Shown here piece after piece: positions 1 to 64,000 of a DNA stretch of 64,000 bases; positions within the stretch are counted from its first letter, which is position 1; the number at the start of each line of letters is the position of its first letter. Origin of the DNA: Patescibacteria group bacterium (lineage in GTDB: Bacteria > Patescibacteriota > Microgenomatia > UBA1400 > PJMF01). A program made the position numbers and the translations under genes. The DNA lies in assembly GCA_045541795.1 (NCBI GenBank), contig JAZQJV010000018.1, forward strand, positions 118,236 to 182,235, read 5' to 3'. The notes beneath the pieces are model-generated. The model saw nothing but the letters and a program-made list of their open reading frames with translations, did not search any database and was not told where the DNA came from.

Positions 1-28
1 CTCAAATGTAGTGGCGGTAAACAACCCC

Positions 29-56
29 TTGACAAAACAAATATTTCTGGTATAAT
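29..56 (+). promoter_or_regulatory. sigma70-type promoter (TTGACA, 16-nt spacer, TGgTATAAT)
   Basis: TTGACA at 29-34, TG at 48-49, TATAAT at 51-56, read directly. Confidence 0.6.
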
Positions 57-62
57 CAGAGT

Positions 63-354
63 TGTTCTTTGATATTGATTGCCGCTGCCGATTGCATGGC
101 GGTTTGGCGATCCGATAAAGACAAAATCTGGTTTTGCAGGAGGTGGCGGCCAATGATTGTGCGTTTGATGACGACTATGATTACAGATTGGGCGAACATC
201 TAGCTCTCAAAAGAAGTGGGACGACAGATAGGAAAAATGCGCTTTTGGGCAGACTGATGGGCTCTACACTGTCAGTCTAGGAAGCAAAGCTGTACCATTG
301 CAAATTCGGAAATAAGGTTCAATTAGCCCCGGAAATAATCCCGGGGCTTTTTTT
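63..354 (+). ncRNA. candidate orphan transcript (unclassified ncRNA, or carrier of a 16-codon sORF at 153-203)
   Basis: Bracketed by the 29-56 promoter and the 325-354 terminator. The track lists no ORF here. It contains internal hairpins and an AGGAGG-ATG sORF. No family recognised. Confidence 0.3.
325..354 (+). terminator. intrinsic terminator
   Basis: 8-bp stem agccccgg/ccggggct, 7-nt loop, followed by a T7 run. Confidence 0.75.
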
Positions 355-388
355 ACACAGATACAGGCAGGTAAAACACACAGGTTAA

Positions 389-565
389 GTGGGTAAAGAA
401 TTATCTAGTAATCGCACTGAACACGTAATTTATTTGCTTGACGAGCCAACCACTGGTTTGCATTTTGAGGATGTACAGCGATTGCTTTCGATTTTAAGTT
501 CGCTGGTAGGACAAAACTCCAAGTCATGGACAGGTAAGTTTTTGGTCACTGAATTGGCGCGTTAG
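389..565 (+). pseudogene. uvrA: uvrA 3' relic (second ABC domain Walker-B region joined to the extreme C-terminus; most of the gene is missing)
   Basis: Translation is [58 protein letters not shown]. It matches the UvrA pattern ..[23 protein letters not shown]...LL..L..L.. and then the C-terminal S.TG.FL tail. The IEHNLDVIK...GPEGG segment is absent and an in-frame stop lies just upstream at 386-388. Confidence 0.7.
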
Positions 566-600
566 TCGCAGAGAGTAATGTTTAGTTTTTGTGATGAATT

Positions 601-622
601 ACCCCGACCTTACGGTCGGGGT
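601..622 (+). terminator. GC hairpin after the uvrA relic (possible terminator, weak U tract)
   Basis: accccgacc / ggtcggggt stem with a ttac loop. Confidence 0.35.
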
Positions 623-834
623 TATGGACAAATGTGATATGAATTATTTTGAACAATTATGTCTACTCAAAATTATAGTGACTACGCCCAGATTAACCTG
701 ATAACACCTATTGAATATGATCACTATTCAATTAGTTTGTTTAGGTTTTATCAATGTGAAAATTAATAAGTTGCCCAGCACGAGTTTGTTATAATCGGCT
801 TTAGGTTAATAATTTGTCTGGTCACCAGGCATAA

Positions 835-1374
835 GTGCCAACATTATTAACTGGAGGTTATATCACTTTTGCCTGGAAATCCATATGCGACCATCATGAC
901 TATAATCGTATTGATTTGCATGCCTTTAGACTGGACAATAGCTTTACTTATACAGTTTCACTTACAGTCAATTATGACAAGGTTAATCTTTTAGAGAAAC
1001 TGCCAGTCTTACCAAAGTTCGAACAATTATTTATAACTTTCAATCAACCACAAATGCTACTGACCGATACTTTATTGTGGCACGCTGATCGTTGTTACCA
1101 ATTTCAGGGACAAACATTCAATTATGTCCTCATCAGAGCACTGGTAAAAGCCAATGGAGAAATTCCCTGGAACGATCAGCTGCTGCTGATGTATGATCCT
1201 GGTCCTCTTCATCTAAGTAGCTCGAAAATAGATGATAGAAGTACTTTAATTTGTCGTGCTATAGATGACCTTAACTTGGAGCTCAAACAAAAACTTAAAA
1301 TGAATTTTACACCGATACACAGACGTAAAAATAAATTTATTAAATTTGATAAACAAATTATACTATCGACATAG
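835..1374 (+). CDS. hypothetical protein (possible OmpR/CadC-like winged-helix at the C-terminus)
   Basis: 179-aa ORF with a GTG start in the AT-rich region. The stretch ..RSTLICRAIDDLNLELKQKL...FIKF weakly resembles a Trans_reg_C recognition helix and wing. Confidence 0.4.
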   Translation: MPTLLTGGYITFAWKSICDHHDYNRIDLHAFRLDNSFTYTVSLTVNYDKVNLLEKLPVLPKFEQLFITFNQPQMLLTDTLLWHADRCYQFQGQTFNYVLIRALVKANGEIPWNDQLLLMYDPGPLHLSSSKIDDRSTLICRAIDDLNLELKQKLKMNFTPIHRRKNKFIKFDKQIILST

Positions 1375-1469
1375 ACTCACTTAGCTGGAGTTACTCTAGG
1401 CTCAGTTTTTGCTTCTCTGGTAGTTTAATATCCCTGTCTAGAAATTAGTCGAGGCTATTAAACGACCGC

Positions 1470-1679
1470 ATGAGACAGAGCACAATAGTAGTACCAGCTC
1501 GCACCGACATCGGGAAAAAATATCGTACTAGCTACGACCCTATATCAGAGCAGGACGTTCACGATTTTATTGCTGCCGTTAAGGCAGATAGTGGATGGGT
1601 ATTGAAGTTTGATGAGGCAAAACAAACAGCCAATGATTTAATAGAGTTGGCCAAATTAGTCAATAAATATCAGGAATAA
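1470..1679 (+). CDS. hypothetical small protein
   Basis: 69-aa ORF; no recognisable motif. Confidence 0.35.
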   Translation: MRQSTIVVPARTDIGKKYRTSYDPISEQDVHDFIAAVKADSGWVLKFDEAKQTANDLIELAKLVNKYQE

Positions 1680-1735
1680 CTGTCTTAAAAGTCTTGCATT
1701 TTTAATCAATTTGTGATATAAAGACCACATTAATT

Positions 1736-2824
1736 ATGACAAACACAAAAAAGATCCAGACAGTTACTAGTAACGATATGTCGATGTCTAATGATCAAGA
1801 GTATCGGGAATGGTTAGTCGACTTAAAAACAAGATATCAACATAGTCGCATTAAAGCATCTATAAAAATTAATTATGAGGTCATTTTTTATTACTGGTCT
1901 GTTGGTCGTGACATTGTGATTAAAAAAGCCGAATCAAAATGGGGTAGTGGTTTTTATGATAATTTGAGTCGCGATCTACGACGAGAATTACCTGGTATAC
2001 AGGGATTATCAAAAACAAATCTCAAATACATGAAGTACTTTTATGATCTTTTTCCAGATGTGTTTACTGATAAGTCAATTCGTCCACAAGTTGTGGACGA
2101 ATTGGAGCAAATACCTTGGGGACATATCCGATATATTATAGATAAGTGTCGCGGTGATCAACAAAAGGTGATATTTTTCATCAATAAGACCGTGGAAAAC
2201 AACTGGTCGAGAGCAATGCTGCTAAATTTCCTGGATACAGATCTTTACGAGAGGCAAGGGAAGGCGATTACGAATTTTACCAATAAGTTAGCTTCGCCTC
2301 AAGGAGAATTAGCTCAACAGCTTACCAAAGATCCTTACAGTTTTGACTTTCTTACTATGAGAGAAAACTATCAAGAAAAAGAGCTTAAGGATGCCCTGAT
2401 TGCTAATATTGAAAGATTTCTGCTGGAACTTGGCAAAGGTTTTGCTTATATGGGACGGGAATACCGCTTACAAATCGGTGAAACTGAAAAATTTATAGAT
2501 ATGCTCTTTTACAACACTGTCCTGCGTTGTTACGTGGTAGTAGAAGTCAAAGTGGAGAAATTTGAATCCGGACATTTAGGGCAATTGGGATTGTATGTGA
2601 CCGCGGTTAATCATCAGCTCAAAAACGAAACTGACAATCCCACTATCGGTCTGTTGATTTGCAAGAGCAAAGAGAATGTGGTGGCGAAATACTCGCTAGA
2701 AAGCATGGCGGTGCCGATCGGAATATCAGAATATGAGTTGCAAAAAATCTATCCCGCTGATTTCAAGAGTAGTTTGCCAACGATAGAGGAGATAGAGAAT
2801 GAGCTGGCTGATAATAACGATTAG
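1736..2824 (+). CDS. YhcG/DUF1016 family PD-(D/E)xK nuclease (paralog a)
   Basis: KAESKWGSGFYDNLSRDL, PWGHIRYI, FAYMGREYRLQIGE..FIDMLFYN..CYVVVEVK (D..E.K core), PTIGLLIC. A TTGCAT-17-TATAAA promoter lies upstream near 1693-1721. Confidence 0.85.
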   Translation: MTNTKKIQTVTSNDMSMSNDQEYREWLVDLKTRYQHSRIKASIKINYEVIFYYWSVGRDIVIKKAESKWGSGFYDNLSRDLRRELPGIQGLSKTNLKYMKYFYDLFPDVFTDKSIRPQVVDELEQIPWGHIRYIIDKCRGDQQKVIFFINKTVENNWSRAMLLNFLDTDLYERQGKAITNFTNKLASPQGELAQQLTKDPYSFDFLTMRENYQEKELKDALIANIERFLLELGKGFAYMGREYRLQIGETEKFIDMLFYNTVLRCYVVVEVKVEKFESGHLGQLGLYVTAVNHQLKNETDNPTIGLLICKSKENVVAKYSLESMAVPIGISEYELQKIYPADFKSSLPTIEEIENELADNND

Positions 2825-2845
2825 TAAAAATTAAGGTAATAACAT

Positions 2846-4273
2846 ATGTTCACACCTTTTGGCAAGAATCTCGACAATCTAAGTTTTGAAGACATTCAAA
2901 AATTTTGCGATAAAGGTGTTGCTGAAAATATTTATATTGATTACAAGAAAGAAATTAATCAGAAGAATGATCATCTTGCCAAAACTATTGCGTCCTTTGC
3001 TAATACACATGGCGGCTGGATAATAATTGGAGTAGAAGATAAGAATGATCGTCCAAACTCTCCATTTAACGGGATTGACTATACAGATGGAATAGAGTCT
3101 AGTATAACTACTATAATTGTTGACAATATTTATCCATATGTCGAAGTTACATCAAAGGTTATTGTCAACCATGATAATAAAAGAGCTTTTGTTGTAGTGT
3201 ATGTCCCAGAAAGTCATAAAACACCACATTGGATTAACAGCAGAAGGGATCTTTATATTAGAGCTAATACTAGAACAAAAACTGGCAGAGATGATATTAA
3301 GAATAAAAACGAAGACTTGGATATTTACGCCACTTCTGAAAATTGGGAATTCTTAAGAAATAAAAGGGAAAGGTCTCAACAACTGGCAATAGAATTGGAA
3401 ACAGCTTTAAATCGTTTGTTTCTATCATATAAAGATAAAGAAGAACGTTTGTGGTATCAAAATAACGAAAAAGTTAAAAATAATCCGTCGCTGCAAAGTA
3501 TAATATCTGAAGATATGGATACACTCGACTGTGCAGATCCAAGTATCACAACAATTAAAAATAGGCGAGAGTTCAGAAGCGAATGTTATCATGATAACAT
3601 TAGTATTATTGTCCAGCCAGTTTTCCCATCATACGCTATTTCTTCACCGCGTGATTTGAGAGAACACTATTCGTCTAACAGCGGTGCAAACCTCACTAAC
3701 GTTGGTTCACTTGACGAAAACTACAAACTTGATTATTTTCAAAACGGGATAGTAACTTTTTTTACTCCCGACAATAAGACAGGCAACCATTGCGCATTTT
3801 TTGCTCAAGACATCTTTGGTTCGTGCATGGTAAAACACAAGATAGTTCAACACAATCGAAAGAAGATTGATAACTACCAGGGTTATGAAGTGCCGCCAAA
3901 TAGTAACATTATTGACTTTGAATACTTGATAGTTTATATTGAACAATTTTTAAAATATGCATCAGTTTTTTATAAACAAATTGGTTATTTAGGCGAACTT
4001 AGACTTAAGGTGGTCATGAATGTGCCAGAATGGTCATATATGATAATTCATGATTCAACCAAGAATTTTCCGCTTGCATATAGTAATTCTGATAAATATT
4101 TTCTTTGGGAGAAAGTTTTTATTAATGCTGATTTTGTTAACGATCAAGAACGAAATAAAATACTAAATACTATGTATGAAAGTATTGGATTCTTTTTTAA
4201 TTGTGACGAAATTCCTAAACAAATAATTAATAATCTGAGAAAGAATCCAAATAATGCTAATGAGCAACTTTAA
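2846..4273 (+). CDS. AlbA_2 (Schlafen-like, putative DNA-binding) domain protein with an uncharacterised ~330-aa C-terminal region
   Basis: The N-terminus reads ENIYIDYKKEIN...LAKTIASFANTHGGWIIIGVED...FVVVYVPES...YIRANTRT, which fits the AlbA_2 pattern. It starts 21 nt after the DUF1016a stop. Confidence 0.75.
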   Translation: MFTPFGKNLDNLSFEDIQKFCDKGVAENIYIDYKKEINQKNDHLAKTIASFANTHGGWIIIGVEDKNDRPNSPFNGIDYTDGIESSITTIIVDNIYPYVEVTSKVIVNHDNKRAFVVVYVPESHKTPHWINSRRDLYIRANTRTKTGRDDIKNKNEDLDIYATSENWEFLRNKRERSQQLAIELETALNRLFLSYKDKEERLWYQNNEKVKNNPSLQSIISEDMDTLDCADPSITTIKNRREFRSECYHDNISIIVQPVFPSYAISSPRDLREHYSSNSGANLTNVGSLDENYKLDYFQNGIVTFFTPDNKTGNHCAFFAQDIFGSCMVKHKIVQHNRKKIDNYQGYEVPPNSNIIDFEYLIVYIEQFLKYASVFYKQIGYLGELRLKVVMNVPEWSYMIIHDSTKNFPLAYSNSDKYFLWEKVFINADFVNDQERNKILNTMYESIGFFFNCDEIPKQIINNLRKNPNNANEQL

Positions 4274-4297
4274 CTTCCCGTCTCAAAAACTCCCCAA

Positions 4298-4364
4298 TCA
4301 TGCTATAATCAACCTCAAGTAACTGGGTTCGGATTTCCCGCCAGAAACCACCAAAAAATAGGAT
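4298..4364 (+). repeat. promoter-plus-leader repeat, copy 1 (TGcTATAAT 4301-4309; conserved 29-nt core 4324-4352)
   Basis: The core tgggtTcggatttcccgccagaaaccacc differs at one base from the copy at 6859-6887. Both cores lie 14 nt after their -10 box. No ORF follows this copy. Confidence 0.7.
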
Positions 4365-4423
4365 ATTGAAGTACGCAAATTATATCCATATAAAAACGAT
4401 ATTTTAAGCAAATTATTTGGTAT

Positions 4424-5590
4424 TTAATCATTATTGTTAATGTTTAAAAGTAATTGTAATCTTTTCATGATTTCATCGAATGTTATTATTATATTTCTGG
4501 AAACACTCTTTCTGAATAAGTTGAACGATCTTTCTTGTTCTTCAAGAAGTCCTGATTTGTTACCGATAATAATTATTCCTAATGGATCAAGAGCATTCAA
4601 GCGGTTATCTTCATAATCTTTTCCAATAAGAGTTGAAAAATTATCACTCGCAATTCTAATTTGATTTTCTAGTTGAACTATCGCACCACTCAATTCGTCA
4701 GACATGGAATAGCACACATTCTCTCCAACGGCATCTGAATTGCCTCTATATTGATGTCCAATAATGGCACTTTGCGGTGTTTTAATTTCAATAACTGCAA
4801 AGCTTTTATTTGAAAGATTTTGCAAAAGAAAATCAGCGGCGACTCCTCCTTGGCCGTTTCTTCCACGACTGTTCTTTCCTCCTAGATATGTTTCGCCATT
4901 CAAATAACAGACTGGACAATAAAACAAACTCTCAAAAATCCACTGATTTTCTGTGAAGAATGCTTGCCAAAAGTTTTCTTTTTGGTTATTATTCATATTT
5001 TTCGCAATTGTATTAATTGCATTCTGCAATTTGGCTAGTAATATAATATTTTCTAATACTCTGATGTTTCCTTTTCCTAAATCTCTTAACTTGGTAATAA
5101 CCATTTCCTTATTTTTAATATCGCCAATTTGCAATAAAACACTTTCTATATTTCCTTCTCCAATAGATATTGTTGTGGTTCCAAATTTAATACCGTTTTC
5201 ATTTAGAGTCTCTCTAATTAACGGTAAATGCTCAAAGAGATTTTTCATGGCTTCACCATCAAGGTTGAGATCATAAAATTCTCCTTTTCTTAACTTAGTA
5301 ACAGATAGGCCTTTATAACTTTGCCAGTTGTCATTAATTCCTTTTCTTTCCCATCTGAAACCTCCTCGCAATGGTTTGTCAGTTTGAGATGGGTCTACCC
5401 ACTTTGGGTAAAAAAGTAATCTTGTGCTTTCAGTTTCTTTTAGTATAATTGGGGAAATATCAGCGGTTTTATTGGAAGTAGATTTTATTGTTATATCTTT
5501 TGATTCTTTCTGTTTGTCTGTAAATCCCTTGCGAGGTAGCGTGAAATCTATTTCTCCTGAAATATTGCTAAAATCATATTTTGGAGTCAT
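4424..5590 (-). CDS. sduA: Shedu-like DUF4263 (SduA-type) PD-(D/E)xK nuclease
   Basis: The C-terminal half reads NFWQAFFTENQWIFESLF...GVAADFLLQN...FAVIEIKTP...SDELSGAIVQLENQI, which fits the DUF4263 pattern at ~390 aa. The track start is a TTG at 5602. The ATG at 5590 preceded by GAAAG is more likely. Confidence 0.7.
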   Translation of the reverse strand: MTPKYDFSNISGEIDFTLPRKGFTDKQKESKDITIKSTSNKTADISPIILKETESTRLLFYPKWVDPSQTDKPLRGGFRWERKGINDNWQSYKGLSVTKLRKGEFYDLNLDGEAMKNLFEHLPLIRETLNENGIKFGTTTISIGEGNIESVLLQIGDIKNKEMVITKLRDLGKGNIRVLENIILLAKLQNAINTIAKNMNNNQKENFWQAFFTENQWIFESLFYCPVCYLNGETYLGGKNSRGRNGQGGVAADFLLQNLSNKSFAVIEIKTPQSAIIGHQYRGNSDAVGENVCYSMSDELSGAIVQLENQIRIASDNFSTLIGKDYEDNRLNALDPLGIIIIGNKSGLLEEQERSFNLFRKSVSRNIIITFDEIMKRLQLLLNINNND

Positions 5591-5608
5591 GGTGGCTTTC
5601 AATCAAAA

Positions 5609-6736
5609 TTACCTATTTGCTTCTAGCAACTTTTTCTCTATCTCCTCTATCGTCGGCATCGTTCCTTCCACCTTTTGCGGATACAACTTCTCCAGTTCGT
5701 ACTCCGAAATTCCCAATGGTTGATTGCTAGATTCCAAAGCATACTGAGCGATTAAATTATCTTTTTGCTTGCAAATGAGCAAACCGATAGTCGGATTATC
5801 TCGTCCTTCTTTTTGTAAAAGGTGATTGCAAGAAACCACGTAACCGCCAAGTTGCCCCAAATCGGCAAAATCAAATTCGCCAATTTTCACTTCAACCACA
5901 ACGTAACAAGACAACTGTAAATTATAGAAAAGCAAATCAATAAATTTTTCTTTCTCGCCGATTTGCAGTCGATACTCTTTTCCCACATACGCGAAGCCCG
6001 TGCCAAGTTCTAATAAAAATTTGGTTATATTTTCTAGCAGGGCATCTTTTAATTTACGTTCATTGTATTTATCGGTAATACCAGTAAAAGCAAAATTATA
6101 TGGATCTTTTGTTAATTCCTGAGCTAAATCGCTAGTAACATTGGGTAAGGTTTTGCCAAAATTCGTCAATGCTTTTCCTCGTCGATCATAAAGATCGGTT
6201 TCAATAAAATTGAGTAGCATATCTCGGCTCCAACCATTTTCTATTGTTTGGTGAACAAAAAAGAGTGCTTTTTGTGGTTCTGTTTTGAATTTATCAATTA
6301 ACAGCTTATGATGGCCCCACGGAACAGAAAAAATGTCGCTTTCAATTTTCTCAATGACTTGCTGAGTAATTACATTACTTTCTATTTGCTCCCCAACTTG
6401 GGGAGCAATTTCGAAATATTGATGGTAAAGTATATAAAAGTTTTTCATGTACAACAAATTTGTCGGCGAAAAACACGTTGCGTCAGGATTGAGAGTTTTA
6501 AGGTCTCGGCTGAGATTTTTCATGAAACCACTGCTCCATTTACTTTCGGCTTTCATTACCACAATGTCTCTGCCCAAATCATAGTAAAAACGAAGCATTT
6601 CCCGATTAACTTTTACTGCTGCTCTAACTTGGCTCAAGCGATAACGAGAAGAAAGCTTCCCAATCCACGAGGCATAATTTTCATCTAGAATTGTTAGTGA
6701 CTGAACTTGTTTTGCAACCTGTTTTTTCTCTGTCAT
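5609..6736 (-). CDS. YhcG/DUF1016 family PD-(D/E)xK nuclease (paralog b)
   Basis: KAESKWSSGFMKNLSRDL, PWGHHKLL, FAYVGKEYRLQIGE..FIDLLFYN..CYVVVEVK, PTIGLLIC. It is colinear with 1736-2824 over its whole length. Confidence 0.85.
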   Translation of the reverse strand: MTEKKQVAKQVQSLTILDENYASWIGKLSSRYRLSQVRAAVKVNREMLRFYYDLGRDIVVMKAESKWSSGFMKNLSRDLKTLNPDATCFSPTNLLYMKNFYILYHQYFEIAPQVGEQIESNVITQQVIEKIESDIFSVPWGHHKLLIDKFKTEPQKALFFVHQTIENGWSRDMLLNFIETDLYDRRGKALTNFGKTLPNVTSDLAQELTKDPYNFAFTGITDKYNERKLKDALLENITKFLLELGTGFAYVGKEYRLQIGEKEKFIDLLFYNLQLSCYVVVEVKIGEFDFADLGQLGGYVVSCNHLLQKEGRDNPTIGLLICKQKDNLIAQYALESSNQPLGISEYELEKLYPQKVEGTMPTIEEIEKKLLEANR

Positions 6737-6815
6737 AGTGGCTATTACTTATAGCACAATAACGCTATTTTGTCAATACTGATAATTAATTATTATTGGC
6801 ATTTATTTTCAATTC

Positions 6816-6903
6816 TTGCAAAAACAACTTCATACTGTTATAATCAGTTTCAAATAATTGGGTGCGGATTTCCCGCCAGAAACCACCCCAAAAAGATGGG
6901 ATT
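6816..6903 (+). promoter_or_regulatory. promoter-plus-leader repeat, copy 2 (TTGCAA 6816-6821, 17-nt spacer, TGtTATAAT 6836-6844; core 6859-6887)
   Basis: Consensus-like promoter followed by the conserved core tgggtGcggatttcccgccagaaaccacc. Possible helix GGGTG 6860-6864 / CACCC 6884-6888 and inner hairpin GCGG-atttc-CCGC. It precedes the zinc-ribbon/TM2 gene. Confidence 0.6.
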
Positions 6904-6922
6904 ACTGCGATGAAAGTGAAAC

Positions 6923-7256
6923 ATGACAGATGAAAAAACAAAATACTGTAAACATTGCGGTTCGCTTATTGATGTAGAATTGCATAATATGCCCGAAGTG
7001 TGGCAAGCAGGTCGAACAAGTAAAAGCCGAGCTTCCAAATGTAGTGATCAATAACAATAACACCAATTCGAATATAAACTATGCTGGTGCTGTGGGGAGC
7101 GGGCGGCCTATCAATAAGTGGATAGCTTTGGGTTTATGTCTTTTTCTGGGCATATTCGGTGCTCATAAGTTTTATGAAGGAAAGATTGGCATGGGAATAT
7201 TGTATTTGTTTACATTTGGTTTGTTTAGTCTTGGTTGGTTTTTAGATATTTTTTAA
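6923..7256 (+). pseudogene. zinc-ribbon + TM2 domain protein, interrupted by a +1 frameshift
   Basis: Frame A from ATG 6923 gives MTDEKTKYCKHCGSLIDVE... Frame B gives ..CIICPKCGKQVEQVKAELPNVV.. and continues into the 7044-7256 ORF with the TM2 motif (INKWIALGLCLFLGIFGAHKFYEGK). The two CxxC halves of the ribbon therefore sit in different frames, and a TAG at 6975-6977 blocks frame B upstream. Confidence 0.6.
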
Positions 7257-7355
7257 TCCTAACAAAGCCTAATCCTTATTACATATAATACTTTTACATT
7301 TGCGTTTTTATTATAACTACGTTATAATAACACAAACTTTAAGGAAAATATAAAC

Positions 7356-8429
7356 ATGAAAAATCATCGAAAATTCCATCCTCGCATTATTGTCAATATC
7401 ATCTGTCTTTTTTCATTGGCATTATCTCACATTATTTTTTCGCTACCGATTAAAATAATTGATACAGTTTATGCCGTCGAGCGTGAAACTGTCACTGTGA
7501 GCCGTGTGATTGATGGTGATACAATCGTTTTGAATGATGGGCGAAAGGTTAGATATATTGGAATTGATACACCAGAAACAGTTCATCCAACAAAAAATGT
7601 GCAGTGTTTTGGGAAACAAGCCAGTAACAAAAATAGAGAATTAGTCCTTGGTAAAACTGTGGAACTGGAAAAAGATATCAGTGAAACTGATCGCTATGGA
7701 CGTTTACTCAGATATGTATATTTGGATGGCGTCATGATTAATCATAAATTAGTCGCTGAAGGTTATGCCACAACCGTAACCTATCCTCCAGATGTTAAGT
7801 ATAAAGAAGAATTCTCCAAAGCTCAGGCGCAGGCAAGACAAGCAAGACTTGGGCTATGGGGTAATGAATGCAACGAAAGCAGCAGCACTCACGCATCCTC
7901 AAACAACAATGCTAGCTCAAATACAAATAAAATGGATTCGTCAAGCACATCGTCATCATCTCAAAACAACAAAACTCAAAATGACCATGAAGGCAACCAA
8001 GCTTCTACTCAACCAACTAACACTAGCGCACAAAAATGTCCATCAAATTGTAGTGAGGCCAAAAGCATGGGAATGGTTAACATTACACCGTCGCATCCAT
8101 GCTGGCAAGAAAAATTTGATGGCGATAAAGATGGCGTGGGTTGTGAAAGTGACAACCGGTCTACCAATACAAAAACAACTAACAAATCCAATAATGTCAA
8201 TAAACAGACCAGTGCTACGCCGGCACCCACGCCAGTGCCAAGTCGCGCCCCAACGCCAGAACCAACCCCACCGCCTACGTCAGTGCCAGCTCCAGCTGCG
8301 CCAACCCAATCTTGTCCAAATAACTGTACCCAAGCAAAGGCAATGGGAATGGCCAATATGACACCTTCTCATCCTTGTTGGCAATCTAAATTTGACCGAG
8401 ATAAAGACGGTATTGGTTGCGAAGACTAG
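7356..8429 (+). CDS. secreted/anchored thermonuclease (SNase family) with two C-terminal Excalibur Ca-binding domains
   Basis: VIDGDTIVL..GRKVRYIGIDTPE...RYGRLLRYVY...LGLWG, plus two copies of CP.NC..AK.MGM.N.TPSHPCWQ.KFD.DKDG.GCE separated by a PT-rich linker. It has an N-terminal hydrophobic anchor. Confidence 0.85.
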   Translation: MKNHRKFHPRIIVNIICLFSLALSHIIFSLPIKIIDTVYAVERETVTVSRVIDGDTIVLNDGRKVRYIGIDTPETVHPTKNVQCFGKQASNKNRELVLGKTVELEKDISETDRYGRLLRYVYLDGVMINHKLVAEGYATTVTYPPDVKYKEEFSKAQAQARQARLGLWGNECNESSSTHASSNNNASSNTNKMDSSSTSSSSQNNKTQNDHEGNQASTQPTNTSAQKCPSNCSEAKSMGMVNITPSHPCWQEKFDGDKDGVGCESDNRSTNTKTTNKSNNVNKQTSATPAPTPVPSRAPTPEPTPPPTSVPAPAAPTQSCPNNCTQAKAMGMANMTPSHPCWQSKFDRDKDGIGCED

Positions 8430-8438
8430 AAAGTAAAA

Positions 8439-9119
8439 ATGTCACAAAAAGATAATAGCAAACATTCTTGCAGAATAATCATGGCCGCATTGCTAGTGCT
8501 TCTAAGCATTGCATTGCTGCATAAATCTTTTTTTGCTGCCGCCTTCACTATCTGCTACGCATATCTCATCTCGCCACTATCAATTCAATTGGTAAGTAAA
8601 ATATGTAAGAAAGAAAATGAGAAATGGCTATATTCAACCATGACTTTTATTTTTGCTCTTTGCTGGATGACCACAATTCAAACTGGTCAGCCACAAATGG
8701 ATAATGTGTTAACGCAAAATAGTGAAAAAAACGCATCGCTAGAGAATGCGTCAACACAAAATAATGAAAAAATCGCTTCACTAGAAAAAGAGCTCCAATC
8801 AGTTAAGAACGAAAGAGATGAAATTCAAGCAAACAACCAAAAAAGAGCCATTTCAGCTGCCAAATCATATTTGGAATACAGTCCAATGTCGAGCCGAGAG
8901 TTGATTAAGCAACTCGAGTTAGAAGAATTTTCTCATGAAGACGCAGCATACGGTGTAGAGCATGCTGATATCAATTGGAACGATCAAGCATCACGGTCAG
9001 CAGTCCTCTTTATTGAGTTTGCTAATCCGTCAACCGAAGAATTAAAAAAACAACTTGAGTACGAAGGTTTCACAAGCAACGAAATAAAATTCGCCATTGA
9101 GCATAATAGTAATGGGTAA
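8439..9119 (+). CDS. membrane protein with two Ltp-type (host cell surface-exposed lipoprotein) repeats
   Basis: AISAAKSYLEYSPMSSRELIKQLELEEFSHEDAAYGVEH and ASRSAVLFIEFANPSTEELKKQLEYEGFTSNEIKFAIEH fit the Ltp repeat pattern. It also has N-terminal TM segments and a short coiled-coil repeat. Confidence 0.7.
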   Translation: MSQKDNSKHSCRIIMAALLVLLSIALLHKSFFAAAFTICYAYLISPLSIQLVSKICKKENEKWLYSTMTFIFALCWMTTIQTGQPQMDNVLTQNSEKNASLENASTQNNEKIASLEKELQSVKNERDEIQANNQKRAISAAKSYLEYSPMSSRELIKQLELEEFSHEDAAYGVEHADINWNDQASRSAVLFIEFANPSTEELKKQLEYEGFTSNEIKFAIEHNSNG

Positions 9120-9148
9120 ATGACTCTATTGCTTCCAGTAAGGAAAGT

Positions 9149-9490
9149 ATGCCATCTACCAAAAGTTACCTTAATCACCTTCTAACTCAATTCTCGCAGT
9201 TGGATGATATTTCTTACCGCTCGATGATGGGGGAGTATATCATTTATTTCAAAGGCAAAGTAGTAGGTGGAATTTATGATGATCGATTTTTGGTCAAGAC
9301 AACAAAATCTGCACTCGCGTTGATGCCAAACACAAGCAAAGAATTACCATATCCCGGTGCGAAAGAAATGTTGTTGGTAGACGATACGGGAGACAAAGTA
9401 TTTTTACGCGAGCTGCTGACCGCGATATATGAGGAGCTGTCAGTGGTAAAGAAAAAAGAAAGCACATTAAAACGTTTATTAACGAATTGA
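9149..9490 (+). CDS. TfoX N-terminal domain protein
   Basis: L..L..L..ISYRSMMGEYIIYFKGKVVGGIYDDRFLVK fits the TfoX_N pattern. Confidence 0.65.
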   Translation: MPSTKSYLNHLLTQFSQLDDISYRSMMGEYIIYFKGKVVGGIYDDRFLVKTTKSALALMPNTSKELPYPGAKEMLLVDDTGDKVFLRELLTAIYEELSVVKKKESTLKRLLTN

Positions 9491-9502
9491 CATTCATTGT
9501 CC

Positions 9503-10165
9503 TCATCTTTGACGTCTCGCTCTCTCCATATACTCTCTTTGCACCCGCATAAATAATTCCTTATCTGCCAAAAGCGTCCGGATCTCATTTAAAAAACGCT
9601 CGTACTCCGGATCAGAAAAAAAGTATTTCGCATAGCCGCCCTCACCAAATTTTTCTTTCAGGTGTTGCCAACTTCTCACAAACAATTGCTCGTCACTAAA
9701 ATCCGGATGTAAATTTTTACCATACACAAAACTTCGATACAAACAATCTTCTACGCTCGTATTTCTGTCCGCCGTGGACACAATTTTCCCGTACACGCTC
9801 CGGGGCTCGTGATTGCTTGAAGCACGATGATCTTCGATTGCCTCTTTAATCAGTTTTAATTGTTTACCGCTAAAAAAATCAGGCAAATGCTTATCCTCAC
9901 TCATCATCCGCGCAGAAATAATCTCATGCTTGGCTGGATCAATGTGATGTCCCAGATCATGATAAGCAGCCACAGTGTAGACAATGTCTAAGTTAACGTC
10001 GGTCAGTTTTTGCGCCAAGTTAATACTTCTTTCAATGACATATTTAATGTGTTTTAAATTATGAGCTGGCTCATTTTGAGCGTACTGCGGGAAAACATTT
10101 TGCTGGATGTATGTTTGTAATTTTCTATTGACGGTAGGATAAAAATTATTTTCTAACATAAACAT
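9503..10165 (-). CDS. HD-domain phosphohydrolase
   Basis: AAYHDLGHHID and STADR motifs. The start is moved to the ATG at 10165, which lies 6 nt after a TATAAT box (plus-strand 10172-10177), so the gene is probably leaderless. Confidence 0.75.
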   Translation of the reverse strand: MFMLENNFYPTVNRKLQTYIQQNVFPQYAQNEPAHNLKHIKYVIERSINLAQKLTDVNLDIVYTVAAYHDLGHHIDPAKHEIISARMMSEDKHLPDFFSGKQLKLIKEAIEDHRASSNHEPRSVYGKIVSTADRNTSVEDCLYRSFVYGKNLHPDFSDEQLFVRSWQHLKEKFGEGGYAKYFFSDPEYERFLNEIRTLLADKELFMRVQREYMERARRQR

Positions 10166-10269
10166 TACTATATTATAACACGAGCAGACATTTTGAAAGC
10201 TCAAAAATATAGCGTCCAGTTTTTACAACTTTCGCTCATTTCACCTTACCGGTATGGTATAATACCCCT

Positions 10270-10695
10270 ATGCAAAAATCAAATAATCTTATTTCAATTA
10301 TTTTGTGTGTGATCGCGGTGGTGAGTCTCGCTCTCAATGTCTACTGTGTCAATCAAAAACACACTCAGCCGGCGCCATCAAGTCAACTTGCCGAGGCACA
10401 GGCGGCCTACAAACTTTACATCGTCATCCCAGATAGTGTCACTGATACAGATAATTACATCCGTGAGCTGGAAACAATACTTGCCAATCGTGTCCCCGGC
10501 TACACGATGTATCCCACTCGTGGCGGCTCGCATGAAGACGACGGCAGCATGAGTTATCAGACCACTTTGGTCTGCGAGCTTTACGGCACTGATAAACAAA
10601 CTGTCACCCAAATTGCCCATCAAGTGATGACCAGTTTTAATGTGAACAGTGTGCCGGTGGCAACTCTTAGTTCACAGTGGGAAATAATTCGTTGA
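10270..10695 (+). CDS. hypothetical membrane-anchored protein
   Basis: 141-aa ORF with an N-terminal TM segment. TGgTATAAT (10255-10263) lies 6 nt before the ATG. Confidence 0.55.
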   Translation: MQKSNNLISIILCVIAVVSLALNVYCVNQKHTQPAPSSQLAEAQAAYKLYIVIPDSVTDTDNYIRELETILANRVPGYTMYPTRGGSHEDDGSMSYQTTLVCELYGTDKQTVTQIAHQVMTSFNVNSVPVATLSSQWEIIR

Positions 10696-10735
10696 CGATC
10701 ATTACTGTGTAAAACTGGTACAAAACGCTACAGGT

Positions 10736-11833
10736 ATGGTGCAAACATTGATTAGGCGCTATTGGCAAACTGCATTCGCTGTTGTCCTCGTGTGTCTGTC
10801 ACTGTGGCAGCTGAGGTCTTTGTGGACTCTTCACCAATTAGATTTTCACGTTTATTATCAAGCTGGTAAAGCTTGGCGAGATGGCGGTGATCCTTATGGC
10901 GATCTAGGTCTTGGTGAAAGTTTGACCTTCCTTTATCCCGCCCCTGCTTTGCTTATCTTTTGGCCGCTTTCATTTTTGGATCTGGAGACAGCACAAAAAG
11001 TGTGGTTGCTCATCAATCTGAGTTTGATTTTTGCCAGTGTTTATTTGTGTCTCACGCTCCATCGCACGAAAATTGCCTTAGCATCAGTAATGCTGTTTTA
11101 TGCTTTTGTCCTGCAAACATTTAGCGTCAAGTATAATCTTGGCATGGGGCAGATTAATGTTTTAGTGTTATTTTTGGTTTTATCCACCTGTCACTTGCTT
11201 TCTCGCCAGCATACAAGGTTAGCGGGTTTCTTTTTAGGGCTGGCGGGCGTCGTTAAAATCTGGCCTTTGGCCTTGTTGCCGTTTTTGTTATCTAAAAAAC
11301 AGTGGACAGTGTCTATAGTCGCCATTCTCACATTTTTGCTGCTTCAATTGCCTTGGTGGCAGACGACGGCGCGCAGTTTTGCCGCTGTCAGCGCGCACTT
11401 ACATACGGCAGGGTCAATCAGCGATGACGTCTACGACCAGTCGTTTATTGTTGCCCTTAATCGTCTGATGAATTGGTCGGGATGGAAAATAGTAGTGCCG
11501 GCCGCGATGATCGCCATTTACGCCTTTGTAAGCTATCGCTTTGGCCAATGCTTACCAATTGATGAAGTTTGCTTGTTTCTAATCATTCCCATCATTTTTG
11601 CGGCGTCGCCGGTGTACGCTCACTATCTGATTTATCTTTATCCGTGCTTATATCTATTACTCCGGCGCCATTGGCTGGCTTTGCTGTGTGCTTGGTTGTC
11701 GGTGCAAATTAAAATTGGTACGGATACAGTGTGGTATTTACGCTCGTATTATGCATGGTGGGCAGCATTGCTTTGTATTATAGCATTGGTTTATGGCGGC
11801 AGCAAAAAGAATTGGCATCGACTTCCCGTATAA
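10736..11833 (+). CDS. GT87/DUF2029-like polytopic membrane glycosyltransferase
   Basis: Multi-TM protein with GQINVLVLFLV and KIWPLALLPFLL motifs typical of DUF2029/GT87. Confidence 0.6.
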   Translation: MVQTLIRRYWQTAFAVVLVCLSLWQLRSLWTLHQLDFHVYYQAGKAWRDGGDPYGDLGLGESLTFLYPAPALLIFWPLSFLDLETAQKVWLLINLSLIFASVYLCLTLHRTKIALASVMLFYAFVLQTFSVKYNLGMGQINVLVLFLVLSTCHLLSRQHTRLAGFFLGLAGVVKIWPLALLPFLLSKKQWTVSIVAILTFLLLQLPWWQTTARSFAAVSAHLHTAGSISDDVYDQSFIVALNRLMNWSGWKIVVPAAMIAIYAFVSYRFGQCLPIDEVCLFLIIPIIFAASPVYAHYLIYLYPCLYLLLRRHWLALLCAWLSVQIKIGTDTVWYLRSYYAWWAALLCIIALVYGGSKKNWHRLPV

Positions 11834-12024
11834 ATTTTCTCCTGGTGTCGCGTTTCGGGTTTGTACCTAGGTAATTCCAATTTCCTTTTCGCATTTTTTA
11901 TGGTATAATCACGCATCTTACTCACTTTCACGGTCAGATCATCACGGTTTTGCTCGTGGAGGCGGGTGAAATCAGATCTTTGACAAGTGAAGTGAAATCA
12001 TACATCCTTAAAGGAGGAATTTCC

Positions 12025-14049
12025 ATGAAGTTGAAGTTTTGGGTTTTGAGTTTGGCAGCAGTGTTGTGTTTCCCCGCTCTTGCGTCTGGTGCGAGCATCG
12101 AACAGATCTTGGCTAGCATGAGTACTAGCGATAAGATCTGTCAGCTCCTGATCCCAGCCTACCGCAAGACGGCCAGTAATGACGCCACTGTCTTAAGCAG
12201 CGACGCGGCGGCACTCATCAGTCAGTATCCTTTTGGTGGTTTTATCGTTTACGGCGAAAATCTTGTCGACAATGACGCCGGCGTCCGGTTCATCCATGAC
12301 GTCCAACGTGCTAATATCAGCGCTGATACCGGCCGGCCGCAATTGCTCGTAATGACCGATCAGGAAGGAGGCCTAGTCTATAGGCTTACTCACGGCACAA
12401 GCGGCATCTCGCCGATGGCTATGGGTGCGGCTAGAGACAGCACTGCCACTCAGACGATCGCCAAAATCCTAGGCACTGAAGTGTCGGCCCTCGGCATTAA
12501 TTGTAACCTCGCTCCAGTACTCGACGTCGTCACCAATCCGCGCGGTTATATCGGCCTGCGGGGTTTCGGCATTGATCCGCAGCTGGTAGCCGATCAAGCC
12601 AGTAGCTATCTGCGCGGCCTGCGGGAGGCGGGTGTCCTAGGGGCAGTCAAACATTTCCCCGGCACAGGCAGCGCTCAGGAAAACACAGATGGGGCCAATT
12701 TGCCCGTCGTCATTAGTAAGACCCTTGAAGAGCTAGAGTCTTGCGATCTCATTCCTTTCCGCCAGGTGATCAAGCAGGGCCTGGTAGACATCGTGATGGT
12801 TTGCAATGACAGTTTTTCAAGTATAGAAACGCGCCAATTTACCGGCTCTGACGGCCAGCAATATGCCCTCCCTGCTTCAGTTTCCCCGGCGATTATCAAT
12901 GACCTGCTGCGCTGTGGGCTCGGCTTTGACGGCCTGGTGCTCACTGATGCACTCTTGGGCACAGTCATGGCCGCACAGTTTAGTGCCGTGCAAGTCTTAG
13001 AGTTGGCTTTGCAGGCAGGCGCCGACATGATGCCGTACGCTTTAGACCTCAACTCAGTCGCGAGTGTGGCGGCATTCCAGCAGGCCCTGGAGACTTTCAC
13101 TGCACGGGTGGACGCGGATCAACAATTGCAAGGTCTACTAGACACTGCTGTCAGGAGGATTTTGACGTTTAAAAGTCGCCATGAACTCCTGACTCCGTAT
13201 GCTCGCTCAGATTCTTGGGCGGCTAGTCAGGCACAGACGGTACTCCAGAATGTCAGCAACCAGGCTCATCACGACCTCCAGTGGCCGGTTGCTTTGAGTG
13301 CGGTCACGCTGGTGGAAAACCGTAATCAGGCTTTGCCGCTTAGCGGTGATGAGAGAGTGGCCATCCTCTATTATTACGCTAGTCAGGAAGCATCAGTGCA
13401 ACTTGCTCTTGACCGGCTTGTAGCTGACGGTCAGCTGACAAGCAGCCAGGCGGCAGACGTCCTTAATCTAGACGTCCACGACGAAAACTTAAGCGAACTG
13501 CTCACCGGCGTGGACACCGTAGTCATTTTAAGCTCTGTCTATTATGAATCGGAGTTGAGCCCAGATTCTCCCTCTCCTTACAGCGACGAAATCAGTATCG
13601 TGCTGCCACTCCTGTCAGAACTCGCTGGTCGTGGAGTCAAAATCATTCACGCCAGTTGTCATCTTCCTTACGACATCGGGCTGTATCTGGGGCGAGTGGA
13701 TGCCATCCTGGCTTGCTATTTGGCCAACGGGATCTCCCTTCCTATCACCACACCAGATAATCAGCCTCGTTACGGCGTTATGGTACCGGCACTCGTTTAC
13801 AAGCTTTTTGATCAGCGGGGAGATTTTTCCGCCCGACTGCCCGTAGACATTTACACTATTAATGGCGGGCAGTATCAGCTAGACGATGTCCTTTTGTCTC
13901 GCGGCTGGGGTCTGACACTGGCTGGTGACGTCATCACTGATCCGGTAGCGACTCACCAGAGCTCTAGCGGCGGCTGTAATGCTTTGTCGGGATTGTGGCT
14001 GTGGACGGGCATTCTTGTTTTCGCCTCTAGCAAAAAGTACCACTGCTGA
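12025..14049 (+). CDS. glycoside hydrolase family 3 (NagZ-like beta-hexosaminidase/glucosidase), secreted
   Basis: MTDQEGG and KHFPGTGS motifs. AAGGAGG lies 7 nt before the ATG at 12025 and a signal peptide MKLKFWVLSLAAVLCFPALASGA follows. The track start at 11950 is probably an upstream extension. Confidence 0.8.
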   Translation: MKLKFWVLSLAAVLCFPALASGASIEQILASMSTSDKICQLLIPAYRKTASNDATVLSSDAAALISQYPFGGFIVYGENLVDNDAGVRFIHDVQRANISADTGRPQLLVMTDQEGGLVYRLTHGTSGISPMAMGAARDSTATQTIAKILGTEVSALGINCNLAPVLDVVTNPRGYIGLRGFGIDPQLVADQASSYLRGLREAGVLGAVKHFPGTGSAQENTDGANLPVVISKTLEELESCDLIPFRQVIKQGLVDIVMVCNDSFSSIETRQFTGSDGQQYALPASVSPAIINDLLRCGLGFDGLVLTDALLGTVMAAQFSAVQVLELALQAGADMMPYALDLNSVASVAAFQQALETFTARVDADQQLQGLLDTAVRRILTFKSRHELLTPYARSDSWAASQAQTVLQNVSNQAHHDLQWPVALSAVTLVENRNQALPLSGDERVAILYYYASQEASVQLALDRLVADGQLTSSQAADVLNLDVHDENLSELLTGVDTVVILSSVYYESELSPDSPSPYSDEISIVLPLLSELAGRGVKIIHASCHLPYDIGLYLGRVDAILACYLANGISLPITTPDNQPRYGVMVPALVYKLFDQRGDFSARLPVDIYTINGGQYQLDDVLLSRGWGLTLAGDVITDPVATHQSSSGGCNALSGLWLWTGILVFASSKKYHC

Positions 14050-14088
14050 TTTCACCAGTCTAGCCAAACTAGACATCTTGTCAATCGC

Positions 14089-14112
14089 GCCGCCCTGTAT
14101 AGGGCGGCTTTT
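14089..14112. terminator. bidirectional intrinsic terminator between convergent genes
   Basis: gccgccct / agggcggc stem with a gtat loop, followed by tttt. Confidence 0.65.
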
Positions 14113-14125
14113 ACGGTGTTAATTA

Positions 14126-15724
14126 CTATTTGGCCCCAAGTTTAGCTTCACTAGTGGCTGGTTTTTGCTCCCACAAAATAAACTCTTCTCCCCGCTGCAG
14201 GATTTGATAATTACTCAGCAATGCTGCCGGGAAAAAATAACCTTCATCATCTATCGTATAAGCAGCATACTCATATTCGGGAGCGTATTCATGCTGCATC
14301 TCACTGCTACCGTAGCGTGTTACTATCAGGTCTGGTGTCCGCTTGGCTATCATTTCGATGATCTCACTAAATACTTCTGGCGCCCCGGCGCGTGATAGTG
14401 TTGGCACCATGTAGTAACGCCCAGCATTGACAGCATTTGTCCCGTGGAAAAACGTATACCAACTATACGGATACAAAGCCAAAAGTTTTGGCGCGGGCGC
14501 ATAGCTCATGATGGCCGTCATGACATCTTGTTTTTCGGCGTAGATAAAATCCCTCGTGCTCTGGTAATTACGACTCAAAACAGCTGCTGTCGCCAGCACG
14601 CAGATCACACTATAAGCGGCAAATTCTGGCAAGTGAGGTTGCAAAATTTTCTCGTCCAATACCAATATTAGCATCAGCGCCAAAATCCCCATCACCCAAA
14701 ACCAATCATAAAAATGCCCGAAAACACCGTTAAAAACGATCCCGCCAACCAACAATGAGATCAGCAACACTTTAAACTGTACCGGGCACTTTTTCAAAGT
14801 TAAAAATAGCACGCTCACGAGTAAGTACACGAGCGACCAGGTGTGATTGGCTGGCAAATTCCACATCAAAGCCAATTGCTCCATGATTTTGAGGATTTTA
14901 GCCACCAAACTACCACCGGCTTGATTACCATAAGCACGAAAGGGAAGAAGAAAATAATGATAAATCAAATCAGCCCAAGCTCCATGAACGGTATACCAGG
15001 CAGCAACCAACAAACACACGCCCAAAAAACCGCCACCAAAGCCGGCCCAGAGCCTTATTTGGTCGCCCGCGCGCCGCTTAGAAATCCAGCCTAGGTAACC
15101 CAGTGTCACCAAAAAAATCCCAATATCTGTGTACTTACACCAAAAAACAACTCCAGCTAGCAAGCCCAAAATGACACTAGCTACCAATTTAGACTTGCTA
15201 GGCAATTTGGTCCAGTTTTGCGCCAGGAGCACACATCCCAAAGTGCATGTTAAAAGCAAACTCCCGATCGAACCCAAAGCGGGTGCAATCGGCTGTGGCG
15301 GTAGACCTAGATATACCAATACTGTGGCTAAAAGCGCCAGAACCAGCCGATATTTTTCTTGTACCCGCACTGACACTAAAATTTGGTGCAGCAAAAAGAA
15401 ATTGACTAAAGCGAGACTGCATTGCACCAAAAACATCCCCCGGAAGACATCACCAGGGTAAAGCAGACCTATAAGACCCCACCAATACATCCATATCGGG
15501 CCTTTCATGTCAAAAAAGTCCCGGTGTGGGAGCTCTCCACGCCGGATAAAATCACTATAAGTAGCGTAAATGCCAAAATCATCACCCAGACCAAAAACTG
15601 ACTGCAACGGCGAGAAAGGACTGGCAAGCGTCACCACGCCTAAAATAGCAAAGCAAGTAATGAAAATACCGAAACACAGCCGAAATTTTGTGTTTTCTTG
15701 CCAATAAGTAATTAGTTTGTGCAT
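14126..15724 (-). CDS. polytopic membrane protein, probable GT-C fold glycosyltransferase
   Basis: More than 10 predicted TM stretches, with an acidic loop DDFGIYATYSDF after TM1. The start is moved to the ATG at 15724 (MHKLITYW), 7 nt after TGaTATAAT on the minus strand. Confidence 0.5.
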   Translation of the reverse strand: MHKLITYWQENTKFRLCFGIFITCFAILGVVTLASPFSPLQSVFGLGDDFGIYATYSDFIRRGELPHRDFFDMKGPIWMYWWGLIGLLYPGDVFRGMFLVQCSLALVNFFLLHQILVSVRVQEKYRLVLALLATVLVYLGLPPQPIAPALGSIGSLLLTCTLGCVLLAQNWTKLPSKSKLVASVILGLLAGVVFWCKYTDIGIFLVTLGYLGWISKRRAGDQIRLWAGFGGGFLGVCLLVAAWYTVHGAWADLIYHYFLLPFRAYGNQAGGSLVAKILKIMEQLALMWNLPANHTWSLVYLLVSVLFLTLKKCPVQFKVLLISLLVGGIVFNGVFGHFYDWFWVMGILALMLILVLDEKILQPHLPEFAAYSVICVLATAAVLSRNYQSTRDFIYAEKQDVMTAIMSYAPAPKLLALYPYSWYTFFHGTNAVNAGRYYMVPTLSRAGAPEVFSEIIEMIAKRTPDLIVTRYGSSEMQHEYAPEYEYAAYTIDDEGYFFPAALLSNYQILQRGEEFILWEQKPATSEAKLGAK

Positions 15725-15817
15725 ATTTGCTATTATATCATACCAAGTATTCTTCACGCTTAGCAATTAGCGCTCGCTTCAAACTACCCAAGATAGTCGC
15801 TTTCGCCCGGTTGGGTC

Positions 15818-15845
15818 TTGACAAATAGCGATTTTATGGTATAAT
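15818..15845 (+). promoter_or_regulatory. consensus promoter of infA (TTGACA, 16 nt, TGgTATAAT), leaderless geometry
   Basis: TTGACA 15818-15823 and TATAAT 15840-15845. The ATG at 15852 is only 6 nt downstream. Confidence 0.65.
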
Positions 15846-15851
15846 AAGAAT

Positions 15852-16175
15852 ATGGGTAAGGTACAAGCACATAAAAGAGCAGAAAAAGCCAAAAGACAGG
15901 TGAATTTTCAGCTGGATAAAGTCAAGAATCCAGACATGTTTGAATTTGAAGGCATTGTGGAGGACTGTCTGCCCAATACCAGTTTCCGCCTTAGCGTCAC
16001 CAGTTCCTCGCTCGAACCGCTTGTAGGTAAAAAACTGCTGGCGACACTAGCCGGCAAAATGCGCCTCTACCGCATCCGGGTGATGCCCGGTGATCAGGTC
16101 AAAGGATATGTGTCAAAATATGATCTAACTAAGGCAAAAATCACCTATAGATCCACAAAAAAGACTTCGGCGTAA
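15852..16175 (+). CDS. infA: translation initiation factor IF-1 with a ~35-aa basic N-terminal extension
   Basis: FEGIVEDCLPNTSFRLSV...GKMRLYRIRVMPGDQVKGYVSKYDLTKAKITYR matches the IF-1 S1-like core. Confidence 0.85.
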   Translation: MGKVQAHKRAEKAKRQVNFQLDKVKNPDMFEFEGIVEDCLPNTSFRLSVTSSSLEPLVGKKLLATLAGKMRLYRIRVMPGDQVKGYVSKYDLTKAKITYRSTKKTSA

Positions 16176-16245
16176 ATTGGATGTACATTCTTGATAAATT
16201 GTGATATAATAGCGATTCTTAACAGGGAAAAAATGAGAAAGAAAA

Positions 16246-16359
16246 ATGAAAGTCAGATCGTCAGTTAAACCACTCTGCAATAAGTGTAAAGTAGTCAAGC
16301 GTCGTGGCGTCGTGCGTGTAGTCTGCACGAATCCAAAACACAAACAAAGACAAGGTTAA
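16246..16359 (+). CDS. rpmJ: 50S ribosomal protein L36
   Basis: Not in the track (37 aa). Translation is [37 protein letters not shown], translated by hand. Confidence 0.9.
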
Positions 16360-16367
16360 AGGTCAAT

Positions 16368-16778
16368 ATGTTGCGCATTTCAGGTGTTGATATCCCAGAA
16401 CAAAAGAAAGTGGCGTTTGCCCTCAGATACATTCATGGTGTCGGTCCTAAAGTGGCCGCAGACGTGATTCATCGCTCTAATATTGATGAAAACAAGCGCG
16501 CTCGTGATCTGACCTCAGAAGAGATCGGCCGTATCCAGACTGTATTAGAACAATATGTAATCGAGGGTGACCTCAAGCGCAAAGTAGCTGACGACATCGA
16601 CCGGCTCAAACGTATCCGTTCTTATCGCGGTTTACGGCATATCGCTGGCTTGCCGGTACGCGGACAACGTACCCGCACCAATTCTCGCTCAGTGCGCGGC
16701 AATAAGCGGACTACTATCGGTTCCATGACTAAGGAAATGGCGGCTAAACTGGAGGAAGCCAAAAATAAAAAAGGCTAA
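16368..16778 (+). CDS. rpsM: 30S ribosomal protein S13
   Basis: MLRISGVDIPEQKKVAFALRYIHGVG..; conserved operon position. Confidence 0.95.
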   Translation: MLRISGVDIPEQKKVAFALRYIHGVGPKVAADVIHRSNIDENKRARDLTSEEIGRIQTVLEQYVIEGDLKRKVADDIDRLKRIRSYRGLRHIAGLPVRGQRTRTNSRSVRGNKRTTIGSMTKEMAAKLEEAKNKKG

Positions 16779-16784
16779 TAGACT

Positions 16785-17186
16785 ATGAGAAAAAACCACA
16801 ATAATCGTCGTAATTTTAAGAAGAAAAGCAACAGAGTCGTTTCTAAAGGCCGGTTGTATGTGAGCGCTACCTTTAATAGTACCTTGGCCACCGTCACCGA
16901 CGAAAAAGGCAATGCGCTTTGCTGGTCATCCACTGGTGAATCTGGATTTTCTGGCGGTCGCAAATCTACACCTTTTGCCGCCACTGTCGCCGTGGAAAAC
17001 GCGCTCAATAAATCTAAGGCTTTTGGCATGAATGAAATTGATGTCTACATCAAAGGCATCGGCCCGGGGCGTGATGTCGTGCTCAATGTGCTGCGCGCCT
17101 CCAAAATGAAAGTAGGCATGATCGTGGACCGCACTCCTATTCCGCACAACGGTACTCGTTCACGCAAGGCAAAACATAATCGCTAA
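16785..17186 (+). CDS. rpsK: 30S ribosomal protein S11
   Basis: GRLYVSATFNSTLATVTDEKGNALCWSSTG..GFSGGRKSTPFAA. Confidence 0.95.
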   Translation: MRKNHNNRRNFKKKSNRVVSKGRLYVSATFNSTLATVTDEKGNALCWSSTGESGFSGGRKSTPFAATVAVENALNKSKAFGMNEIDVYIKGIGPGRDVVLNVLRASKMKVGMIVDRTPIPHNGTRSRKAKHNR

Positions 17187-17197
17187 GGAATACTAAT

Positions 17198-17806
17198 ATG
17201 TCAAGATATACCGGACCAAAAACAAGAATTTCTCGCAAATTTAATGAAGACTTGTCGCTCAAGACAAATGCAGCTAAGACGGCACGCCGTCTCATGCAAG
17301 CTCCTGGTCAGCATGGTGCCAAAATGCGCCGCAAGCTCTCCCAGTACGGCATGCAGCTCAAAGAAAAGCAAAAAGTCAAAGCCATTTATGGTGTCAGCGA
17401 GAAGCAACTCGTACGTCTTTATAAGGAAGCTGCCAGCAAGCAGACCAATACGGGTATGACTTTGCTTTCATACTTAGAGCGCCGTCTCGATAATGTGATT
17501 TATCGCGCTGGTTTCGCTCCTACTCGTGCTGCCGCCAGACAGATAGTCAATCATGCTCACATCTGTGTCAATGGTCGTAAGCTAGATATTCCTTCATATA
17601 GAGTACAGGTGGGTGACGTGGTGACTATTGCTCCACGCTCCAATAAAATCAAAATTATCGCTGAAGCGATCAAAAATAGTGAAGTTCCTGAAATGGAATG
17701 GCTACAGGTCAAGGCTGGAGCAATCAAGATTGCTAGCTTGCCCAAGCGCGAAAACACCATGGAAAATATTGAAGAGCAGCTAATTGTGGAGTTCTATTCT
17801 CGATAG
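17198..17806 (+). CDS. rpsD: 30S ribosomal protein S4
   Basis: MSRYTGPKTRISRKF...YGMQLKEKQK..LERRLDNVIYR.. Confidence 0.95.
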   Translation: MSRYTGPKTRISRKFNEDLSLKTNAAKTARRLMQAPGQHGAKMRRKLSQYGMQLKEKQKVKAIYGVSEKQLVRLYKEAASKQTNTGMTLLSYLERRLDNVIYRAGFAPTRAAARQIVNHAHICVNGRKLDIPSYRVQVGDVVTIAPRSNKIKIIAEAIKNSEVPEMEWLQVKAGAIKIASLPKRENTMENIEEQLIVEFYSR

Positions 17807-17818
17807 AGGGGAGTGTGT

Positions 17819-18772
17819 ATGAGAGATTTAAGTCAATATGAAGTATTAAATCCAGGTTTTGAGACGAAAGTTCTTGAAGAGTTAGAACCCAATCAAGCAG
17901 TGATTGAGATCTCGCCGCTGATGAATGGCTACGGTCACACCATCGGTAATGCTCTCCGCCGTGTTTTGCTGACCTCCTTAGTGGGCAGTGCGATCACGAG
18001 CGTGAAATTTGCTGATTCTGACCATCCCTATACTGGTGTGGATGGCTTGAGCGATGATTTGCTCAACATTATCCTTAATCTCAAGCAAGTAGTCATCCGT
18101 GGTGATTCTGACGAACGAGTCAATATCAGTCTAGATGTAGTCGGTCCCAAAGTCGTCACTGCTGGCGATATTCAAGTGCCGGCTGGCTTTGAGATCATCA
18201 ATAAAGATCTGGTGATTACCGAAATTGTCACTGATAAAGCTTTCAATGTCGAAATGGAAGTAGAAAGTGGCTTCGGCTATCGTATGGCTCCGGAAAAAGC
18301 CAAATCCTTGATCGGCCAGATAGATATTGATGCGCTCTTTTCTCCTGTCGCGACTGTGTCTTACAAAGTGGAAGAAACTCGTGTCGGCCGTCAGACTGAC
18401 TATGATCGTCTACTTTTAACTGTCAAGACCAAAGGTACGCTCACACCCTTAGAAGCGGTACAGCAGGGCGCACAGATCTTGGCGAAGCAATTCACTCAGA
18501 TCTTTGACCCAGTGGCCTTAGATCCAAGCAAACAAGATTTCTCGCAACGCAAATTTGATCCTAAGGAGGCTAAGATTATGCTCTTGACGGTGGAAGAGTT
18601 GGAACTGCCCACTAGATTGAGTAATGCCTTGCGGCGTGCTGGCTTTAAGACAGTCTATGATTTACTAAGTACCCAAAAGAGCGTTATTGCTAAGGTTAAA
18701 AACCTCGGTGCCAAGAGTATTGGCATCATTGAAGAAGCCTTAGCTGCTCACGGAGTGAAGCTGGAGGATTAA
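17819..18772 (+). CDS. rpoA: DNA-directed RNA polymerase alpha subunit
   Basis: GYGHTIGNALRRVLLTSL.G.A, plus a C-terminal domain with ELELPTRLSNALRRAG. The ATG at 17819 lies 8 nt after GAGGGGA; the track start is a GTG at 17813. Confidence 0.9.
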   Translation: MRDLSQYEVLNPGFETKVLEELEPNQAVIEISPLMNGYGHTIGNALRRVLLTSLVGSAITSVKFADSDHPYTGVDGLSDDLLNIILNLKQVVIRGDSDERVNISLDVVGPKVVTAGDIQVPAGFEIINKDLVITEIVTDKAFNVEMEVESGFGYRMAPEKAKSLIGQIDIDALFSPVATVSYKVEETRVGRQTDYDRLLLTVKTKGTLTPLEAVQQGAQILAKQFTQIFDPVALDPSKQDFSQRKFDPKEAKIMLLTVEELELPTRLSNALRRAGFKTVYDLLSTQKSVIAKVKNLGAKSIGIIEEALAAHGVKLED

Positions 18773-18774
18773 TT

Positions 18775-19353
18775 ATGAGACACCGCCTAAATAAAAAATC
18801 ATTCAATCGTGACACCAAATCCAGAAGAGCACTTTTGCACGGCGTTGCTGTCGCTGTCTTAGAACATGGCGAAATTATCACCACCAAACCCAAGGGTAAG
18901 GAGGCAAGTAAACTGATTGACAAGGTCATTTCTAAAGCCAAAAAAGGCGATCTGGCCTCCCGCCGACAACTACACCGCATTTTCGGCAGCCGTCAAGTGG
19001 TCAATAATCTGTGCGATCGGGTAGCTCCTGTGTTTGCCAATCGGCAATCTGGCTTTTCTCGCTTGGTATTTTACGGCAATCGTCGCGGTGATAACACGCC
19101 GATGTACCGTTTGAGCCTGGTGGAAGTATTACCCGCTCCCAAGAAAAGTGAAAAGCAAACTTCGCCGGTAAAAACAGCTAAGGCAACTAGTAAGTCAACC
19201 GCGAGCGCTCATGTCCATGACGACCAGGCAAAAAAGGCAGTTAAGACTGACCAAGGCAAGGCAGAAAAAGTGACCAATAAAATCGGTAATCTAGTGCGCC
19301 GTTCTACCAATCGGAATCGGTCTACAGCTAGCGGCGGTGGCAGAGGGAAATAA
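18775..19353 (+). CDS. rplQ: 50S ribosomal protein L17 with a long basic/Ala-Lys-rich C-terminal extension
   Basis: MRHRLNKKSFNRDTKSRRALL..TTKPKGKE.... Confidence 0.9.
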   Translation: MRHRLNKKSFNRDTKSRRALLHGVAVAVLEHGEIITTKPKGKEASKLIDKVISKAKKGDLASRRQLHRIFGSRQVVNNLCDRVAPVFANRQSGFSRLVFYGNRRGDNTPMYRLSLVEVLPAPKKSEKQTSPVKTAKATSKSTASAHVHDDQAKKAVKTDQGKAEKVTNKIGNLVRRSTNRNRSTASGGGRGK

Positions 19354-19355
19354 CT

Positions 19356-19787
19356 ATGCAAATCAGACATCAAAAAACGACAACGCTTAAACAAAAACAA
19401 GTGAAAAGAAATTGGCACTTGCTTGACGGCGATAATAAAGTCTTAGGACAGTTAGCCACTCAAATTGTGGAGTTACTTATGGGTAAACAAAAACCCACTT
19501 ATACTCCTAATATTGACGATGGCGACTACGTGGTGGTGGTGAATGCCTCAAACGTGGTCGTTACCGGCAACAAAGCTGATAAGAAAATCTACACTCACCA
19601 CTCCAATTATCCTGGGGGGCTAGTTAGCGAGAGCTTCCGCTCTTTGCAATCTCGTGACCCGGAGGCGGTTATCCGCTTGGCTGTCAAACGGATGCTACCA
19701 GATAACAAATTGCGCGACGTCCGCTTGGGACGGCTCAAGGTTTTTCCGGGATCGGAGCATTCTTATCAGAATTTTATAAAGGAATAA
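19356..19787 (+). CDS. rplM: 50S ribosomal protein L13
   Basis: W.LLDGDNKVLGQLATQIVELLMGKQKPTYTP..D.GDYVVVVNA. Confidence 0.9.
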   Translation: MQIRHQKTTTLKQKQVKRNWHLLDGDNKVLGQLATQIVELLMGKQKPTYTPNIDDGDYVVVVNASNVVVTGNKADKKIYTHHSNYPGGLVSESFRSLQSRDPEAVIRLAVKRMLPDNKLRDVRLGRLKVFPGSEHSYQNFIKE

Positions 19788-19793
19788 AAGCGT

Positions 19794-20297
19794 ATGGCGA
19801 TCAAGAAAAACAAAAAATCAGTAGCGCAAAAAGTGGTCAAGAAAGAAAAACCAAAAATCATGACTAAATCTGGTCGTGGCGCGGTAGCTATGGCTTCGCC
19901 CAAGGGCGAATACGTGGCTGCGGTGGGTCGCAGACGTACCTCTACAGCTCGCATCCGCCTCTATCCTCGTCCTGGTGATTTTGTCGTTAACGGCGTGCCC
20001 GCAGGCAAGTATTTTGAGAATATTCCCAATGCGGCCACATATTACAATCGCCCGTTTGCAATCACCAATTGTCTGGGACGTTTTGCGGTGACAGTCAAAG
20101 TCACTGGCGGCGGTAAAAACGGCCAACTGGGCGCGCTTGCTCACGGCTTGGCTCGAGCTTTGGTAAAAATGAATCCAGATTATCATGAATTATTTAAAGA
20201 TTCTTCCTTGCTTACACGTGATGACCGGATGAAAGAAAGCCGCAAGATCGGCACTGGCGGTAAGGCTCGCCGCAAACGGCAATCTCCAAAGCGCTAA
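19794..20297 (+). CDS. rpsI: 30S ribosomal protein S9 with an N-terminal Lys-rich extension
   Basis: GRRRTSTARIRLYPG.G...NG...YF......GGG..GQ.GA..HG.ARAL...D.R..ESRK.G..GKARRKRQSPKR. Confidence 0.9.
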   Translation: MAIKKNKKSVAQKVVKKEKPKIMTKSGRGAVAMASPKGEYVAAVGRRRTSTARIRLYPRPGDFVVNGVPAGKYFENIPNAATYYNRPFAITNCLGRFAVTVKVTGGGKNGQLGALAHGLARALVKMNPDYHELFKDSSLLTRDDRMKESRKIGTGGKARRKRQSPKR

Positions 20298-20318
20298 TAC
20301 ATTGCAAAAGCCAACATC

Positions 20319-20345
20319 AAAACCCACCAGATACGGTGGGTTTTT
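20319..20345 (+). terminator. intrinsic terminator after rpsI
   Basis: cccacc / ggtggg stem flanked by aaaa...ttttt. Confidence 0.7.
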
Positions 20346-20389
20346 AAATTGCCTGCCCACAGCCCGCTTTTTGTGGTACAATCAGGAGT

Positions 20390-22195
20390 ATGCAGTTTAG
20401 TAAATTAAGCCAGACGCTACTTGACATCGAAGCAATCAACGCGCGCTTGCAAATCACTCAGATTTTATCAAAACTCTGGCCGCAGCTGGACGAGCGTGAA
20501 TTATGGCAAGCTGCCAACCTTATCCAGGGACAATTACAACCGCCCTATGAACAGCTTGTTTTTAGTCTGTCCGTGAAAATGATCGCCCGCGCTCTGGTGC
20601 AGCTGGCGCTCGCCAATGGTGGCTTGGCTGGCGGCGTAAGTGTGGATTTATTTGGGCAAGCTGATGAACAGTCACTTACTGATCAAATTAAAGCGATACA
20701 TCGCCGTTTTGGTGACTGGGGCGAGACGGCAGCGTCAGTGCACACCGAGCTTTTTGGTGCAAAAGGCTCTAATTTGAGCATTAATGATGTGTATACCAGA
20801 CTGACCGCGATTGCCAAGATCAGTGGCGACGGTTCACAACAGGCTAAGCTTGATGCCTTGGTCTCTTTACTGTCTGCAATTGATGCCTCGAGTGCTAAAT
20901 TTGTGATCAGGATGGTGATCGGCAAACTGCGTTTGGGTTTTTCTACGATGACGATTTTAGACAGCCTTTCGTGGGCGGTTTGCGGTGATAAATCCGAAAG
21001 CAAACTGCTAGAAAGCGCCTGGCAAAAAAAAGCTGATGTTGGCTTACTGGCGGCCGCCTACTTGCCACTGCAAAACCTCACGCCGCTCAAGCGCCGGGAA
21101 AAATTAGCTGCAGACTATCACGCGAGCGTGGGCGTACCTTTAGTGCCGGCTTTGTGCCAACGGCTCAATTCTACCACTGACATCATCGAAAAGGTGGGCG
21201 CTACCATCGCTGAGCCTAAATATGATGGCATGCGCATCCAAATTCACGTCCGCCGTCAGGGTGGGCTGCAAGTTTTTGCTTTCACCAGGAGTTTGGAAAA
21301 TGTTTCTCACATGTTTCCAGAGCTACAAGAATTTGCCAGTAGCCTCGATGTGGATGCCGCCATTTTTGACTCAGAAGCTGTGGGCTTTAATGCTCACACC
21401 GGGCAGATGTTGCCTTTCCAAGAGACCATTAGTCGGCGTCGGCTTCACGACGTCGATCAAAAAGCTCAGTCCATCAAAATGAAATTTTTCATTTTTGACG
21501 TTTTACTTTTAAATGAGCAGGAACTCATCACGACGCCCTTGGCTGAGCGCAAAAAACTACTGCGCCAAACAGTTGCCGATAGCGACGTCGCGCAGGTGAC
21601 GAGTTTTATCGTCACTAGTGATCCCGGACAGCTGCGCCAGTTCCATGAACGCCAGCTCCAGCTTGGTCTGGAGGGGATGGTGGCCAAAGGGGAGAGCAGT
21701 GATTATCAAAGCGGCCGCAAAGGCTGGCACTGGGTCAAGATTAAAGAAGCAGAAGGTACTCGTGGCAAGCTCAATGACACCCTTGATTTAGTAGTCATGG
21801 GTTATTATTATGGTCAGGGCCGGCGGCATGATATGGGCGTGGGAGCGATTCTTACAGGCGTGTTGGCAGATAATGGTGATATTGTCACGATCAGCAAAAT
21901 CGGCACCGGCTTTACTGATGAAAATCTTTCTTCCTTCCACTCTCAAGCAGAAAATTACCGTACAGATACCAAGCCCACCGACTACCAAGTAGGCAAGCAG
22001 CTGATACCGGATGTGTGGTTGAGGCCGCACCTAGTAGCCGAAATTGCTGCTGACGAGCTTACTCGCTCTACCATGCATACAAGCGGCTACGGCCTCCGTT
22101 TCCCCCGCATTATCCGGTGGCGAGACGATAAAACCGCTGCTCAAGCTACCACCCGCAGCGAGCTGGCATCCATTACTATAGATAAAGGAGATTAA
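20390..22195 (+). CDS. lig: ATP-dependent DNA ligase (Lig1/archaeal-type three-domain architecture)
   Basis: Adenylation motif AEPKYDGMRIQIH (KxDG), then FDSEAV, EGMVAK and WVKIK motifs. The ~230-aa N-terminal region is consistent with a DNA-binding domain. Confidence 0.85.
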   Translation: MQFSKLSQTLLDIEAINARLQITQILSKLWPQLDERELWQAANLIQGQLQPPYEQLVFSLSVKMIARALVQLALANGGLAGGVSVDLFGQADEQSLTDQIKAIHRRFGDWGETAASVHTELFGAKGSNLSINDVYTRLTAIAKISGDGSQQAKLDALVSLLSAIDASSAKFVIRMVIGKLRLGFSTMTILDSLSWAVCGDKSESKLLESAWQKKADVGLLAAAYLPLQNLTPLKRREKLAADYHASVGVPLVPALCQRLNSTTDIIEKVGATIAEPKYDGMRIQIHVRRQGGLQVFAFTRSLENVSHMFPELQEFASSLDVDAAIFDSEAVGFNAHTGQMLPFQETISRRRLHDVDQKAQSIKMKFFIFDVLLLNEQELITTPLAERKKLLRQTVADSDVAQVTSFIVTSDPGQLRQFHERQLQLGLEGMVAKGESSDYQSGRKGWHWVKIKEAEGTRGKLNDTLDLVVMGYYYGQGRRHDMGVGAILTGVLADNGDIVTISKIGTGFTDENLSSFHSQAENYRTDTKPTDYQVGKQLIPDVWLRPHLVAEIAADELTRSTMHTSGYGLRFPRIIRWRDDKTAAQATTRSELASITIDKGD

Positions 22196-22196
22196 A

Positions 22197-23384
22197 ATGC
22201 GCATTGCGATGTTTACTGATACCTTTTACCCCAAAAATGATGGCATGTCTACCAGTACGCAGCATCTGGCCGTCAGTTTAGCTGCCTCTGGTCATCAGGT
22301 CTTGATTGTCGCTCCCAAAGTTCACCGTTCTTCCCTCGATTTTACTCTTCCTGGCGTGCAAATCGTCTGGCTTACTTCCATTCCCGCGGGATTATATCCT
22401 GATCTACGCCTTGCTTCCTGGTCACCGCGCCTCCACAAAAAGCTCCACGACTTCGCGCCAGAAGTTATCCACGTCATGTCACCGATGCCAGTTAGTCTGA
22501 CGGGCATGGCTTACGCCAAAGTACAGCGCCTACCTATCGTCATGACTTTTCACACTTATTTTATGGATCCCGAATACCTCAAAGTCATTCATATAGATAA
22601 ATCCAGTCGGTCAAAATTTGTGGAAGAACTGGGCTGGGATTTGGCCAAAACTGTCCACGCTCGCGCCGATGTCACTATTGCTCCCACAGACTTTGTCGCC
22701 GCCGACCTCAAAAAGCGCAATTTCAAGCAGCCCATCCTCACTATCCCCAGCGGCGTGCAGATCAAAAAAAAACCTCTCTCACGAGAAAAAATCGCCAACC
22801 TGCGTCAATCACTAGGGATTAGTGATGATAAACGGGTGATAGTTAGTATTGGGCGTGTCAGTCAAGAAAAAAACCTGCGCGGTCTGCTGCGGGTGTTTCA
22901 AGCAGCACACCGTGAAGTCCCAGAAGCTTGCCTGCTGGTAGTCGGCGGCGGGCCTGATCTCGAAGCTGTCAAAAAGTACGCCGCTAAACTCGATCTTGCA
23001 GATAGTGTCATTTTCACCGGCGATGTCCCTCACGAAAAAGTTTTGAGCGCTGGTTATTACGCACTGGGTGAATTTTTCACCACCGCCAGCATGAGCGAAA
23101 CTCAAGGCATGACGAGCGTCGAAGCTCAGATATACGGTTTACCAGTAGTGGCTTATCACTCTAAAGGCTTACCTTTTGTCATCGGTCAAGCGGGCGTCAT
23201 GGTGACGGAAAATGACGAGTCAGCTTTGGCGAGGGCAATGATAGATTTGCTGTGTCAGCCGCATCAACTGGAAGCGTTGCGTGAAAAAGTCACTGCCAAC
23301 TTAGCTCGCTTTGACATTAACCATACTACTAAACAAATTGTAGAAGGCTACGAGCTGGCGCTGACAATTAATCATTCCCAATAA
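22197..23384 (+). CDS. glycosyltransferase family 4
   Basis: MRIAMFTDTFYPKNDGMS...; C-terminal E..G....EA...G.PVV pattern (SETQGMTSVEAQIYGLPVVA). Confidence 0.8.
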   Translation: MRIAMFTDTFYPKNDGMSTSTQHLAVSLAASGHQVLIVAPKVHRSSLDFTLPGVQIVWLTSIPAGLYPDLRLASWSPRLHKKLHDFAPEVIHVMSPMPVSLTGMAYAKVQRLPIVMTFHTYFMDPEYLKVIHIDKSSRSKFVEELGWDLAKTVHARADVTIAPTDFVAADLKKRNFKQPILTIPSGVQIKKKPLSREKIANLRQSLGISDDKRVIVSIGRVSQEKNLRGLLRVFQAAHREVPEACLLVVGGGPDLEAVKKYAAKLDLADSVIFTGDVPHEKVLSAGYYALGEFFTTASMSETQGMTSVEAQIYGLPVVAYHSKGLPFVIGQAGVMVTENDESALARAMIDLLCQPHQLEALREKVTANLARFDINHTTKQIVEGYELALTINHSQ

Positions 23385-23694
23385 GATCGGCAAGACTGTC
23401 AACTTTTTTCGGCATAGTCTTGCTCATCACTGTCCACATCCGGATTTGTTTGGGATCTTCGCTAAAGTCAGCGTCAGTGACCTCACTGGTGGCGACTGCA
23501 AGACTATCGCTGCTGTCCTGCACTGCTACTTCTACCCGGCACATCCCCAGCGGGTGCAAATCACTGGCAAAAGTTCGCAAGAAAATCAGTTTACCACCTT
23601 TTTTCTGATAAGCAAAACGTTCCGGCTTAGTGACGGTACTAGCTATTCTTTCAATGAACTCATCAGGATCTTGATTGGCGTTAATGGCGATCAT
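23368..23694 (-). CDS. hypothetical protein
   Basis: The start is moved to the ATG at 23694 (MIAINANQ), preceded by AAGGA. The longer track ORF would have to translate through a palindromic repeat array. Confidence 0.45.
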   Translation of the reverse strand: MIAINANQDPDEFIERIASTVTKPERFAYQKKGGKLIFLRTFASDLHPLGMCRVEVAVQDSSDSLAVATSEVTDADFSEDPKQIRMWTVMSKTMPKKVDSLADLIGND

Positions 23695-23749
23695 TTTGTC
23701 CTTTTTGTGCGCAATTTGTAAAATTATGTTCACTTTTTCCAGATGTAGG

Positions 23750-23780
23750 TGTTTAACATTTGTTAAACATTTGTTTAACA
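23750..23780. promoter_or_regulatory. alternating inverted 9-mer array (possible operator)
   Basis: tgtttaaca-tt-tgttaaaca-tt-tgtttaaca. The middle unit is the exact reverse complement of the two outer units. Confidence 0.5.
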
Positions 23781-23816
23781 AACTGCCAAACGCATTGATA
23801 AATTTTACCTACCAAT

Positions 23817-23893
23817 TGGTGACTCCAGAGGGATTCGAACCCTCGATCTTTTGGATGAAAACCAAATATCCTGGACCGCTAGACGATGGAGCC
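23817..23893 (-). tRNA. tRNA-Glu (anticodon UUC), CCA encoded
   Basis: The reverse complement is GGCUCCAUCGUCUAGCGGUCCAGGAUAUUUGGUUUUCAUCCAAAAGAUCGAGGGUUCGAAUCCCUCUGGAGUCACCA. It folds by hand into a cloverleaf with a 7-bp acceptor stem, a GUUCGAAUC T-loop and anticodon loop UUUUCAU. TGaTATAAT lies upstream on the minus strand. Confidence 0.9.
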
Positions 23894-23956
23894 AGCTTTC
23901 AAAGAACTCACATATTATATCACATTTCCTGCCAAAAGCAAGAGGAAAAACGAAGA

Positions 23957-26050
23957 TTATGGCTTATTTTTGGTTTTGACCGCTGATTTGCTTTTTAGCG
24001 CAAATAGTAAACTGAGCACGCACTCCTTAATGCTTGGCCGATGATAGGCACGAGCACACACATTTTTTTTATCAAATGTCAGCCGTCGAAACGTAAAATG
24101 ACGTTCGCGTTCCAATAAAAAACGTAAAATTTTCTCGCTGGCCACTCCGGCGGCCACATATGCAGTACTGCCGAGCTGCGGCATCGCGACGCCAAAAGGA
24201 GTAATTTTTTGTCCTCGCACATACAAACCCATTTCATCACGCACGGCATTTTCTAGTCCCACCATCCGTGCTGCCACTTGCAAAAAATCACCTGAGAGCA
24301 TAGCTTGGAGTTTATCGTCACCAAGCCCAAACACCAGCGACTCACCACGCTTAGCGGCATCACTATTTTGGAAGGTAAGCTGAGCGATAGAGCCTACGTC
24401 AGATACCGCCACCACCGCCACGTTTTCTTTCCGGGCAATTTCGAGAATCGCCAATTTATCTTTGAGCGTATCTATCGCTTCTACCACTACGTCCACTTTT
24501 TGACCGGTAATGCCACCGGTCAGCCAGACAGTAAGGTTTTCTCGGTGAAAGCCATCGGCAGATAAATAAATGATTTGCGTGGGGTCTTGACGATGCAGAC
24601 GTCTGGCAAAATCCACACTTTTGGTGTCATGACTGGCGGCATCCAAAACGTCATAATTGGTGCGGTTAAAATTGGTAACATTTGGTCCTTTGGGATCACC
24701 GATACTTAGGTATCCGATCCGGCCGTCGCGGATCAAGTTTTCTGCCGTGGCGCTAGCCACACTTGCTCCGGCCACCAGTACGTGGGCCCGTGCAAAAATC
24801 AAACGAGCCTCCAGCCAAGAAATCGAGTAGGCACGGTCTTGTAGCAGCTGACCTGGGCTGGAGTTGAGTGCCAATTTCCAGGCCGGCAAAGGAGGGAATT
24901 GTACAACTGCTTCCAGTTGTCCGGTACGCGTAAAATAAAAGCCAAAAAACCCGTAATTCATTTTGTCGGTCAAATGCTCCCAAGCACTAAATTGCTCCGC
25001 TAAATATCGTGCCACCGGACCTTTGTCTGTAGAGAGGTTCTCTTTGAGTTTAGCGTAAGTACTCTCGACTAAAGTATAAAACTTGCCGCCTACATTTTCA
25101 AAAGTTTGCCCGGCAAAATTGACACTTAAATGCTGATCGCTCAGATCAAAAATCCGCGCGCTGGCTACTTCTTCCCATGACATCAAAATCGGACGTCCGG
25201 GATAAAAAGTGGCTGGATGAGCGAGTTTGTCTCGTACAAAGCTCAAATTCCATTCGTTGGTAATCAGCTCCTGCCAGATGTACTCGTCGCCAGCTGACGG
25301 CATATTAGTTGTATTTTCGCCTTGATTTTCGGTTTTATTTATACGGTCACTGCGTAAAGCAATTTCGTATGGTCTGCAGTTGTGGAAGTATCGCGGCCAA
25401 TGTGCCAGCATAAATCTCGTCTGCTCGTTGTCTGCAAGTTTGGCCTGCGCCATTTCCCGAGCCTCAATCCCGCACCGATCCATAAATGCTTTCACATTGG
25501 TGCTCATCGTGCAAGCCAACCATGATTTGGGCATATCTAAGTCTGCTGTTAAAGTCTGCACGAGACCATGTAAAATCTGGATTCTTAGCTCGTCATCATG
25601 AGTGAGGTCAAAATAAGGATGAAAGGCCAGTCGTTCAAATTCATAAGGTACTTGCCCGGTTTTTTGGTACGGCCAGCCGTCAGGCATTGTAAAAAACTGG
25701 AAGAGTTCAAGCCTCTCGTGCACTAGTCGTAGTGTCCCCAAAATTACACCTTGGCTGCAAGCAACTGCCGTTTTGATGTGGGCGTCACTGCCTGTTTCGT
25801 TAAAAGTCATGCGTTTGGGATCACTATTTGTCGCATAGCGGCCATTGTAAGCGACGCTTATAAGCGGTTGCAATAAAATGTAATCTGCGGGTTGGGCCAA
25901 ACGGTAAGAAATTCCCGCTTGCGCAAACGAGTTTTTTAAATTGCCCAAATTGCTAATTAAAGCCGCCGCATCCGCTAAAACTGCCTCGTCACTAGTGTGC
26001 TGTTTTAGCTTATTTAGATATAGTTGAGTGGTAGTTGGTGCAAAATTCAT
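23957..26050 (-). CDS. fusion protein: N-terminal FeeM/OlsB/LuxI-like N-acyltransferase-like domain + central unknown region + C-terminal ThiF/E1-like domain
   Basis: The N-terminus has DAHIKTAVACSQGVILGTLRLV...YEFERLAFHP, an acyl-N-acyltransferase-like pattern. The C-terminus has HVLVAGASVASATAENLIRDGRIGYLSIGDPKGPNVTNFNRT...VVEAIDTLKDKLAILEIARKENVAVVAVSDVG, a ThiF-type Rossmann pattern with a degenerate glycine loop. The start is set at the ATG at 26050 (MNFAPTTT). Confidence 0.55.
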   Translation of the reverse strand: MNFAPTTTQLYLNKLKQHTSDEAVLADAAALISNLGNLKNSFAQAGISYRLAQPADYILLQPLISVAYNGRYATNSDPKRMTFNETGSDAHIKTAVACSQGVILGTLRLVHERLELFQFFTMPDGWPYQKTGQVPYEFERLAFHPYFDLTHDDELRIQILHGLVQTLTADLDMPKSWLACTMSTNVKAFMDRCGIEAREMAQAKLADNEQTRFMLAHWPRYFHNCRPYEIALRSDRINKTENQGENTTNMPSAGDEYIWQELITNEWNLSFVRDKLAHPATFYPGRPILMSWEEVASARIFDLSDQHLSVNFAGQTFENVGGKFYTLVESTYAKLKENLSTDKGPVARYLAEQFSAWEHLTDKMNYGFFGFYFTRTGQLEAVVQFPPLPAWKLALNSSPGQLLQDRAYSISWLEARLIFARAHVLVAGASVASATAENLIRDGRIGYLSIGDPKGPNVTNFNRTNYDVLDAASHDTKSVDFARRLHRQDPTQIIYLSADGFHRENLTVWLTGGITGQKVDVVVEAIDTLKDKLAILEIARKENVAVVAVSDVGSIAQLTFQNSDAAKRGESLVFGLGDDKLQAMLSGDFLQVAARMVGLENAVRDEMGLYVRGQKITPFGVAMPQLGSTAYVAAGVASEKILRFLLERERHFTFRRLTFDKKNVCARAYHRPSIKECVLSLLFALKSKSAVKTKNKP

Positions 26051-26126
26051 ATTTGACTTTCTGTAAAATTTGTAGTACAACATTAACAATCATAAATTAG
26101 TGATGATTATAAACGAGGAACGTTAT

Positions 26127-27791
26127 ATGTCAAGGACTAAATATGAATTTGAATTATATCAGGCTGAGCCGATGGCCGACCTGAGAGAAGTTATTAATTA
26201 TGCCGCCCAAAGTTACGCCGATAAACCGGCGTTTATTTTTCAGCAGCACCTTGAGGATGAGCCAGAAAAGATCACTTTTGCTCAGTATCGGCAAGATATT
26301 AAAGAAGTCGCCTGCGGGTTGATTAGCGCGCTCCGGATTGACGTTAGTCGTCGTGACAGCAAAAAAATCGCACTGCTTGCGCCTAATAGTTACTGGTGGT
26401 CAGTCTGCTACCTGGCCGTCACTACCATCGGTCATGTCATCGTGCCTCTAGATCCTAATTTGCCTAGTGATGATTTACTATCATTTATGAAGCGCGCGGG
26501 AGTAAGTTCGGTCATTTTCACGCCTACTATCAATGATAAAATTGCCAGCCTTAAAAATTCTTTGGTCAAAATGAAGCATTACATCGCCATGGGCGAAGCC
26601 AGTGAGGCCACAATTACACTAGAAAAAGTGCGCGCTGCCGGCATCAAGCAACTGCAAAAAAATCCGGGTCTTTATGATGAGATCACTATTTTCCCAGATA
26701 GCCTGTCGACTTTGCTTTTTACCTCTGGTACCACTTCTACACCCAAAGCAGTAATGCTCACTCACAAAAACCTCGCCTCAGAGTTGGCTGGTATGCGCCA
26801 GTTTAACGACTTCCAAAACGAACGCCTACTTTCGGTACTTCCACTTTACCACTCGTATGAGTTTATGGTAGGGTTACTTTTCCCGATCTACTGCGGCTGC
26901 ACTATTTACTATTTGCCGGGCGGCTTGCGCGCTTTCACCGATCAACTCGAGCGTGTTCGGCCGACAGTGATGGTCTTAGTACCTTTGGTGATCGAGGAAG
27001 CCTACCGCCGGGTACGAGCAAGTTTGGATGATCCCGAAGATCACGAGGCCTTGGCGGCAGCCCTAAAAAATTACTACGGCGGACAACTGACGAGAATCAT
27101 TGATGGCGGCGCGCCTATCAATAGTGACATCGCCGAGATTTACGACCGCTCCGGCATCAAGCTCCTGCAAGGCTACGGCATCACGGAATGCTCACCAGTA
27201 GTTTCCATGAATCCAGACCGCTATTACAAACCACGCAGTATCGGTATGCCGTTGCCCAATATCCGGGTGAAGATTTTTGAGCCCGATAGTGAGGGAGTGG
27301 GGGAAGTCATCGTGCGCGGGCTCACAGTCATGCTTGGCTACTATAAAGATGAGCGCAAAACTGATCAAGCCATCATTGACAATTGGTTGCACACGGGTGA
27401 TTATGGCCGCTTCGATGAAGATGGTTTTCTCTATGTGGTGGGGCGCAAAAAAAACGTTATCATCGGTAAAAACGCCAAGAAAATCTACCCGGAAGAAGTA
27501 GAATATCATCTCACCTGCTGCCCGGAAATTCGTGAGGCGATGGTTTACGGTCAGGCAGTAGATGATGATACCAAAGTCGCGGCTTTACTGGTGATTGACG
27601 AGGATAATTTCCGCCGTTACCACAGCGAACTCGGCTCTAAGCCGACACCTGAACAAATCCAAAAAGTGATGGCGGGAGTAATTGAAGCTGTCAACCAGGC
27701 GAATGTCAAATACAAGCGCATCTATAATTGGCAGATTGTCACCGCCTTACCGCGGACAGCAACAGGTAAAATAAAAAGGAATCAAGTTTGA
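26127..27791 (+). CDS. AMP-dependent synthetase/ligase (long-chain acyl-CoA/acyl-AMP ligase, FadD-like)
   Basis: TSGTTSTPKAVMLTHKNL, QGYGITE, TGDYG..DEDGFLYVVGRKK and a terminal GKIKR. The ATG at 26127 follows GAGGA. Confidence 0.85.
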   Translation: MSRTKYEFELYQAEPMADLREVINYAAQSYADKPAFIFQQHLEDEPEKITFAQYRQDIKEVACGLISALRIDVSRRDSKKIALLAPNSYWWSVCYLAVTTIGHVIVPLDPNLPSDDLLSFMKRAGVSSVIFTPTINDKIASLKNSLVKMKHYIAMGEASEATITLEKVRAAGIKQLQKNPGLYDEITIFPDSLSTLLFTSGTTSTPKAVMLTHKNLASELAGMRQFNDFQNERLLSVLPLYHSYEFMVGLLFPIYCGCTIYYLPGGLRAFTDQLERVRPTVMVLVPLVIEEAYRRVRASLDDPEDHEALAAALKNYYGGQLTRIIDGGAPINSDIAEIYDRSGIKLLQGYGITECSPVVSMNPDRYYKPRSIGMPLPNIRVKIFEPDSEGVGEVIVRGLTVMLGYYKDERKTDQAIIDNWLHTGDYGRFDEDGFLYVVGRKKNVIIGKNAKKIYPEEVEYHLTCCPEIREAMVYGQAVDDDTKVAALLVIDEDNFRRYHSELGSKPTPEQIQKVMAGVIEAVNQANVKYKRIYNWQIVTALPRTATGKIKRNQV

Positions 27792-27847
27792 GCTTGCATT
27801 TTGCGCGCAAACGTTATATAATATTAAAAAGTTGTCTGAAAGGGGTT

Positions 27848-28243
27848 ATGTCAGATAATGCAAAAAAAATCTTACTCGTAGAAGATGAAACAGAACTGCG
27901 AGAGCTATACAAAATCCTCTTACAAGGGGAGAATTATCAGGTAGATGCTGTCGGTGACGGCAAAGCCGGACTGGAAGCAATGAGTCGCGGCGGCTATGAT
28001 TTGGTCCTTTTGGATATCATGCTGCCATTCATTGACGGACTAGATGTGCTTGAGCGCAATGCTAAATCGGATATTGCTACCAAGCAGCCCAATAAATCCG
28101 TGGTTTTGCTTACCAATTTGGCTCAAGACCAGACCATTGCCAAGGGGCTGGAGTACGGCGTGCGTGGTTACATGATCAAAAGTGACTACAACCCAGAACA
28201 GCTATTGGAAGCGGTCGCTGATTTCATCGCCAATCCGGCTTAG
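27848..28243 (+). CDS. stand-alone response-regulator receiver domain (CheY-like)
   Basis: KKILLVEDE...DLVLLDIMLPFIDGLDVL...LLTNL....GYMIK. No output domain, and no histidine kinase in the window. Confidence 0.8.
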   Translation: MSDNAKKILLVEDETELRELYKILLQGENYQVDAVGDGKAGLEAMSRGGYDLVLLDIMLPFIDGLDVLERNAKSDIATKQPNKSVVLLTNLAQDQTIAKGLEYGVRGYMIKSDYNPEQLLEAVADFIANPA

Positions 28244-28250
28244 GTGCCGT

Positions 28251-28631
28251 TTACATCCCATCTACCAATGTGGGGACACTGATGCCACTAGCATCTGTGC
28301 CGAAGGCCACCGTCAGGACGAGCTGGAAAACGGCCCAGGTGCATGCCAACACTAAAATACCGATAATGGCGGCTAAAATCTGATTACGGGCGTCTTCGAC
28401 TTTACCCTTATCGCCGCCAGAAGCGATCCAGTGAATGGCGCCCATGATGAGGTGATAAAGAGTTAGTAAAGCCGCTACCATGATAGTGAGCGTAAACACG
28501 TTATGCAAAAGCGAGCCAGCACTGGGGTTGATTTTCAGACCGCCGACGCCATTGGGATCGAGATCGTTGAGATTAAAAACCCCCGCCGAAAACAGCGGAA
28601 TACTTGCCAGTTGACCGTACTTTTTATTCAT
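28251..28631 (-). CDS. small TrbC/VirB2-like (CPR T4SS-pilin-type) membrane protein, paralog 1
   Basis: Two hydrophobic helices flank an I.SGGD.GK.E.A...I loop (HWIASGGDKGKVEDARNQILAAIIGILVL). Same architecture as 40090-40563. Confidence 0.55.
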   Translation of the reverse strand: MNKKYGQLASIPLFSAGVFNLNDLDPNGVGGLKINPSAGSLLHNVFTLTIMVAALLTLYHLIMGAIHWIASGGDKGKVEDARNQILAAIIGILVLACTWAVFQLVLTVAFGTDASGISVPTLVDGM

Positions 28632-28655
28632 TTACACTTTCTAACAATAAGTACT

Positions 28656-28684
28656 ATTATATACCCATTTGATCATTTTGTCAA
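28656..28684 (-). promoter_or_regulatory. consensus promoter of the pilin-like gene
   Basis: On the minus strand: TTGACA (28684-28679), 17-nt spacer, TATAAT (28661-28656). Confidence 0.6.
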
Positions 28685-28880
28685 GAGGGGAAACGCATTC
28701 CGCTGTCACCAAGATTATCGGAACTGTATCCCATCTAGTAAATACGGATTGGCTGGCGCCGTGGCTTCATCAGCCGTCAGATTAAAACGTTTCACCGTAT
28801 TCCATAAAAGATATAGTTTGTCAAAGGTGAATGCAACTGCCACCCACATTGTCATCCAAGCGTGATATAATAAGATGTAG

Positions 28881-29546
28881 ATGCAAAAAATTTGGCAAGC
28901 AATTGGTGATTTTTTGGTAGGGTTGATCTATCCACCTTTTTGCGTACGTTGCGGGCAAATCGGCACTCTTTTTTGCGATCGCTGCTATACTCATCTCAAT
29001 TTCATCACCACCAAAAACCTAGTGCCATCACTTTTTCGTGACGAAAAAAACCCGGTGTATCTGGAAAATGTGACAGCCCTGTGCGTCTACGACGCTGTAC
29101 TGAAAAAAGTTTTACATCAATACAAATACGGCGGCGTGCGCGATCTTTTCCGGTCATTGGCTTACTGGCTTTATGAATTTACATCCTGGGACGCAGACAT
29201 TATCACTTACATTCCCATTCATAAAAAAAGGAAAGTGGAGCGCGGCTATAATCAAGCCCAACTTCTAGCACAGGAATTGTCGCGCTTGTCCGGCATTCCT
29301 TGCGTCAGCCTGCTCGCTCGTCCCGTCTACAAACAAAAGCAAGCCTTAAGCAAAAATAAAGCCGAGCGTCTTGCCAAAACTAAAAACATTTTTGCCGCCC
29401 GCGAAAATGACCTCGATCGTCGTCTTAGAGTTCTAATAATTGATGACGTAGTCACTTCTGGCGCTACTCTCAATGAAGCGGCGCGGATTCTGCATGATGC
29501 CGGTTTCCAGCACATCCAAGCCTTGGCAGTAGCGCATGGAGATTGA
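28881..29546 (+). CDS. comFC: ComF family phosphoribosyltransferase-domain protein
   Basis: N-terminal Cys4 (CVRCG...CDRC), YKYGG, RGYNQA and LIIDDVVTSGATLNEAA. Confidence 0.85.
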   Translation: MQKIWQAIGDFLVGLIYPPFCVRCGQIGTLFCDRCYTHLNFITTKNLVPSLFRDEKNPVYLENVTALCVYDAVLKKVLHQYKYGGVRDLFRSLAYWLYEFTSWDADIITYIPIHKKRKVERGYNQAQLLAQELSRLSGIPCVSLLARPVYKQKQALSKNKAERLAKTKNIFAARENDLDRRLRVLIIDDVVTSGATLNEAARILHDAGFQHIQALAVAHGD

Positions 29547-29547
29547 T

Positions 29548-31344
29548 ATGTCAGAGATTCAAGACATCAAAGATCGGGTGGTTTTAAGTGAAATTATAGG
29601 CCGTCACGTCAAGCTTACTCCGGCTGGCACTTACCTCAAGGGCCTTTGCCCTTTTCACCATGAAAAATCTCCTAGCTTCCACGTCAACGACCAGCTCGGC
29701 TTTTATAAGTGTTTTGGTTGCGGTGAGGGAGGGGATGTCTTTAATTTCCTGGAAAAATACGAAGGTATGACTTTCCGCGAAGCACTAGAGTATTTGGCAG
29801 AAATGACCGGCGTCCAGCTTGTCAACCGTCAAAGCTCGCCCGAAGACAAACTGCGCGAACGCGTCCTTAAATGCCTAGAGGAAGCCGCTAACTGGTATCA
29901 AAAAAACCTCTCTGAGCCGGTAGGTGAGCAAGCCCGAAAATATCTGCAAACGCGCGGTACTAGTAGCACACTGATCAAAGATTTCAAACTCGGTGCCGCT
30001 CCTGATGATTGGCAAGCACTCTGTACTTTCTTGCGCCGTCAAAAATTTAGTGATGAAGAAATTGTCGCCGCCGGCCTTGCTAGGAAAAAAGATACTGGCC
30101 GGATTTACGATGCTTTCCGTGGTCGGCTGATGTTTCCACTGCGCAACCATCGTGGTCAGGTAGTTGGTTTTTCCGGTCGTCAGCTCGTCACCAATCCCAA
30201 CGAAGGTAAATACATCAATACCCCAGAAACTATGGTCTATCACAAAGGCAAAATGTTATACGGTCTTTATGAACATGCGGGGCCGATCCGCAAAAATAAG
30301 ACCATGCTGATCGTGGAGGGCGAGTTTGACATGCTGTCTAGTACTCAGGCTGGAGTGGACTTTGTCTGCGCGATCAAAGGCTCAGCGCTTACGGCCGATC
30401 ATGCCACACTAATATCCCGGTACACCAATAAAGTTTTGCTCTCGCTTGACAGCGATAATGCCGGCATTAATGCCACCAAAAAAGCCATCAAAGCGCTGCG
30501 TCCGCAAGGAGTAGAACTGCGCGTAGTAATGATAGAAGGCGGCAAAGACCCAGATGAGCTTGCCCGGAGTAATCCTGCCTCATGGCGTGAACAGGTCAAA
30601 AAAGCAGTGAGTGTTTATGAATTTTTCATTCAAGTCATCACGACCCAAAACGATATTCGTACGATCGACGGCCAAAAACACGTCCTCCAGGAACTCGGGC
30701 AAATTTTCCCGCTGATAGACAACCGCCTGGAGTACGAATTCTACCTCAAAAAAGTCGCCTCCATCCTCAATCAAGACCTCGAAGTGGTGCGCGCTGACAT
30801 CCAGCAATACGGCCAACTCTTGCCAAAAGATCCGCCATCATCTCCTAAGCTCCAGGCTCATCCCCCCAAAAAATCCTCTGGCACTCCCAAGCTCAAGCGT
30901 CAGGAGGCCTATGTCTGGTTTCTTTTCTTGCAATGTCTGGCTCGGAGCGAGCAAATTGCCGATGCTAGTACTTACGTCATTCATGCTGACTGGCAGACGC
31001 CGTTTTTGCGCCAACTTGCCAGTGCCTATCAGGATTATTATCAAAAAAATCCTCAAGCCACGCTCAAGGGTTTTCATCAATCACTACCAGAGGATTTCCA
31101 GGATAAAGTCGCACTTTTGAGCCTTAATCAAAATTTCCTCACGCTGGCGGGCAAAACCAATCTCCAGACAGAATGGCTCAAGCAATCAAAAGCTCATGAA
31201 CGCCTGGTGGCGACCCAAAAAATTGCCGTACTTGCGGCGGAAATCGCTGCCTTGGATAAAATTGATGACCCCACTCTGGAGCAAGAAAAACACAAAAATG
31301 AGCTCCTCCAACAGGTGGTCGAGCTGCGCAGATTTAAACTCTAA
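29548..31344 (+). CDS. dnaG: DNA primase
   Basis: CPFHHEKSPSFHVN...YKCFGCGEGGDVFNFL zinc finger, plus a Toprim region EGEFD...DSDNAG. The ATG at 29548 lies 7 nt after GGAG; the track start is 29536. Confidence 0.9.
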   Translation: MSEIQDIKDRVVLSEIIGRHVKLTPAGTYLKGLCPFHHEKSPSFHVNDQLGFYKCFGCGEGGDVFNFLEKYEGMTFREALEYLAEMTGVQLVNRQSSPEDKLRERVLKCLEEAANWYQKNLSEPVGEQARKYLQTRGTSSTLIKDFKLGAAPDDWQALCTFLRRQKFSDEEIVAAGLARKKDTGRIYDAFRGRLMFPLRNHRGQVVGFSGRQLVTNPNEGKYINTPETMVYHKGKMLYGLYEHAGPIRKNKTMLIVEGEFDMLSSTQAGVDFVCAIKGSALTADHATLISRYTNKVLLSLDSDNAGINATKKAIKALRPQGVELRVVMIEGGKDPDELARSNPASWREQVKKAVSVYEFFIQVITTQNDIRTIDGQKHVLQELGQIFPLIDNRLEYEFYLKKVASILNQDLEVVRADIQQYGQLLPKDPPSSPKLQAHPPKKSSGTPKLKRQEAYVWFLFLQCLARSEQIADASTYVIHADWQTPFLRQLASAYQDYYQKNPQATLKGFHQSLPEDFQDKVALLSLNQNFLTLAGKTNLQTEWLKQSKAHERLVATQKIAVLAAEIAALDKIDDPTLEQEKHKNELLQQVVELRRFKL

Positions 31345-31389
31345 AAAATTGCCAGCCAAACTGCCCAAAAGTGTGATATAATATAGCAT

Positions 31390-31632
31390 ATGCCAATTTT
31401 GAAAAACGCAAAAAAAGCTTTACGTAGTAGTGAACGCAAACGGGTCATCAACCGCCGCGTCAAAACCCAAGTGAAGACTTTCATGGACAAAGTCAAAAAA
31501 TCTGGTTTGGCCGCTGATGGCAATGCTGCTTATTCCGCTATTGATAAAGCCGTCAAGAAAAACTTGATCCATCACAATAAAGCTGCCAGGCTTAAAGCCC
31601 ACGTCGCCAAGGCCATCAAAGCCAGCAAGTGA
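31390..31632 (+). CDS. rpsT: 30S ribosomal protein S20
   Basis: MPILKNAKKALRSSERKRVINRRVKTQVKT. TGaTATAAT (31374-31382) lies 7 nt before the ATG. Confidence 0.9.
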   Translation: MPILKNAKKALRSSERKRVINRRVKTQVKTFMDKVKKSGLAADGNAAYSAIDKAVKKNLIHHNKAARLKAHVAKAIKASK

Positions 31633-31672
31633 GCCCTGTCCTGCTTGCCTGATACAGCCAGAAAGGTGTGGT

Positions 31673-33496
31673 ATGAACTCTGATACTTTACCAGTGTCTA
31701 GTGATAAGATCCGCAACTTTTCTATAATTGCTCATATTGATCACGGCAAGACCACGCTGACCGATCGTCTTTTGGAGCTCACGGGCAACGTCACTCGGGG
31801 ACAGGCGGAGCGAGTCATGGATTCCAATCCCATCGAAAAGGAGCGCGGCATCACCATTAAATTAGCTCCGGTCAGGCTTAATTACCGCGGCTTTCAGCTC
31901 AATTTGATTGATACACCAGGGCATGTAGACTTTAATTACGAGGTTTCCCGGTCTCTGGCAGCCTGCGAAGGCGCGCTCCTCGTGGTGGACGCTACTCAGG
32001 GAGTGCAGGCTCAGACTCTTTCAAATTATTACAAAGCCGCCCGGCTCGGCCTCAAAATCATCCCCGTCATTAATAAAATCGATCTACCAGTGGCCGATGT
32101 GGAAAAAACCACGCTCGAACTGATGGAAGCCTTTGATTTTGCTCCCGAAGATGTGATCGCTGTCTCGGCCAAATCTGGCGTCGGCGTCGAGAAAATCTTA
32201 GACGCCATCATCCGGCAAATCCCGCCACCCTCAAGTAGTCAATACGCCGGAGCGCCGGATGATCCCGCTTGCGGCTCTATCATCACTGCCACTTTTGACC
32301 GCCATCGTGGTGCTGTCGCTTATGTCCGCATGTACCAAGGACAAATCCATCATGATGACAAACTCATCTTCTTGGCCAACGGTCAGACCTGCCATCCGCT
32401 GGAAATTGGCTGCTTTTCGCCGTCAATGACGCCACTGTCGACACTAAGCGCCGGTGAGGTCGGCTATATTTGTACTGGTCTCAAAGACATCCGTCAGCTA
32501 GCCATCGGCGATAGTTTTACCACTTTTCCCGCTGATCCCGCCGTCCAGCCACTGCCGGGATTTAAAAAAGTCCAGCCAGTAGTCTTCATGGAAGTTTATC
32601 CTATTGATGCCGATCTTTTCCCGTCGCTCCAGGATGCCGTCATTAAACTTTCTTATCACGATGCCGCCCTCACTTATTCCACCACTCATTCCAACGCTTT
32701 GGGATCGGGGATCAAAGTGGGTTTTTTGGGAATTTTACATGCTGAGATCGTCCTTGAGCGCCTTAGTCAAGAATTTAATCTCGATCTGATCGCTACCGCG
32801 CCCACCGTGGATTATAAAGTAACTCTCACCACGGGTGAGCAGTTGCACGTCTTCACGCCTTCGGATCTACCGGATCCGTCGCAAATCGCCCAGATCGAAG
32901 AACCGATCGTCCGCCTCGAAATTTTCACGCCTGAGCTTTACGGCAGCGACATTATCCAATTTGTCCGTTCTCGGCGCGGCGAGCTGACCAGTAGCGAGTT
33001 TACCGCTGGCAACCTCAAAATTATTTTTAAGCTCCCCCTAAGCGAACTCATCACCGATTTTCACGATCAGCTCAAATCATTAAGTTCTGGTTTTGCTTCT
33101 CTTGAGTACGAACAAATTGGTTACCGGGCAGTAGACGCTGTCAAAGTCAGTATCCTTTTGGCCGGTGAGCCAGTGGAAGCCCTCAGTTTTATTGCCCTCG
33201 AGTCACAAGCAGAAGCCAAAGGTCGAGCAATGGTGGAAAAACTCAAAAAAGTTGTCCCGCGCCAGATGTTTGAAATCCCCATCCAAGCCGCCATCGGGGC
33301 CAAAGTTATCGCTCGCGAGACAATCAAAGCCTACCGCAAAGACGTGACAGCTAAACTTTACGGCGGCGACGTCACTAGGCGTCAAAAACTCCTCAAAAAG
33401 CAAGCTCGCGGCAAAAAACGGATGAAGCAATTTGGCAAAGTCAATCTCGATCAGGATGTATTTTTAAGCCTTTTGCGCCAAAACACGAATGAGTAG
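31673..33496 (+). CDS. lepA: elongation factor 4
   Basis: IRNFSIIAHIDHGKTTLTDRLL, DTPGHVDF, NKIDLP, and the C-terminal LepA-specific KAYRKDVTAKLYGGDVTRRQKLLKKQ. Confidence 0.95.
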   Translation: MNSDTLPVSSDKIRNFSIIAHIDHGKTTLTDRLLELTGNVTRGQAERVMDSNPIEKERGITIKLAPVRLNYRGFQLNLIDTPGHVDFNYEVSRSLAACEGALLVVDATQGVQAQTLSNYYKAARLGLKIIPVINKIDLPVADVEKTTLELMEAFDFAPEDVIAVSAKSGVGVEKILDAIIRQIPPPSSSQYAGAPDDPACGSIITATFDRHRGAVAYVRMYQGQIHHDDKLIFLANGQTCHPLEIGCFSPSMTPLSTLSAGEVGYICTGLKDIRQLAIGDSFTTFPADPAVQPLPGFKKVQPVVFMEVYPIDADLFPSLQDAVIKLSYHDAALTYSTTHSNALGSGIKVGFLGILHAEIVLERLSQEFNLDLIATAPTVDYKVTLTTGEQLHVFTPSDLPDPSQIAQIEEPIVRLEIFTPELYGSDIIQFVRSRRGELTSSEFTAGNLKIIFKLPLSELITDFHDQLKSLSSGFASLEYEQIGYRAVDAVKVSILLAGEPVEALSFIALESQAEAKGRAMVEKLKKVVPRQMFEIPIQAAIGAKVIARETIKAYRKDVTAKLYGGDVTRRQKLLKKQARGKKRMKQFGKVNLDQDVFLSLLRQNTNE

Positions 33497-33512
33497 ATGA
33501 TATAATAGTACC

Positions 33513-34127
33513 ATGCAAGATAAAGATGGACGCCAACTTGATCAAAAAACTATTGCCGCTAAAGTGAGCCGCCGGTTGCAGGCGTATTGGCTAGAATTTG
33601 TCACTGGTTTTTTATGGTGGTTCGTCGGTCATATCCCGTTTCACACCGTCCGCAAACTTTTTTACCGTCTTTCTGGCATACGTATCGGCCGTCATTCCAC
33701 CATTCATATGCGCGCGCGCATTTTTGATCCCCGTTTTATCACTATCGGCGATGACACGATTATTGGCGAACGCGCGACGCTTGATGGTCGCCGTCAACTG
33801 CCGGGCTCTGACAGCTATCTGTGCATCGGCAATCATGTGGATATTGCCTCGGAAGTGATGATTTGGAATAGTGAACATGATCTAAAAAGCCCTACTTGGG
33901 CGGCTCGTGAAGAGCCGGTAATCATTGATGATTATGTTTTTATCGGCCCGCGCGCCATCATCTTGCCGGGGGTCAGGCTGGGGCGGGGGAGTGTGGTCGC
34001 CGCGGGGGCGGTGGTCACCAAAGACGTGCCAGCCATGACCATTGTCGCTGGCGTCCCCGCCAAAAAAATCGGCGAACGTCAGGGAGCGCTTGATTATCAG
34101 CTCGGCCGGTATCGGCTGTGGCAATAG
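33513..34127 (+). CDS. hexapeptide-repeat (LbH) O-acetyltransferase with an N-terminal TM segment
   Basis: IGDDTIIGERA...IGNHVDIASEV...IDDYVFIGPRAIILPGVRLGRGSVVAAGAVVTKDVP..TIVAGVPAK. The ATG lies 6 nt after TGaTATAAT. Confidence 0.8.
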   Translation: MQDKDGRQLDQKTIAAKVSRRLQAYWLEFVTGFLWWFVGHIPFHTVRKLFYRLSGIRIGRHSTIHMRARIFDPRFITIGDDTIIGERATLDGRRQLPGSDSYLCIGNHVDIASEVMIWNSEHDLKSPTWAAREEPVIIDDYVFIGPRAIILPGVRLGRGSVVAAGAVVTKDVPAMTIVAGVPAKKIGERQGALDYQLGRYRLWQ

Positions 34128-34208
34128 TCATTCCCAATCAGTGACAGATTGGCAGGAATTTGGAATGGGAGAGCCAGCAAAATTGCGTCCCCTCATTTCC
34201 CTTTCTTG

Positions 34209-34217
34209 TGTTATAAT
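34209..34217 (+). promoter_or_regulatory. extended -10 promoter (TGtTATAAT)
   Basis: TG at 34209-34210 and TATAAT at 34212-34217. No ATG lies at leaderless distance. Confidence 0.5.
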
Positions 34218-34221
34218 AGCG

Positions 34222-34440
34222 ACAGCACAAGTACAAATTATTGCTGAAGGGAGACGTGAAGAGTTAACAGAAGAAAAATGAACCGCACCAACACGAAATT
34301 ACGATGGATGGCAATCGAAAGCGGAAAGAAGCGAGTGACGTATTCTGGCTTAAGTATAGGTTTTCGATTGAGGAAGCTGTTATAGCGACTCCTGAGATAA
34401 TTTGTGCTTGTGCGGGTCGGAGAGTCGCTCGTTTCTTTGC
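34222..34440 (+). ncRNA. unclassified structured RNA element (6S-like rod, cis-regulatory leader, or MITE-like inverted repeat)
   Basis: A 17-bp long-range helix joins 34225-34241 to 34397-34413 (16 Watson-Crick pairs plus 1 G-U). Supporting helices are 34250-34256/34386-34392, 34265-34270/34377-34382 and a 9-bp pair 34312-34320/34362-34370. A competing 8-bp hairpin 34384-34391/34422-34429 is followed by cgtttcttt. Confidence 0.45.
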
Positions 34441-34472
34441 GTCAGCATACCTTTTGCAGCTAGAAAGCACGT

Positions 34473-35684
34473 ATGAACGGGAAAATAGTGCCGGTGTTTT
34501 TGGCGGCAGTTTTACTTCTCCCCTTATGGAGGGGAGATAGGCATACCACAGGTACAGCCAGAGGGGAGGTGCAAGCAGCCAGTAGTGCCACCACCAAAAA
34601 ACTCAAAGACGTGGCGCTTGGTGAGGTTATCCAAATTGGTGTTACTAAGTACGTCAAGATCGCTGCCAATAGCTATCAGGCGGTAAAGCCGTATACCTGT
34701 GCTGACCCAGTACTCACTTATGCCGGTGCTAGCAAAAGTTTCACTTATACGGGGAACTATCAGACATTTACGGCATATGCTGGGTGCCAGTACCAGGTGG
34801 AGCTGTGGGGTGCACAGGGCAATGACAACGGTTCAGTACTTGGCGGCAGAGGCAGTTACACTGCCGGATTATTTACGCCAGACGGCACAAGCTCACTTTA
34901 CGTTTATGTCGGCCAACATCAACAGTCAGTGCTAGCAGCTTCCTTTAATTGCGGTTCTACCGGCCCCTTAAATCACGGCGGCGATGCTGTTGGCTACGGG
35001 GGCGGCGGTGCTACAGATATTCGCACCGTAAGCGGAACTTGGGATAATGAAAACTCACTGCGTTCCCGGATCATTGTCGCCGCCGGCGGTGGTGGCAGTA
35101 AAATCTGGGGCGGTTGTAATTCAGTCGGATCTCAAGAAGGGATTTTTGCTGGCGGTATTAGCGGCTATACTGGTCCAGGCTCTGGTTACGCACCCAATGC
35201 TTGCGTCGCCGGGACTGGCGGTACTCAAGTGGCTGGTGGCAGTGCCTCTACGTGTACTGGTAATGGTGGCACCAGAGCGAGTGCGGGCAGCTTTGGTAAA
35301 GGCGGCAATCCTGGCAGTACATATAGCGCCGGTGGTGGCGGCGGCTGGTATGGTGGGGGCGGCGGCACTGCTAGTCACTGTTATATTGCCTGCGGCGGTT
35401 CTGGTTCCTCTTACATCTCCGGCCACACTGGCTGCGTCGGCGTCACTTCACTAAGCGACACTACTCCCAAATCCGGCTGCACCACCGGTACGACTAATAA
35501 TGCCTGTTCGCTTAGCCCTACTGGTCTGAGCTTCACTGACACCGTGATGATTGACGGTGCTGGTTATTCCTGGACAAATGTAAAAGGATCACTTCAACAA
35601 ATGCCCAATCCTGCCGGCGGTTACTACGCGAGCGGCGTGGGTCATACCGGCAATGGTGCCGCCCGTATCACCCGCCTTAATTAA
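34473..35684 (+). CDS. secreted glycine-rich domain protein (Gly_rich family, ALK/LTK GRD-like)
   Basis: FTYTGNYQTFTAYAGCQYQVELWGAQG...GGRGSYTAG...LYVYVGQ...GYGGGGATDIRT...RIIVAAGGGGS...GGGGGWYGGGGG. It has an N-terminal hydrophobic signal or anchor. Confidence 0.7.
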   Translation: MNGKIVPVFLAAVLLLPLWRGDRHTTGTARGEVQAASSATTKKLKDVALGEVIQIGVTKYVKIAANSYQAVKPYTCADPVLTYAGASKSFTYTGNYQTFTAYAGCQYQVELWGAQGNDNGSVLGGRGSYTAGLFTPDGTSSLYVYVGQHQQSVLAASFNCGSTGPLNHGGDAVGYGGGGATDIRTVSGTWDNENSLRSRIIVAAGGGGSKIWGGCNSVGSQEGIFAGGISGYTGPGSGYAPNACVAGTGGTQVAGGSASTCTGNGGTRASAGSFGKGGNPGSTYSAGGGGGWYGGGGGTASHCYIACGGSGSSYISGHTGCVGVTSLSDTTPKSGCTTGTTNNACSLSPTGLSFTDTVMIDGAGYSWTNVKGSLQQMPNPAGGYYASGVGHTGNGAARITRLN

Positions 35685-35718
35685 TCACTTACCACTCTTT
35701 CTACCTTTTAGATGTGCT

Positions 35719-35748
35719 CACGCCCGCGAAAGCGGGCGCGGGTTTTTT
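35719..35748 (+). terminator. intrinsic terminator
   Basis: cgcccgc-gaaa-gcgggcg followed by gggtttttt. Confidence 0.75.
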
Positions 35749-35841
35749 AATCTCGTATTTTGTACACAAAACATACCCATTTAACCCCTTGCAATGTGCA
35801 CCACACGATGATAAAATAAAAACGAGAAAGAAAGAATTTTT

Positions 35842-37059
35842 ATGCTCAACAACCGCAAACTGATTTACTTCATCTTAGTACTCGCCATTGCCATCGTGAG
35901 CGCCGGCATCGGCGCCTGGTTCGGCTACGGCCAAAAAGTAAGCACCGGCACCAAACTGCTAACTGCCAATCATGTTGCTCCCGCAGACTCATCACTTGCC
36001 GAAAGTCAAGAATACGAATCGCTGCTGGCCGATATCGAGGCTGGTAACTTTGCACAAACCGAGGCAGCTCCAACGACACCGGCCTCAATTGCTCCTGTCA
36101 TGTCTGGCAGCGTCGAGCCGTCAGGCACAGTTCCCAAAACCGTCTCCATCCCCACGCTGGGAGAAGCCAACGCCATCAGCTACACGAGCAGGGATCTCGG
36201 TGGCGGCAACTGGGAGAGTCACTTTTACATCTATACGGTGGATTTTGGCGGCGATGTCTTTAACTTTTTGGATCTGTCGCTTCCCGTCCATGCTGCCGCT
36301 TACGTGGGCGCCGTGCCAGGATTTAGTGACCACACCATGGTTTTCAGCTCTTCAGATGACGCTGGTATGCCGATCATTTATGCTGTCGACCTGGCAGAAA
36401 ATCCGGATCAATACGTCACTTTCGCCAGCGTCGCCGATCAGAAGGCCTTTTGTCAGTTGGTGCCTAACTGCGATCTTGGTTCCTCGATTTTTGCGCTGCA
36501 AAAAGTAAACGGCCGGCTCGCTTTTAACACCGGCGTAGATTGCTACGCTAATTCCTGTCCTACTTATTATATCGATTTGTTTAAAGGCGGTCACCTGGAA
36601 AACGCTACCAGTCAACCAGCAAACGCACCATTAGCTTATCCCAATAGCCTTTCTGCCAGTGACGGTTTCAGCGTCCAGCGGGAGGGCGGCAGCTTATATT
36701 TAACCGATCCTTCTGGTAAATCAAGCGAAGTTCTAAGCGGTGTCATTAGTTACTTTTTCTGGCGCAATCACATTTTTTACCTGCTCAATAACGACCGCAC
36801 CAACGTCTACCGTTTTGATATCCGCTCTGGCAAGTCGGACTCAATCTATACAGTCACTGGCGGCCGCTTGCTTGGTCTGTCCACCATGGGTCAAAATAAA
36901 ATCTTGCTCACCTTCCAACCCGATGGCTCCAATCAGTGGCAGTCCCGGATCATTGATCATGATGGTCAAGCGGCGAGCTTCACCTATTACCAAGCTGGCG
37001 CAGCTGTACCCGTAGATTTCAGCGACACTCACAGTATTACGGTGCAGTACTTTGAGTAG
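35842..37059 (+). CDS. hypothetical membrane-anchored extracellular protein (possibly beta-propeller-like)
   Basis: 405-aa ORF with an N-terminal TM. A TTGCAA-17-TAAAAT promoter lies upstream. No firm motif. Confidence 0.6.
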   Translation: MLNNRKLIYFILVLAIAIVSAGIGAWFGYGQKVSTGTKLLTANHVAPADSSLAESQEYESLLADIEAGNFAQTEAAPTTPASIAPVMSGSVEPSGTVPKTVSIPTLGEANAISYTSRDLGGGNWESHFYIYTVDFGGDVFNFLDLSLPVHAAAYVGAVPGFSDHTMVFSSSDDAGMPIIYAVDLAENPDQYVTFASVADQKAFCQLVPNCDLGSSIFALQKVNGRLAFNTGVDCYANSCPTYYIDLFKGGHLENATSQPANAPLAYPNSLSASDGFSVQREGGSLYLTDPSGKSSEVLSGVISYFFWRNHIFYLLNNDRTNVYRFDIRSGKSDSIYTVTGGRLLGLSTMGQNKILLTFQPDGSNQWQSRIIDHDGQAASFTYYQAGAAVPVDFSDTHSITVQYFE

Positions 37060-37112
37060 TCACTAGCAAAATTGCAGAGTGCATCAACGCTCACAAAAAT
37101 GTCAGCGCAAAA

Positions 37113-37147
37113 ATTAGCAGTCTCATGTCTACTCTGCTAATGATTTT
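37113..37147 (+). terminator. probable terminator hairpin
   Basis: attagcag / ctgctaat 8-bp stem followed by gatttt. Confidence 0.45.
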
Positions 37148-37212
37148 AATGGTGTTAAAAAATACTGAAACACAAAGCAAAATTCATTTATTGTACACAA
37201 TAAATACTCAAT

Positions 37213-38655
37213 TTAATCTTCCACCACGTATGCCACCAGCTCATCACCAGCTTGGAAGTCGAGCTTTTTTTGCCGGAAAGTGATACCACCCTCAGTTGGC
37301 GCTTTAAAATGATCCACTTCGAGTTTACCGTGCATCATTGACGAGACAATGGGATCGGCGATGATCTGTCCGTCACGCTTGAGATGGTATTTATCATTTT
37401 TCTTGAGTTCACCACTGGTCACTTTCACGCCCGCAATCCGCAAGCCTTTCATCTCAAAAATTTCTTGGATCGTAGCCGTGCCCGTCACTACCTCATCAAT
37501 GGTTGGCTCCAAAAGCTTGAGCATCTTTTTTTGGATGTATTCAATCAACTCATAAATAATGTCATATGATTTAATCTTGACACCATGCGCTTTGGCCACT
37601 TGGGTGATATGTGGACTGACTTTCACTTGGAAACTTAAAATCTTTGCCCCGGCAGTGTGTGCTAATTCTACATCTGTATCCGTCACTTCGCCCACACCTT
37701 GGCTAATGATCTCGACACTGTCCGGATCGCAGTTGGCAGCAATTGCCTCCAGCGTTCCCTGGGTGTCAGCTTTGAGGATAAATTTGAGCTTGTTGCTATC
37801 GCCTAAAACAGAAAAATCAATTCCGGCATAAGGATCATTACTGACACTTTGCTTCTCCACTGCTGGGCTGTGGTCTTGAGGATGGCACGTGACGATCGAA
37901 CCGACGGCAGGCACATCTTTGAAACCAATTATTTGTCCCGGCTCACCAGGAAGAAGTTGCTGTACCGGTTTACCAAAATCATTGAGGATGTTTTTGACTT
38001 TACCACTCGTCTCTGCCGTGTAAATATCATCACGCACTTTGAGCGTGCCCGACTGGACGATAATATTAGCGACCGCTCCCCGGCGTGGATCTTTGGCCGA
38101 CTCAATCACTACAGCCTGGAAGTCATCATTTGGATCGGCTTGCAGCTCTAGCAAATCAGCCGTAATGACCAAAGTTTCCAATAGCTTGTCAATTCCTTTG
38201 CCGGTTTTGGCGGATATTTCTACTGCTTCGGTGTCGCCGCCAAAATCAGTCACCACTACATCATGCTCGGCCAGCTGTGACTTGACGTTGATCACATTAA
38301 TGTCTGGTAAATCAATTTTATTGATGGCTACCACCACCGGTACACCAGCCGTTTTGATGTGACGGATAGACTCGATGGTTTGCGGTTTGACGCCATCATT
38401 AGCGGCCACTACTAGTACTACAATATCCGTGATCGCTGCACCTCGCTCCCGCATCGCGCTAAAAGCAGCGTGGCCTGGTGTATCAATAAAAGTCAGCTGA
38501 GCATCGCCCACCTTTACCTGGTAAGCGCCGATATGCTGAGTGATCCCCCCTTGTTCTTTGGCCGTGAGCCGCGAGCGGCGCAAGAAGTCCAAAAGCGTCG
38601 TCTTACCGTGGTCTACATGGCCCATGATGGTGATGACTGGGGATCTTTTGCTCAT
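37213..38655 (-). CDS. infB: translation initiation factor IF-2, short form lacking the N-terminal region
   Basis: It begins directly at the G domain: [34 protein letters not shown]. Only 480 aa. Its ATG overlaps the nusA TGA (ATGA). Confidence 0.9.
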
Positions 38656-39959
38656 GCTTTCTTTGCTAAAGGATTCGGGGTCAGAAGCGACGGCGAATTC
38701 TGATAATCAGTTTCTACTTGCTTGGTCGCGCGCTCAATGATTGCTTGCTTGTCTTCGGCTGAAAGCACTTCATTATCCTGCAAGCGGTTTTGGAAACGCA
38801 CGATGTCGTTACTATTGGTCAGCTTAAGGTTGACGAGCTCTTCGCGGACTTGCGGGCTTAGTCCAAAACTATCAATTTCATATTCCTCGCTACCGCTCAC
38901 TTGCTTGGCCACGTCGCCAGCTTCATCCACGATCGTGATCGACATGCCCAAAAGTTTGCCGGCTAAACGCACGTTTTGCCCACTGCGACCGATCGCGAGA
39001 GAAATTTGATCCGCCGGTGCTTTTACCGTGGCGGTATTAGTCTTGGCATCATAGTTGATGGTTAAGTTTTCGGCTGGCGCCAAAGCCGCAGCAATTAGCT
39101 GTGTCTTATCATCATAAAAGGGGATAATGTCAATTTTTTCGTTATTTAGTTCCTTGATGATTTCTTGTACTCGGACACCACGCTGGCCGACACAAGAACC
39201 TACCGGATCTACGCCTTGAGGCTGGTTGCTGGAGACCGCCAACTTGGTGCGGATACCCGCTTCCCGGGCGATCATACGGATCTGGACGGCCCCACTGGCA
39301 ATTTCTGGGACTTCTCGCTCAAATAGTAACTCTACCAAGCGGGCATCGGCCCTGGAGACGATAATCGTCCGGTGACCAGCCACCTCACCAATCTCCTTGA
39401 TGAGTACGGCCAGCCGAGCGTTACTCTTGTAAAACTCACCGCGCATCTGCTCGCGTGGCGGCATCGCAGCATAACCACGTCCCACATCCATCCAGACCAC
39501 ACCCCGCTCCATCCGGACTACTTGCGCCGTAATCATCTGACCGATTTGATTTTGGTATTCACCAATGATCTGGTCACGCTCGGCATCACGCATCCGGGCA
39601 ATAATAATTTGCTTAGCCAACTGTGCTGCAATCCGCCCAAAACCAGACGGCGTAACGTCTTCGGCTTGCGTCTCATCATAGCTTTCGTCTTCGGGATCAT
39701 CAGGATGAAGCCGTGGCGCACGGAAAACATACATCTCGCCAGTAAGCCGGTCCACTTGACCCCAATAATAAAAAGCGGGATCTAGAGGGATGTCATTTTC
39801 TCCGCCTGCCTGCTTGCGGTAAGCACCGACAAGGCCCGCTTCAATCGCCAGATAAACTTGCTCTGGATCAATTTTGCGTTCGGCAGACACCTGGGCGATG
39901 GCCGCGGCAAATTCTGTTCTCTGGGATTTTTTTGCTTTTAGATCGTTTTTTCTTGCCAT
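38652..39959 (-). CDS. nusA: transcription termination/antitermination factor NusA
   Basis: S1 and two KH regions (GHRTIIVSRAD, GIRTKLAV.S....DPVGSCVGQRGVRVQ.I..EL..EKIDII, RLAGKLLG). Classical nusA-infB order. Confidence 0.9.
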   Translation of the reverse strand: MARKNDLKAKKSQRTEFAAAIAQVSAERKIDPEQVYLAIEAGLVGAYRKQAGGENDIPLDPAFYYWGQVDRLTGEMYVFRAPRLHPDDPEDESYDETQAEDVTPSGFGRIAAQLAKQIIIARMRDAERDQIIGEYQNQIGQMITAQVVRMERGVVWMDVGRGYAAMPPREQMRGEFYKSNARLAVLIKEIGEVAGHRTIIVSRADARLVELLFEREVPEIASGAVQIRMIAREAGIRTKLAVSSNQPQGVDPVGSCVGQRGVRVQEIIKELNNEKIDIIPFYDDKTQLIAAALAPAENLTINYDAKTNTATVKAPADQISLAIGRSGQNVRLAGKLLGMSITIVDEAGDVAKQVSGSEEYEIDSFGLSPQVREELVNLKLTNSNDIVRFQNRLQDNEVLSAEDKQAIIERATKQVETDYQNSPSLLTPNPLAKKA

Positions 39960-40029
39960 GTTATCCTTGCTTGCTTACTAAAAATCGGCAACTGGGAGGA
40001 TGCCGAGCTTGGCTAAGGTCAATAACTAC

Positions 40030-40058
40030 ATTATATCACAAAAACTGCTTCTTGTCAA
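40030..40058 (-). promoter_or_regulatory. consensus promoter of nusA-infB
   Basis: On the minus strand: TTGACA (40058-40053), 17-nt spacer, TGaTATAAT (-10 at 40035-40030). Confidence 0.6.
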
Positions 40059-40079
40059 GGGCTAATTTTGGTGTATAAT
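40052..40079 (+). promoter_or_regulatory. promoter of the pilin-like/giant-protein operon; its -35 overlaps the nusA -35 on the other strand
   Basis: TTGTCA at 40052-40057, 16-nt spacer, TATAAT at 40074-40079. Confidence 0.5.
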
Positions 40080-40089
40080 TGGGGAACTT

Positions 40090-40563
40090 ATGAAAAAATG
40101 GAGTGTGATCGCAGTTTTAATTTTGAGCCTGTTTGCGGGACGGCCAGCACATGCTGCCCCTTACGAAAGTTGGAAGAGTTCCAAAATGTGCACAGGCGCT
40201 AAAGACACGCTTTCTGAAGACGTTGCCACTATCGCTGGTATCGTTTGCCTGATCGCCAATGCCTTAAATGCCGTCCTGACGCTGTTTTCCTTCGTCGGCT
40301 TCCTCATGTTTGTGTATGCCAGTTTTATGCTCATGATCTCTGGCGGTAATCCCAGCGGCTTTGAAACAGCGAAAAATACCTTTACTTACGCAATTTTTGG
40401 CTTCGTGCTGGCTTTATCATCATTTGTGATCATCAATCTTATTTCTTATTACACTGGCCTCAATAGCTTCTTTGTCATCAAATTCTTGCCCAATACTATT
40501 TCTGGCAGCGCCAGCAGTGGCGGTACAGGCGGTAGCGGTACGGGAGGTACAAGCGGGCCATAA
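40090..40563 (+). CDS. small TrbC/VirB2-like (CPR T4SS-pilin-type) membrane protein, paralog 2, with a Gly/Ser/Thr-rich tail
   Basis: Signal peptide MKKWSVIAVLILSLFAGRPAHA, then two TM helices flanking MISGGNPSGFETAKNTF, and the tail GSASSGGTGGSGTGGTSGP. Confidence 0.6.
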   Translation: MKKWSVIAVLILSLFAGRPAHAAPYESWKSSKMCTGAKDTLSEDVATIAGIVCLIANALNAVLTLFSFVGFLMFVYASFMLMISGGNPSGFETAKNTFTYAIFGFVLALSSFVIINLISYYTGLNSFFVIKFLPNTISGSASSGGTGGSGTGGTSGP

Positions 40564-40564
40564 T

Positions 40565-43500
40565 ATGCGCATTGATAAATTCTTACCGGCAAAACGTTGG
40601 CAAACTGTTATCATTGGGGTCAGTTTGGTTTTTGGCTGCATGATGTCGCTGCAAAATTTGCACCTAGACCTAGTTTCTGACGTCTGGAGTGCGCAGTATC
40701 AGGATGTTTATAGTCAAGTGATGAGTATTTTCCAGTCACGAGGTGAGACCATCCCTACTAATGTCGCCGCCGACATCATCGAGCGTTCTGGCGGTGATCA
40801 AAATCAAGCTATAGCTACTCTGGAAAAGTATCTCAACGTCTACAAAGCTTTGCAAGCGCGTAATCCTGATGTCTCTTCTCTAGTCATCAGTTTGATCGCC
40901 AAACAGTACCCAGATAATTACTCACAGGCCAGCACAGCTTTGTCGCAGACGGTCTCGACAGCTAAGCAGATCCAGGACTACCAAAATATAAATACTATTG
41001 CGGCGCAAATTGTGGCCGCTTTAGGGATTAATAATAGTTTCACGCAGACACTCTCAGACGCTTATGACGTCGTCAATAATGCCAGTAATATGGGCCAGCA
41101 GATGAACGTCAACAATATCGCCGCTCAAATTTTGTCTGCGCTCGATCTTACCGGAGAACTATCCTCGGGTTTTGGCAGCCAGGCTGATTTGCAAAATACG
41201 CTTCAAAGCATGACTAGATCGTCCCTCTTGCAAAGTCAAGACGCTAAGGATGTCCTCGGTGCCTTAGACATTTTCACGCCGGGTAATTTCTCGTCTGATG
41301 CCGGCAGCGTGAGTAAAATTGCCAGTGATCTTTTAGGCGGAAAACTTTCAGACACGGTCAAAAGTGTGGTAGATAAAGAAATTGCCGAAAGTTTGGGCGC
41401 GCTTAATCTAGGTAGTTTGTCTGGTCTTAGCGAAGGTAAAGGGAATTTTTCTGGCATTCTTGAGCAGGTGACATCTAAAACTGCCGGTGAAGCTGGCAAA
41501 TACAAGGATGTCTACGAAACCGTCACCAAAGGTATGAGCACTCAGGACATCGTCAAAATGGGCACCGACAAAATCAAAGACAGTATCTTAGATAATTCTA
41601 CCCTCGACCAGGAAAAAGCCGCTCAGGAAACCAAAAAAGAACTTGACCAAGAGGCAAAAAAAGCCGTAGACGAGGAAAAAAAACTACAGGATGAAGGATT
41701 GATTGATCCGTCGAGCGTACCAAGCAGTAGCCCTTCGCCTTCTTCAACTCCCGATCCTTCAGCCAGTCCTTCACCATCACCTTCCGCAAGTCCTTCTCCT
41801 GGTGCCAGCCCGTCGCCAGGGGCGAGCCCGAGTCCCTCTCCGTCTGCTAGTCCGTCACCGAGCGCTTCGCCGTCGCCGTCAGCGTCACCGAAAGCAACTG
41901 AATACATCAGAAGTGGTGCACAGGGATCCTTTATCACCGCTATCATAGATAAACTCAGAATGAGCGGCACGGCCGAAAATATTAAGGAAGGTTTTGCTGC
42001 TAAAATGATCGCCAAGAATTTATCGCTGGAGGGATATGAAGCCTATCATATCAAAACTGTCAGCCGTTTGCAGCCCTATATGAATTTTTCTCATCGCCGT
42101 AACAATGTAGATTTTAGCCAAGCCAAAGTACCCCTCATGCGCAATAGTAACTACAAACCTGAACGGCTTAATTCTGCCGAAAATTATTACGGCTATAATG
42201 CCCGGGTAGGAGTGAATGACACTGATATCCTTACTGAGTCAGCCTGGGTCGCCAAAATGTCGCAGCCTGTCAAATGCAGCCTCAAAGCCGCCAATCTTGC
42301 CTATATCGTGCGCACTTGCGACATTCTTCATGAAGACACATGCGAAGGTCTATACCTGACCGCTGATGGCAGTGAAACCATCAAAGATACTAAGATCAAA
42401 GTCCATGATTTGGCTCTTGCGGTGACAGCCATTCTCATCACTGATGGCAGCCAACGTGACGAGTTAATCAATGCGGTGGCGCTCGCTTTGGCGACGGGCA
42501 AAGGCGATCTTAGCGGCATCATGGGACAAGTAACCAATATTATTAATAGTATTGGCGGTGAGAATTCAGATGTACTGTCGCGTTTGCTGGCTATGGCTTC
42601 AGATAAAGTCATGGAACCTATCTATGATAACCGGATTCCTTTTTGTGAGACACTTTATAATACTCCAGCCACAGCGGCTACGGATGAGACGGGCTTACTG
42701 CTAGAAATGGCCAAAGGCAACATCCAAGCGGAGGATATGGGCAAAATTTATCTGCGCTGGGCGATGGAAAAATTGGACTTTTACCTGGCACGTGAATACC
42801 GCACTGCATACCTAGTGCAAACTACAAGAATCTGCCCGGTACGTCGGCAATTTATCTGCTCTAAATCCTCACCCGTATATAAGTATGCACCAGCACCCAC
42901 AGGCACCTGCTTAGTACAACTCCCCTGTATACCTGGTATCACCCCAGATCAGGTGCGTGTATATCCATTCAAAATCCCAGATCTTTTCACCAATAAGAAT
43001 TTTTGCAAAACGTCTGATCTAGAATATCCTGGGCTCTTGAATGACGTCAAATGTGAGCCCTCTGAGCAATTCCAATATGCAGACATGATACAAGAATATC
43101 ACGATCCGGCACTTTTACAAAAAAATTTCCTCATGAATATGGAGCAGATCCGCGCTGAACGTGAAGAGTTTTTAGCAAAACGCAAAACTCGCGCCCAGCA
43201 CTCTGCCGAAGCCTGTACGGCCAATAGTGCTACCACTCTTGCCAAAATGCAAGAGGCCGACTTAACATGCACCGACAAAAATGTGCTTAGCGGTGATCTG
43301 ATTGACTGTGAAAACTGCAATGGCGAAGCCAGACGAGTCAAAGCGGCTCTAGTGAAAGTCATCAACGGTGCCATCAAACATGGCGAACTTTACAAAATCG
43401 AAAATCCCAACGGCAACTCGCCGGGTACTGATGATGTCAGCGGCGGGCTTAGTAGTTCCGCCATTACCACTTCTGCCGTGAATCCGCTCGAACCAGCTAT

Positions 43501-44137
43501 CACTGATGTCAACTATTTTAATGATTTCTGCTTATGTCGGGAAAAAATGTTCCTTTGGGTCCCGTGGTTTGCCTACGCTAAACTTGATTACTTTGTCGTC
43601 GAGCCGATCAGTGATGAGGTGGAAAGTATTGAGGAGCACATTGTCTCGCCGTTTTTCCGCACTAGTCAATACCAGCAATTCCTCAAAAATGACAGCCGTC
43701 AAAATCGTAAAATCCAAGTCACTGGCGCCAAGAGTAACCTGAGTGACATCCCGATTTGGCTGCCTGCTGGCGGGCCGATCAGTAATGTCTTTTTGCAGCA
43801 GCAAGTTTTATACAATCAAGATCAAGACATTTATAAGAACTTTAAAAAATGCGTTTCCGCCGCCTCATATTTTGAGTCACAGTGCATGGGTGCGGATAGC
43901 GGCAAAGAGGATGAGGCTTTTGACGAGGCTAAAAGTCAGTGCATATTGCGTGCGGAAGCTGGCTGTACTCGTGGCTGTGGCGAGAACGGAGTGATTTCGC
44001 TTACCTATGGTAGCGAGGACGGTAAGACTATTATTGACTGTGAATGCGGCAATACTGGCGGTGAAGACAGTAGCGGGCCAAGAAATTATCATTATGAATG
44101 TGAAAATTCCACCGATACTGAATGGGATGACGTCTAA
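40565..44137 (+). CDS. 1190-aa N-terminally anchored surface protein: degenerate helical repeats, coiled coil, Pro/Ser linker, large Cys-rich C-terminal region; function unknown
   Basis: The ATG at 40565 lies 1 nt after the pilin-like TAA (MRIDKFLPAKRWQTVIIGVSLVFGCMM). The track ORF extends upstream in the same frame across the pilin 3' end. Confidence 0.75.
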   Translation: MRIDKFLPAKRWQTVIIGVSLVFGCMMSLQNLHLDLVSDVWSAQYQDVYSQVMSIFQSRGETIPTNVAADIIERSGGDQNQAIATLEKYLNVYKALQARNPDVSSLVISLIAKQYPDNYSQASTALSQTVSTAKQIQDYQNINTIAAQIVAALGINNSFTQTLSDAYDVVNNASNMGQQMNVNNIAAQILSALDLTGELSSGFGSQADLQNTLQSMTRSSLLQSQDAKDVLGALDIFTPGNFSSDAGSVSKIASDLLGGKLSDTVKSVVDKEIAESLGALNLGSLSGLSEGKGNFSGILEQVTSKTAGEAGKYKDVYETVTKGMSTQDIVKMGTDKIKDSILDNSTLDQEKAAQETKKELDQEAKKAVDEEKKLQDEGLIDPSSVPSSSPSPSSTPDPSASPSPSPSASPSPGASPSPGASPSPSPSASPSPSASPSPSASPKATEYIRSGAQGSFITAIIDKLRMSGTAENIKEGFAAKMIAKNLSLEGYEAYHIKTVSRLQPYMNFSHRRNNVDFSQAKVPLMRNSNYKPERLNSAENYYGYNARVGVNDTDILTESAWVAKMSQPVKCSLKAANLAYIVRTCDILHEDTCEGLYLTADGSETIKDTKIKVHDLALAVTAILITDGSQRDELINAVALALATGKGDLSGIMGQVTNIINSIGGENSDVLSRLLAMASDKVMEPIYDNRIPFCETLYNTPATAATDETGLLLEMAKGNIQAEDMGKIYLRWAMEKLDFYLAREYRTAYLVQTTRICPVRRQFICSKSSPVYKYAPAPTGTCLVQLPCIPGITPDQVRVYPFKIPDLFTNKNFCKTSDLEYPGLLNDVKCEPSEQFQYADMIQEYHDPALLQKNFLMNMEQIRAEREEFLAKRKTRAQHSAEACTANSATTLAKMQEADLTCTDKNVLSGDLIDCENCNGEARRVKAALVKVINGAIKHGELYKIENPNGNSPGTDDVSGGLSSSAITTSAVNPLEPAITDVNYFNDFCLCREKMFLWVPWFAYAKLDYFVVEPISDEVESIEEHIVSPFFRTSQYQQFLKNDSRQNRKIQVTGAKSNLSDIPIWLPAGGPISNVFLQQQVLYNQDQDIYKNFKKCVSAASYFESQCMGADSGKEDEAFDEAKSQCILRAEAGCTRGCGENGVISLTYGSEDGKTIIDCECGNTGGEDSSGPRNYHYECENSTDTEWDDV
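41708..41890 (+). repeat. low-complexity (A/G)SPSPS coding repeat (Pro/Ser linker)
   Basis: It encodes PSSVPSSSPSPSSTPDPSASPSPSPSASPSPGASPSPGASPSPSPSASPSPSASPSPSASP. Confidence 0.8.
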
Positions 44138-45725
44138 ATGGCGCCAACTTCAATCTTGGCGCTGCTGGCTGCCATACCTGGTTTTGGCACTAGCGATGGC
44201 GATCGCCATCGCCCTCAAAAAGGATTATTACATTGATGAAATTTACAGCTATGGTCTCGCCAATAGTCTGACGCCGCAAATAGATATTAGCAATCCTGGT
44301 ATTTTCCGGCCGGCTTGGTCAGTGTTTCGCCCGTACGTGACCGCTTCCTGGTGGCACGTGCTTGATTTACCTTCTGTGTGGCAAAATCAGGCCGCTGATG
44401 TCCATCCTCCATTTTACTATTTGTTGCTGCATGTGGTTTCCTCACTTGCGCCAGGTATTTTCTCGCGTGGCTTTGCGGGCTTGATTAATATCATTTCTGC
44501 TCTAGTGTGCCTTTATTTTGTGGGGAGTATCTTGCGTCGTCTGGAAGTCAGCCCAGCTGCTCGGCATTGGATCAGCCTGTGTCTCTCGCTCCATCCAGCC
44601 ATCATTGGCGCTGGTAGCTTTTTGCGGATGTACTTGTTGCTGTCAGCACTCCTTTTGGCCATTACTGATCAAACGCTTGCCCTCATCCAAAATCCTGTGT
44701 CAATCAAATCCTGGTATCGCACTCCGCTTACGTGGCTTGTCACCGCCGCTTGCCTTACCCATTACTATGCATACGTCTATCTGATTGGACTTGTCGGTGC
44801 CGCTCTCATTTTGTTTTGGCGGCGTGGTCAAAAACAAGCCTGTCGCCATTTGTTGGCTTGTGCCGTTGCTGGCGTCGCCAGCGCCTTAATACTATTCCCG
44901 TATGCGCTGCGCCATGTATTTTTTGCTGACCGCGGGACTCAGTCATGGAGCAACTTTTTGCAGCTGTCTGCCTTTCGCGCGCGTTTAGATCTTTATACGA
45001 ATTTGCTCAATAGACAGCTTTTTGGCGGTTTTGGCTGGTTGCTTATTGGTATGATCGGTATTGCTTTGGCGGTTTATCTTTGGCAAGGAAGACGCCGGCT
45101 CCAAGCGAGTGTAAATAAACTTGGTCTTTGGCTGGTGGTGACGGCGCCAGCGTGTGCTTACCTGATTCTTGTTGGTATTTCTTCAGTCTTTACTGTGGAC
45201 CGGTACATGCAGCCGCTGTATTTCCCCGTTATCACCATTGTGTACGGCAGTTTGGCACTACTAATTTGGCGCCATGCGCCTTCTCGTTGGCGATCAGGAC
45301 TATTAATAGCAGTACTCAGCGTGTGTACTGTTTTTTCTTGGCGCGTACAAGAATGGCCCTATCTTTATTGGGAGAGAGAGCAAGAAATTGCCAGAGCACG
45401 CGCTCACGAGGGCTTAGATTGCCTCTTCCTGTATCAAGATCGTTGGACCGCTCTTTACTATTTTGAGGAATTGCGTCATTACCGTTCTGTCACCTTTATC
45501 CCTGTAGAGGCCAATGACCGCATCCGTTATTATATGGAAGTCATCAAGCACGCCCATATAGATGAATTAGTAGTCGCTTTTGGTTTGGGTGATGACGATC
45601 CTCGTGAACCAGAAGCAGTTCTTAATAAATTCCTTGATATATCGGGATTTTTAGAGTACAAGCAAACAATTTGGCAGCATAGCCCCAAATCAGCAAGTTA
45701 TCTAGTGGGCAGTAAAGTCGACTGA
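44127..45725 (+). CDS. GT-C fold membrane glycosyltransferase (ArnT/PMT, GT39/83-like)
   Basis: A DE-containing first loop (KKDYYIDEIYSYGLANS) and more than 10 TM segments. The ATG at 44127 overlaps the end of the preceding gene. Confidence 0.6.
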   Translation: MTSKWRQLQSWRCWLPYLVLALAMAIAIALKKDYYIDEIYSYGLANSLTPQIDISNPGIFRPAWSVFRPYVTASWWHVLDLPSVWQNQAADVHPPFYYLLLHVVSSLAPGIFSRGFAGLINIISALVCLYFVGSILRRLEVSPAARHWISLCLSLHPAIIGAGSFLRMYLLLSALLLAITDQTLALIQNPVSIKSWYRTPLTWLVTAACLTHYYAYVYLIGLVGAALILFWRRGQKQACRHLLACAVAGVASALILFPYALRHVFFADRGTQSWSNFLQLSAFRARLDLYTNLLNRQLFGGFGWLLIGMIGIALAVYLWQGRRRLQASVNKLGLWLVVTAPACAYLILVGISSVFTVDRYMQPLYFPVITIVYGSLALLIWRHAPSRWRSGLLIAVLSVCTVFSWRVQEWPYLYWEREQEIARARAHEGLDCLFLYQDRWTALYYFEELRHYRSVTFIPVEANDRIRYYMEVIKHAHIDELVVAFGLGDDDPREPEAVLNKFLDISGFLEYKQTIWQHSPKSASYLVGSKVD

Positions 45726-47348
45726 TTATTTTAGCCGCCACACTTGTAGTGTTGGCGCATCTGCCTGTGGTCGCTCATACTCCTGTACCAATGCGACGGG
45801 CTTGATGTCCTCATCCAAATCCAGCCGGTGCGAATTAGCGACCAGTAAGACCTCGTCATATTCATCCCAGTTTGGCTGGGGAGAAAGTTTATCAAAATTG
45901 TGTATCGGCGGCGCACCCAAACCTAGGACTTTGATGTTGTCACGCACACTACTTTTCCATAAATATATCTGCAAACCGTCGGGTAATGTCCCCACAAAAC
46001 CTTCAGTAAGAACCAACAGCTTCTTACTCGCCGCCAACTCTTGTAAATATTCGGCCGTTTGCTTGATCCCATGTCCGGAAGACCAGTCCCAAAATAATTG
46101 CTGTCTGTCGGCTGGCAGTAGCGGCAGTTTAAATGGATTGGTATGAATCCGCCAGCTCCAATAATGGCCAGTAACTAATACAATTAAAATTAACGCGAGT
46201 TTAAAATTTATCAATTCAATCCGACGAATCAGGGATAAGCACACCACAAAGCTGACGATAATAAACGGTACCACCGGTAGAAAATAACGCGGGTAGACGA
46301 CTTTACCCAGCATGATGATAGGCAAAGCATAGGCGAATCCTGAGATTAAAATCAAAAGCGGTAACGCTGTCCGTGAACGCCGGCGACAAACATAAATCAA
46401 AGCCATACACAAAGTAGTGACAGTCATCGTGAGTCCAGTATAATTTGTAATTACGCGGGCAAAGTTGAGCACATTGTAAGTTAAAATCGCAAACGGTTGA
46501 CGCAAAAAGTCACCCACGCTATATAAAAAGTCACCACCGCGACTAAATAGCATCGGGAATGCGGGGCTGATTTTTAAGACAGCAAAAATTATCACTCCGA
46601 TCGCACTAATGACAAAAAGTGGCATTAACTGCGAGGCAAGCGAGCGCCAAAAACTTTCTCGGTTTTGTTTGTTTTTTATCTTTGACCACTGCGCGTGGTA
46701 AAACGGCACAGTGGCTAAAACTGGCGCCAACAAAAGACAGGAAAACTTTGTCCACATCGCCAGTCCCCACGAGGTGCCAGCAGCCAGCGTCCACCAGTAC
46801 CAACTGTTTTTGTCCTTGTCTCGGCTCAAATATGCGCCAGTCGCTTGATAAGTAAGGATGAACGTGAGACTGATGAAAAAAGACACGGCGCTGTCCATCA
46901 GTGCCAAACGATTAGTCAGCATTAATCCAGGCGAGAAAATTACCAGCAACCCTGCTAAAAGTTGATAACGCCTTTTATGGACGAAAACTTTGACCATATA
47001 AATCGTCACGAGCAATTGACCCAGACCAAAAAGAATCGCCGCCACCCGTCCTGCCACCAGCGGATCGGCAAAAATTTTGATCAAAGGTATCGCCGTCCAA
47101 ATGACCAGCGGCGTTTTACCATCATTGAGAGCAAAAAAACTATACTGCTGCCAATCAGAAATAGCCAGCTGCGACCAATAAATATAAATTGCTTCATCCA
47201 CAAAAACAGGGATGGATTGCAGTTTGGCCAGCCGCTGCCAACAAAAGATTACAATGATTATTCCTAAAAGATAATAGTACCAATACCGAGCTAAATGAAT
47301 GCTAGCCTTGAGCGTTTTTTTCAATTTTGTATACCAATCCCACCACAT
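45726..47348 (-). CDS. GT-C fold membrane glycosyltransferase (ArnT/PMT, GT39/83-like)
   Basis: First loop PVFVDEAIYIYWSQ; polytopic. On the minus strand TATAAT lies 7 nt before the ATG. Its stop codon abuts the stop of the convergent gene. Confidence 0.6.
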   Translation of the reverse strand: MWWDWYTKLKKTLKASIHLARYWYYYLLGIIIVIFCWQRLAKLQSIPVFVDEAIYIYWSQLAISDWQQYSFFALNDGKTPLVIWTAIPLIKIFADPLVAGRVAAILFGLGQLLVTIYMVKVFVHKRRYQLLAGLLVIFSPGLMLTNRLALMDSAVSFFISLTFILTYQATGAYLSRDKDKNSWYWWTLAAGTSWGLAMWTKFSCLLLAPVLATVPFYHAQWSKIKNKQNRESFWRSLASQLMPLFVISAIGVIIFAVLKISPAFPMLFSRGGDFLYSVGDFLRQPFAILTYNVLNFARVITNYTGLTMTVTTLCMALIYVCRRRSRTALPLLILISGFAYALPIIMLGKVVYPRYFLPVVPFIIVSFVVCLSLIRRIELINFKLALILIVLVTGHYWSWRIHTNPFKLPLLPADRQQLFWDWSSGHGIKQTAEYLQELAASKKLLVLTEGFVGTLPDGLQIYLWKSSVRDNIKVLGLGAPPIHNFDKLSPQPNWDEYDEVLLVANSHRLDLDEDIKPVALVQEYERPQADAPTLQVWRLK

Positions 47349-47419
47349 ATCACTTATTATACCCTAGATTTTGCAAAATTTCCCTGCGATTACACTTATA
47401 AGTGTGGTAAAATACAACC

Positions 47420-48238
47420 ATGTCAAAAAACGCCAAAAAATTACTTGTTATTGCAGTTTCGTTGTTTGTTTTGGCAGCTGTCTTTTACTGGACGAAAACC
47501 CAGCAGCCTGCTCCAGATCGCCTTTCACGACAAACTGCTATCACTCCGCAAACCCGCTATTTATCTACACTTGAAAGTCTCGATACATTTGTGGTCCGCC
47601 ACACAGCAATTTTTACCTCTCCCGACGAAACTTCTGACGGCACACCGTTTACCATTACCGAAACTGTCCGCCATGAATACTCACTCTCACCCAATCTGCG
47701 CGTCGAGACGAGCTTGCCCGCTTCTGTCAGTGCTAGTTTGAGCAGTAATCCTCAAGTGCAATCGCGCGTCGCCCAAATCTCCCAAGCTTACACTGACCAA
47801 GAGAATTTTCCACTTTATATCGTCACTGATCATCAAGCACAAACCATCACTTACTACGAAAACTTTGGCGGTGACTGGACGTATTCCACTAAACCCCTTT
47901 ATCAAGTGGACCGTCAGCATTTTTACGGCGGACTGTGGGAGACCAACCAGACGCCAAAGTTAATCAGTGATGGCGTCTTACAGGCTCGCGATAGTGCCGA
48001 CACTGGTACTTACAACTTTTATTTCAATGATCAAGATCAGCTCACAATGGTGGAATTCATTGAAGACGGCGACATGATGAGTGAAGAGTATCAGATTTTA
48101 GACGAACTTCCTATAGTCACGATCCCAGCCACAGTAATGGAAAGCGCTGTAGAATTCCAGCCGGAAATAATTTTTGAGGACACTAGTGAGTATTTGCCTA
48201 CAGTCGGTGAGAGTGTCTATGTTCCTGACATGGAGTAG
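47420..48238 (+). CDS. hypothetical membrane-anchored protein
   Basis: 272-aa ORF with an N-terminal TM. TAAAAT lies 6 nt before the ATG. Confidence 0.55.
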   Translation: MSKNAKKLLVIAVSLFVLAAVFYWTKTQQPAPDRLSRQTAITPQTRYLSTLESLDTFVVRHTAIFTSPDETSDGTPFTITETVRHEYSLSPNLRVETSLPASVSASLSSNPQVQSRVAQISQAYTDQENFPLYIVTDHQAQTITYYENFGGDWTYSTKPLYQVDRQHFYGGLWETNQTPKLISDGVLQARDSADTGTYNFYFNDQDQLTMVEFIEDGDMMSEEYQILDELPIVTIPATVMESAVEFQPEIIFEDTSEYLPTVGESVYVPDME

Positions 48239-48253
48239 GGCAGACGCTATCGT

Positions 48254-50089
48254 TTATATCCACCGTTGCAGGTGTCCCACTATTGCGCTGGCGAGCTCGC
48301 TATCGAGTAATCCTCTCCGGGCAAAATCCAGACAGTATTCTCGCACTAAGTGATACTGCGATAGCTTGTAATAGCGATCCAGAAGTAAGCGTGCAAACTG
48401 CCAGCTCCAGCGTCTATCACGCATGAGTAATGTCCACTCATCTTCTTCATTCCAAGTCAAAAGTTGACTCTCACCGCTCGCTTCCCGATTATAACTAAAT
48501 GTCATGTTGACTCCTTCATTAATCCGCAGCGTCTCTTCATGATAAGTGGCTACCTCACCATGAGTATTGTAAGCAAAAAGACTAAAAGTCGCTCCCGGAT
48601 CGCCGCTCGAGAGTGCGAGTCGATATTTTTCATCCCTGGGCTTAGGTAGTAGATACTGATACCCCACCTGCTTGCCGGTGTCTTGATCATAAAAAGGTGC
48701 TTTGATACCACCAACTTCCACGCCGTTTGTATTATAGACACCGATTTCACTCTCGCCGATTACATTTACGATTAAGTAACTTTGGTCAGTAAATGATGGC
48801 ACAAAACGCCTTCGGGAAATAATTTTGCCAGCATATGTCTTTAAGCTTCGCTTGCCATAATAAGGATCATTGATTTGCGCCTCCAAATTATTTATCGCGA
48901 CACCGCTGCCTACTACAAAGTGCCCCGTTACTTCCTGGATGAATGGCTCATATTTGAGCAGTCCTATAGGCGCGCTTGCATAGAGAAAGTCACTTTTTTC
49001 AAAACGGTATTCAAATTTGGGGAAAGACATGTCCCAAGCTTGATAATAGTCATGTAGCCAATTTGACAGTCTCATGATTGCTGCCATATTGAGATAAGTT
49101 TTATTGACGTAACCATCTTTTTGCCCCTTAAGCCATTCATTTAAGTGTGGCACATCTAGTTGCTGACTATTAGGAAATTGCAAGTAACCGTACGAGTTGA
49201 GCAGCATTACGACACTGGTAAGTAAGCACCCATGACTGCCGATGGTGAGCGTATCTGAGTGACCCAACTTAATGTCGCGCCAGCGTTCATCTGTTTGGAA
49301 TAATTGAGGCACGTTTAAATTGAGCTGGTAATTATCTGGAGTGTAGGCTACCCAGTGTAAATTAAAGCTTGATGTATCGGGATGCGTCAGCATACTGCTG
49401 TCAATCAAAAAACTTGGGTGCGCAAGTGTTGGCTCTAAGTGCACCGTCTTTGACTCAATCACCTGACCGTGAGCGTAATACTCGCGGTGCGCCTCATCCG
49501 TAGGGTACATTTTAATCAGTCTGTTATCTGCAAACTCCTGGATCGTGACGATGAAATGTTCTCCTTCAGGCACGGCATACACAGTTAAGCGTTCATGACT
49601 GCTGACGGTTTCGAGTCCTTCGGCATCACGATTACCAGTCAGACAATAAAAAGCGGTATCCCGCCTGTCTTCGCCCAAATCTAGCCGACAACGCAAAAAA
49701 TCTACACTCCCGTCCTCATGAGTGCGCCAGTCGACCTCCCAGCGGTCGCCAAGCTGATAATCCGTCACAGAAAACTCAAACGTGAGCGCATACTCCACTG
49801 GCAAACCGATCGACTGACCATCGTAACCATGTATCTGCGATCGCGCCAAATCATTTTCACCAGGCCTTAGATGCAGTGTCCCGGTAGCCAAGGGATTGCG
49901 AGTTTTATCGGGCGGCTCTACCCAGACATCTCCAGTCTTACTCCAGTTAGTGTCACTTGCAAAAAAATCCAGCAAAAAAGCTCGTGGTGATTCCTGCGCT
50001 CCTGCGGACTGACTCGTGATCAGCAGCCAGACAAGTGCCGCCCACATTACTACTATATTTTGTATCATTTGTTTTAATTTGTTTTGCAT
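48254..50089 (-). CDS. secreted protein with a probable peptidase C39-like (papain-fold) domain
   Basis: QTDERWRDIKLGHSDTLTIGSHGCLLTSVVMLLNSYGY resembles the Cys region of C39-like domains. The signal peptide begins at MQNKLKQMIQNIVVMWAALVWLL. The start could instead be 50128. Confidence 0.5.
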   Translation of the reverse strand: MQNKLKQMIQNIVVMWAALVWLLITSQSAGAQESPRAFLLDFFASDTNWSKTGDVWVEPPDKTRNPLATGTLHLRPGENDLARSQIHGYDGQSIGLPVEYALTFEFSVTDYQLGDRWEVDWRTHEDGSVDFLRCRLDLGEDRRDTAFYCLTGNRDAEGLETVSSHERLTVYAVPEGEHFIVTIQEFADNRLIKMYPTDEAHREYYAHGQVIESKTVHLEPTLAHPSFLIDSSMLTHPDTSSFNLHWVAYTPDNYQLNLNVPQLFQTDERWRDIKLGHSDTLTIGSHGCLLTSVVMLLNSYGYLQFPNSQQLDVPHLNEWLKGQKDGYVNKTYLNMAAIMRLSNWLHDYYQAWDMSFPKFEYRFEKSDFLYASAPIGLLKYEPFIQEVTGHFVVGSGVAINNLEAQINDPYYGKRSLKTYAGKIISRRRFVPSFTDQSYLIVNVIGESEIGVYNTNGVEVGGIKAPFYDQDTGKQVGYQYLLPKPRDEKYRLALSSGDPGATFSLFAYNTHGEVATYHEETLRINEGVNMTFSYNREASGESQLLTWNEEDEWTLLMRDRRWSWQFARLLLDRYYKLSQYHLVREYCLDFARRGLLDSELASAIVGHLQRWI

Positions 50090-50280
50090 ATTGGCAAATA
50101 TACACACAATTCTTTCAAATTCTTTCATCTTTTTACCGCAAAATATGCGGTAATAACCAATTTACCTGCGTTCACCAGCAATATTCATCAGTCAAAATCT
50201 ATCATAATTTGCTACCACCACCTGCAAAAAATACCAATATAACAGCACATTTTTCTCTTATAATGACTAAAAGTGACGGC

Positions 50281-50314
50281 GGGAAAAATTTCGACCTTAG
50301 TCGAAATTTTTCCC
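50281..50314. promoter_or_regulatory. perfect 15-bp inverted repeat (operator or stable hairpin) in a divergent intergenic region
   Basis: gggaaaaatttcgac-ctta-gtcgaaatttttccc, verified base by base. A TATAAT lies at 50259-50264 upstream. Confidence 0.5.
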
Positions 50315-50370
50315 CAAACCCCTCACTAAATTGCCCCGCCAACTTCAAGAATTTGTGCTATAATAACCTC

Positions 50371-50781
50371 ATGATTACAAAATTCATTCGCAATTATATA
50401 ATTATTGTCCTGGCTTTATTTGTCACTGACTGGCTGATGAATAACATCTCTTTCGGCTATCCCACCGGCAAAAATTTTTCATTTGCTGTTTTTTGGGACG
50501 GCTTGCCCGTGCTTTTGGTCACCGCACTCGTGCTCACATTACTTTCATTGATCGCCAAGCCTATTCTCAAAATTCTTTCTGCGCCCATTAATTTTGTCAC
50601 TCTCGGCCTATTTAATGTCGTTATTGATGTCCTGATTTTTTGGCTGACGGCATATTTGGTGTCTGGCTTTAGCATTGGTGAGCTCTCACTCGGGCAGATT
50701 CACCTCGGCGCCTTCTTTTCGTATGCCGCAGTTTCTCTCGTTTTTGGCTTTTTACAGGGGCTTTTGGCTTTGATTTTGTGA
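50371..50781 (+). CDS. YvlD/Phage_holin_4_2 family membrane protein
   Basis: LIAKPILKILSAPINFVTLGLFNVVIDVLIFWLTAYLVSGFSI fits the family pattern. TGcTATAAT lies 6 nt before the ATG at 50371. The track ORF start at 50035 runs through intergenic signals. Confidence 0.65.
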   Translation: MITKFIRNYIIIVLALFVTDWLMNNISFGYPTGKNFSFAVFWDGLPVLLVTALVLTLLSLIAKPILKILSAPINFVTLGLFNVVIDVLIFWLTAYLVSGFSIGELSLGQIHLGAFFSYAAVSLVFGFLQGLLALIL

Positions 50782-50846
50782 CATTGCCCATTTTGTACCT
50801 TTAAGATAGGGTTGATTTTTGTGGCGGCTTAGATTACAATGAAACT

Positions 50847-52145
50847 ATGGCAATACTTACAGCACAAAATAATAGCGTTACAATTAGTAGCTTGATTGCA
50901 AGGGAAATTCTTGACTCGCGTGGCATTCCCACCATCGAATGCTCCCTTACCCTCTCGAACGGAGTGATGGTCGTCACCAGCGTCTCTACTGCCAATCTGA
51001 CCGGCAATGTGGGCTATCATGAACTTCGTGATCATGATCCCAATCGCATGCTCGGCATGGGCGTCACCAAAGCTGTAGACATCATCAATACTCAAATTGC
51101 CGGACGGCTAATCGGCAAAAATCCTATTGACCAAGAAAGCATTGATGCTCTGCTCATTAGTCTTGATTCCTCCAAAAGTCTCGAAAACATCGGCGCTAAT
51201 ACAACTATGGTCGTTTCTCAAGCAGTGCTCAAAGCTGCGGCTTTATCCTACGGCTGGCCGCCATACTATTATATTTTCAAACGTTACGCTCTTTCGAGCG
51301 TGCTGGCTGTGCCTACCTGTATTTACGGCCTGATTGATGGCGGAAAACACGGCACTGATAATCTTGATTTCCAAGAATTTCAAGTCATCCCCGCCAATCA
51401 TCTCAATTTCCAGCGTTCACTGGAAATTGCTGTTTCTCTTTTTAAAGCACTAGGCGATCTGCTCAAATCCAAAGGTGCCATCCGCTCAGTCGGGCCAAAT
51501 GGCGGTTATACGCCAAATTTGTACAAAAACACTGATGCCTTCGATTTGATGTCTGAAGCCGCCCGTCAAATCAGTCTCATTATCGGCCGTGATATTTTCT
51601 TTGGTGCGGATTTCAACGCCGATAGCTTTTATTCTGCTGGCCGCTACAAGATCAAAGACAAAACCGAAGCCTTTAGCGCGAAACAATGGATGGATTATCT
51701 CAAAGATCTCAATAAACTTTACGCTCTGTACTCATTCGAGGATCCATTTGCCAGTGCAGATTTGGGCTCTTGGCGTGAATTTACCAATGAATTTGACAAA
51801 GCCGCACGCATTGTCTCGGATTCCATGACTCGCACTGATGCCAAGCTGACTGCGGGCGCCATCAAAGAGCGTATCGGCAACACTCTTATCGTCAAGACGG
51901 GTCAAGTGCCCACGATCACTGATCTGATCGAGGCCGTCAAAACCGCTCGTCAGGCCAACTGGCAGATCGTCGTCTCTAATCGCGAAGGTGAAACTATGGA
52001 TGACTTTATCGCTGATTTGGGCGTAGGTTTGGGTGCAGAATTTGTCAAATTTGGCCCGCCTAATCGTGGTGAGCGCATTATCAAGTACAACCGCTTGCTC
52101 CAGATCAATAACGAATTGCAGATGATCAATCAGGCAAGTAAATAG
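50847..52145 (+). CDS. eno: enolase
   Basis: IAREILDSRGIPTIE at the N-terminus, with length and C-terminal pattern consistent with enolase. Confidence 0.9.
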   Translation: MAILTAQNNSVTISSLIAREILDSRGIPTIECSLTLSNGVMVVTSVSTANLTGNVGYHELRDHDPNRMLGMGVTKAVDIINTQIAGRLIGKNPIDQESIDALLISLDSSKSLENIGANTTMVVSQAVLKAAALSYGWPPYYYIFKRYALSSVLAVPTCIYGLIDGGKHGTDNLDFQEFQVIPANHLNFQRSLEIAVSLFKALGDLLKSKGAIRSVGPNGGYTPNLYKNTDAFDLMSEAARQISLIIGRDIFFGADFNADSFYSAGRYKIKDKTEAFSAKQWMDYLKDLNKLYALYSFEDPFASADLGSWREFTNEFDKAARIVSDSMTRTDAKLTAGAIKERIGNTLIVKTGQVPTITDLIEAVKTARQANWQIVVSNREGETMDDFIADLGVGLGAEFVKFGPPNRGERIIKYNRLLQINNELQMINQASK

Positions 52146-52147
52146 TT

Positions 52148-53842
52148 ATGCTCAAAGTTAACAAACACATCATCCAGCCAATGCTCTCCGGTAAAGATTT
52201 TACTGATGAGTTTCCGCGTAAACCGTACGGTCGCCCGCCCACTGTCCTCCTGATTCTTGATGGCTGGGGGATTGGCCCCAATAATGCCGGTAATGCAATT
52301 TCTTTGGGCAAAACACCCAACATGGATCTTTTTTGGTTATCATTTCCGCATACCCAACTAGCAGCTTCTGGTGAGGCCGTCGGCTTGCCTAAAGGTGAAG
52401 ACGGTAATAGTGAGACTGGGCACGTCAATATCGGTGCTGGCAATATCGTGTATCAGGATTTACCGCGGGTTAATATGTCGATTAATGATGGCAGTTTCCA
52501 GCGTAATACCGCTTTCCTAGGCGCTTTTGAGCACGTCAAAAAAAATAATTCTGCTCTCCACATTATGGGATTAGCCGGCAGCGGCGGAGTGCATGCCAAC
52601 CTCCAACACATGCTTACCTTAATCGAAATGGCGGCCGCTCACAATGTCCCACACGTGTACTTACATCTTTTTACTGACGGCCGTGATTCACCGCCCTATC
52701 AATCACCAGATATTATCCAGACTGTGCTCAATAAATGCCAGCAGGTAGGTAAAGGTGAAATTGTCTCGGTGATGGGTCGTTTTTACGCTATGGATCGTGA
52801 TTTACGCTGGGATCGGGTAGAAGCTGCATATGACTGCCTTACCTCTGGCATCGGCGAAAAGGCCAACGATCCTTTTGCCGCTATCAATCTCGAACATCAA
52901 AAAGGCAATACTGATGAGTTCGTCACTCCTACCAATATTCTTGACAGCGAGGGTAAGCTCATTACCATCACTGACAACGACGCCGTCATTTTCACCAATT
53001 ACCGTATTGACCGGCCGCGCGAACTCACACGTGCTTTTGTGTTGCAAGAATTTGGTGAGCAGACAGTGAGTTTTGATCCTTATGCTGAAAAGTACGAAAA
53101 AACCAATCTTCACCAAAACCAGGTCTCCGTCGCCTTCCCTCGCAAACGCTATCTGCAAAATCTGTATTTCGTCACGATGACGCGTTATGAGGATAACTTG
53201 CCAGTGGTAGAAGCATTTCCGCCTCAGCCCGTCAAAATGCCTATTGGTCGCATTTTTGCAGAAAACGGTCTCAAGCAATTACGCGTGAGTGAGACGGAAA
53301 AAGAACGTTTTGTCACTTACTACATGAATGGCCAGAAAGAATTCATTTACCCGGGTGAAGATCGCGTAATCCTGCCCTCCAAAGGTGAGCGATCTTATGA
53401 TCTCGTGCCAGAAATGAGCGCTTTTGAAATCACTGATGAAGTTTGCAGTCGTGTCACTCAGTCAGATTACGATGTGATCGTCATTAATATTGCTAATGGC
53501 GACATGGTCGGGCATACCGGCAATCTTCAAGCCGGCATTAAGGCCTGTGAATACGTGGATGAGTGCGTCGGGCGCATTGCCAAAGCAGTTTACCAAAAAG
53601 GCGGCAATCTCATCATCACTGCCGATCACGGCAACGTGGAAGAAATGATTGACATGAACACTGGCAACATGGATACCGAGCACTCCACTTTCCCAGTGCC
53701 TTTCATCGTGATCTCGCCGCAATTTTTTAATCAATCTCGCACCCTGCCCTCCGGCGTATTGGCCGATATTGCTCCCACTATGCTAGCGCTTATGGGCATT
53801 CCTCAACCCGTCTCTATGACCGGTCGCAATCTGCTGCAATAA
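52148..53842 (+). CDS. gpmI: 2,3-bisphosphoglycerate-independent phosphoglycerate mutase
   Basis: LLILDGWG, NSETGHVNIGAG, FTDGRDS, NGDMVGHTG, TADHGN. Confidence 0.9.
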   Translation: MLKVNKHIIQPMLSGKDFTDEFPRKPYGRPPTVLLILDGWGIGPNNAGNAISLGKTPNMDLFWLSFPHTQLAASGEAVGLPKGEDGNSETGHVNIGAGNIVYQDLPRVNMSINDGSFQRNTAFLGAFEHVKKNNSALHIMGLAGSGGVHANLQHMLTLIEMAAAHNVPHVYLHLFTDGRDSPPYQSPDIIQTVLNKCQQVGKGEIVSVMGRFYAMDRDLRWDRVEAAYDCLTSGIGEKANDPFAAINLEHQKGNTDEFVTPTNILDSEGKLITITDNDAVIFTNYRIDRPRELTRAFVLQEFGEQTVSFDPYAEKYEKTNLHQNQVSVAFPRKRYLQNLYFVTMTRYEDNLPVVEAFPPQPVKMPIGRIFAENGLKQLRVSETEKERFVTYYMNGQKEFIYPGEDRVILPSKGERSYDLVPEMSAFEITDEVCSRVTQSDYDVIVINIANGDMVGHTGNLQAGIKACEYVDECVGRIAKAVYQKGGNLIITADHGNVEEMIDMNTGNMDTEHSTFPVPFIVISPQFFNQSRTLPSGVLADIAPTMLALMGIPQPVSMTGRNLLQ

Positions 53843-53916
53843 GTCCAGTGACTACAGCTGAGAAGGTTTCCGGTCACAAGCCACTGCTTACGACTGCATG
53901 ATCGTAATATCAGTGC

Positions 53917-55734
53917 TTATATTTTTTTGAGTAAAGCCACGCCTTCTATATTATCCAGCCGAAATTCCCCAGTGTCATTGTCACGCTCGCCGTGCCAGTG
54001 ACTGAGCAAAACGTGCGCCTCCCAGCCGTCGAGATTTACTTTCCAGCTGGCGCCCGCACCATCTTGGAAATGTTCCAGGCCGTGCGGCTTGAGCTTTGTA
54101 AGCACCGCGCCAAAGTTTTCGCTGTCGCCGCAACCGTAAACGTACTGACTACTTTCAGCATTTGTAAGCTCACACTGCGTATTCAACTCGGCCACCAGCG
54201 GCGTCACGTCCAAAGTTAACTGCGCACTCGGACTGGCCAAAAGTAATACACCCACCTTGTCGTCTAGCGGAGTTTCACTTTCACTCCAGCGCCACGTCCA
54301 CGTCTCACCATTCCAATTTACACTTTGCATTTCATTATTGACACTCACGAGCAGATCATAATCACTCACATCTGGGTAAAACCGCAACAGCGATGTCAAA
54401 TTGCCGTAAAAGTGGACCACTTGCGCCGCCGGCTTATCATTATCTTCGCGCGTCGGGCCAGTATAATAATGCCGGTGCGGATAAAGCTCGGCCAACCACG
54501 CGTCCGCATGCAGACTTTTTTGCGACCATGCTACCACGACGGGACTAAGTAAGCATATACTCAAGGCGATCAAAGCGGTGCTCAGTAAAATGCCTATAGT
54601 CTGGCGCCGCCACCACAAATACAAAGTTGTTAAGACCCAGATTACTCCTGCTACCACCAAAAACCGCGGCTGTGTCCAGCCAAAAGCACTTATCCGAGTC
54701 CCAATCCCCCAAATCACTAAAGCCATTAATGGCACTAAGCTTACAGCCAAAATTTTGGCAAAAGTATCAGCCAAGCTTTTGCTATTTTTGCGCATGCAAT
54801 CGGTCAATATCAGCCATAGACCAGCGCCAATAGCAAACCACAACGCTAGATGTGTCATCCCGTACTCCGGCCATTGCCGGATCAGAGCCTGCTTGATTAA
54901 GTATACATATAAAATCACGTCATACAAAGCCAAAAGCGGCCCGGCCAAATAAATCCCGCAAATCCGCCAAAATTTATTCACGCGCCAGGACTCTAAATCA
55001 AAATCTTTCTCCGGCCACACCAAAAGCAGTGCTAAGCTCGGCCAGATCAACTCGCATCCTGTCAGCCACATGAGTGTCCAGTCCCATACGTGCTTCACGT
55101 CAAATAATACTTCCAAAAGGCCCAAAGCCAAAAGCACACCGATAAAAACGATGCTGCCAAAAACATACGCCAACGCTGCCTGATGTATAAAATACAGCCC
55201 TAGTTTGCCTAGCAGGCGTGGCTTTTTTACAGCCAACAACAAGTGATACCAGGCAGCGCACGCGAGCATTATCAACATACATATCCCGCCTGTCACTACG
55301 ATTCCTTCCCACCAATCCATGAGGTCTGCCGGCGGGTTTAAATCGCGCAAGTATCTAAGCAGTCCACCGCTGGCACGCTCCAAGATTAGTCCGCCCGTTA
55401 GCGCTAGTGTCGTTACCAAGCACGCCGGTGGGATTCTTCCCAAAAACTTCGGCAAACGGCAATTATCCTGTTGCAAGTAAGTCCTCGCAGTCAAGGCCAA
55501 AAGCCAGCTCCAAGTTAAAAAGTTCAACCAGATTACCAATGTCTCCACGGCGGGTTCTACCCACTCTGGCTGCGGATAATTTAAGACCTCGGTCAAATAA
55601 ACAATCGCCAAAATCACACCACTCCAAGCCGCCCACAGCATCACGGTCTCTGGCATCCGCCGGAAAAGTCGCAGCCAAGCCTGCCGCACGCGAGCGGAAA
55701 AATCATGAATAAAACCAGCAACTCTATTTGTCAT
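53917..55734 (-). CDS. large polytopic membrane protein with an extracytoplasmic C-terminal domain, unknown function
   Basis: 605-aa ORF with about 10 TM stretches. It is translationally coupled to the flippase gene (TGATG overlap). Confidence 0.6.
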   Translation of the reverse strand: MTNRVAGFIHDFSARVRQAWLRLFRRMPETVMLWAAWSGVILAIVYLTEVLNYPQPEWVEPAVETLVIWLNFLTWSWLLALTARTYLQQDNCRLPKFLGRIPPACLVTTLALTGGLILERASGGLLRYLRDLNPPADLMDWWEGIVVTGGICMLIMLACAAWYHLLLAVKKPRLLGKLGLYFIHQAALAYVFGSIVFIGVLLALGLLEVLFDVKHVWDWTLMWLTGCELIWPSLALLLVWPEKDFDLESWRVNKFWRICGIYLAGPLLALYDVILYVYLIKQALIRQWPEYGMTHLALWFAIGAGLWLILTDCMRKNSKSLADTFAKILAVSLVPLMALVIWGIGTRISAFGWTQPRFLVVAGVIWVLTTLYLWWRRQTIGILLSTALIALSICLLSPVVVAWSQKSLHADAWLAELYPHRHYYTGPTREDNDKPAAQVVHFYGNLTSLLRFYPDVSDYDLLVSVNNEMQSVNWNGETWTWRWSESETPLDDKVGVLLLASPSAQLTLDVTPLVAELNTQCELTNAESSQYVYGCGDSENFGAVLTKLKPHGLEHFQDGAGASWKVNLDGWEAHVLLSHWHGERDNDTGEFRLDNIEGVALLKKI

Positions 55735-56981
55735 CAGTTAATTATATCACTTATCACTGCCTTTGTGCTGCCCGATACCGGCGAGTTTTTACTTTTCGTC
55801 ATTTGGGCCACCAAGCAGACATTCATCAATACAAGCAGTCCCTCTCCGCCTACCATTGCCCACACGCCGCCCGAGATCCCCAAGCGCGGCACTAGCAAAT
55901 AATTAAGGCACAAATTAAAAACCGTCGAGCCTAACAAAAACGGTACGTAACGGGCGACCCCGTCACTGCTTTGCAGCACGGTATTTAGTGGAGCGTTAAA
56001 AAAGAACAAAATCACCACCACGCCAAACAGCCGCAAAATCTTGGCCGCTGGAGCGTATGCCTCACCCAAAAGTCCCGTCGTCAAAAAATTGGCGCCCAGC
56101 GCCATTCCTCCCGCCACCACAAAGCCCAGCCCACACATCACTGCGACCATTTTCGCAATTTGCAGCCTAGAAAGTCCTCCTTTTTTTGCCGCCAGCGGGA
56201 AAAGATTATGGAAAAGCGCCTGCGGGAGCAAGTTAAACGCATCCAAATATCGGTACGCCGCCGAATAAATTCCCAGACTGCTACTCGCCAAAAACCGGTT
56301 GATGATCAGCTGATCCGCCCGCGAGTAAATTACGCCCAAACTGTCAATTGCCGCATACGGCCAACTAGACCACCAGTTGATCCGTCCACTCTGCTTGTAA
56401 TGCTTGAGGCTGCGCCAACAAACCGTCACGGGGAAGTACCACGGTATCATGATCAGCCACGTCAGTAAATAAGCCAGATAAAACTTCCCGCTATCATCCG
56501 GTGTGCGGATAAAAAACAAACTCCCAAAAAGCAGCACGTTGCGGACAATCAGCTTGACACCCAGCATAAAACTGCGCTCATGACTCAAGTAATAAGCATC
56601 CGCCACCGTCACCAAGGCTTCAATTGCCAGACTGCCCAAAAAAAACGGCCAGACGCCAGCTTGCAGCCAGCCAAAATGCTGCTCAGCCACCATAAAAATC
56701 ACCGCCGAGCAGACCAGCAGCAGTCCCCGCCAAGCGGTCAGCCGCCCCAATAGTCCCGGCGTTTTGGCGAGGGCTGTTTGTTTGAGGTACCAGTTTTTGA
56801 CGCCCAAGTCCCCAATCGTCGTCACCAGCTGGATGAGCGTCACAAAAAGCATGATTTGTCCAAATTTTTCCGGCAAGACTGCCCGCGCAATGATCATAAA
56901 ATACACCGCCGAAAGCAGCTTGCCGCCCACCAAAAGTCCAAAATAAATGAGTGATTTTCCCAGTAGTCGGCGCAACATCAA
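55734..56981 (-). CDS. Wzx-like oligosaccharide flippase (polysaccharide biosynthesis protein family)
   Basis: 415 aa, about 12 TM, with an N-terminal K..........GGKLLSAVYFMIIAR.L....FG pattern. Confidence 0.7.
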   Translation of the reverse strand: MMLRRLLGKSLIYFGLLVGGKLLSAVYFMIIARAVLPEKFGQIMLFVTLIQLVTTIGDLGVKNWYLKQTALAKTPGLLGRLTAWRGLLLVCSAVIFMVAEQHFGWLQAGVWPFFLGSLAIEALVTVADAYYLSHERSFMLGVKLIVRNVLLFGSLFFIRTPDDSGKFYLAYLLTWLIMIPWYFPVTVCWRSLKHYKQSGRINWWSSWPYAAIDSLGVIYSRADQLIINRFLASSSLGIYSAAYRYLDAFNLLPQALFHNLFPLAAKKGGLSRLQIAKMVAVMCGLGFVVAGGMALGANFLTTGLLGEAYAPAAKILRLFGVVVILFFFNAPLNTVLQSSDGVARYVPFLLGSTVFNLCLNYLLVPRLGISGGVWAMVGGEGLLVLMNVCLVAQMTKSKNSPVSGSTKAVISDIIN

Positions 56982-57904
56982 GCCCTCCGGTACTCAGCCC
57001 ACAAATCCTCAGGATACACGCCGTCGGCGATCAGCTGCTTGATCGCACCCACCGTAGTCTGCTTATCGGCCGCATACGTCACGCCAAACCAGCGCTCATG
57101 AGTCGGTAACATCTGCATCTGCGCGATCCCAGCCTGGATCAAATCATTGACCACATTGGGAGTAAAAAATTCTCGGCTTTCATCGTGGCCGTACTGGGTC
57201 AAAAACGCCAGCAGCCCTTCATCTAAGTAGCTAAAAATATCCGGTGTAAAAGCGAAAAGTATCATGGATACCGGCCGATCAGGCGCGATCTCATGATCGA
57301 CGCCTTGCTTGTCTCGGCTCACGATTTTCCCGTCACACCAGCCGATCTTGGTGTGCTCGTGGATAGACGTCACCAGGCCCGCCTCATTGGTTTTTAGCAA
57401 TCCGCGCGCCACCCAACCGTTGGCAGAAAGCGTCTTGCTGATCTGGTAGCCGACGACTCCATATCGCTTGCGGCTATCCGCCGGTAAGCTGTCTATCCAC
57501 TCGGCCGCTTGGAGGAAAGCCCCCCGGCCGTAAAAATCGTCAGCGCTGATCACCGCAAACGGTTCCTGGATCGTTTTTCTGGCCGTCCAGACGGCATGAC
57601 CAGTACCCCAGGGCTTAGTCCGTCCCGGCGGAGCGCTAAAGCCCTCCGGCAAATCTGTCATTTCTTGATTTAAATATATAAGTTCTGCCTGCGCCTGTGC
57701 CCCAGTAGCGGCAAAATGCGCCTGAAAATCAGCGGCAAATTCCTGGCGGATCACAAACACCACGCGCTCAAATCCCGCCTGAAGCGCATCATACACCGAA
57801 TAATCTATCAGGTACTGTCCGCCCGGCCCCACACAGTCAATTTGCTTGAGCCCGCCATAGCGCGAACCCATCCCTGCTGCCATGATCAAAAGCGTTTTGC
57901 GCAT
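56978..57904 (-). CDS. sugar-phosphate nucleotidyltransferase
   Basis: LLIMAAGMGSRYGGLKQ (G-x-G-t-R-l signature variant). The start is moved to the ATG at 57904, 7 nt after TGgTATAAT on the minus strand. Confidence 0.7.
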   Translation of the reverse strand: MRKTLLIMAAGMGSRYGGLKQIDCVGPGGQYLIDYSVYDALQAGFERVVFVIRQEFAADFQAHFAATGAQAQAELIYLNQEMTDLPEGFSAPPGRTKPWGTGHAVWTARKTIQEPFAVISADDFYGRGAFLQAAEWIDSLPADSRKRYGVVGYQISKTLSANGWVARGLLKTNEAGLVTSIHEHTKIGWCDGKIVSRDKQGVDHEIAPDRPVSMILFAFTPDIFSYLDEGLLAFLTQYGHDESREFFTPNVVNDLIQAGIAQMQMLPTHERWFGVTYAADKQTTVGAIKQLIADGVYPEDLWAEYRRA

Positions 57905-57959
57905 ATGCGTTATTATACCATACAAAAAGCTGTCTGCATCGGTAAAATTCACCCAGGCA

Positions 57960-58000
57960 AAAATTGCCTCTTGACAAATGACCCATAATGTGATATAATA
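57960..58000 (+). repeat. duplicated consensus promoter, copy A (TTGACA 57971-57976, 17 nt, TATAAT 57994-57999)
   Basis: 41 nt match 61687-61727 with 2 mismatches. It points into the 3' end of the minus-strand glycogen operon. Confidence 0.7.
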
Positions 58001-58049
58001 TAAGATATTATGATAGAAAAAAGAATAAAGAAAAATAATTATTATAGGT

Positions 58050-59090
58050 TTAGACAAAAACTGCCCACTGCTTGGGGTTTTGCCCGGCCACAATCTGACA
58101 GCTAATTTCCAGCGCTCCGTAAACTGGGGATTTTTCCGGGATGATGAGCACGGCTGGCAGTCCTGAGTCTGCTATCATTTTGGCAAATTCCTCCCGCCAG
58201 CAAAGCAAGAAACTCCCGCCCGCCACCAAGTCAAATTGCGTCTCCGCCAGCCCCAATTTGTAAGCCAACGCCTGCACATGAGTGAACAATTGCCCCAGAC
58301 AATAATTGACGATGTGGATGGCTACCTGGTCACCAGCTAGGGCCTGCGTACTGCATACCTTAGCCAAAGCCGCGATCTCATCTTTGCCCGGGACACGGCT
58401 ATATATGACGTCTTTAAGCTCTGCCAAATTGTCCACTTCAAAATGCCGTAAAACTGGTTTTGTCAGCGTTGTCTCCATGCCGCGCCCATCGAGTGCTCGT
58501 GCCACCGCGCGCAAAGTCAGTCTACCGGCGTCAAAGCCGCTGCCTTCGTCACTCAAAAGGTAATCCAGTCCGCCCATGCGCGACCATTGACCCTCACTGC
58601 TCACGCCGATACAATTACTGCCCGTCCCGCCGATAATTACCATTGCTGGCCGCTTGCTGGTCCCGGCTGTCAGCGCCGCCACCGCGTCATTAATGATCAC
58701 GATTTTTTTAATTGGCCACTCACGCAAGGTCTCGCCCAAAACTTGCTCTGCTCGCCGCAGATCCTGCTTGGTATCCAGCCCCGCAGTCGCGATCACCGCT
58801 AATTCTATTTCTTCATCCAGTGTCTGCTGGACAAACAACGCTGGTGGCACTTGATCGCTGTCGGTGTTTGTCGCTTCTTTTTGTAAAAGTTGACGCACGC
58901 CTTCGCGCGCATTATAGCCGGCCACGCCTACGCTTACCGCTGATACATTGACACTACCACCACTGACAATTTTTTCTATCCTGCCGCTGGCGTCTGCGAG
59001 TAAGTATTCCGATCGGCTCGCGCCGCCATCTATAGCAATGATCTTGCCGCTCACGCGCACCTTTCTTGCAGATCTGCCAGTACGATACAA
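58050..59090 (-). CDS. BadF/BadG/BcrA/BcrD-type ATPase (N-acetylglucosamine/hexose kinase-like)
   Basis: IIAIDGGASRSEYLL and VIIGGTGSNC. The true start may be the GTG at 59054, which forms a GTGA overlap with the upstream stop. Confidence 0.75.
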   Translation of the reverse strand: MYRTGRSARKVRVSGKIIAIDGGASRSEYLLADASGRIEKIVSGGSVNVSAVSVGVAGYNAREGVRQLLQKEATNTDSDQVPPALFVQQTLDEEIELAVIATAGLDTKQDLRRAEQVLGETLREWPIKKIVIINDAVAALTAGTSKRPAMVIIGGTGSNCIGVSSEGQWSRMGGLDYLLSDEGSGFDAGRLTLRAVARALDGRGMETTLTKPVLRHFEVDNLAELKDVIYSRVPGKDEIAALAKVCSTQALAGDQVAIHIVNYCLGQLFTHVQALAYKLGLAETQFDLVAGGSFLLCWREEFAKMIADSGLPAVLIIPEKSPVYGALEISCQIVAGQNPKQWAVFV

Positions 59091-60274
59091 TAGCGCCGGT
59101 AAGCCTCATACGGCGAATCATAAGCACTAAAGTAAGCGTGCACATCACCGTCAGCAAAGTATTTGGTGCACATATAATAAAAATGATCACTCGTCTGCAA
59201 ACGACGCCAGTCAGTCAGCAAACGCTCATCTTTTTTGCGCCACACCGCTTTTTCTAAGTCATAAATTTTCCGGAGGGTGTCCCATTGCAAATCATTTGAC
59301 CGCCACGCGGATAAGTCGCGGTCTTCATCTGCCCACGAGATCGGCTCATCCACATTATAAACTGGTAAAGTTTTCACCCACGCTGCCCAGTCTTTTTTGG
59401 TCCGGTATTTTTTGGGCGTCAGTTCATCGCGCGGATTGACGAAATTAATGTGCTCATCATTGCAGCCCAGCTCTACAAACTTTTCAAAAAAAGGAAAGAT
59501 ACCCGTGCTCGCCCACTGATGTTCGCCAAAAGTTTCAAAGTCCATGAAAAGATTAATAATTTCTTCATCGCGGTAGTCATGTAGCCAACGGCAATATTTG
59601 TCTGCGGTCAATGGCCACTCACTCCAGCTTTTTTGCGAAAAACGGAAAGCAATATCATCACTTAAAGGAGCATGCTTGAGCAACATCGGCAGTGCTGGGT
59701 CGCAATTTGCCCGGTAAACCTGTGTTTTTGGCCGGCCGGCCATTAGCCTGTCCACTCCTTCCACCAAAATCCCGCGGAAACCCAAATTAGCCACCTGCCA
59801 GCCGATATAATTACTGTAAATCATTTCGGTATTGCGGAAAACCACCGGTTTGACGTCAAAGAGTTCCCGCAGTAAATCCTTGTGCATTTTTACCTGACGT
59901 TTAAATTCCGTCTCTGAGTAAAGCGCTGACAAAGAGTGATAATAGTTTTCGCCCACAATTTCTACTTGACCGCGATGCTGGCTCAAGCGATAAAGCAAAT
60001 CCAAAACGTCCTGACCCCAAGCTTGACATTGCTCCAAAAATACTCCCGAGCACGAAAACGCAAATTTAAAATCCGGATATTTTTCCACTAGTTTTAAAAG
60101 TAAGCCCAGCATCGGCCGGTAGCTTTTTTCGGCCACCTTCAAAAAGACCTCATGATTTTGGTCGCGGCAATCATCACAAAAATAACGATGCCGCTCATCC
60201 CCGAGATCCGTCACCGCAAAATTTGTCAACCGGTAAGGCTGATGGAGCAAAAAATAAAAACAAACTTTCGGCAT
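59051..60274 (-). CDS. glycoside hydrolase family 57 protein
   Basis: N-terminal FYFLLHQPYR, with size and Trp-rich pattern typical of GH57 amylase/branching enzymes. Confidence 0.75.
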   Translation of the reverse strand: MPKVCFYFLLHQPYRLTNFAVTDLGDERHRYFCDDCRDQNHEVFLKVAEKSYRPMLGLLLKLVEKYPDFKFAFSCSGVFLEQCQAWGQDVLDLLYRLSQHRGQVEIVGENYYHSLSALYSETEFKRQVKMHKDLLRELFDVKPVVFRNTEMIYSNYIGWQVANLGFRGILVEGVDRLMAGRPKTQVYRANCDPALPMLLKHAPLSDDIAFRFSQKSWSEWPLTADKYCRWLHDYRDEEIINLFMDFETFGEHQWASTGIFPFFEKFVELGCNDEHINFVNPRDELTPKKYRTKKDWAAWVKTLPVYNVDEPISWADEDRDLSAWRSNDLQWDTLRKIYDLEKAVWRKKDERLLTDWRRLQTSDHFYYMCTKYFADGDVHAYFSAYDSPYEAYRRYCIVLADLQERCA

Positions 60275-61557
60275 TAACTCGTTTTCCTTTTTTTGGTCGT
60301 CACCTTACGTTTACGGGATGTTTTTTTCTTAGCGTCACTGGCCACTTTTTGATATACTTTTTCAATTTTGGCCGCCGACTTTTTCCAGGTGTTTTGGTCT
60401 AGGTGCGCCAACTGATCGCTCACTACTTGTTCGCGGTAAGCGTGATCATTGATCAAATGTAACACTTCCGCCGCCATCGCGTCTACGTCCCAAAAATCAA
60501 ATTTCGGGCTGCCGGTCATCACTTCTACCACTCCAGAATTTTTGGAAGCAATCACCGGCGTGTGTGCCATGGCCGCCTCCGCCGCCGACAGCCCAAAAGG
60601 CTCACTTACACTCGGCATCACAAACACATCCGCTCGCCGCAAAATTGCTTGCTGCGCTCCGCCGCGCACAAATCCCGAAAACAGCAAATTGGCAGACAAA
60701 GATTTACTGGCGGTGCTCAAAAGTAAATGCTGGTACATGTCGCCCATGCCCGAAACAATAAACAAGATGTCTGGCCGCACCGTCATCAGTTTTTCGGCCA
60801 ACTGTACGAAGTAATCCGGGCCTTTTTGCATCGTCAGCCGCCCCATGAACACCACTACCGGCCGGCCGGTGGCAAATACTTTCTCGCCGCCGCTCATTTT
60901 TTGTAAGAAACGCACCACGCCGTTGTGCACTACGTCGATTTTGCAAGGATCAATCCCGTACTGCTCTACCAACACCCGTTTGGTGTAATAGCTCACGGCT
61001 AACACTCTGTCGGCCAGCCGCATTCCGGTCACCTCACACTGTCCGATATAAGTAGCTAAGTCTGCTCCACCACTGCGGTCATATTCGGTAGAATGGATAT
61101 GAGCAATGAAAGGCTTGCCGAGTTTTTGTTTGATCCGGATCGCCGCTGGCATACTCATCCAGTCGTGGGCATGCACCACATCAAACTCATCAATGTGGGC
61201 CAGGGCATAATCAAAAACTTTGGCCGCGTATTCTTCTACTCGGTCTTCCATCCATGATCCCGGGCGCGGGCAAAATTCAGTCTCAGCACTATCGGTATTT
61301 TTGCTATTGGCGTAAGCATTAAAAGGCGGGCGAGAATTTGAGTCTTCCGGCAAGAAATCAGCCCAACTACTATTATAACAGTCCACCACATCGATGTTTT
61401 CCGGCACATCCTGGGCGATGTAGGGCAGAGTAAACTTTACGCTCACACCATCAGCATGCAGCGCTTGTGCCATCTGCGCACAGGCAGTGCCCAAACCGCC
61501 ACTATTGTGTGGTGGTAACTCCCAGCCGATCATTAATACTCTTGGTTTTTCTTGCAC
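60274..61557 (-). CDS. glycogen/starch synthase-like GT-B glycosyltransferase
   Basis: VLMIGWELPPHNSGGLGTA...HAHDW...; C-terminal SEPFGLSAAEAAMAHTPVIAS. Confidence 0.75.
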   Translation of the reverse strand: MQEKPRVLMIGWELPPHNSGGLGTACAQMAQALHADGVSVKFTLPYIAQDVPENIDVVDCYNSSWADFLPEDSNSRPPFNAYANSKNTDSAETEFCPRPGSWMEDRVEEYAAKVFDYALAHIDEFDVVHAHDWMSMPAAIRIKQKLGKPFIAHIHSTEYDRSGGADLATYIGQCEVTGMRLADRVLAVSYYTKRVLVEQYGIDPCKIDVVHNGVVRFLQKMSGGEKVFATGRPVVVFMGRLTMQKGPDYFVQLAEKLMTVRPDILFIVSGMGDMYQHLLLSTASKSLSANLLFSGFVRGGAQQAILRRADVFVMPSVSEPFGLSAAEAAMAHTPVIASKNSGVVEVMTGSPKFDFWDVDAMAAEVLHLINDHAYREQVVSDQLAHLDQNTWKKSAAKIEKVYQKVASDAKKKTSRKRKVTTKKRKTS

Positions 61558-61686
61558 GGACTTATGTTATCACGAATTGGGATGTCCTGCAAGTAGATAT
61601 TTTATACTCATAAGGGGTCAGATTTTTATAGGTCCTAAACTTAAAATATTATAGGGTATGCAAATTTAGGCCTATAATATTAAATC

Positions 61687-61727
61687 AAAATTGACTCTTG
61701 ACAAATGACCCATAATGTGGTATAATA
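61687..61727 (+). repeat. duplicated consensus promoter, copy B (TTGACA 61698-61703, 17 nt, TATAAT 61721-61726)
   Basis: See copy A. It is followed by a 27-codon sORF (61735-61818) and by a second promoter (TTGACA 61805-61810, TGgTAAAAT 61824-61832). Confidence 0.7.
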
Positions 61728-61839
61728 GGTAATTATGAAAGGTAAACAGGTGATAAAAAACAGTCAAAAATACTCGCGAATGTGGTCGGCGTGGATTTTG
61801 GGGGTTGACAATATGTGAATTGATGGTAAAATGCACACC

Positions 61840-62334
61840 ATGGAAGAAAGATATACACCCATCATTACAATTAGCGTCGTGATTGCAGCTTTGTTTGCGA
61901 CTTTGGTCTTTGTCCGGCTACATCGTACCCCGCTCGCCACCCCAGAGACATATAATGAAGTTTCACCCAGTGCTGAGCTGGCATTAGATTTTAATGCTCA
62001 CCGTCATTATATCTTTAGTCGTGACGACTGCATCCACTGTCAAAACCTAGAAAGCTACCTTGATAGTCATGAAGGCAGCCGTTCTCGTCTCGACATCGAG
62101 ATAGCCAATCTCTCTCAAACGGCCACTGCCAACTACTTCTATAATAAAGCCGTGGAATTTAGTGAAGTTTGCGGCCAGGATTCCAGCCAGTTGGGTACAC
62201 CGTTCCTCTATATCAATGATGAGAGTGTGCCCATGAGTGAACGTTGCATCGCTGGCGATACGCCGATCATGGCTTACTTTGACGGTTTGCTCGCGCCAGA
62301 GACAGCCAGTATGCCTGCTGCCGATAATCAATGA
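61840..62334 (+). CDS. membrane-anchored thioredoxin/glutaredoxin-fold-like protein (CxxC)
   Basis: IFSRDDCIHCQNLESYL. The ATG at 61840 lies 7 nt after TAAAAT. The track start at 61831 overlaps the -10 box. Confidence 0.5.
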   Translation: MEERYTPIITISVVIAALFATLVFVRLHRTPLATPETYNEVSPSAELALDFNAHRHYIFSRDDCIHCQNLESYLDSHEGSRSRLDIEIANLSQTATANYFYNKAVEFSEVCGQDSSQLGTPFLYINDESVPMSERCIAGDTPIMAYFDGLLAPETASMPAADNQ

Positions 62335-62381
62335 CTATTAGTGAATTAGCCGTGGTAAGTAGTGAGTAGAAATGGGGTTTT

Positions 62382-63368
62382 GTGAAAAAAGTGATCTGGG
62401 CAGCATTGATTTTAGGTTTGGTCGTAGTTTTTGGCGGATTCTTTGGTCTGGTGTGGTATGTGCAAGCTCTATTTGCTCCCATCAATCCTGCCGACCAGAC
62501 AGAAATTCACTATGTGGTGGCAAAGGGTAGCTCACTGGGGGCGGTGGCCGCTGATCTGGAAGCTCAAGGCATTGTCAAGAGTGCGGAAGGCTTGCGGCTT
62601 TATGCCCGGATTTTCCATGTGGGCGATAGCGTCCAGGCTGGAGAGCATATCTTGCATCGCAGTGATGATGCCGCCGGGATTATCTCGAGCCTAGAAATGC
62701 CACCCGCTCAGGTGACGTTTACCATTTTGCCCGGGTGGCGGCGTGAAGAAATCGCTGCTTATCTGAGCACTGCTGGTTTGAGCGAATTTGATGACAAGCA
62801 GTTTTTGGCGCTCACTGCCGATCTGGAAGGTCAGCTCATGCCCGAAACCTACAAAATTGCTCCCTTGAGTGATACAGCGACCATCGTGGATGTGCTCCAT
62901 GGACAATTTGTACACGACATCCTAGAAAACCCCGAGCTGCAGCCACAGTTTGCCGCCTCCAGCTATAGTCAAAATGAAATCATTACTCTCGCCTCCTTGC
63001 TCCAGCGCGAGGGCAAATCTCTATCCGAAATGAAAATGATCGCCGGGATCTTGTATTCCCGTCTGGAAGACCATTATCCGCTTCAGCTGTGCGCTAGTGC
63101 GCAATACGCCACGGGTCAAGACAGTGAGAGTGGCAAATGGTGGGAACCGCCCACCCTGGCCGATACTCAGTTTGACTCACCATACAATACTTACGTCAAC
63201 AAGGGGCTGCCACCAGGGCCGATCAGTACTGTCAGCGTGGATGCCGTGCGCGCCGCTCTGGATCCCACGCCGAGTGACTATTATTACTATTTACATGATA
63301 GTGATGGGCAGATTCACTATGCCACCACGCTTGATGGTCACGAACGTAATAAAAGTTTATATTTATAG
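62382..63368 (+). CDS. mltG: endolytic murein transglycosylase MltG (YceG family)
   Basis: LPGWRREEIA, EGQLMPETY, LASLLQREG, YNTY...GLPPGPIS. Confidence 0.85.
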   Translation: MKKVIWAALILGLVVVFGGFFGLVWYVQALFAPINPADQTEIHYVVAKGSSLGAVAADLEAQGIVKSAEGLRLYARIFHVGDSVQAGEHILHRSDDAAGIISSLEMPPAQVTFTILPGWRREEIAAYLSTAGLSEFDDKQFLALTADLEGQLMPETYKIAPLSDTATIVDVLHGQFVHDILENPELQPQFAASSYSQNEIITLASLLQREGKSLSEMKMIAGILYSRLEDHYPLQLCASAQYATGQDSESGKWWEPPTLADTQFDSPYNTYVNKGLPPGPISTVSVDAVRAALDPTPSDYYYYLHDSDGQIHYATTLDGHERNKSLYL

Positions 63369-63370
63369 TC

Positions 63371-64000
63371 ATGAAAAAAACCGTCTTGGCACTCGTTTTT
63401 TCGCTTACATGGGTAAGCAGCGTGCAGGCGGCCGAATTTGACGCGGATTTACAGGCGGAGTATAGTTTTGCACCCAGTAGTCCGGCTAAAGTTACCCTTG
63501 ATTATACCCTGACCAACACCAACGCTGCCGTCTTTGTCCAAAATTACCAGGTGATTTTGCCTGGCAGCGCGGCCAGTATTGTCGTCCAAAACAAAGACGA
63601 GGATATTACGAAAGAAGTGCATACCGATCACGATCGGCAGGTTTTAGACCTCGCTTTTCAAAATGATACCGTGGGTCAAGGCAAAAAAAGAAAGTTTGCC
63701 CTTGAATACATAGACAGCAAGCTCCTCGGGCGCCGGGGCGGCAGTCAGCTGATCCGGATCCCAGCTCTTGAAGGCTACGAAAACCTCACAACGTACAAAA
63801 CTATCGTCCGCTTGCCGCTAGGCTTTGGCAGCCCAGATCTACTCACCCCGCAGCCGAGTAAGGTGGGCACGGCTTCTGGGCAACTGGTATATACCTTTGA
63901 CCAAAAAGACGGCCAGACGATTAATATCGGTTTTGGGCAAAAACAAGTCCTCCAGTTTAATTACGAGCGGATCTTGACCAACCTCAGTAATTATCCGGCC
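63371..64000 (+). CDS. secreted hypothetical protein, 5' partial view (runs off the window)
   Basis: Not in the track because no stop lies within the window. ATG at 63371, signal peptide MKKTVLALVFSLTWVSSVQA, open to position 64000 (210 codons, hand translated). Confidence 0.6.
   Translation, partial: MKKTVLALVFSLTWVSSVQAAEFDADLQAEYSFAPSSPAKVTLDYTLTNTNAAVFVQNYQVILPGSAASIVVQNKDEDITKEVHTDHDRQVLDLAFQNDTVGQGKKRKFALEYIDSKLLGRRGGSQLIRIPALEGYENLTTYKTIVRLPLGFGSPDLLTPQPSKVGTASGQLVYTFDQKDGQTINIGFGQKQVLQFNYERILTNLSNYPA

Follow-up and report, generated by a model that had tools for sequence, protein, structure and literature searches.

An orphan promoter-to-terminator unit beside a uvrA relic at a deletion breakpoint in a Patescibacteria genome

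A promoter and an intrinsic terminator at positions 29-354 of the DNA analysed here (64 kb, referred to throughout as the window) enclose a stretch with no long open reading frame (ORF) and end at the breakpoint of a uvrA gene that is decaying by deletion. The unit is tentatively interpreted as an orphaned promoter/terminator pair at a deletion scar, which would give rise to an incidental terminated transcript. It is an ordinary kind of feature, either an orphan transcription unit or an unclassified small RNA (sRNA) candidate. The preliminary description had presented it as a candidate non-coding RNA or a short ORF (sORF) of 16 codons; the present analysis neither establishes nor excludes that reading, a remnant being somewhat the likelier in view of the surroundings. 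The coordinates of all features are collected in Table 1.

Table 1. Features of the unit and of the adjoining uvrA relic, in window coordinates
Feature	Position	Strand	Description
Sigma-70-type promoter	29-56	+	-35 element TTGACA at 29-34, 16-nt spacer, extended -10 element TGgTATAAT at 48-56
Predicted primary transcript	62-354	+	About 290 nt; putative start 5-8 nt after the -10 element, putative end in the T-run
Predicted 5' stem-loop	77-112	+	Minimum-free-energy fold; outer helix extends to 62-124
Longest open stretch	119-280	+	53 codons in the frame of the uvrA relic; stop at 278-280, 45 nt before the terminator
Candidate sORF with Shine-Dalgarno (SD) sequence	138-203	+	AGGAGG at 138-143, 9-nt spacer, 16 codons at 153-203, MIVRLMTTMITDWANI
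Predicted hairpin	251-278	+	10 pairs, 251-260 / 269-278
Intrinsic terminator	325-354	+	8-pair stem (7 G-C), 8-nt loop, T7; -15.2 kcal/mol
Breakpoint zone	355-388	+	Remains of uvrA codons in scrambled order (..QVK..); poor alignment to GESQRVKLAKELS, which is intact in another strain
uvrA relic	389-565	+	Last ~100 UvrA codons: profile positions 840-880 plus the C-terminus
G+C-rich hairpin	598-625	+	12 pairs, 33 nt after the uvrA stop codon, no T-run

Transcription signals

The promoter, previously described as near-consensus, was borne out, scoring 12 of 12 against the sigma-70 consensus in addition to its TG extension. Seven promoters with this perfect score were found in the 64-kb window, against about 0.02 expected from chance arithmetic over both strands and three spacer lengths, and alignment of all seven, including that of the unit, yielded the common extended consensus C-TTGACAAA ... 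TG-TATAAT. Five of the six others lie directly 5' of gene starts (infA, the nusA operon, a pilin-like gene, a ThiF-like gene and the gene at 61831), several of these genes being leaderless, while the sixth (57971) has only a 31-codon ORF in front of it. Perfect promoters are therefore ordinary in this genome, and finding one intact is no sign of a special RNA gene.

Clean terminators consisting of a hairpin and a T-run are rare in the window, and that of the unit is among the three best on the plus strand; the two comparable ones mark operon ends, at 20341 (after rpsI) and at 35743 (after the gene ending at 35684). Its arms are AGCCCCGG (325-332) and CCGGGGCT (341-348), followed by the T-run to 354, so that the stem and T-run of the preliminary description stand, with the end of the stem corrected from 347 to 348. 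Real genes of this genome carry promoters and terminators of the same kind, and transcription of the unit, running from about nt 62 to nt 352 or so as judged from these signals, is therefore probable. The earlier view of a self-contained promoter-to-terminator unit without a long ORF was thus upheld, with about 270-290 nt between the signals. The G+C content of the unit (0.44) is nearer to that of the core genome (0.47-0.48) than to that of the neighbouring defence island (0.36).

Very short leaders, or none, are the rule for most genes in the window, and the leaderless infA, the ATP-dependent ligase gene and a 546-residue ORF have their ATG 6-7 nt after the -10 element. Many genes look leaderless in this way, a consensus -10 element, often TG-extended, ending 6-10 nt before the ATG; sites of this type lie at window 15818-15852, 20360-20392, 15724-15760 (minus strand) and 28850-28883, and belong to these three genes and to the gene at 28881. 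A promoter cassette of about 40 nt, CTCTTGACAAATGACCCATAATGTG[A/G]TATAATA, occurs in near-identical form at window 57957-58000 and 61684-61727, with short ORFs of 31 and 27 codons, respectively, within 8-10 nt. The copy at 57957-58000 has a minus-strand gene on either side, and an RNA made from it would therefore run antisense to the gene at 58050-59090.

The uvrA relic and the breakpoint

The preliminary description had placed a uvrA relic beside the unit, at the edge of an accessory island, and the profile match of the relic and the defence genes that follow agree with this. The relic matches the NCBIfam profile TIGR00630 at positions 840-880 (E = 3e-12); its lesions are a 45-codon in-frame internal deletion and a stop at 386-388, and the first ~830 codons of uvrA are not present ahead of it. 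The last T of the terminator is at 354, and uvrA codons can be recognised again by about 368-389, which places the unit at most 13 nt from the breakpoint and, accordingly, in the position of the missing uvrA body. Within the breakpoint zone an imperfect internal duplication (ACACAG..ACAGGCAGGTAAAA / CACACAGGTTAAG) was observed, which may be a trace of the repair that brought unit and relic together. The G+C-rich hairpin downstream of the relic may likewise be a former uvrA terminator or a recombination site.

No UvrA similarity was detected in the interior of the unit (62-324), the only uvrA match in NCBIfam being at 389-511. A tblastn search with the UvrA C-terminus matched only 389-520, and a Smith-Waterman alignment of the interior with the UvrA N-terminus scored no better than shuffles, the UvrA query in both cases being an approximate sequence. 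Motifs picked out by eye in the frame of the relic (I..R..R.H, R..LV, AFD..Y, RLG..SG..R), considered as traces of a decayed uvrA inside the unit, were dismissed as noise on the combined evidence of the NCBIfam, tblastn and Smith-Waterman results.

Comparison with other strains

Same-species contigs were reached by exact-protein look-ups. One of them (L001) is 98.4% identical to window 14003-27804, and a second (L004), with 95.5% identity, parts from the window leftward of position 9528, within the 3' end of an HD-domain gene. A third contig, L005, follows window 387-466 at 96% identity and then jumps to 1694-4345 at 94%. It lacks window 467-1693 (1.2 kb), a segment flanked in the window by copies of TTGCATTTT at 458-466 and 1695-1703, whereas contig L013 (120-180) has the undeleted arrangement; the arrangement in L005 is thus attributed to a deletion between the 9-nt microhomologous copies. 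This deletion fuses the uvrA fragment in frame to a DUF1016 gene (L005, 1-140), and the fusion has been called as a 407-residue product.

On its left side L005 retains GESQRVKLAKELSS, an intact UvrA signature region, where the window has the scrambled ..RQVKHTG*VGKELSS. Since L005 keeps leftward uvrA sequence that is absent from the window, uvrA was inactivated independently in the two strains. The L005 contig ends at about window 368, 14 nt past the T-run of the unit, so that the comparison stops short of the unit itself. In contig L012 a Nif11-like/DUF1016 cassette lies in a different context, with an internal deletion and with the unit absent, and in a related genome (L006; GCA_017431625.1) synteny is absent upstream of the ribosomal operon and nothing matches the unit. 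As far as the aligned sequences tell, the locus decays mainly by deletion, with little decay by point mutation. The relic is 96% identical to L005 and keeps an open frame, so that intact signals would be expected in the unit even if it were under no selection.

Origin of the unit

These observations favour, tentatively, an origin as an orphaned promoter/terminator pair. Deletions in this strain would have removed the first ~830 uvrA codons together with whatever lay upstream, and would have either brought a promoter and a terminator together or stranded a small unit, leaving about 270 nt of patchwork non-coding sequence in between. RNA polymerase would then start near nt 62, make an RNA of about 290 nt and stop at the T-run, the terminator shielding the uvrA relic and the genes of the defence island from the promoter, and the RNA would have no selected function. 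Beyond what was observed, namely the signals, the breakpoint, the independent deletions and the lack of homologues, we infer that the unit is transcribed, that it originated as a remnant and that it lacks function.

That the unit ends at a rearrangement breakpoint of a locus decaying by deletion had been missed in the preliminary description, and it makes a remnant more likely. The position at the breakpoint, the dominance of deletion in the decay and the lack of any positive mark of function all point the same way, as do the patchwork open frames, which are expected of a fragment joined by deletion. Against these stand the two signals, both flawless and ordered and oriented as in a real gene, as well as the interior frames, which have no homologue and so give no positive sign of past coding. 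The plus strand also folds better than the minus strand, and the G+C content is core-like and not island-like. Deletion-scar remnants of reduced host-associated genomes share with this locus an adjoining pseudogene (here uvrA), decay dominated by deletion and strain-specific junctions; the interior of the unit differs in not being assignable to any known gene. If the unit is a remnant it calls for caution, in that a promoter-terminator pair without an ORF would here be insufficient to call an RNA gene. The locus in addition shows the loss of uvrA by independent deletions in co-existing strains, beside a rapidly reshuffled defence island.

RNA families, homologues and predicted fold

A possible but doubtful alternative is that the unit is a lineage-specific, independently transcribed sRNA gene, the native upstream neighbour of uvrA, which survived the deletion because it is useful. 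The transcript of about 290 nt would comprise the 5' stem-loop, a central domain and the terminator hairpin, and would be a regulator that acts in trans or binds protein. What characterises a generic bacterial sRNA gene, its own promoter and a Rho-independent terminator around a non-coding stretch, was found in the unit. The likeness extends to the consensus match of the promoter, to the approximately 290 nt without a credible ORF and to the G+C-rich hairpin with its U-run, and the unit differs in having no family or homologues found, an ordinary fold and a location on a deletion scar.

The view that the unit belongs to no known RNA family agreed with a search of 40-330 against Rfam, in which no match was obtained at E<=10. 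A scan of the whole window at the Rfam gathering thresholds returned a tRNA-Glu as its sole match, and a permissive scan of 1-1000 gave terminator-driven noise far below the gathering scores, the best match (Hrs1; 26 bits against a threshold of 56) being on the wrong strand and aligned to the terminator only. Several resemblances were considered and set aside: an SRP-like GGAAGCA motif at 279-287 was accompanied by no SRP match even at E<=10; the five GGA motifs, by our own count, are about the chance expectation and do not amount to a CsrB/Rsm-like enrichment; and a type III toxin-antitoxin system (ToxI-like) was rejected because tandem repeats are absent and the downstream ORF at 835-1374 has no Pfam or PADLOC match. 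A search for tandem repeats in the unit found none, and no paralogue of the unit occurs within the window.

A blastn search of 1-600 against phages and plasmids found nothing. An exact 22-mer gave no true match in the JGI metagenome contigs (241 M metagenome records), the sole match (L003) being a chance one inside a permease gene of a high-G+C organism, and neither an exact 26-mer in the GTDB representative genomes nor three exact 21-22-mers in IMG/VR matched anything. These scans of collections used exact 21-26-mers and are of correspondingly limited reach, and the same-species contigs end before the unit (L005) or have other contexts (L004, L012 and L013). Within that reach, no homologue came to light for the conservation in relatives whose absence the preliminary description had named as refuting. 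Sequences of the same species, 94-98% identical, are nevertheless part of the metagenome collection, so that the miss is mild evidence against a widespread conserved element. Searches of the unit with nhmmer and blastn against every related locus fetched produced no match. A scan of the representative genomes with the GT87 protein was also empty, from which the lineage appears to be absent from that set, and a literature search for promoters or non-coding RNAs of CPR bacteria returned nothing useful.

The structured non-coding RNA envisaged earlier found no evidence in the predicted fold, its stability being ordinary for the genome. Folded as a whole, the unit has z = -2.9 on the plus strand and -0.7 on the minus strand, most of the former being due to the terminator; for the body without the terminator z was -1.8 with dinucleotide shuffles and -1.66 with mononucleotide shuffles, the latter ranking at the 15th percentile among 84 control windows taken from this genome. 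By this measure the body has an ordinary predicted fold, not beyond chance. The hairpin proposed at 251-257 / 272-278 is present and is lengthened in the predicted fold (Table 1). The proposed long-range complement between 92-99 and 295-303 exists with one bulge, but it is not used as a closing helix in the predicted fold, which instead pairs 127-145 with 293-310 and would thereby place the SD region in a helix.

An sRNA gene would accordingly draw support from the perfect, consensus-matching promoter and a terminator among the strongest of the window, from the lack of a credible ORF or protein homologue, from the core-like G+C content and the better fold of the plus strand over the whole unit, and from a deletion endpoint just past the terminator, as would follow from a need to keep the unit. 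It is opposed by the lack of an Rfam match, the ordinary fold once the terminator is removed, the absence of homologues from the collections scanned and from the same-species and same-genus contigs fetched, and the demonstrable decay of the surrounding DNA. It is rather unlikely, then, that the unit encodes an undescribed sRNA of about 290 nt, possibly with a dual function through a 16-residue peptide, that is restricted to a ruminant-gut lineage of CPR/Patescibacteria. The genomes of CPR/Patescibacteria are tiny and their non-coding repertoire has hardly been explored, and a functional RNA at this locus would be among the very few regulatory RNAs proposed for them.

Open reading frames of the interior

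In keeping with the earlier statement that a long ORF is lacking, none of more than 48 codons was found between the promoter and the terminator. The open frames are patchy, one running through 33-200 and a second through 119-277 and again through 281-385, and no credible start at the transcription start was found in any of them. The stretch 119-277 is borderline coding-like, its codon-usage score of 0.076 ranking among the highest 8% when set against spurious stretches and at the 25th percentile when set against real coding windows; an ORF on the minus strand scores similarly and, as both cannot be coding, the overall verdict from codon usage is ambiguous. Taken whole, the frame 33-200 has codon usage that is not coding-like. 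The open frames of the unit had no match among the protein families of Pfam, NCBIfam, PHROGs and PADLOC, and phmmer searches with the three longest against 1.84 billion representatives returned a single match, to a 1404-residue repeat protein (P0020), which was discarded as an artefact. In the deposited genome annotation no gene is called in the unit or in the uvrA relic.

It is improbable that the unit is a micro-protein gene, consisting either of the 16-codon sORF or of a 44-codon ORF that would begin, nearly leaderless, at TTG 69, with the rest untranslated. The elements on which the sORF was proposed, AGGAGG at 138-143, the ATG at 153 after 9 nt and the stop at 201-203, are all present, the codon usage of the 16 codons is positive, and genes with a short leader or none are frequent in this genome. 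However, the window has 13 instances of GGAGG with an ATG 4-11 nt behind it, 10 of them away from gene starts, so that the combination is not beyond chance, and the sORF was not supported as a gene, such pairs being mostly spurious here and the deposited annotation having no gene at that place. The SD region would moreover be paired with 293-310 in the predicted fold, the frame 33-200 is not coding-like as a whole, and there are no homologues. A TTG start is unusual for a leaderless mRNA, which counts against the ORF from TTG 69.

A type I toxin-antitoxin system would share with the unit a short ORF, an SD sequence predicted to pair with a distant 3' segment, a similar size and a terminator. 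The peptide of 16 residues, with R, D, N and T, however lacks the length and the hydrophobicity of a type I toxin and does not constitute a transmembrane helix; the unit also has no PADLOC or Rfam match and no paralogues, and an antisense promoter is absent, no promoter-like site having been found on the minus strand of 1-400.

Leader-type arrangements

An orphaned cis-acting leader, a riboswitch or attenuator formerly in control of a downstream gene that was deleted together with the uvrA body, has a similarly low probability. Promoter, about 270 nt of untranslated RNA and terminator follow one another in the layout of a transcription attenuator, the segment 293-303 is able to pair with either 92-99 or 131-145, and the deletion starts right after the terminator. 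No known aptamer or leader family was matched, though, and no convincing antiterminator was found, the only complement to the 5' arm of the terminator being one of 5 pairs at 260-264. The sORF has no regulatory codon run, its stop lies 120 nt ahead of the terminator, the leaders of most genes here are very short or missing altogether, and the downstream DUF1016 cassette is found in other contexts without the unit. A leader-peptide attenuator was rejected on the same lack of a codon run and distance of the stop from the terminator, and because no operon follows, only the uvrA relic.

Phage lambda pR'-tR' is a strong promoter that reads into an early terminator and gives a short '6S' transcript until antitermination. 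The unit resembles it in having a strong, constitutive-looking promoter and then a terminator upstream of co-oriented accessory genes, and differs from it in that the island has a promoter-like site of its own (TGtTATAAT at 787-795, ahead of the first island genes) and that the DUF1016 cassette is also present at places lacking the unit. The terminator is moreover separated from the island genes by the uvrA relic, so that the two were not originally adjacent. For these three reasons (the intervening relic, the promoter-like site of the island and the occurrence of the cassette elsewhere without the unit) the unit is unlikely to be a leader of the defence island, and the lambda-like antitermination reading was rejected.

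Defence island and genome surroundings

The defence island extends over approximately 600-9528, with G+C content down to 0.36, and contains two DUF1016/YhcG (PDC-S02) nuclease genes and genes for Schlafen/AlbA_2, Shedu SduA, SNase-Excalibur and an Ltp-like lipoprotein. In L005 (2700-12673) the same Schlafen gene is followed by MazG-like, GIY-YIG, SLFN-g3 helicase and TfoX_N genes, among others. To judge from these gene orders, the island is a mosaic across the window, L005 and L012. Strains differ in the 3' end of the HD-domain gene (window 9503-9528, minus strand, against L004 204-381; 233 against 271 residues), which places the right boundary of the variable region inside that gene.

Directly after the relic lies an ORF at 835-1374 on the plus strand (annotated start at 1057; 106-179 residues). 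Apart from its own record, no homologue of it was found among 5.8 billion clustered proteins, and it had no family match.

Further along the window, two ORFs without a Pfam match, of 1221 and 572 residues, come after a T4SS_pilin-like gene (40090-45725). The core genes also include those for a short IF-2 (480 residues), an ATP-dependent ligase and GT87 and PMT transferases. Together, the T4SS_pilin-like gene, the short IF-2, the ligase and the GT87/PMT genes suggest a CPR/Patescibacteria genome, and close relatives are present in metagenome assemblies of the ruminant-gut type.

Follow-up and report, generated by a model that had tools for sequence, protein, structure and literature searches.

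A low-GC, probable anti-phage defence island, apparently remodelled by recombination, with a promoter-like repeat at its cassette junctions in a Patescibacteria group bacterium

Overview of the island

The AT-rich block at the left end of the analysed 64,000-nt stretch of DNA (the window) is probably a low-GC island of about 9–9.7 kb in the chromosome that serves anti-phage defence and is remodelled by recombination. This reading draws on the base composition, the domains and motifs encoded, the variability among strains and the recombination scars, all of which were observed directly; the anti-phage phenotype and the activities of the encoded proteins are predicted from sequence homology. All systems of the island are of known or candidate kinds. 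Its core (about 1700–6740) is composed of two convergent bicistronic operons, each headed by a gene encoding a DUF1016/YhcG PD-(D/E)xK nuclease, and to the right of the core there are predicted cell-surface accessory genes (SNase-Excalibur and Ltp-type) plus a TfoX_N gene (Table 1).

Table 1. Features of the low-GC block and its margins (positions in the window).
Feature	Position	Strand	Basis and remarks
uvrA 3'-end remnant, dead	389..562	+	tblastn, L005 UvrA C-terminus, E 3e-22
hyp179, 179-aa ORF	835..1374	+	no family match
hyp69, 69-aa ORF	1470..1679	+	no family match; singleton at 90% identity
DUF1016#1, YhcG-type PD-(D/E)xK nuclease (PDC-S02)	1736..2824	+	Pfam, PADLOC; operon 1 gene 1
Prokaryotic Schlafen (pSlfn)	2846..4273	+	SLFN_AlbA_2 (Pfam), motif; operon 1 gene 2
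73-nt repeat, copy A	4280..4352	+	promoter-like TGnTATAAT, then conserved TGGGTTCGGATTTCCCGCCAGAAACCACC
Type I Shedu nuclease SduA	4424..5602	-	Pfam, PADLOC, PDB 8TI8; operon 2 gene 2
DUF1016#2, YhcG-type nuclease (PDC-S02)	5609..6736	-	Pfam, PADLOC, BLASTP; operon 2 gene 1
73-nt repeat, copy B	6816..6888	+	TTGCAA-N17-TATAAT with upstream TG; directly 5' of TM2 gene
Zinc-ribbon and TM2 membrane-protein gene, frameshifted	6923..7256	+	Pfam TM2 3e-17
SNase-Excalibur nuclease, secreted or membrane-anchored	7356..8429	+	Pfam SNase 2e-28, Excalibur 3.8e-21
Ltp-repeat membrane protein	8439..9119	+	Pfam Lipoprotein_Ltp 6.5e-19, two stretches
Small TfoX_N protein	9149..9490	+	Pfam TfoX_N 3.7e-07; last strain-variable gene
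HD-domain phosphohydrolase	9503..10204	-	Pfam HD 6.7e-09; GC3 0.40; within low-GC block

Composition and extent of the block

The GC content of positions 560–9500 is 0.361, compared with 0.480 for positions 10401–64000, and 1-kb windows average 0.360 within the block and 0.480 outside it (standard deviation 0.029 each). A GC content of 0.40 or less was found in 71 of the 80 1-kb windows inside the block and in none of the 527 outside. Two-state maximum-likelihood segmentation, which was better than a homogeneous model by 232 nats, placed the low-GC block at 621–10300 (GC 0.362 versus 0.480). The AT-richness of the region around 560–9500, reported in the initial annotation, is real. The tetranucleotide check proposed there also revealed a deviant block: the correlation of composition-normalised signatures (3-kb windows) with the background is 0.46–0.58 in 1–7500, 0.68–0.76 in 6001–10500 and 0.80–0.93 elsewhere. 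GC3 values are 0.25–0.39 in the genes from 835 to 9119, 0.40–0.42 in the TfoX_N and HD genes, and 0.45–0.58 in core genes. The right edge originally set at about 9500 fits the strain-variable content but not the composition, whose border (about 10300) takes in the HD gene. The block is foreign in composition and accessory in character, and its DNA probably came from lower-GC donors.

Nuclease operons of the island core

All domains named in the initial annotation (two DUF1016_N+YhcG_C, SLFN_AlbA_2, SduA_N+SduA_C, SNase, Ltp and TfoX_N) were reproduced by Pfam. In operon 1, DUF1016#1 matches YhcG_C (7.6e-60), DUF1016_N (4.3e-34) and the PADLOC profile PDC-S02 (3.3e-150), and carries the motif FID...VVVEVK. 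The second protein, previously described as an AlbA_2 protein, is now identifiable as a prokaryotic Schlafen nuclease: the N-terminal AlbA_2/Slfn nuclease domain has an intact Ex4DxK motif (E27-x4-D32-x-K34) and the Schlafen-nuclease fold, and the C-terminal region of about 330 aa is rare. It shares with the pSlfn nucleases, an experimentally established defence family (Perez Taboada et al. 2026, PMC13056530), the PF04326 domain (over 100 aa), the Ex4(E/D)xK motif, a fused non-nuclease domain, the location in a defence island and the fold. By homology to that family, the protein would be a phage-activated nuclease of the tRNA anticodon arm, with the rare C-terminal domain as its putative sensor. 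Its distant homologues have a TIR protein as neighbour or stand alone.

In operon 2, DUF1016#2 (53% identity to DUF1016#1, BLASTP) matches YhcG_C (7.5e-57) and PDC-S02 (5.3e-150). The Shedu protein (388 aa in the database record, with a start at 5590 by arithmetic) matches SduA_C (9.2e-22) and SduA_N (7.4e-12) in Pfam and SduA in PADLOC (1.3e-68), so that the PADLOC search suggested by the initial annotation yielded SduA once and PDC-S02 twice (about 1e-150). It aligns over its full length, in both domains, with the SduA structure PDB 8TI8 (E 1.1e-36), with DFL...IEIKTP aligned and the catalytic D...ExK residues conserved. As in type I Shedu (SduA of B. cereus and E. coli; 8TI8), SduA_N and SduA_C (DUF4263) make up a protein of about 390 aa, but the identity to the nearest relatives is only 50–54%, and there are about 40 N-terminal residues more than in the 350-aa relatives. 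These nearest relatives are encoded between hsdM and hsdS in type I restriction-modification (R-M) operons, without DUF1016, whereas here the gene lies downstream of DUF1016#2, and a scan of the island ORFs detected no R-M genes. Shedu is an experimentally established defence family (10.1101/2023.08.10.552762), and homology suggests a tetrameric nuclease that would clamp free DNA ends and nick linear phage DNA (10.1101/2023.08.10.552762; 10.1101/2023.08.10.552793).

As a defence gene, DUF1016/PDC-S02 has candidate status only, and a literature search found no experimental paper on it. Both paralogues match the PDC-S02 profile over their full length and have its usual setting among other defence genes, DUF1016 being enriched beside R-M and BREX genes (PMC9881135). 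The listed PDC-S02 candidate consists of one gene, whereas here each of the two copies heads an operon with a different nuclease. This pairing with a partner is not general, as it is lacking in the nearest Shedu and the distant Schlafen homologues.

Comparison with relatives

Strain variability was gauged by exact-sequence look-ups of 90%-identity clusters. The genes of hyp69, Shedu, DUF1016#2, SNase, Ltp and TfoX_N form singleton clusters at this threshold, in contrast to HD, hyp141, GT87, mem546 and all ribosomal genes, for which other samples contain relatives of at least 90% identity; this presence/absence comparison bears out the accessory character first proposed from the sequence. Two related loci (L005 and L008) have only the DUF1016-Schlafen pair in common with the island, with other genes on both sides. 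L005 aligns to window positions 1017–4347 (82% identity), lacks both Shedu and DUF1016#2, contains a single copy of the repeat and continues downstream with other genes; L008 aligns to 1694–4345, followed by MazG-like, GIY-YIG, SLFN-type helicase and TfoX_N genes. Neither hyp179 nor hyp69 has a match in Pfam, PADLOC, PHROG or NCBIfam, and both are absent from L008; the C-terminal 124 aa of hyp179 (AlphaFold single-sequence model unusable, pLDDT 34.8) share 70% identity with an L005 ORF, and the hyp69 region also aligns to L005.

Recombination scars and the 73-nt repeat

The Shedu cassette is bracketed by copies A and B of a 73-nt repeat. Six copies are known, all in island DNA of three loci (this island, L005 and L008), so that the role of the repeat rests on few events; no copy turned up when viral and metagenome contig collections were scanned for the pattern and phage and plasmid records were searched with BLAST. 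The crossover point with L008 falls inside copy A: identity is 97–100% over the Schlafen gene and 80–92% over DUF1016#1, it is lost halfway through the repeat, and the 3' half of the L008 repeat at the crossover resembles other L008 copies. A 1.23-kb difference from L008 sits at a 9-nt microhomology (TTGCATTTT).

The left edge of the island is marked by the uvrA remnant, which has a 5' truncation near 395 and an internal deletion; positions 387–466 share 96% identity with L008 20–99, and positions 395–507 share 79% with L005 67–179. L005 1–372 encodes an intact UvrA C-terminus and has a host-like GC content (0.50); the island site in a relative is directly downstream of uvrA.

We propose that homologous recombination at the promoter-like repeat of the cassette junctions remodels the island, with no dedicated recombinase involved and with microhomology-mediated deletions as a second route; the directions of the rearrangements are presumptive. 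The initial annotation, which considered the acquisition mechanism not visible, was right as to the lack of an integrase, transposase or tRNA, but the recombination scars partly replace it. Integron attC arrays likewise have a repeated 60–80 nt element 3' of the stop codon of successive gene groups. An integron was rejected: no IntI was found, the repeat has no palindromic attC-like symmetry or conserved fold and looks like a sigma-70 promoter, and the cassettes are multi-gene and can be inverted.

Origin of the block

The block could instead be a decayed integrative element (prophage remnant, ICE or genomic island) with the defence genes as cargo and its integrase and att sites lost or outside the window, a reading that we regard as unlikely. 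The Ltp, SNase, DUF1016 and HD proteins have PHROG matches, but similarity to known phages and plasmids is limited to single DUF1016 genes, and no close relatives were found in IMG/VR. The L008 DUF1016-Schlafen pair lies about 9 kb from genes for an rve_3 transposase, a T4SS pilin and a ParE toxin, and a serine recombinase is encoded near one distant Schlafen homologue; T4SS pilin genes, however, are present in the core of this genome too (about 28.3 kb). The window begins just 560 nt to the left of the island, and an integrase may sit beyond position 1, but the ORFs of 1–10300 include no integrase, transposase, phage structural or replication gene, no direct repeat encloses the whole block, and no tRNA gene is adjacent (the sole one in the window, tRNA-Glu, is at 23817–23893), in agreement with the initial annotation as to integrase, transposase and tRNA. 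Its term "phage-related" thus holds for domains (Ltp and SNase) but not for structural or integration genes.

That an assembler or binning joined AT-rich DNA of another organism to this contig is highly improbable. Sister-strain contigs with 98.3% identity, including the core contig L018 (similar from 14003 on), break at 14.0 kb and probably at about 11.9 and 9.5 kb, so that the island-core join (10.3–14 kb) is visible only in the window's own assembly; such breaks, however, are expected at strain-variable regions. Moreover, L005, whose assembly and the window share an S11 protein (identity of at least 90%), independently links the same module to DNA of host-like GC (0.47–0.50), comprising the end of uvrA and a His_Phos gene, the uvrA remnant of the window matches both L005 and L008, and the 97–100% identity of the Schlafen gene to the L008 copy (per 100-nt window) involves a sample that also yielded L018.

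Accessory genes to the right of the core

The broken TM2 gene noticed initially was confirmed by Pfam, and three-frame translation placed the frame switch near 6975; it is either a pseudogene or the result of a sequencing indel. The SNase protein is of the staphylococcal type, with two Excalibur Ca-binding domains and a hydrophobic N-terminus readable in the sequence, and matches the NCBIfam NucI-like family (2.4e-40) below the family cut-off. The Ltp protein matches PHROG 4980, "superinfection exclusion" (6.1e-28), and could block phage DNA entry. Like the Ltp lipoprotein of Streptococcus phage TP-J34, it has two Ltp repeats and matches superinfection-exclusion PHROGs over its full length, but N-terminal transmembrane helices, as read from the sequence, replace the lipobox, and its setting is chromosomal rather than a prophage. 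The TfoX_N protein (30.6 bits; Pfam cut-off 30.1) shares 66% identity with the product of a gene in the L008 island, downstream of which there is a copy of the repeat. HD homologues at 60–68% identity are named Saccharibacteria and Clostridia, and a JGI member of the 90% cluster is on a contig of the size class (3,050 bp) that also holds for hyp141 and GT87; since the HD gene is conserved in the sister strain and linked there to these two genes, it seems to have been acquired earlier, at the right margin of the island.

The role of SNase, TfoX_N and HD may lie outside defence, in DNA scavenging or regulation. It is very doubtful that the whole block is a nucleic-acid scavenging or competence locus, with which a bacterium of reduced genome would take up DNA and salvage nucleotides: the secreted nuclease, the TfoX_N protein and a 480-aa IF-2 among the housekeeping content, which hints at genome reduction, would fit, but Shedu and pSlfn are established defence proteins, both cytoplasmic in type here, DUF1016 keeps company with defence genes, and, in contrast to a core salvage pathway, the genes occur as strain-specific singletons.

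The island shares with known defence islands and recombination hotspots the clustered defence genes, the deviant composition, the lack of a dedicated integrase and the strain-to-strain swapping of cassettes between conserved flanks. It differs in that its cassette junctions have a promoter-like repeat of 73 nt, which is confined to this island family and within which a crossover maps, and in that the anchoring gene uvrA is only a remnant. The block would thus be an ordinary defence island, in which the junction repeat is modestly new.

Composition and extent of the low-GC block

The left end of the window is probably occupied by a defence island placed at a recombination hotspot, which in a relative lies just downstream of uvrA. 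The initial annotation had described an AT-rich accessory block at 560-9500, and this reading was essentially right: the GC content of that region is 0.361 vs 0.480 for 10401-64000. In 1-kb windows the mean GC is 0.360 inside and 0.480 outside the block (sd 0.029 each), and GC ≤0.40 was found in 71 of the 80 windows inside and in none of the 527 outside. Two-state likelihood segmentation placed the block limits at 621-10300 (gain 232 nats). The tetranucleotide profile, proposed earlier as a check, is deviant beyond base composition (mononucleotide-normalised, 3-kb windows), its correlation with the background being 0.46-0.58 across 1-7500, 0.68-0.76 across 6001-10500 and 0.80-0.93 elsewhere. 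The GC3 values are 0.25-0.39 for genes between 835 and 9119, 0.40-0.42 for the TfoX_N and HD genes, and 0.45-0.58 for core genes.

Outside the block the window is ordinary chromosome, carrying rpsM, rpsK, rpsD, rpoA, rplQ, rplM and rpsI, as well as genes for an ATP-dependent ligase, DnaG, LepA, IF-2 and NusA. The housekeeping proteins of the host are short (e.g., a 480-aa IF-2), and the source bacterium, which may be CPR/Patescibacteria-like, probably has a reduced genome. Elsewhere, window regions 34473-35684 and 40472-45725 hold an ALK/LTK glycine-rich domain protein (PF12810, 6.6e-34) and two large ORFs (1221 and 572 aa), which gave no Pfam match at E ≤1e-5.

Gene content of the island

All domains named in the initial annotation were recovered in ORFs of the island, and PADLOC, run on these ORFs, called SduA and, twice, PDC-S02. 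The genes for SduA (Shedu), a prokaryotic Schlafen (pSlfn) and two PDC-S02 proteins lie within 5 kb and are accompanied by a superinfection-exclusion-like Ltp gene, so that the block has several defence genes within ~10 kb, as expected of a defence island.

Features of the low-GC island (window coordinates)
Feature	Position	Strand	Domains and matches
hyp179	835-1374		no family match
hyp69	1470-1679		no family match
DUF1016#1	1736-2824	+	DUF1016_N+YhcG_C, full-length; PADLOC PDC-S02 ~1e-150
pSlfn	2846-4273	+	N-terminal SLFN_AlbA_2 domain
Shedu	4424-5602	-	SduA_N+SduA_C; PADLOC SduA 1.3e-68
DUF1016#2	5609-6736	-	DUF1016_N+YhcG_C, full-length; PADLOC PDC-S02 ~1e-150
Zinc-ribbon plus TM2 gene	6923-7256		one-base frame break near 6975
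SNase	7356-8429		two Excalibur domains; hydrophobic N-terminus
Ltp protein	8439-9119		two Ltp repeats; superinfection-exclusion PHROGs 6e-28
TfoX_N	9149-9490		borderline domain match
HD phosphohydrolase	9503-10204	-	HD

The Ltp protein contains tandem Ltp repeats (PF07553, two stretches, 6.5e-19; PHROG 4980, 6.1e-28), as do Ltp-type superinfection exclusion proteins, and may hinder the entry of phage DNA. Unlike in those proteins, no lipobox ([LVI][ASTVI][GAS]C) is readable in its N-terminus, where hydrophobic helices are found instead. There are no prophage genes near the Ltp gene. For hyp179, an impression of a winged-helix regulator was gained from the sequence and dropped, as there was no Pfam match even at E ≤1; its AF2 model was unusable. 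Homologues of HD and Shedu bear Parcubacteria, Saccharibacteria and Clostridia names, and the best HD homologue has a Firmicute-like neighbourhood without synteny to the window.

Prokaryotic Schlafen, Shedu and DUF1016 proteins

Prokaryotic Schlafens, described in a 2026 paper as phage-activated tRNases fused to variable sensor domains, are defined by a PF04326 domain of >100 aa plus the catalytic motif Ex4(E/D)xK (PMC13056530). The protein first annotated as AlbA_2 retains that assignment and is now named a prokaryotic Schlafen: PF04326 covers residues 27-145 (profile positions 1-115 of 118, E 6.9e-17), the motif reads A-E27-NIYI-D32-Y-K34, and E27, Y33 and K34 are almost invariant in the family alignment (11 sequences). 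The protein also has the Schlafen nuclease fold. The C-terminal region of 330 aa has only 7 relatives, weak AdoMetDC/TBP-like matches and no Pfam match, and is a very rare domain. By analogy with the described family, pSlfn would cut tRNA anticodon arms after this domain senses a phage component (PMC13056530). In the related contig L008 (region 2862-4974), the Schlafen-nuclease gene is followed by MazG-like and GIY-YIG genes and by that of a Schlafen-group-3-type helicase (PF09848, 3e-53); separate neighbouring genes therefore encode there what corresponds to the two halves of an SLFN11-like protein of eukaryotes.

The Shedu protein could be aligned over both of its domains to the solved SduA structure 8TI8. 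The nuclease domain (DUF4263/SduA_C; PF14082, 9.2e-22; 8TI8, E 1.1e-36) has D...ExK in register (AADFLL...VIEIKTP vs LVDFLY...LIEIKTP in 8TI8), and the N-terminal domain (SduA_N, PF21407, 7.4e-12) aligns with residues 34-156 to 8TI8 residues 4-127. The protein thus has the type I architecture, in which a long N-terminal regulatory/clamp domain precedes the nuclease (10.1101/2023.08.10.552762). Known Shedu is a tetramer that gives protection against phage and nicks DNA close to its free ends; by homology the window protein is predicted to do likewise, holding free ends in a clamp and nicking the linear DNA of phages (10.1101/2023.08.10.552762; 10.1101/2023.08.10.552793).

The two DUF1016 paralogues have DUF1016_N plus YhcG_C over their full length and are 53% identical to each other. 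A PD-(D/E)xK motif was read in their mutually aligned translations (FIDMLF...VVVEVKV and FIDLLF...VVVEVKI), and the proteins are predicted nucleases; no PDB relative was found. Statistical enrichment of DUF1016 in the vicinity of R-M and BREX genes has been reported (PMC9881135). Our literature search found no experimental paper on DUF1016/PDC-S02, which we treat as a candidate defence family with predicted anti-phage activity. The two genes share ~67% overall nucleotide identity, and their 3' ends contain a 32-nt inverted repeat (88% complementary; 2775-2806 and 5627-5658), which may reflect a patch of gene conversion or serve as a substrate in an inversion of the pSlfn-Shedu segment. Programmed inversion between these ends was considered and set aside, since neither an invertase nor an inverted variant was found.

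Operon architecture

The island core consists of two convergent bicistronic operons: (i) DUF1016#1 followed after a 21-nt gap by pSlfn, and (ii) DUF1016#2 followed after a 6-18-nt gap by Shedu, for which the database gene call P0007 gives a 388-aa start. The pairing of DUF1016 with a second gene seems not to be obligatory. Among Shedu homologues, the nearest ones (50-54% identity; loci L009-L014) belong to type I R-M operons, in which they lie between hsdM and hsdS and overlap both; RhuM, DUF4145 or Fic genes are neighbours, and DUF1016 is missing. Shedu genes within R-M operons have already been described (602 of 5,499 genes; 10.1101/2023.08.10.552793). Distant pSlfn homologues (27-30% identity) either follow a TIR protein or stand alone, with a serine recombinase nearby. 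The neighbourhoods of the more distant homologues thus lend no support to a two-gene system in which DUF1016 is obligatorily joined to Shedu or to a Schlafen.

Relatives and strain variability

Over window positions 14003-28800, contig L018 (JGI 3300011008) shows 98.3% identity and therefore represents another strain of this species. The sample that yielded L018 also yielded L008, which has 1694-4345 in common with the window; besides the genes following its Schlafen nuclease, it carries further genes including a TfoX_N gene (66% aa identity to that of the window). Contig L005 (GCA_017431295.1), whose S11 falls into the window's cluster at ≥90%, contains 1017-4347 at 82% identity, lacks Shedu and DUF1016#2, and continues with unrelated genes, aldo-keto-reductase fragments and a cation-efflux gene.

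In a set of 90%-identity clusters covering ~15 billion proteins, the window's genome was the only source of hyp69, Shedu, DUF1016#2, SNase, Ltp and TfoX_N. HD, hyp141 and GT87 each have a JGI relative (longest contig 3,050 bp), presumably on one shared contig, and mem546 and the ribosomal genes likewise have relatives at 90% identity. In the presence/absence comparison suggested earlier, the island varies between close relatives: its content differs in L005 and L008, and singleton clusters stand beside shared ones. Because HD has a 90%-identity relative and TfoX_N has none, the strain-variable part ends between them, at ~9500; the low-GC signal continues through HD, past this end. Scanning genome contigs with the GT87 protein returned Chloroflexia matches only (31-34%), with no synteny information, and nothing was found for mem546 in metagenome contigs.

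A GH3 glycoside hydrolase gene (11950-14049) has an unusually high GC of 0.537 (GC3 0.58), and no other member joins it in its 90%-identity cluster. On either side of this gene the sister-strain contigs seem to be interrupted: L018 begins at 14003, and the 3,050-bp contig cannot extend to the gene. This gene may be a second, high-GC, strain-specific insertion adjoining the island.

Left edge of the island

Window positions 389-562 hold a dead uvrA piece (two stretches of 32 and 15 residues), which lacks everything upstream of ~395 and ~40 internal codons; an intact UvrA C-terminus is found at the corresponding position of L005. In L008, uvrA (at ...GLHF) runs straight into the sequence that precedes DUF1016#1. 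The 9-nt string TTGCATTTT flanks a 1.23-kb segment of the window on both sides (~460 and ~1693) and occurs once in L008, from which the segment between the two strings is absent. This arrangement is the mark of either a microhomology-mediated deletion or the opposite event.

The stretch immediately left of the uvrA remnant holds a perfect sigma-70 promoter (29-56; TTGACA-N16-TATAAT with TG), behind which come ~295 nt lacking any long ORF and a strong intrinsic terminator (325-348, with a T run). Region 28-356 folds better than shuffles (z -2.85), matches no Rfam family and includes a 16-codon ORF, MIVRLMTTMITDWANI (~153-203), behind an AGGAGG site; this unit is a candidate for a small RNA or a leader peptide.

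A 73-nt repeat at cassette junctions

The Shedu-DUF1016#2 cassette is enclosed by two copies of a 73-nt promoter-like repeat, A (4280-4352) and B (6816-6888). The window has two of the six known copies, L008 three and L005 one; a profile built from all six revealed no others in the 64-kb window or in 19 other loci. Each copy starts 7-136 nt past the stop codon of a plus-strand gene and, as it seems, each cassette carries its own. All six share an invariant extended -10 box (TGnTATAAT), with TTGCAA 17 nt upstream in copy B and one L008 copy, and the stretch TGGGTTCGGATTTCCCGCCAGAAAyCACC is conserved 3' of the box. The palindromic TTGCAA hexamer at 6816-6821 acts as a -35-like box for a promoter-like site on each strand, facing TM2 (plus strand) and DUF1016#2-Shedu (minus strand), which suggests a shared divergent promoter region at copy B.

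The repeat was absent from phage and plasmid records (BLAST) and from viral and metagenome contig collections (pattern scans). Several identities were considered and rejected: (i) a structured RNA or riboswitch (no Rfam match at gathering or E ≤1; no covariation support in RNAalifold); (ii) a tRNA 3' fragment or att site, on account of the GGTTCGGAT...CCACC stretch (nothing by ARAGORN; no match to the T-loop consensus); (iii) an integron attC (no inverted symmetry and no supported consensus fold, with a covariation term of +0.44 and 2 compensatory pairs), an integron having IntI beside its array, whereas the ORFs of 1-10300 contain no integrase domain; and (iv) a fresh target-site duplication, since copies A and B are merely 75-79% identical.

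The window and L008 are 80-92% identical across DUF1016#1 and 97-100% across pSlfn. In the first half of the repeat the two differ by 1 nt up to ...TATAATCAACCTCAAGT, after which identity is lost, and the 3' half of the L008 copy (GGGTTGTG...) resembles the other L008 copies. We therefore place one crossover within the repeat and a second one close to where DUF1016#1 and pSlfn adjoin.

A more far-reaching proposal is that DUF1016 is no stand-alone gene but a generic front partner for interchangeable effector nucleases (Schlafen tRNase, Shedu DNase), and the repeat a dedicated cassette-junction element, which we regard as doubtful. If true, the junction repeat would allow entire defence operons to be exchanged within this lineage through homologous recombination, in an integrase-less cassette array where each incoming cassette brings its own promoter.

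Origin and significance

That the block is a decayed mobile element, its integrase lying outside the window, is improbable. As initially annotated, there is no integrase, transposase or adjacent tRNA: island ORFs encode neither of the two domains, and the only tRNA is 13.5 kb away. A tRNA-targeted integrative island or prophage has an integrase, a flanking tRNA and end repeats, whereas the block has no end-to-end direct repeat. Compared with phage and plasmid records, island DNA showed only gene-level DUF1016 similarity, and pSlfn, DUF1016#1 and the 5' unit had no match in viral scans. T4SS_pilin genes (PF18895; aa identities of 45-66% over overlapping frames, with 57% for the best match) occur both in the core (window ~28260-28541, minus strand; L018 14251-14631) and near the island-like locus of L008 (11863-12303); they are therefore multi-copy and give no evidence for a conjugative element at the island.

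It is very unlikely that the block is an assembly chimera; the L005 module likewise has a low GC (0.32-0.39) beside host-like DNA (0.47-0.50). Equally small is the chance of a DNA-scavenging locus. The SNase, TfoX_N and HD proteins may be unrelated to defence.

The components of the presumed defence island belong to known (Shedu, pSlfn) or candidate (PDC-S02) families, and only the junction repeat with its mapped crossover and the twin DUF1016-led operons go beyond routine annotation. Current concepts are unchanged by the island, which is a good specimen rather than a surprise. It is a compact and clearly bounded addition to the defence islands, from an uncultured bacterium whose group is poorly described with respect to phage defences, and shows the recently validated prokaryotic Schlafens, here with a very rare C-terminal domain, beside Shedu. 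The two natural DUF1016-plus-effector operons provide material for asking whether DUF1016/PDC-S02 acts alone or partnered, and the junction repeat is a concrete example of defence-cassette exchange without a visible recombinase.

What the first reader, a model, noticed from the sequence alone, without database searches (positions are those of the whole stretch)
4298..6903. Duplicated promoter plus 29-nt conserved leader flanking the DUF1016b-Shedu module
Copy 1 is TGcTATAAT 4301-4309 with its core at 4324-4352. Copy 2 is TTGCAA-17-TGtTATAAT 6816-6844 with its core at 6859-6887. Both share tgggtKcggatttcccgccagaaaccacc (28 of 29 identical) at the identical distance of 14 nt from the -10 box, followed by an A-run and GATRGGAT-like sequence. 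Copy 2 leads into the zinc-ribbon/TM2 gene. Copy 1 leads into nothing and faces the 3' end of the minus-strand Shedu gene. There are two readings. (a) The 2.5-kb DUF1016b-Shedu block inserted into or duplicated the 5' region of the TM2 gene, so the repeats are an insertion scar. (b) The core is a small cis-acting RNA: inner hairpin GCGG-AUUUC-CCGC, outer GGGUG/CACCC in copy 2, then an A-rich tail, giving a pseudoknot-riboswitch-like layout. On this reading copy 1 would additionally drive antisense transcription across the defence module.
Basis: seen in the sequence. Interest (0 to 1): 0.6.

Follow-up and report, generated by a model that had tools for sequence, protein, structure and literature searches.

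The report
Duplicated promoter-leader flanking a Shedu module
An 85-base promoter and transcript-start sequence occurs twice as a direct repeat on either side of a 2.45-kb anti-phage gene pair; it most likely marks recombination that placed those genes there, and I found no support for a riboswitch.

Summary
An 83-86 nt direct repeat (4284-4366 and 6819-6904, period 2535) carries TGnTATAAT, a 29-nt core identical at 28 of 29 positions starting 14 nt after the -10 box, an A-run and GGAT. The 22-mer core occurs only twice in the window, against 0 in shuffles.

The repeat brackets one self-contained minus-strand operon, DUF1016/PDC-S02 plus Shedu with its own promoter, inside a low-GC island.

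The riboswitch or pseudoknot reading is not supported:
- There is no Rfam match.
- Folding is no better than shuffled sequence.
- The proposed helices are partly lost in copy 1.
- Zero covariation was seen, though with two copies this says little.
- The motif is absent upstream of TM2 homologues.
- No real copy turned up in GTDB genomes, JGI metagenomes, IMG/VR, phages or plasmids.

The genome has no close relative in the databases, so insertion polymorphism could not be tested.

Best reading (about 0.5): two diverged copies of one promoter/5'-leader cassette. Copy 2 serves a twice-frameshifted prophage-type TM2 gene. Copy 1 is an orphan pointing antisense into Shedu. The arrangement fits homologous recombination between regulatory cassettes, as with PeSLs in T4-type phages. 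It is not a target-site duplication.

The core is better conserved than its flanks (28/29 versus 37/55). Some sequence-specific role remains possible.

The parts
4284..4366 (+). Copy 1 of the promoter-leader cassette. It has a degenerate -35 (TCTCAA, 4281-4286), an extended -10 (TGCTATAAT, 4301-4309), an inferred TSS near 4316, the core at 4324-4352, and the A-run plus GGAT at 4353-4364. It starts 11 nt after the AlbA_2 stop codon and points at the 3' end of Shedu.
   Evidence: no + strand ORF of 20 aa or more starts downstream of it before the Shedu gene, only an antisense 60-aa ORF at 4434-4616
6816..6904 (+). Copy 2 of the cassette. It has the -35 TTGCAA at 6816-6821, a 17-nt spacer, the extended -10 TGTTATAAT at 6836-6844, an inferred TSS near 6851, the core at 6859-6887, and CC + A-run + GATGGGAT at 6888-6902. 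It forms the 72-nt 5' UTR of the TM2 gene.
   Evidence: it is the only one of the two copies listed by the promoter scan, at 10 of 12 matches with TG
4323..4344 (+). The only fold shared by both copies: a bulged hairpin CUGG-GUU-CGG-AUUUC-CCG-CCAG. The copy 2 equivalent is 6858-6879, where the closing pair is U-G.
   Evidence: RNAalifold gives 7 pairs, -5.75 kcal/mol, and 0 compensatory changes. Single-sequence energies are -5.8 and -7.3 kcal/mol. It is not followed by a U-run, so it is not terminator-like.
4424..5602 (-). Shedu (SduA) nuclease gene. The database copy starts at ATG 5590 and is 388 aa.
   Evidence: Pfam SduA_N + SduA_C; PADLOC SduA at 1e-68; P0121 is 100% identical
5609..6736 (-). 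DUF1016/YhcG PD-(D/E)xK nuclease gene (PADLOC candidate system PDC-S02). It is paralogue 2 and the first gene of the bracketed operon.
   Evidence: 53% identical to paralogue 1
6745..6785 (-). Own promoter of the DUF1016-Shedu operon (TTGACA, 17 nt, TGTGCTATAAG on the minus strand), back to back with copy 2.
   Evidence: alignment with the upstream region of DUF1016 paralogue 1; reading of the sequence
6923..7288 (+). Zinc-ribbon/TM2 gene served by copy 2. It has two frameshifts: an extra base near G6977, and one in the T6 run at 7249-7254.
   Evidence: three-frame translations; alignment to homologues of 120-156 aa; Pfam TM2
2846..4273 (+). AlbA_2/Schlafen-domain gene whose stop codon lies 11 nt before copy 1. 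With DUF1016 paralogue 1 (1736-2824) it forms a second, oppositely oriented DUF1016 + X pair.

Best explanation
The two copies are diverged paralogues of one small regulatory cassette. The cassette is a sigma-70-type promoter with an extended -10 box plus the first 50 nt or so of its transcript.

Copy 2 is the working promoter and 5' UTR of a prophage-type zinc-ribbon/TM2 gene. Copy 1 is an orphan. It sits directly after the AlbA_2 gene, has lost its -35 element, has no gene to serve, and points antisense into Shedu.

The direct-repeat geometry around a self-contained, oppositely oriented defence operon (DUF1016/PDC-S02 + Shedu with its own promoter) is what homologous recombination between two related cassettes produces. 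Two routes would give it:
- Campbell-type integration of a circular intermediate that carried one cassette.
- Loss or replacement of a gene that copy 1 once served.

The same repeats could later delete or circularise the module.

What is shown: the repeat, its limits, its uneven conservation, the promoter-like signals, the gene content, the island context, and the failure of the RNA-family tests. What is inferred: transcription from either copy, the recombination history, and any role of the core. The core is probably kept by selection on a modest leader feature (a small hairpin or a protein-binding site) or by a gene-conversion patch. It is not a ligand-sensing fold.
For: - The repeat is real and limited to about 85 nt, with no homology beyond either end.
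- The 2535-nt period holds exactly one operon plus that operon's own promoter.
- The whole region lies in a low-GC island, 30-40% GC from about 400 to 10300 against about 48% elsewhere. The island is built of defence and prophage-moron genes: PDC-S02 twice, AlbA_2, Shedu, TM2, SNase-Excalibur, and an Ltp superinfection-exclusion protein.
- TGNTATAAT is a genuine promoter signal in this genome, with 24 sites against 2.4 expected and most of them just upstream of ORFs. Both copies are therefore plausible promoters.
- Copy 1 lacks a -35 element and a downstream ORF, as expected for an orphan.
- TM2 homologues are prophage lysogeny-module genes and can occur as tandem paralogues (L019/L020). An ancestral second cassette-plus-gene is therefore plausible.
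- Promoter-plus-stem-loop cassettes that start just after a stop codon are documented to flank variable genes, mediate indels, and form mini-circles in T4-type phages (PMC2839356; PMC4122927).
- All tests for a structured RNA family were negative.
Against: - No relative with or without the module could be found, so no insertion polymorphism or hybrid junction has been seen.
- There are only two copies, whereas PeSL-type systems have tens.
- GC content does not set the module apart from its neighbours in the island.
- No recombinase lies nearby.
- The core is more conserved than its flanks: 28/29 against 37/55, Fisher one-sided p = 0.0013 (chosen post hoc). The longest identical run is 23 nt, permutation p = 0.018. 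Recombination alone does not explain this, and it points to a function I cannot name.
- The hairpin is weak and is not a terminator.
Confidence: 0.5

Rival explanations
1. The core is an operator, a DNA site for a transcription factor placed at about +8 to +37 of both promoters. One regulator would then control TM2 expression and antisense transcription across the Shedu operon together.
For: The core is conserved at the nucleotide level at a fixed distance from the -10 box in both copies. It contains an imperfect palindrome, GATTTC-N6-GAAACC, seen by reading the sequence. RNA folding is unremarkable, which leaves a DNA-level constraint as an option. A second pair of near-identical + strand promoters (57960 and 61687) shows the same geometry around a minus-strand operon.
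Against: The palindrome matches at 5 of 6 positions with 6-nt arms. By my estimate that would arise by chance in roughly a quarter of 29-mers. No regulator gene was recognised in the island. There is no third site in 64 kb. The TM2 gene is frameshifted, so its regulation may no longer be under selection.
Confidence: 0.15
2. The core is a small cis-acting structured RNA, riboswitch- or pseudoknot-like or a protein-binding leader, that controls the downstream gene.
For: The core is a GC-rich conserved island in AT-rich intergenic DNA. It sits at a fixed position in the leader and is followed by an A-run. A hairpin can form in both copies, and the one flank difference, C4323 versus U6858, keeps the closing pair as C-G or U-G.
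Against: - No Rfam family matches at E <= 10.
- Folding z-scores are +0.6 and -0.3.
- There is no compensatory change.
- The outer GGGUG/CACCC helix and the fourth inner pair exist only in copy 2.
- No leader of this kind occurs upstream of TM2 homologues.
- Exact 17- to 20-mer scans returned only chance hits, 17 of 18 in what look like coding sequence and one in a 5' UTR. The collections scanned were 185,579 species genomes, 241 million metagenome records and IMG/VR.
- Copy 1 has nothing to regulate in cis.
Confidence: 0.12
3. The core is a site-specific recombination (att-like) site, possibly derived from the 3' end of a tRNA gene. On this reading the module is an integrated cassette.
For: There is a 23-nt identical core flanked by diverged arms, in direct orientation around a discrete block. 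Reading the sequence, the core resembles a T-arm (GGGTTCGgATtTCCC) followed by 7 nt, then A, then CCA. That is the layout of a tRNA 3' end.
Against: - ARAGORN and the Rfam tRNA model see nothing there.
- The T-arm resemblance needs two insertions, and the implied acceptor 5' strand is absent.
- Homology extends about 40 nt upstream through a promoter and about 12 nt downstream in both copies. A core-only att site would not do this.
- No integrase or recombinase gene was recognised in the island.
- The core has no integron attC or dif features, judged by reading the sequence.
Confidence: 0.06
4. The conserved stretch is coding. One option is the C-terminus of a small minus-strand protein: 4315-4431, whose ATG overlaps the Shedu stop codon, and 6850-7038. 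Both end in ...WFLAGNPxPxx*. The other option is a + strand upstream ORF running from TTG 6858 to TGA 6926, whose stop overlaps the TM2 ATG in an ATGA arrangement.
For: The ORFs exist. The 3-nt indel between the copies keeps the reading frame. The ATGA overlaps resemble translational coupling, seen by reading the sequence.
Against: The peptide similarity is confined to the DNA repeat. The copy 2 minus-strand ORF is antisense to the TM2 coding sequence. The + strand uORF begins with TTG about 7 nt from the inferred TSS. In copy 1 it begins with CTG and stops after 12 codons. All 23 identical bases include the third codon positions, and the mismatches show no 3-nt periodicity.
Confidence: 0.05

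Closest known systems
PeSL (promoter-early stem-loop) mobile regulatory cassettes of T4-type phages (Arbiol et al. 2010, PMC2839356; Comeau et al. 2014, PMC4122927)
   Same: Both are short intergenic repeats. Each combines a strong sigma-70-type promoter with a GC-rich stem-loop. Each begins just after the stop codon of the upstream gene. Each lies in a hyperplastic region of accessory genes and brackets variable genes as direct repeats. Recombination between copies can therefore insert, delete or circularise the gene in between.
   Different: Only two copies were seen here, against about 50 per phage genome. The setting is a bacterial chromosome island, not a lytic phage. The hairpin is weak, lies downstream of the inferred TSS, and is not terminator-like. 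No indel polymorphism or mini-circle has been shown. There is no sequence similarity.
Phage 'morons' (an accessory gene with its own promoter inserted between phage genes)
   Same: The TM2, SNase-Excalibur and Ltp genes are typical prophage accessory or lysogeny-expressed genes. TM2 has its own promoter.
   Different: The moron concept does not include a duplicated promoter-leader on the far side of a neighbouring module. That morons carry their own promoter and terminator is from my own knowledge and was not tested here.
preQ1-I-type H-type pseudoknot riboswitches
   Same: Both show a short stem-loop followed by an A-rich tail close to the start of a 5' UTR.
   Different: No match to RF00522 or any other Rfam model at E <= 10. 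The outer helix is not kept in copy 1. The downstream gene is unrelated to queuosine metabolism. No homologues were found.
Campbell-type or att-flanked integrated elements
   Same: Both have direct repeats with an identical core bracketing a discrete acquired block.
   Different: There is no integrase and no tRNA gene. The repeats are homologous well beyond the core, and that homology includes a promoter.

Membership tests
Any described structured RNA family (Rfam 15), including riboswitches | Match to a curated covariance model | tested here: not met
   A gathering-threshold scan of the window finds only tRNA-Glu. A permissive scan of 4200-7000 at E <= 10 gives four noise hits, none on either copy.
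Any described structured RNA family (Rfam 15), including riboswitches | Conserved secondary structure supported by covariation | tested here: inconclusive
Only two sequences are available. There are 0 compensatory changes.
Any described structured RNA family (Rfam 15), including riboswitches | Folding more stable than composition predicts | tested here: not met
   z = +0.6 for copy 1 and -0.3 for copy 2 over about 60 nt; 142 and 66 of 200 shuffles fold at least as well.
Any described structured RNA family (Rfam 15), including riboswitches | Recurrence upstream of homologous genes in other genomes | tested here: not met
   Eight loci carrying TM2 homologues (65% identical to the window protein in the table) have no similar sequence. 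Exact-word scans of the genome, metagenome and viral collections give chance hits only. Only exact 17- to 20-mers could be scanned, so diverged homologues would be missed.
PeSL-type mobile regulatory cassette | Sigma-70-type promoter inside the repeat | tested here: met
   TGnTATAAT is present in both copies. Copy 2 also has TTGCAA with a 17-nt spacer. TGNTATAAT is tenfold enriched in this genome. This is a consensus match only; transcription was not measured.
PeSL-type mobile regulatory cassette | Stable stem-loop acting as terminator or attenuator | tested here: not met
   The hairpin has 7 bp with a bulge, at -5.8 to -7.3 kcal/mol, and has no U-run. It is not found by the terminator scan.
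PeSL-type mobile regulatory cassette | Many copies concentrated in variable regions | tested here: inconclusive
   There are two copies in 64 kb, both in the low-GC island. The rest of the 288,690-bp source contig and genome could not be read.
PeSL-type mobile regulatory cassette | Indels between related genomes that begin and end at the cassettes; mini-circles | not testable with these tools
   No close relative exists in the collections, and there is no read data.
Transposon target-site duplication | Short, exact direct repeats next to terminal inverted repeats and a transposase | tested here: not met
   The repeats are about 85 nt and 77% identical. No transposase or terminal inverted repeats were found.
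tRNA-targeted integrative element (att sites) | A tRNA gene at one junction, an integrase inside the element, and repeat identity confined to the core | tested here: not met
   There is no tRNA at either copy and no integrase domain. Homology extends into both arms.
CRISPR repeat / solitary repeat unit | A repeat matching a CRISPR array or cas locus of the host | tested here: inconclusive
   There is no array in the 64-kb window, and none of the window ORFs I scanned carried a Cas domain. The sequence flanking the core is also repeated, unlike spacers. The rest of the genome was not seen.

The most novel reading that the evidence does not exclude
The cassette is a functional, portable control unit. 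Its 29-nt leader core, acting as RNA or as an operator, would respond to one regulator at both sites. When the prophage-type TM2 promoter fires, copy 1 would simultaneously send antisense transcription through the Shedu/PDC-S02 nuclease operon and damp it. Recombination between such cassettes would shuffle defence modules in this island, making it a bacterial counterpart of phage PeSLs. A second promoter pair with the same geometry in this window (57960 and 61687) would then be another example of the same design.
Probability: 0.12. Interest if true: 0.6.

Novelty: new member of a known kind. Interest (0 to 1): 0.25.

Why it matters
If the recombination reading holds, this would be a sequence-level example of how a defence module (PDC-S02 + Shedu) can be moved into a genomic island with no dedicated recombinase. 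It would use short homologous promoter cassettes and leave an orphan promoter aimed antisense at a nuclease gene. That would be useful for understanding defence-island turnover, but it is incremental. If the core proves to be a regulatory element, it would be a lineage-restricted one with only two known copies. As it stands, the main value of this check is negative: the riboswitch-like idea should not be pursued on present evidence.

Tried and rejected
1. Rfam at gathering and permissive thresholds gave nothing on either copy.

2. Exact-word scans for the core:
- The 20-mer in IMG/VR gave 0 hits.
- The 19-mer in GTDB species genomes gave 2 hits.
- The 19-mer in JGI metagenomes gave 10 hits.
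- The 17-mer and a '-10 + core' pattern in IMG/VR gave 6 and 1 hits.

On inspection, all hits but L002 look like chance matches inside coding sequence; no ORFs were called on them. L002 is a 21-nt match in the 5' UTR of a gene I read as glnA-like, in an Acetivibrionales MAG. It has no Rfam family and scores only 19 bits with the two-copy model. I treat it as coincidence.

3. Megablast and blastn of the island and the cassette against phages and plasmids gave nothing, apart from E = 0.9 noise.

4. Exact-protein look-ups for SNase, AlbA_2, DUF1016, Shedu (P0121) and GH3 (P0207) found none on record in the positional index. The cluster look-up for P0121 gave no accession.

5. The viral-contig relative searches for Shedu, SNase, DUF1016 and AlbA_2 found none.

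6. Shedu homologues at 50-54% identity sit inside type I R-M operons, not beside DUF1016, and carry no motif.

7. The idea of an intrinsic terminator for the convergent AlbA_2 and Shedu genes was rejected. There is no U-run, and the scan found nothing between 4274 and 4423.

8. The tRNA-3'-end, CRISPR-repeat, attC/dif, small-ORF and uORF readings were considered and set aside for the reasons given under the rival explanations.

9. A literature search for Shedu together with DUF1016 found no paper.
Full report
**Observation.**
- Copy 1 has TGCTATAAT at 4301-4309 and the 29-nt core at 4324-4352.
- Copy 2 has TTGCAA at 6816-6821, a 17-nt spacer, TGTTATAAT at 6836-6844, and the core at 6859-6887.
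- The gap from the -10 box to the core is 14 nt in both copies.
- The core differs only at T4329 versus G6864.

The repeat finder reports a 75-nt direct repeat at 79% identity with a spacing of 2535. The MAFFT alignment gives about 84 homologous columns at 77% identity, with a 3-nt indel right after the core and then AAAAA-AT-GGAT. Beyond about 4283/6818 on the left and about 4366/6904 on the right, local alignments score no better than shuffled sequence. The unit is therefore a discrete cassette of about 85 nt.

The 22-mer core occurs twice in the window with up to 3 mismatches allowed, and never in 100 shuffles. nhmmer and blastn-short find no degenerate third copy.

**Context.**
The first 10 kb or so of the window is a low-GC island, 30-40% GC against about 48% elsewhere. 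It contains the following features:

| Feature | Coordinates | Strand |
|---|---|---|
| UvrA-like fragment | 389-565 | + |
| Unknown ORF | 835-1374 | + |
| DUF1016/YhcG nuclease (PADLOC PDC-S02), paralogue 1 | 1736-2824 | + |
| AlbA_2/Schlafen-domain protein | 2846-4273 | + |
| Copy 1 | 4284-4366 | + |
| Shedu | 4424-5602 | - |
| DUF1016/PDC-S02, paralogue 2 | 5609-6736 | - |
| Copy 2 | 6816-6904 | + |
| Zinc-ribbon/TM2 gene | from ATG 6923 | + |
| SNase-Excalibur nuclease | 7356-8429 | + |
| Ltp-type superinfection-exclusion lipoprotein | 8439-9119 | + |

The two DUF1016 proteins are 53% identical. The minus-strand operon has its own promoter, TTGACA-17-TGTGCTATAAG at about 6745-6785, back to back with copy 2. 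One repeat period therefore holds exactly one self-contained transcription unit.

The TM2 gene carries two frameshifts, an extra base near 6977 and one in the T6 run at 7249-7254. Once these are bridged, it aligns end to end with homologues of 120-156 aa.

**Promoter reading.**
TGNTATAAT occurs 24 times in the window against 2.4 expected, mostly just upstream of ORFs. It is a real promoter signal in this organism. Copy 2 passes a sigma-70 consensus scan at 10 of 12 matches with TG. Copy 1 does not, because its -35 (TCTCAA) matches at only 2 of 6 positions. No + strand ORF follows copy 1. Transcription itself is inferred, not shown.

**RNA reading.**
The tests for a structured RNA were all negative.
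- No Rfam model matches either copy, even at E <= 10 on a 2.8-kb search space.
- Minimum free energies of the roughly 60-nt leaders lie within the shuffle distribution, z = +0.6 and -0.3.
- The RNAalifold consensus is a bulged 7-bp hairpin (CUGG-GUU-CGG-AUUUC-CCG-CCAG) at -5.75 kcal/mol with no compensatory change.
- No terminator-like site lies between the convergent AlbA_2 and Shedu genes.

**Search for homologues.**
The word scans used 19-mers of the core on 185,579 species genomes and 241 million metagenome records. On IMG/VR they used 17- to 20-mers and a '-10 + core' pattern.

They returned 19 loci (18 from the core-word scans, one from the '-10 + core' pattern), and all but one look like coding-sequence chance matches. 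The exception is L002. It is a 21-nt match in the 5' UTR of a gene I read as glnA-like, in an Acetivibrionales MAG. It has no Rfam family and scores only 19 bits (E = 0.08) with a covariance model built from the two copies. I regard it as coincidence.

The best TM2 homologues are 66-67% identical. They sit in prophage lysogeny modules behind a cI-like repressor, sometimes as tandem paralogues, and carry no such leader.

The only close Shedu hit is the source genome itself (P0121, on a 288,690-bp NCBI contig). The next hit is 54% identical, and the two homologues (50-52% identical) whose contigs I fetched lie inside type I R-M operons. A core-genome GH3 protein has only itself at 100% and then 59%. 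No close relative is therefore available, and the presence/absence test could not be run. Phage and plasmid collections hold nothing similar, and the viral-contig protein searches found nothing.

**Pattern of conservation.**
Identity is uneven: 28 of 29 in the core against 37 of 55 outside it. Fisher's one-sided test gives p = 0.0013, with boundaries chosen post hoc. The longest identical run is 23 nt, permutation p = 0.018. Outside the core, the best-kept stretch is the -10 box.

This rules out a recent target-site duplication or a fresh segmental duplication. It means that two already-diverged homologous cassettes share a constrained or converted core.

**Interpretation.**
The most economical account has three parts.
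- The island contains a small promoter-plus-leader cassette in two diverged copies.
- Copy 2 serves TM2.
- Copy 1 lost or never regained a gene, and now faces the 3' end of Shedu.

The direct-repeat bracket around a complete, oppositely oriented defence operon fits homologous recombination between such cassettes. That could be integration of a circle carrying one cassette, or replacement of the gene copy 1 once served.

The closest documented parallel is the PeSL cassettes of T4-type phages. These are promoter-plus-stem-loop repeats that start just after stop codons, cluster in hyperplastic regions, mediate indels, and form mini-circles (PMC2839356; PMC4122927). This locus meets the promoter feature. 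It fails the terminator feature. It cannot be tested for copy number genome-wide or for polymorphism. So it works like a PeSL at most, and membership is not claimed.

The excess conservation of the core keeps three readings alive at lower probability: an operator (imperfect palindrome GATTTC-N6-GAAACC), a leader RNA, and an att-like site. The resemblance to a tRNA 3' end is not backed by ARAGORN or Rfam. It also conflicts with homology that runs into the promoter.

**Verdict.**
The repeat is real, and the insertion reading is favoured in modified form. The riboswitch reading is unsupported. Confidence in the recombination-cassette account is about 0.5, because no comparative or expression data exist. 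Interest is low to moderate.

Noticed in passing
window 57960-58000 and 61687-61727: There is a second pair of near-identical + strand promoters (41 nt, 95% identical; TTGACA-17-TGTGaTATAAT). The geometry matches the finding. The pair brackets a block of minus-strand genes: BadF-like 58050-59090, GH57 59051-60274, and GT4/GT5 60274-61557. Each promoter is followed 9-11 nt after the -10 box by the ATG of a small Lys-rich ORF, 31 aa from 58011 and 27 aa from 61736.
   Followed up: partly
window 6923-7288: The zinc-ribbon/TM2 gene downstream of copy 2 has two frameshifts, an extra base near G6977 and one in the T6 run at 7249-7254. It is either a pseudogene or an assembly with indel errors.
   Followed up: yes
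whole window, e.g. 10255-10263, 28863-28871, 33498-33506, 57912-57920(-): TGNTATAAT is tenfold enriched, with 24 sites against 2.4 expected. Several sites lie only 6-11 nt before a start codon, which suggests frequent leaderless or near-leaderless mRNAs in this organism.
   Followed up: no
window 1736-4273 and 4424-6736: Two oppositely oriented two-gene units each begin with a DUF1016/PDC-S02 nuclease (the two are 53% identical). The second gene differs: AlbA_2/Schlafen-domain in one, Shedu in the other. The 3' coding ends of the two DUF1016 genes form a 32-nt, 88% inverted repeat (2775-2806 and 5627-5658) that could invert the segment between them.
   Followed up: partly
L021 4864-5919; L022/L023 5001-6062: Two of the closer Shedu homologues (P0123, 52% identical; P0140, 50%) sit inside type I restriction-modification operons. 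One lies between hsdM and hsdS, the other just upstream of an hsdS gene. Neither sits beside DUF1016.
   Followed up: partly
L002 1765-1785: An Acetivibrionales MAG carries a 21-nt exact match to the core, GCGGATTTCCCGCCAGAAACC. It is preceded by a half-repeat, CGCGATTTCCCG. It lies in the 5' UTR of a gene I read as glnA-like, behind a TTGCAA promoter-like site. No Rfam family matches. This is probably coincidence.
   Followed up: partly
window ~400-10300: A low-GC island (30-40% against about 48%) starts next to a truncated UvrA-like fragment (389-565). It holds defence genes and prophage-moron-type genes: SNase-Excalibur with an internal 111-nt repeat (8037-8147 and 8313-8423), an Ltp superinfection-exclusion protein with a 42-nt tandem repeat (8703-8785), TfoX_N, and an HD domain protein. 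No integrase or flanking att repeat was found.
   Followed up: partly
window 4315-4431 (-): A 38-codon hydrophobic ORF has an ATG that overlaps the Shedu stop codon (AATGATTAA) and runs through copy 1 on the minus strand. It may be a coupled small gene or may be chance.
   Followed up: no
window 40090-45725: A T4SS_pilin-domain ORF (40090-40563) is followed by two very large ORFs with no Pfam match. These are 1221 aa and 572 aa and overlap by about 130 nt. The nearest relative's contig (L025) also carries T4SS_pilin genes.
   Followed up: no

Follow-up and report, generated by a model that had tools for sequence, protein, structure and literature searches.

A predicted Type 1A Shedu nuclease (SduA) encoded beside YhcG-family nuclease genes in a probable Patescibacteria genome

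Results

The sduA gene and its neighbourhood

The window, that is, the whole 64 kb stretch of DNA analysed in this study, contains the sduA gene and the following neighbouring features (positions are those of the window).

1-565: UvrA-like C-terminal fragment, broken by stop codons and frame changes
1736-2824, plus strand: yhcG-1, YhcG/PDC-S02 nuclease gene, convergent with sduA
2846-4273, plus strand: Schlafen/AlbA_2-domain gene, downstream of yhcG-1 (the pair spans 1736-4273)
4284-4358, plus strand: direct repeat copy A, downstream of the sduA stop (extended 4280-4365)
4424-5590, minus strand: sduA, 388 aa plus stop, predicted full-length Type 1A Shedu nuclease (Pfam, PADLOC, PDB 8TI8)
5609-6736, minus strand: yhcG-2, DUF1016_N plus YhcG_C PDDEXK nuclease (Pfam; PADLOC candidate PDC-S02)
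6819-6893, plus strand: direct repeat copy B, upstream of yhcG-2 (extended 6812-6902)
6923-7256: gene with zinc-ribbon and TM2 domains, with a frameshift near 6975-6981
7356-8429: membrane-anchored secreted SNase with two Excalibur domains, in the low-GC block
8439-9119: Ltp-type protein resembling superinfection-exclusion proteins, in the low-GC block

The open reading frame and the 388-residue minus-strand product given for sduA in an earlier note, made from the letters of the DNA, were confirmed, with the ATG at 5590 and the stop codon at 4424-4426. The peptides quoted there, WQAFFTENQWIF, ADFLL, AVIEIKTP, SGAIVQLENQI, MTPKYDFSNISGEIDF and GFRWERKGINDNWQSYKGL, were all found in the translation. 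A start at an alternative in-frame TTG, at 5602, would lengthen the product by four residues. Between 5590 and about 5440 no ATG, GTG or TTG was found in frame; SduA therefore cannot begin later, and a downstream start removing the N-terminal extension was rejected. The reading frame is intact and every catalytic and sensor residue is kept. In an alignment with 25 relatives, SduA agreed with 71 of the 74 columns conserved in at least 88% of them, and the three differences are conservative.

Fifteen SduA models of PADLOC matched the protein, the best being PDLC00399 (230 bits, E 1.3e-68), whereas no NCBIfam model matched. A phmmer search against all PDB chains retrieved the B. cereus SduA chain 8TI8 (E 1e-36), with both halves collinear and a chain length of 382 aa against 388 aa for the window protein; the nuclease-only construct 8TI9 was matched at E 1.7e-20. 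The following parts were delimited in the protein.

Residues 1-30 (5501-5590, minus strand): N-terminal extension, predicted disordered and specific to the window protein
Residues 31-135 (5186-5500, minus strand): SduA_N sensor domain of the sPC4/Whirly type, including R57
Residues 136-200 (4991-5185, minus strand): largely helical linker (predicted helices, alignment to the 8TI8 linker)
Residues 201-388 (4427-4990, minus strand): DUF4263 PD-(D/E)xK nuclease domain (PF14082, motif mapping, Foldseek)

The nuclease domain

The Pfam profile SduA_C (PF14082, formerly DUF4263) matched residues 203-374 with positions 2-158 of its 159, at an E-value of 9e-22 and a score of 78.4 bits, the gathering cut-off being 27. 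The assignment to DUF4263 is thus far beyond chance and, together with the PADLOC and 8TI8 matches, confirmed the earlier identification of the protein as a Shedu/DUF4263 nuclease. The active-site motifs of the B. cereus enzyme have been assigned to E204, D249, E264/K266 and Q295, and its linker to residues 118-170 (Gu et al., bioRxiv 10.1101/2023.08.10.552793). The numbering of chain 8TI8 was taken as 2 above that of the native B. cereus protein, since the published motif residues are then in register with the phmmer alignment. With this offset, E205, D253, E268/K270 and Q306 of the window protein align with the four B. cereus motifs in the above order, and in the alignment of 26 sequences (SduA and its 25 relatives) they are invariant or nearly so. 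The PD-(D/E)xK active site is therefore complete, with the E of motif I, the D of motif II, the ExK of motif III and the Q of motif IV all present. The core segments picked out in the earlier note were the right ones: ADFLL carries the motif II D253, IEIKTP the motif III E268 and K270, and SGAIVQLENQ the motif IV Q306. The alignment with characterised SduA that the note had suggested thus located the catalytic D, E and K and placed them on B. cereus residues. Neither absence of a DUF4263 match nor loss of catalytic residues was observed, and the central claim of that note stands. In addition, the residues that dock the motif II loop in B. cereus (V248/Y252 with Y307/I310) are conservatively kept here as A252/L256 with F318/L321.

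The N-terminal domain

The N-terminal part of about 190 residues, which the earlier note could not match to anything, gave clear matches in several searches. The hmmscan search proposed there for DUF4263 returned, besides SduA_C, the Pfam profile SduA_N (PF21407) on residues 37-136, with positions 1-101 of the 102 in the profile aligned (E 7.2e-12; score 45.8 bits, cut-off 27). By phmmer, residues 30-152 aligned with residues 4-127 of chain 8TI8 (E 1.6e-10). R57 aligned with R29 of the B. cereus protein and is nearly invariant among the 26 sequences. When residues 1-150 were searched against 1.84 billion representative proteins, 256 representative clusters were retrieved at E <= 0.001; among the 150 matches listed, nearly all begin at query residue 27-36 or thereabouts, the earliest at 19, and most full-length matches have 345-400 aa. 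Most relatives start about 35 residues later than the window protein in the alignment. In agreement with this, no match to residues 1 to about 30 was found by Pfam, by phmmer against PDB, in the representative-cluster search or in the alignment with relatives, and this short disordered tail is the only unmatched part of SduA. The best identity to relatives reached 55% in the N-terminal domain and 58% in the nuclease domain; as these values are alike, no domain swap has taken place.

In B. cereus, the N-terminal domain has been described as an sPC4/Whirly-like sensor, by which Type 1A Shedu is defined; this class is larger than any other (1,684 of 7,687 homologues). R29, a conserved residue on its putative nucleic-acid-binding face, abolishes defence when mutated (Gu et al., bioRxiv 10.1101/2023.08.10.552793). 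On the strength of its B. cereus-type N-terminal domain and the retained arginine, the window protein is classified, by sequence, as Type 1A Shedu.

Predicted structure

The AlphaFold model of full-length SduA had a pLDDT of 74 and showed strands within residues 31-91, a long helix thereafter (112-131), a largely helical linker with predicted helices at 148-155, 158-170 and 176-197, and the nuclease domain. Residues 1-30 were disordered in this model (pLDDT 34-40). When residues 1-150 were modelled alone, the pLDDT was 81 and the topology was that of the full-length model, the sensor domain consisting of four main strands and a helix, as in the published sPC4/Whirly-type domain. Thus the structure prediction that the earlier note had recommended for the N-terminal part was carried out, on the full length and on residues 1-150, and yielded this known topology instead of a novel fold. 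The nine best Foldseek matches in the PDB were all Shedu chains, 8TI9 and 8TI8 from B. cereus followed by 8PS4 and 8PS5 from E. coli; the best match had an E-value of 2e-10, a probability of 1.00 and a target-normalised TM-score of 0.79.

Relatives and Type I R-M context

A total of 76 SduA homologues were found, all but a few with both Pfam domains. Most of the closer ones have about 350 aa, and the nearest is only 54% identical. The nearest relatives (42-54% identity) come mostly from MAGs of Saccharibacteria, Paceibacteria and similar groups. In species-representative genomes, 11 loci with a relative were detected; their labels include Saccharibacteria/Saccharimonadales (five loci), Paceibacteria, Parcubacteria and Peregrinibacteria, the remaining ones being "uncultured bacterium", a "Gammaproteobacteria" MAG and an archaeon. 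A phage-borne origin of sduA was rejected, as only one viral contig carried a relative, at 33% identity.

Of the 11 genome loci, four are without R-M and seven have sduA inside a Type I R-M operon, as do the three closest metagenomic relatives examined. In these ten distinct loci (L001, L002, L004, L006, L007, L008, L010, L017, L018/L019 and L020/L021) the gene order is hsdM, variable genes, sduA, hsdS and hsdR, followed in most loci by a YgjP-like gene. Where genes were called, sduA overlaps the start of hsdS, and RhuM, DUF3800 or DUF4145 genes often accompany it. L020 and L021 adjoin relaxase/TraG-like genes. Between MAGs assigned to different CPR classes (Saccharibacteria, Paceibacteria and Peregrinibacteria by label), HsdM identity is 78-87%, which suggests that the whole R-M/sduA cassette moves between them and implies its recent exchange. 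Among Shedu genes in general, 602 of 5,499 have been located in R-M loci (Gu et al., bioRxiv 10.1101/2023.08.10.552793). The window protein thus belongs to a Patescibacteria-centred subclade whose other members mostly sit inside Type I R-M operons. The position between hsdM and hsdS/hsdR is true of the relatives but not of the window copy, and tblastn with HsdM, HsdS and HsdR of L001 (E <= 0.01) detected no hsdM, hsdS or hsdR in the 64 kb window. Apart from the R-M operon context, no partner gene conserved across the sduA relatives was found.

The YhcG genes, the direct repeat and the low-GC block

The yhcG-2 gene, encoded on the strand of sduA, ends 18 bp upstream of it, and the two genes probably share a transcript. 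Its paralogue yhcG-1 (53% identical) lies 22 bp upstream of the Schlafen/AlbA_2-domain gene, whose product has about 300 uncharacterised C-terminal residues. In tblastn searches of 12 related loci, a YhcG gene was found within 10 kb on either side of sduA in none of them. YhcG and AlbA_2 were rejected as conserved partners of sduA, having shown no co-occurrence in the 12 loci, and the adjacency in the window is accordingly read as co-location in a defence island and not as a conserved system.

The yhcG-2/sduA pair is bracketed by a direct repeat of about 85 nt, of which the window holds only two copies. Within its 75-nt core, which is 79% identical between the copies, a stretch of 22 nt, GGATTTCCCGCCAGAAACCACC, is shared exactly; the number of such stretches expected by chance is 0. 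At copy B the repeat overlaps with a promoter-like site, TTGCAA-17-TATAAT. A structured RNA or a terminator was rejected as an explanation, the fold z-scores being unremarkable and no terminator-like site being present; no Rfam match to the repeat was obtained, the sole match in the window being a chance-level tmRNA fragment elsewhere. The repeat could mark an insertion or duplication boundary.

All these features lie in a block of about 9.6 kb (positions ~600-10200) with 32-39% GC, against 44-55% beyond it, and its left boundary is at or beyond the window edge. The UvrA-like fragment is probably a decayed remnant at this left edge. In the split TM2 gene the CxxC...CxxC motif continues in another frame, so that it is either a pseudogene or the result of a sequencing error. 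A low-GC block with decayed genes at its edges fits a horizontally acquired variable region or defence island, and sduA probably arrived by horizontal transfer.

The host

Among LepA matches with a lineage name, the nearest were at 65% identity from a Microgenomates-group bacterium, at 64% from a Patescibacteria-group bacterium and at 60% from a Pacebacteria bacterium. Closer LepA matches, reaching 89-90% identity, bear no label but "bacterium", and the identity to unrelated phyla is nearly as high (about 60%). Two of the few lineage-named DnaG matches were from Paceibacterota, at 40% identity. Several relatives of LepA and DnaG are on contigs of 0.9-1.2 Mb. Judged from LepA, DnaG and the SduA relatives, the host is probably a member of the Patescibacteria (CPR).

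In view of these relatives, the remark in the earlier note on a reduced genome is plausible, as far as 64 kb can show. Many bacterial IF-2 proteins have a long N-terminal region. The IF-2 open reading frame of the window (37213-38655) has only 480 aa as listed and, since the list opens each frame at the first start codon that follows the stop before it, it represents a gene without this region; such a short IF-2 fits a streamlined genome. Elsewhere in this bacterial window a three-domain ATP-dependent DNA ligase of archaeal/eukaryotic type (DNA_ligase_A_N, _M and _C) is encoded at 20390-22195. Four large open reading frames, at 14126-15766 (546 aa), 40472-44137 (1221 aa), 44007-45725 (572 aa) and 48254-50128 (624 aa), had no Pfam match at E <= 1e-5.

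Discussion

SduA has the domain architecture, the conserved residues and the fold of the B. cereus enzyme, and its gene is intact. We conclude that sduA very probably encodes a single-protein Type 1A Shedu defence nuclease of the B. cereus kind, a reading against which several points have to be weighed: the identity to that characterised enzyme is only about 25-30%, the N-terminal tail of about 30 residues is peculiar to the window protein, this copy stands outside the R-M operons of its closest relatives, and decayed genes lie in the surrounding block. For the oligomeric state, autoinhibition, activating signal and anti-phage effect we infer from the work on B. cereus, whose enzyme forms a homotetramer in which a docked loop keeps the motif II D249 over 20 Å away from the active site, and is activated by octamer formation; its N-terminal domains have been suggested to detect the DNA that a phage injects, perhaps the single-stranded ends, although the full-length enzyme was not activated in vitro and the activating ligand is unproven (Gu et al., bioRxiv 10.1101/2023.08.10.552793). 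Since the docking positions and 71 of the 74 conserved columns are retained, a mechanism with an autoinhibited tetramer released by the sensor is expected here. By analogy, SduA would assemble into a homotetramer through its DUF4263 domains, in which the nuclease would be kept inactive by docking of the loop with the motif II D253 at a distance from the active site; the retained docking positions are suggestive of such a sequestered loop. The paired sPC4/Whirly-type domains, with R57 on their putative nucleic-acid-binding face, would then sense incoming foreign DNA, possibly its single-stranded ends. Sensing would lift the block, and the completed active site (E205, D253, E268, K270 and Q306) would cut the invader DNA, the host surviving.

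Other readings of the locus were considered. YhcG-2 and SduA might form a two-gene mobile cassette module in which YhcG senses for, or partners, the Shedu nuclease, and which the neighbouring yhcG-1/AlbA_2 pair mirrors. Such a module would agree with the 18 bp that separate the two same-strand genes, with the repeat and its 22-nt exact core on both sides of the pair, and with the position of the 53% identical yhcG-1, likewise just upstream (22 bp) of a different gene. It is nevertheless quite improbable, because none of the 12 related loci has a YhcG gene near sduA, one gene suffices for Shedu in B. cereus and in E. coli, PADLOC keeps the YhcG family as the separate candidate PDC-S02, and the repeat, with just 79% identity and a promoter-like site overlapping one copy, is not necessarily the sign of a mobile element. 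The decay of nearby genes (the uvrA remnant and the frameshifted TM2 gene), the lack of detectable hsdM, hsdS and hsdR in the window and the ten related loci with sduA still inside the hsdM-...-sduA-hsdS-hsdR operon could also be taken to mean that sduA is an orphaned relic that left a Type I R-M operon by transfer and has since lost its function or expression. We hold this to be very improbable in view of the intact frame and of the conserved positions, all catalytic and sensor residues included; moreover, four of the 11 genome loci are likewise without R-M and Shedu is self-sufficient in model hosts.

The earlier note had also taken the N-terminal part of about 190 residues for a previously unrecognised sensor domain, for which residues 1 to about 30, without any match, might speak. 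This idea is extremely improbable, as the N-terminal domain of B. cereus SduA is homologous to residues 30-152 (SduA_N, 8TI8) and its R29 is kept as R57, the domain recurs in 256 representative clusters, and the 30 residues without a match are predicted to be disordered. A bolder scenario, in which Shedu escaped from its R-M operon and joined YhcG in a repeat-flanked CPR cassette, with the N-terminal tail altering the gating of the sensor, is very unlikely; if true, the escaped cassette would represent a new Shedu-YhcG partnership or a regulatory variant specific to ultra-small bacteria.

The gene should be annotated as Type 1A Shedu (SduA), a member of the Shedu class that is best characterised, and not as Shedu with a novel sensor. 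The value of the finding is modest: it is a further example of compact single-gene nuclease defence in a probable member of the Patescibacteria, and it points to a Shedu subclade that moves from one CPR lineage to another as part of Type I R-M operons. Neither the occurrence of defence systems in CPR nor that of Shedu in R-M loci is new to the literature. The earlier note had considered dedicated defence genes notable in an organism of minimal lifestyle; in CPR bacteria, however, a low number of defence systems per genome has been reported together with a high density per Mb (PMC12259885), and a defence gene in a CPR host is therefore no surprise.

Comparison with known systems

The closest relatives of the window protein (42-54% identity) represent the R-M-embedded Shedu already described, encoded between hsdM and hsdS, whereas the window copy sits between YhcG-family nuclease genes with no R-M nearby. 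With E. coli SduA (Type 1B; 8PS4 and 8PS5), a single-gene defence system like the B. cereus type, the protein shares the tetramer-forming DUF4263 core (Foldseek E 4e-9). In E. coli SduA an N-terminal clamp binds dsDNA ends and the enzyme nicks about 13-14 nt from the 5' end (Loeff et al., bioRxiv 10.1101/2023.08.10.552762); its N-terminal fold differs, the window protein matching the B. cereus-type SduA_N instead, and no E. coli SduA chain was retrieved when PDB chains were searched by sequence with the window protein.

The Type 1A Shedu of B. cereus B4264 (8TI8, 8TI9 and 8TIA) differs from the window protein in its host, a Firmicute and not a probable member of the Patescibacteria, in lacking the additional disordered N-terminus of about 30 residues, and in standing outside the subclade that is mostly embedded in Type I R-M operons. 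It is, however, the best structural match by Foldseek, and the two proteins have the same three-part architecture, nearly the same length, the residues of motifs I-IV and the essential N-terminal arginine in common.
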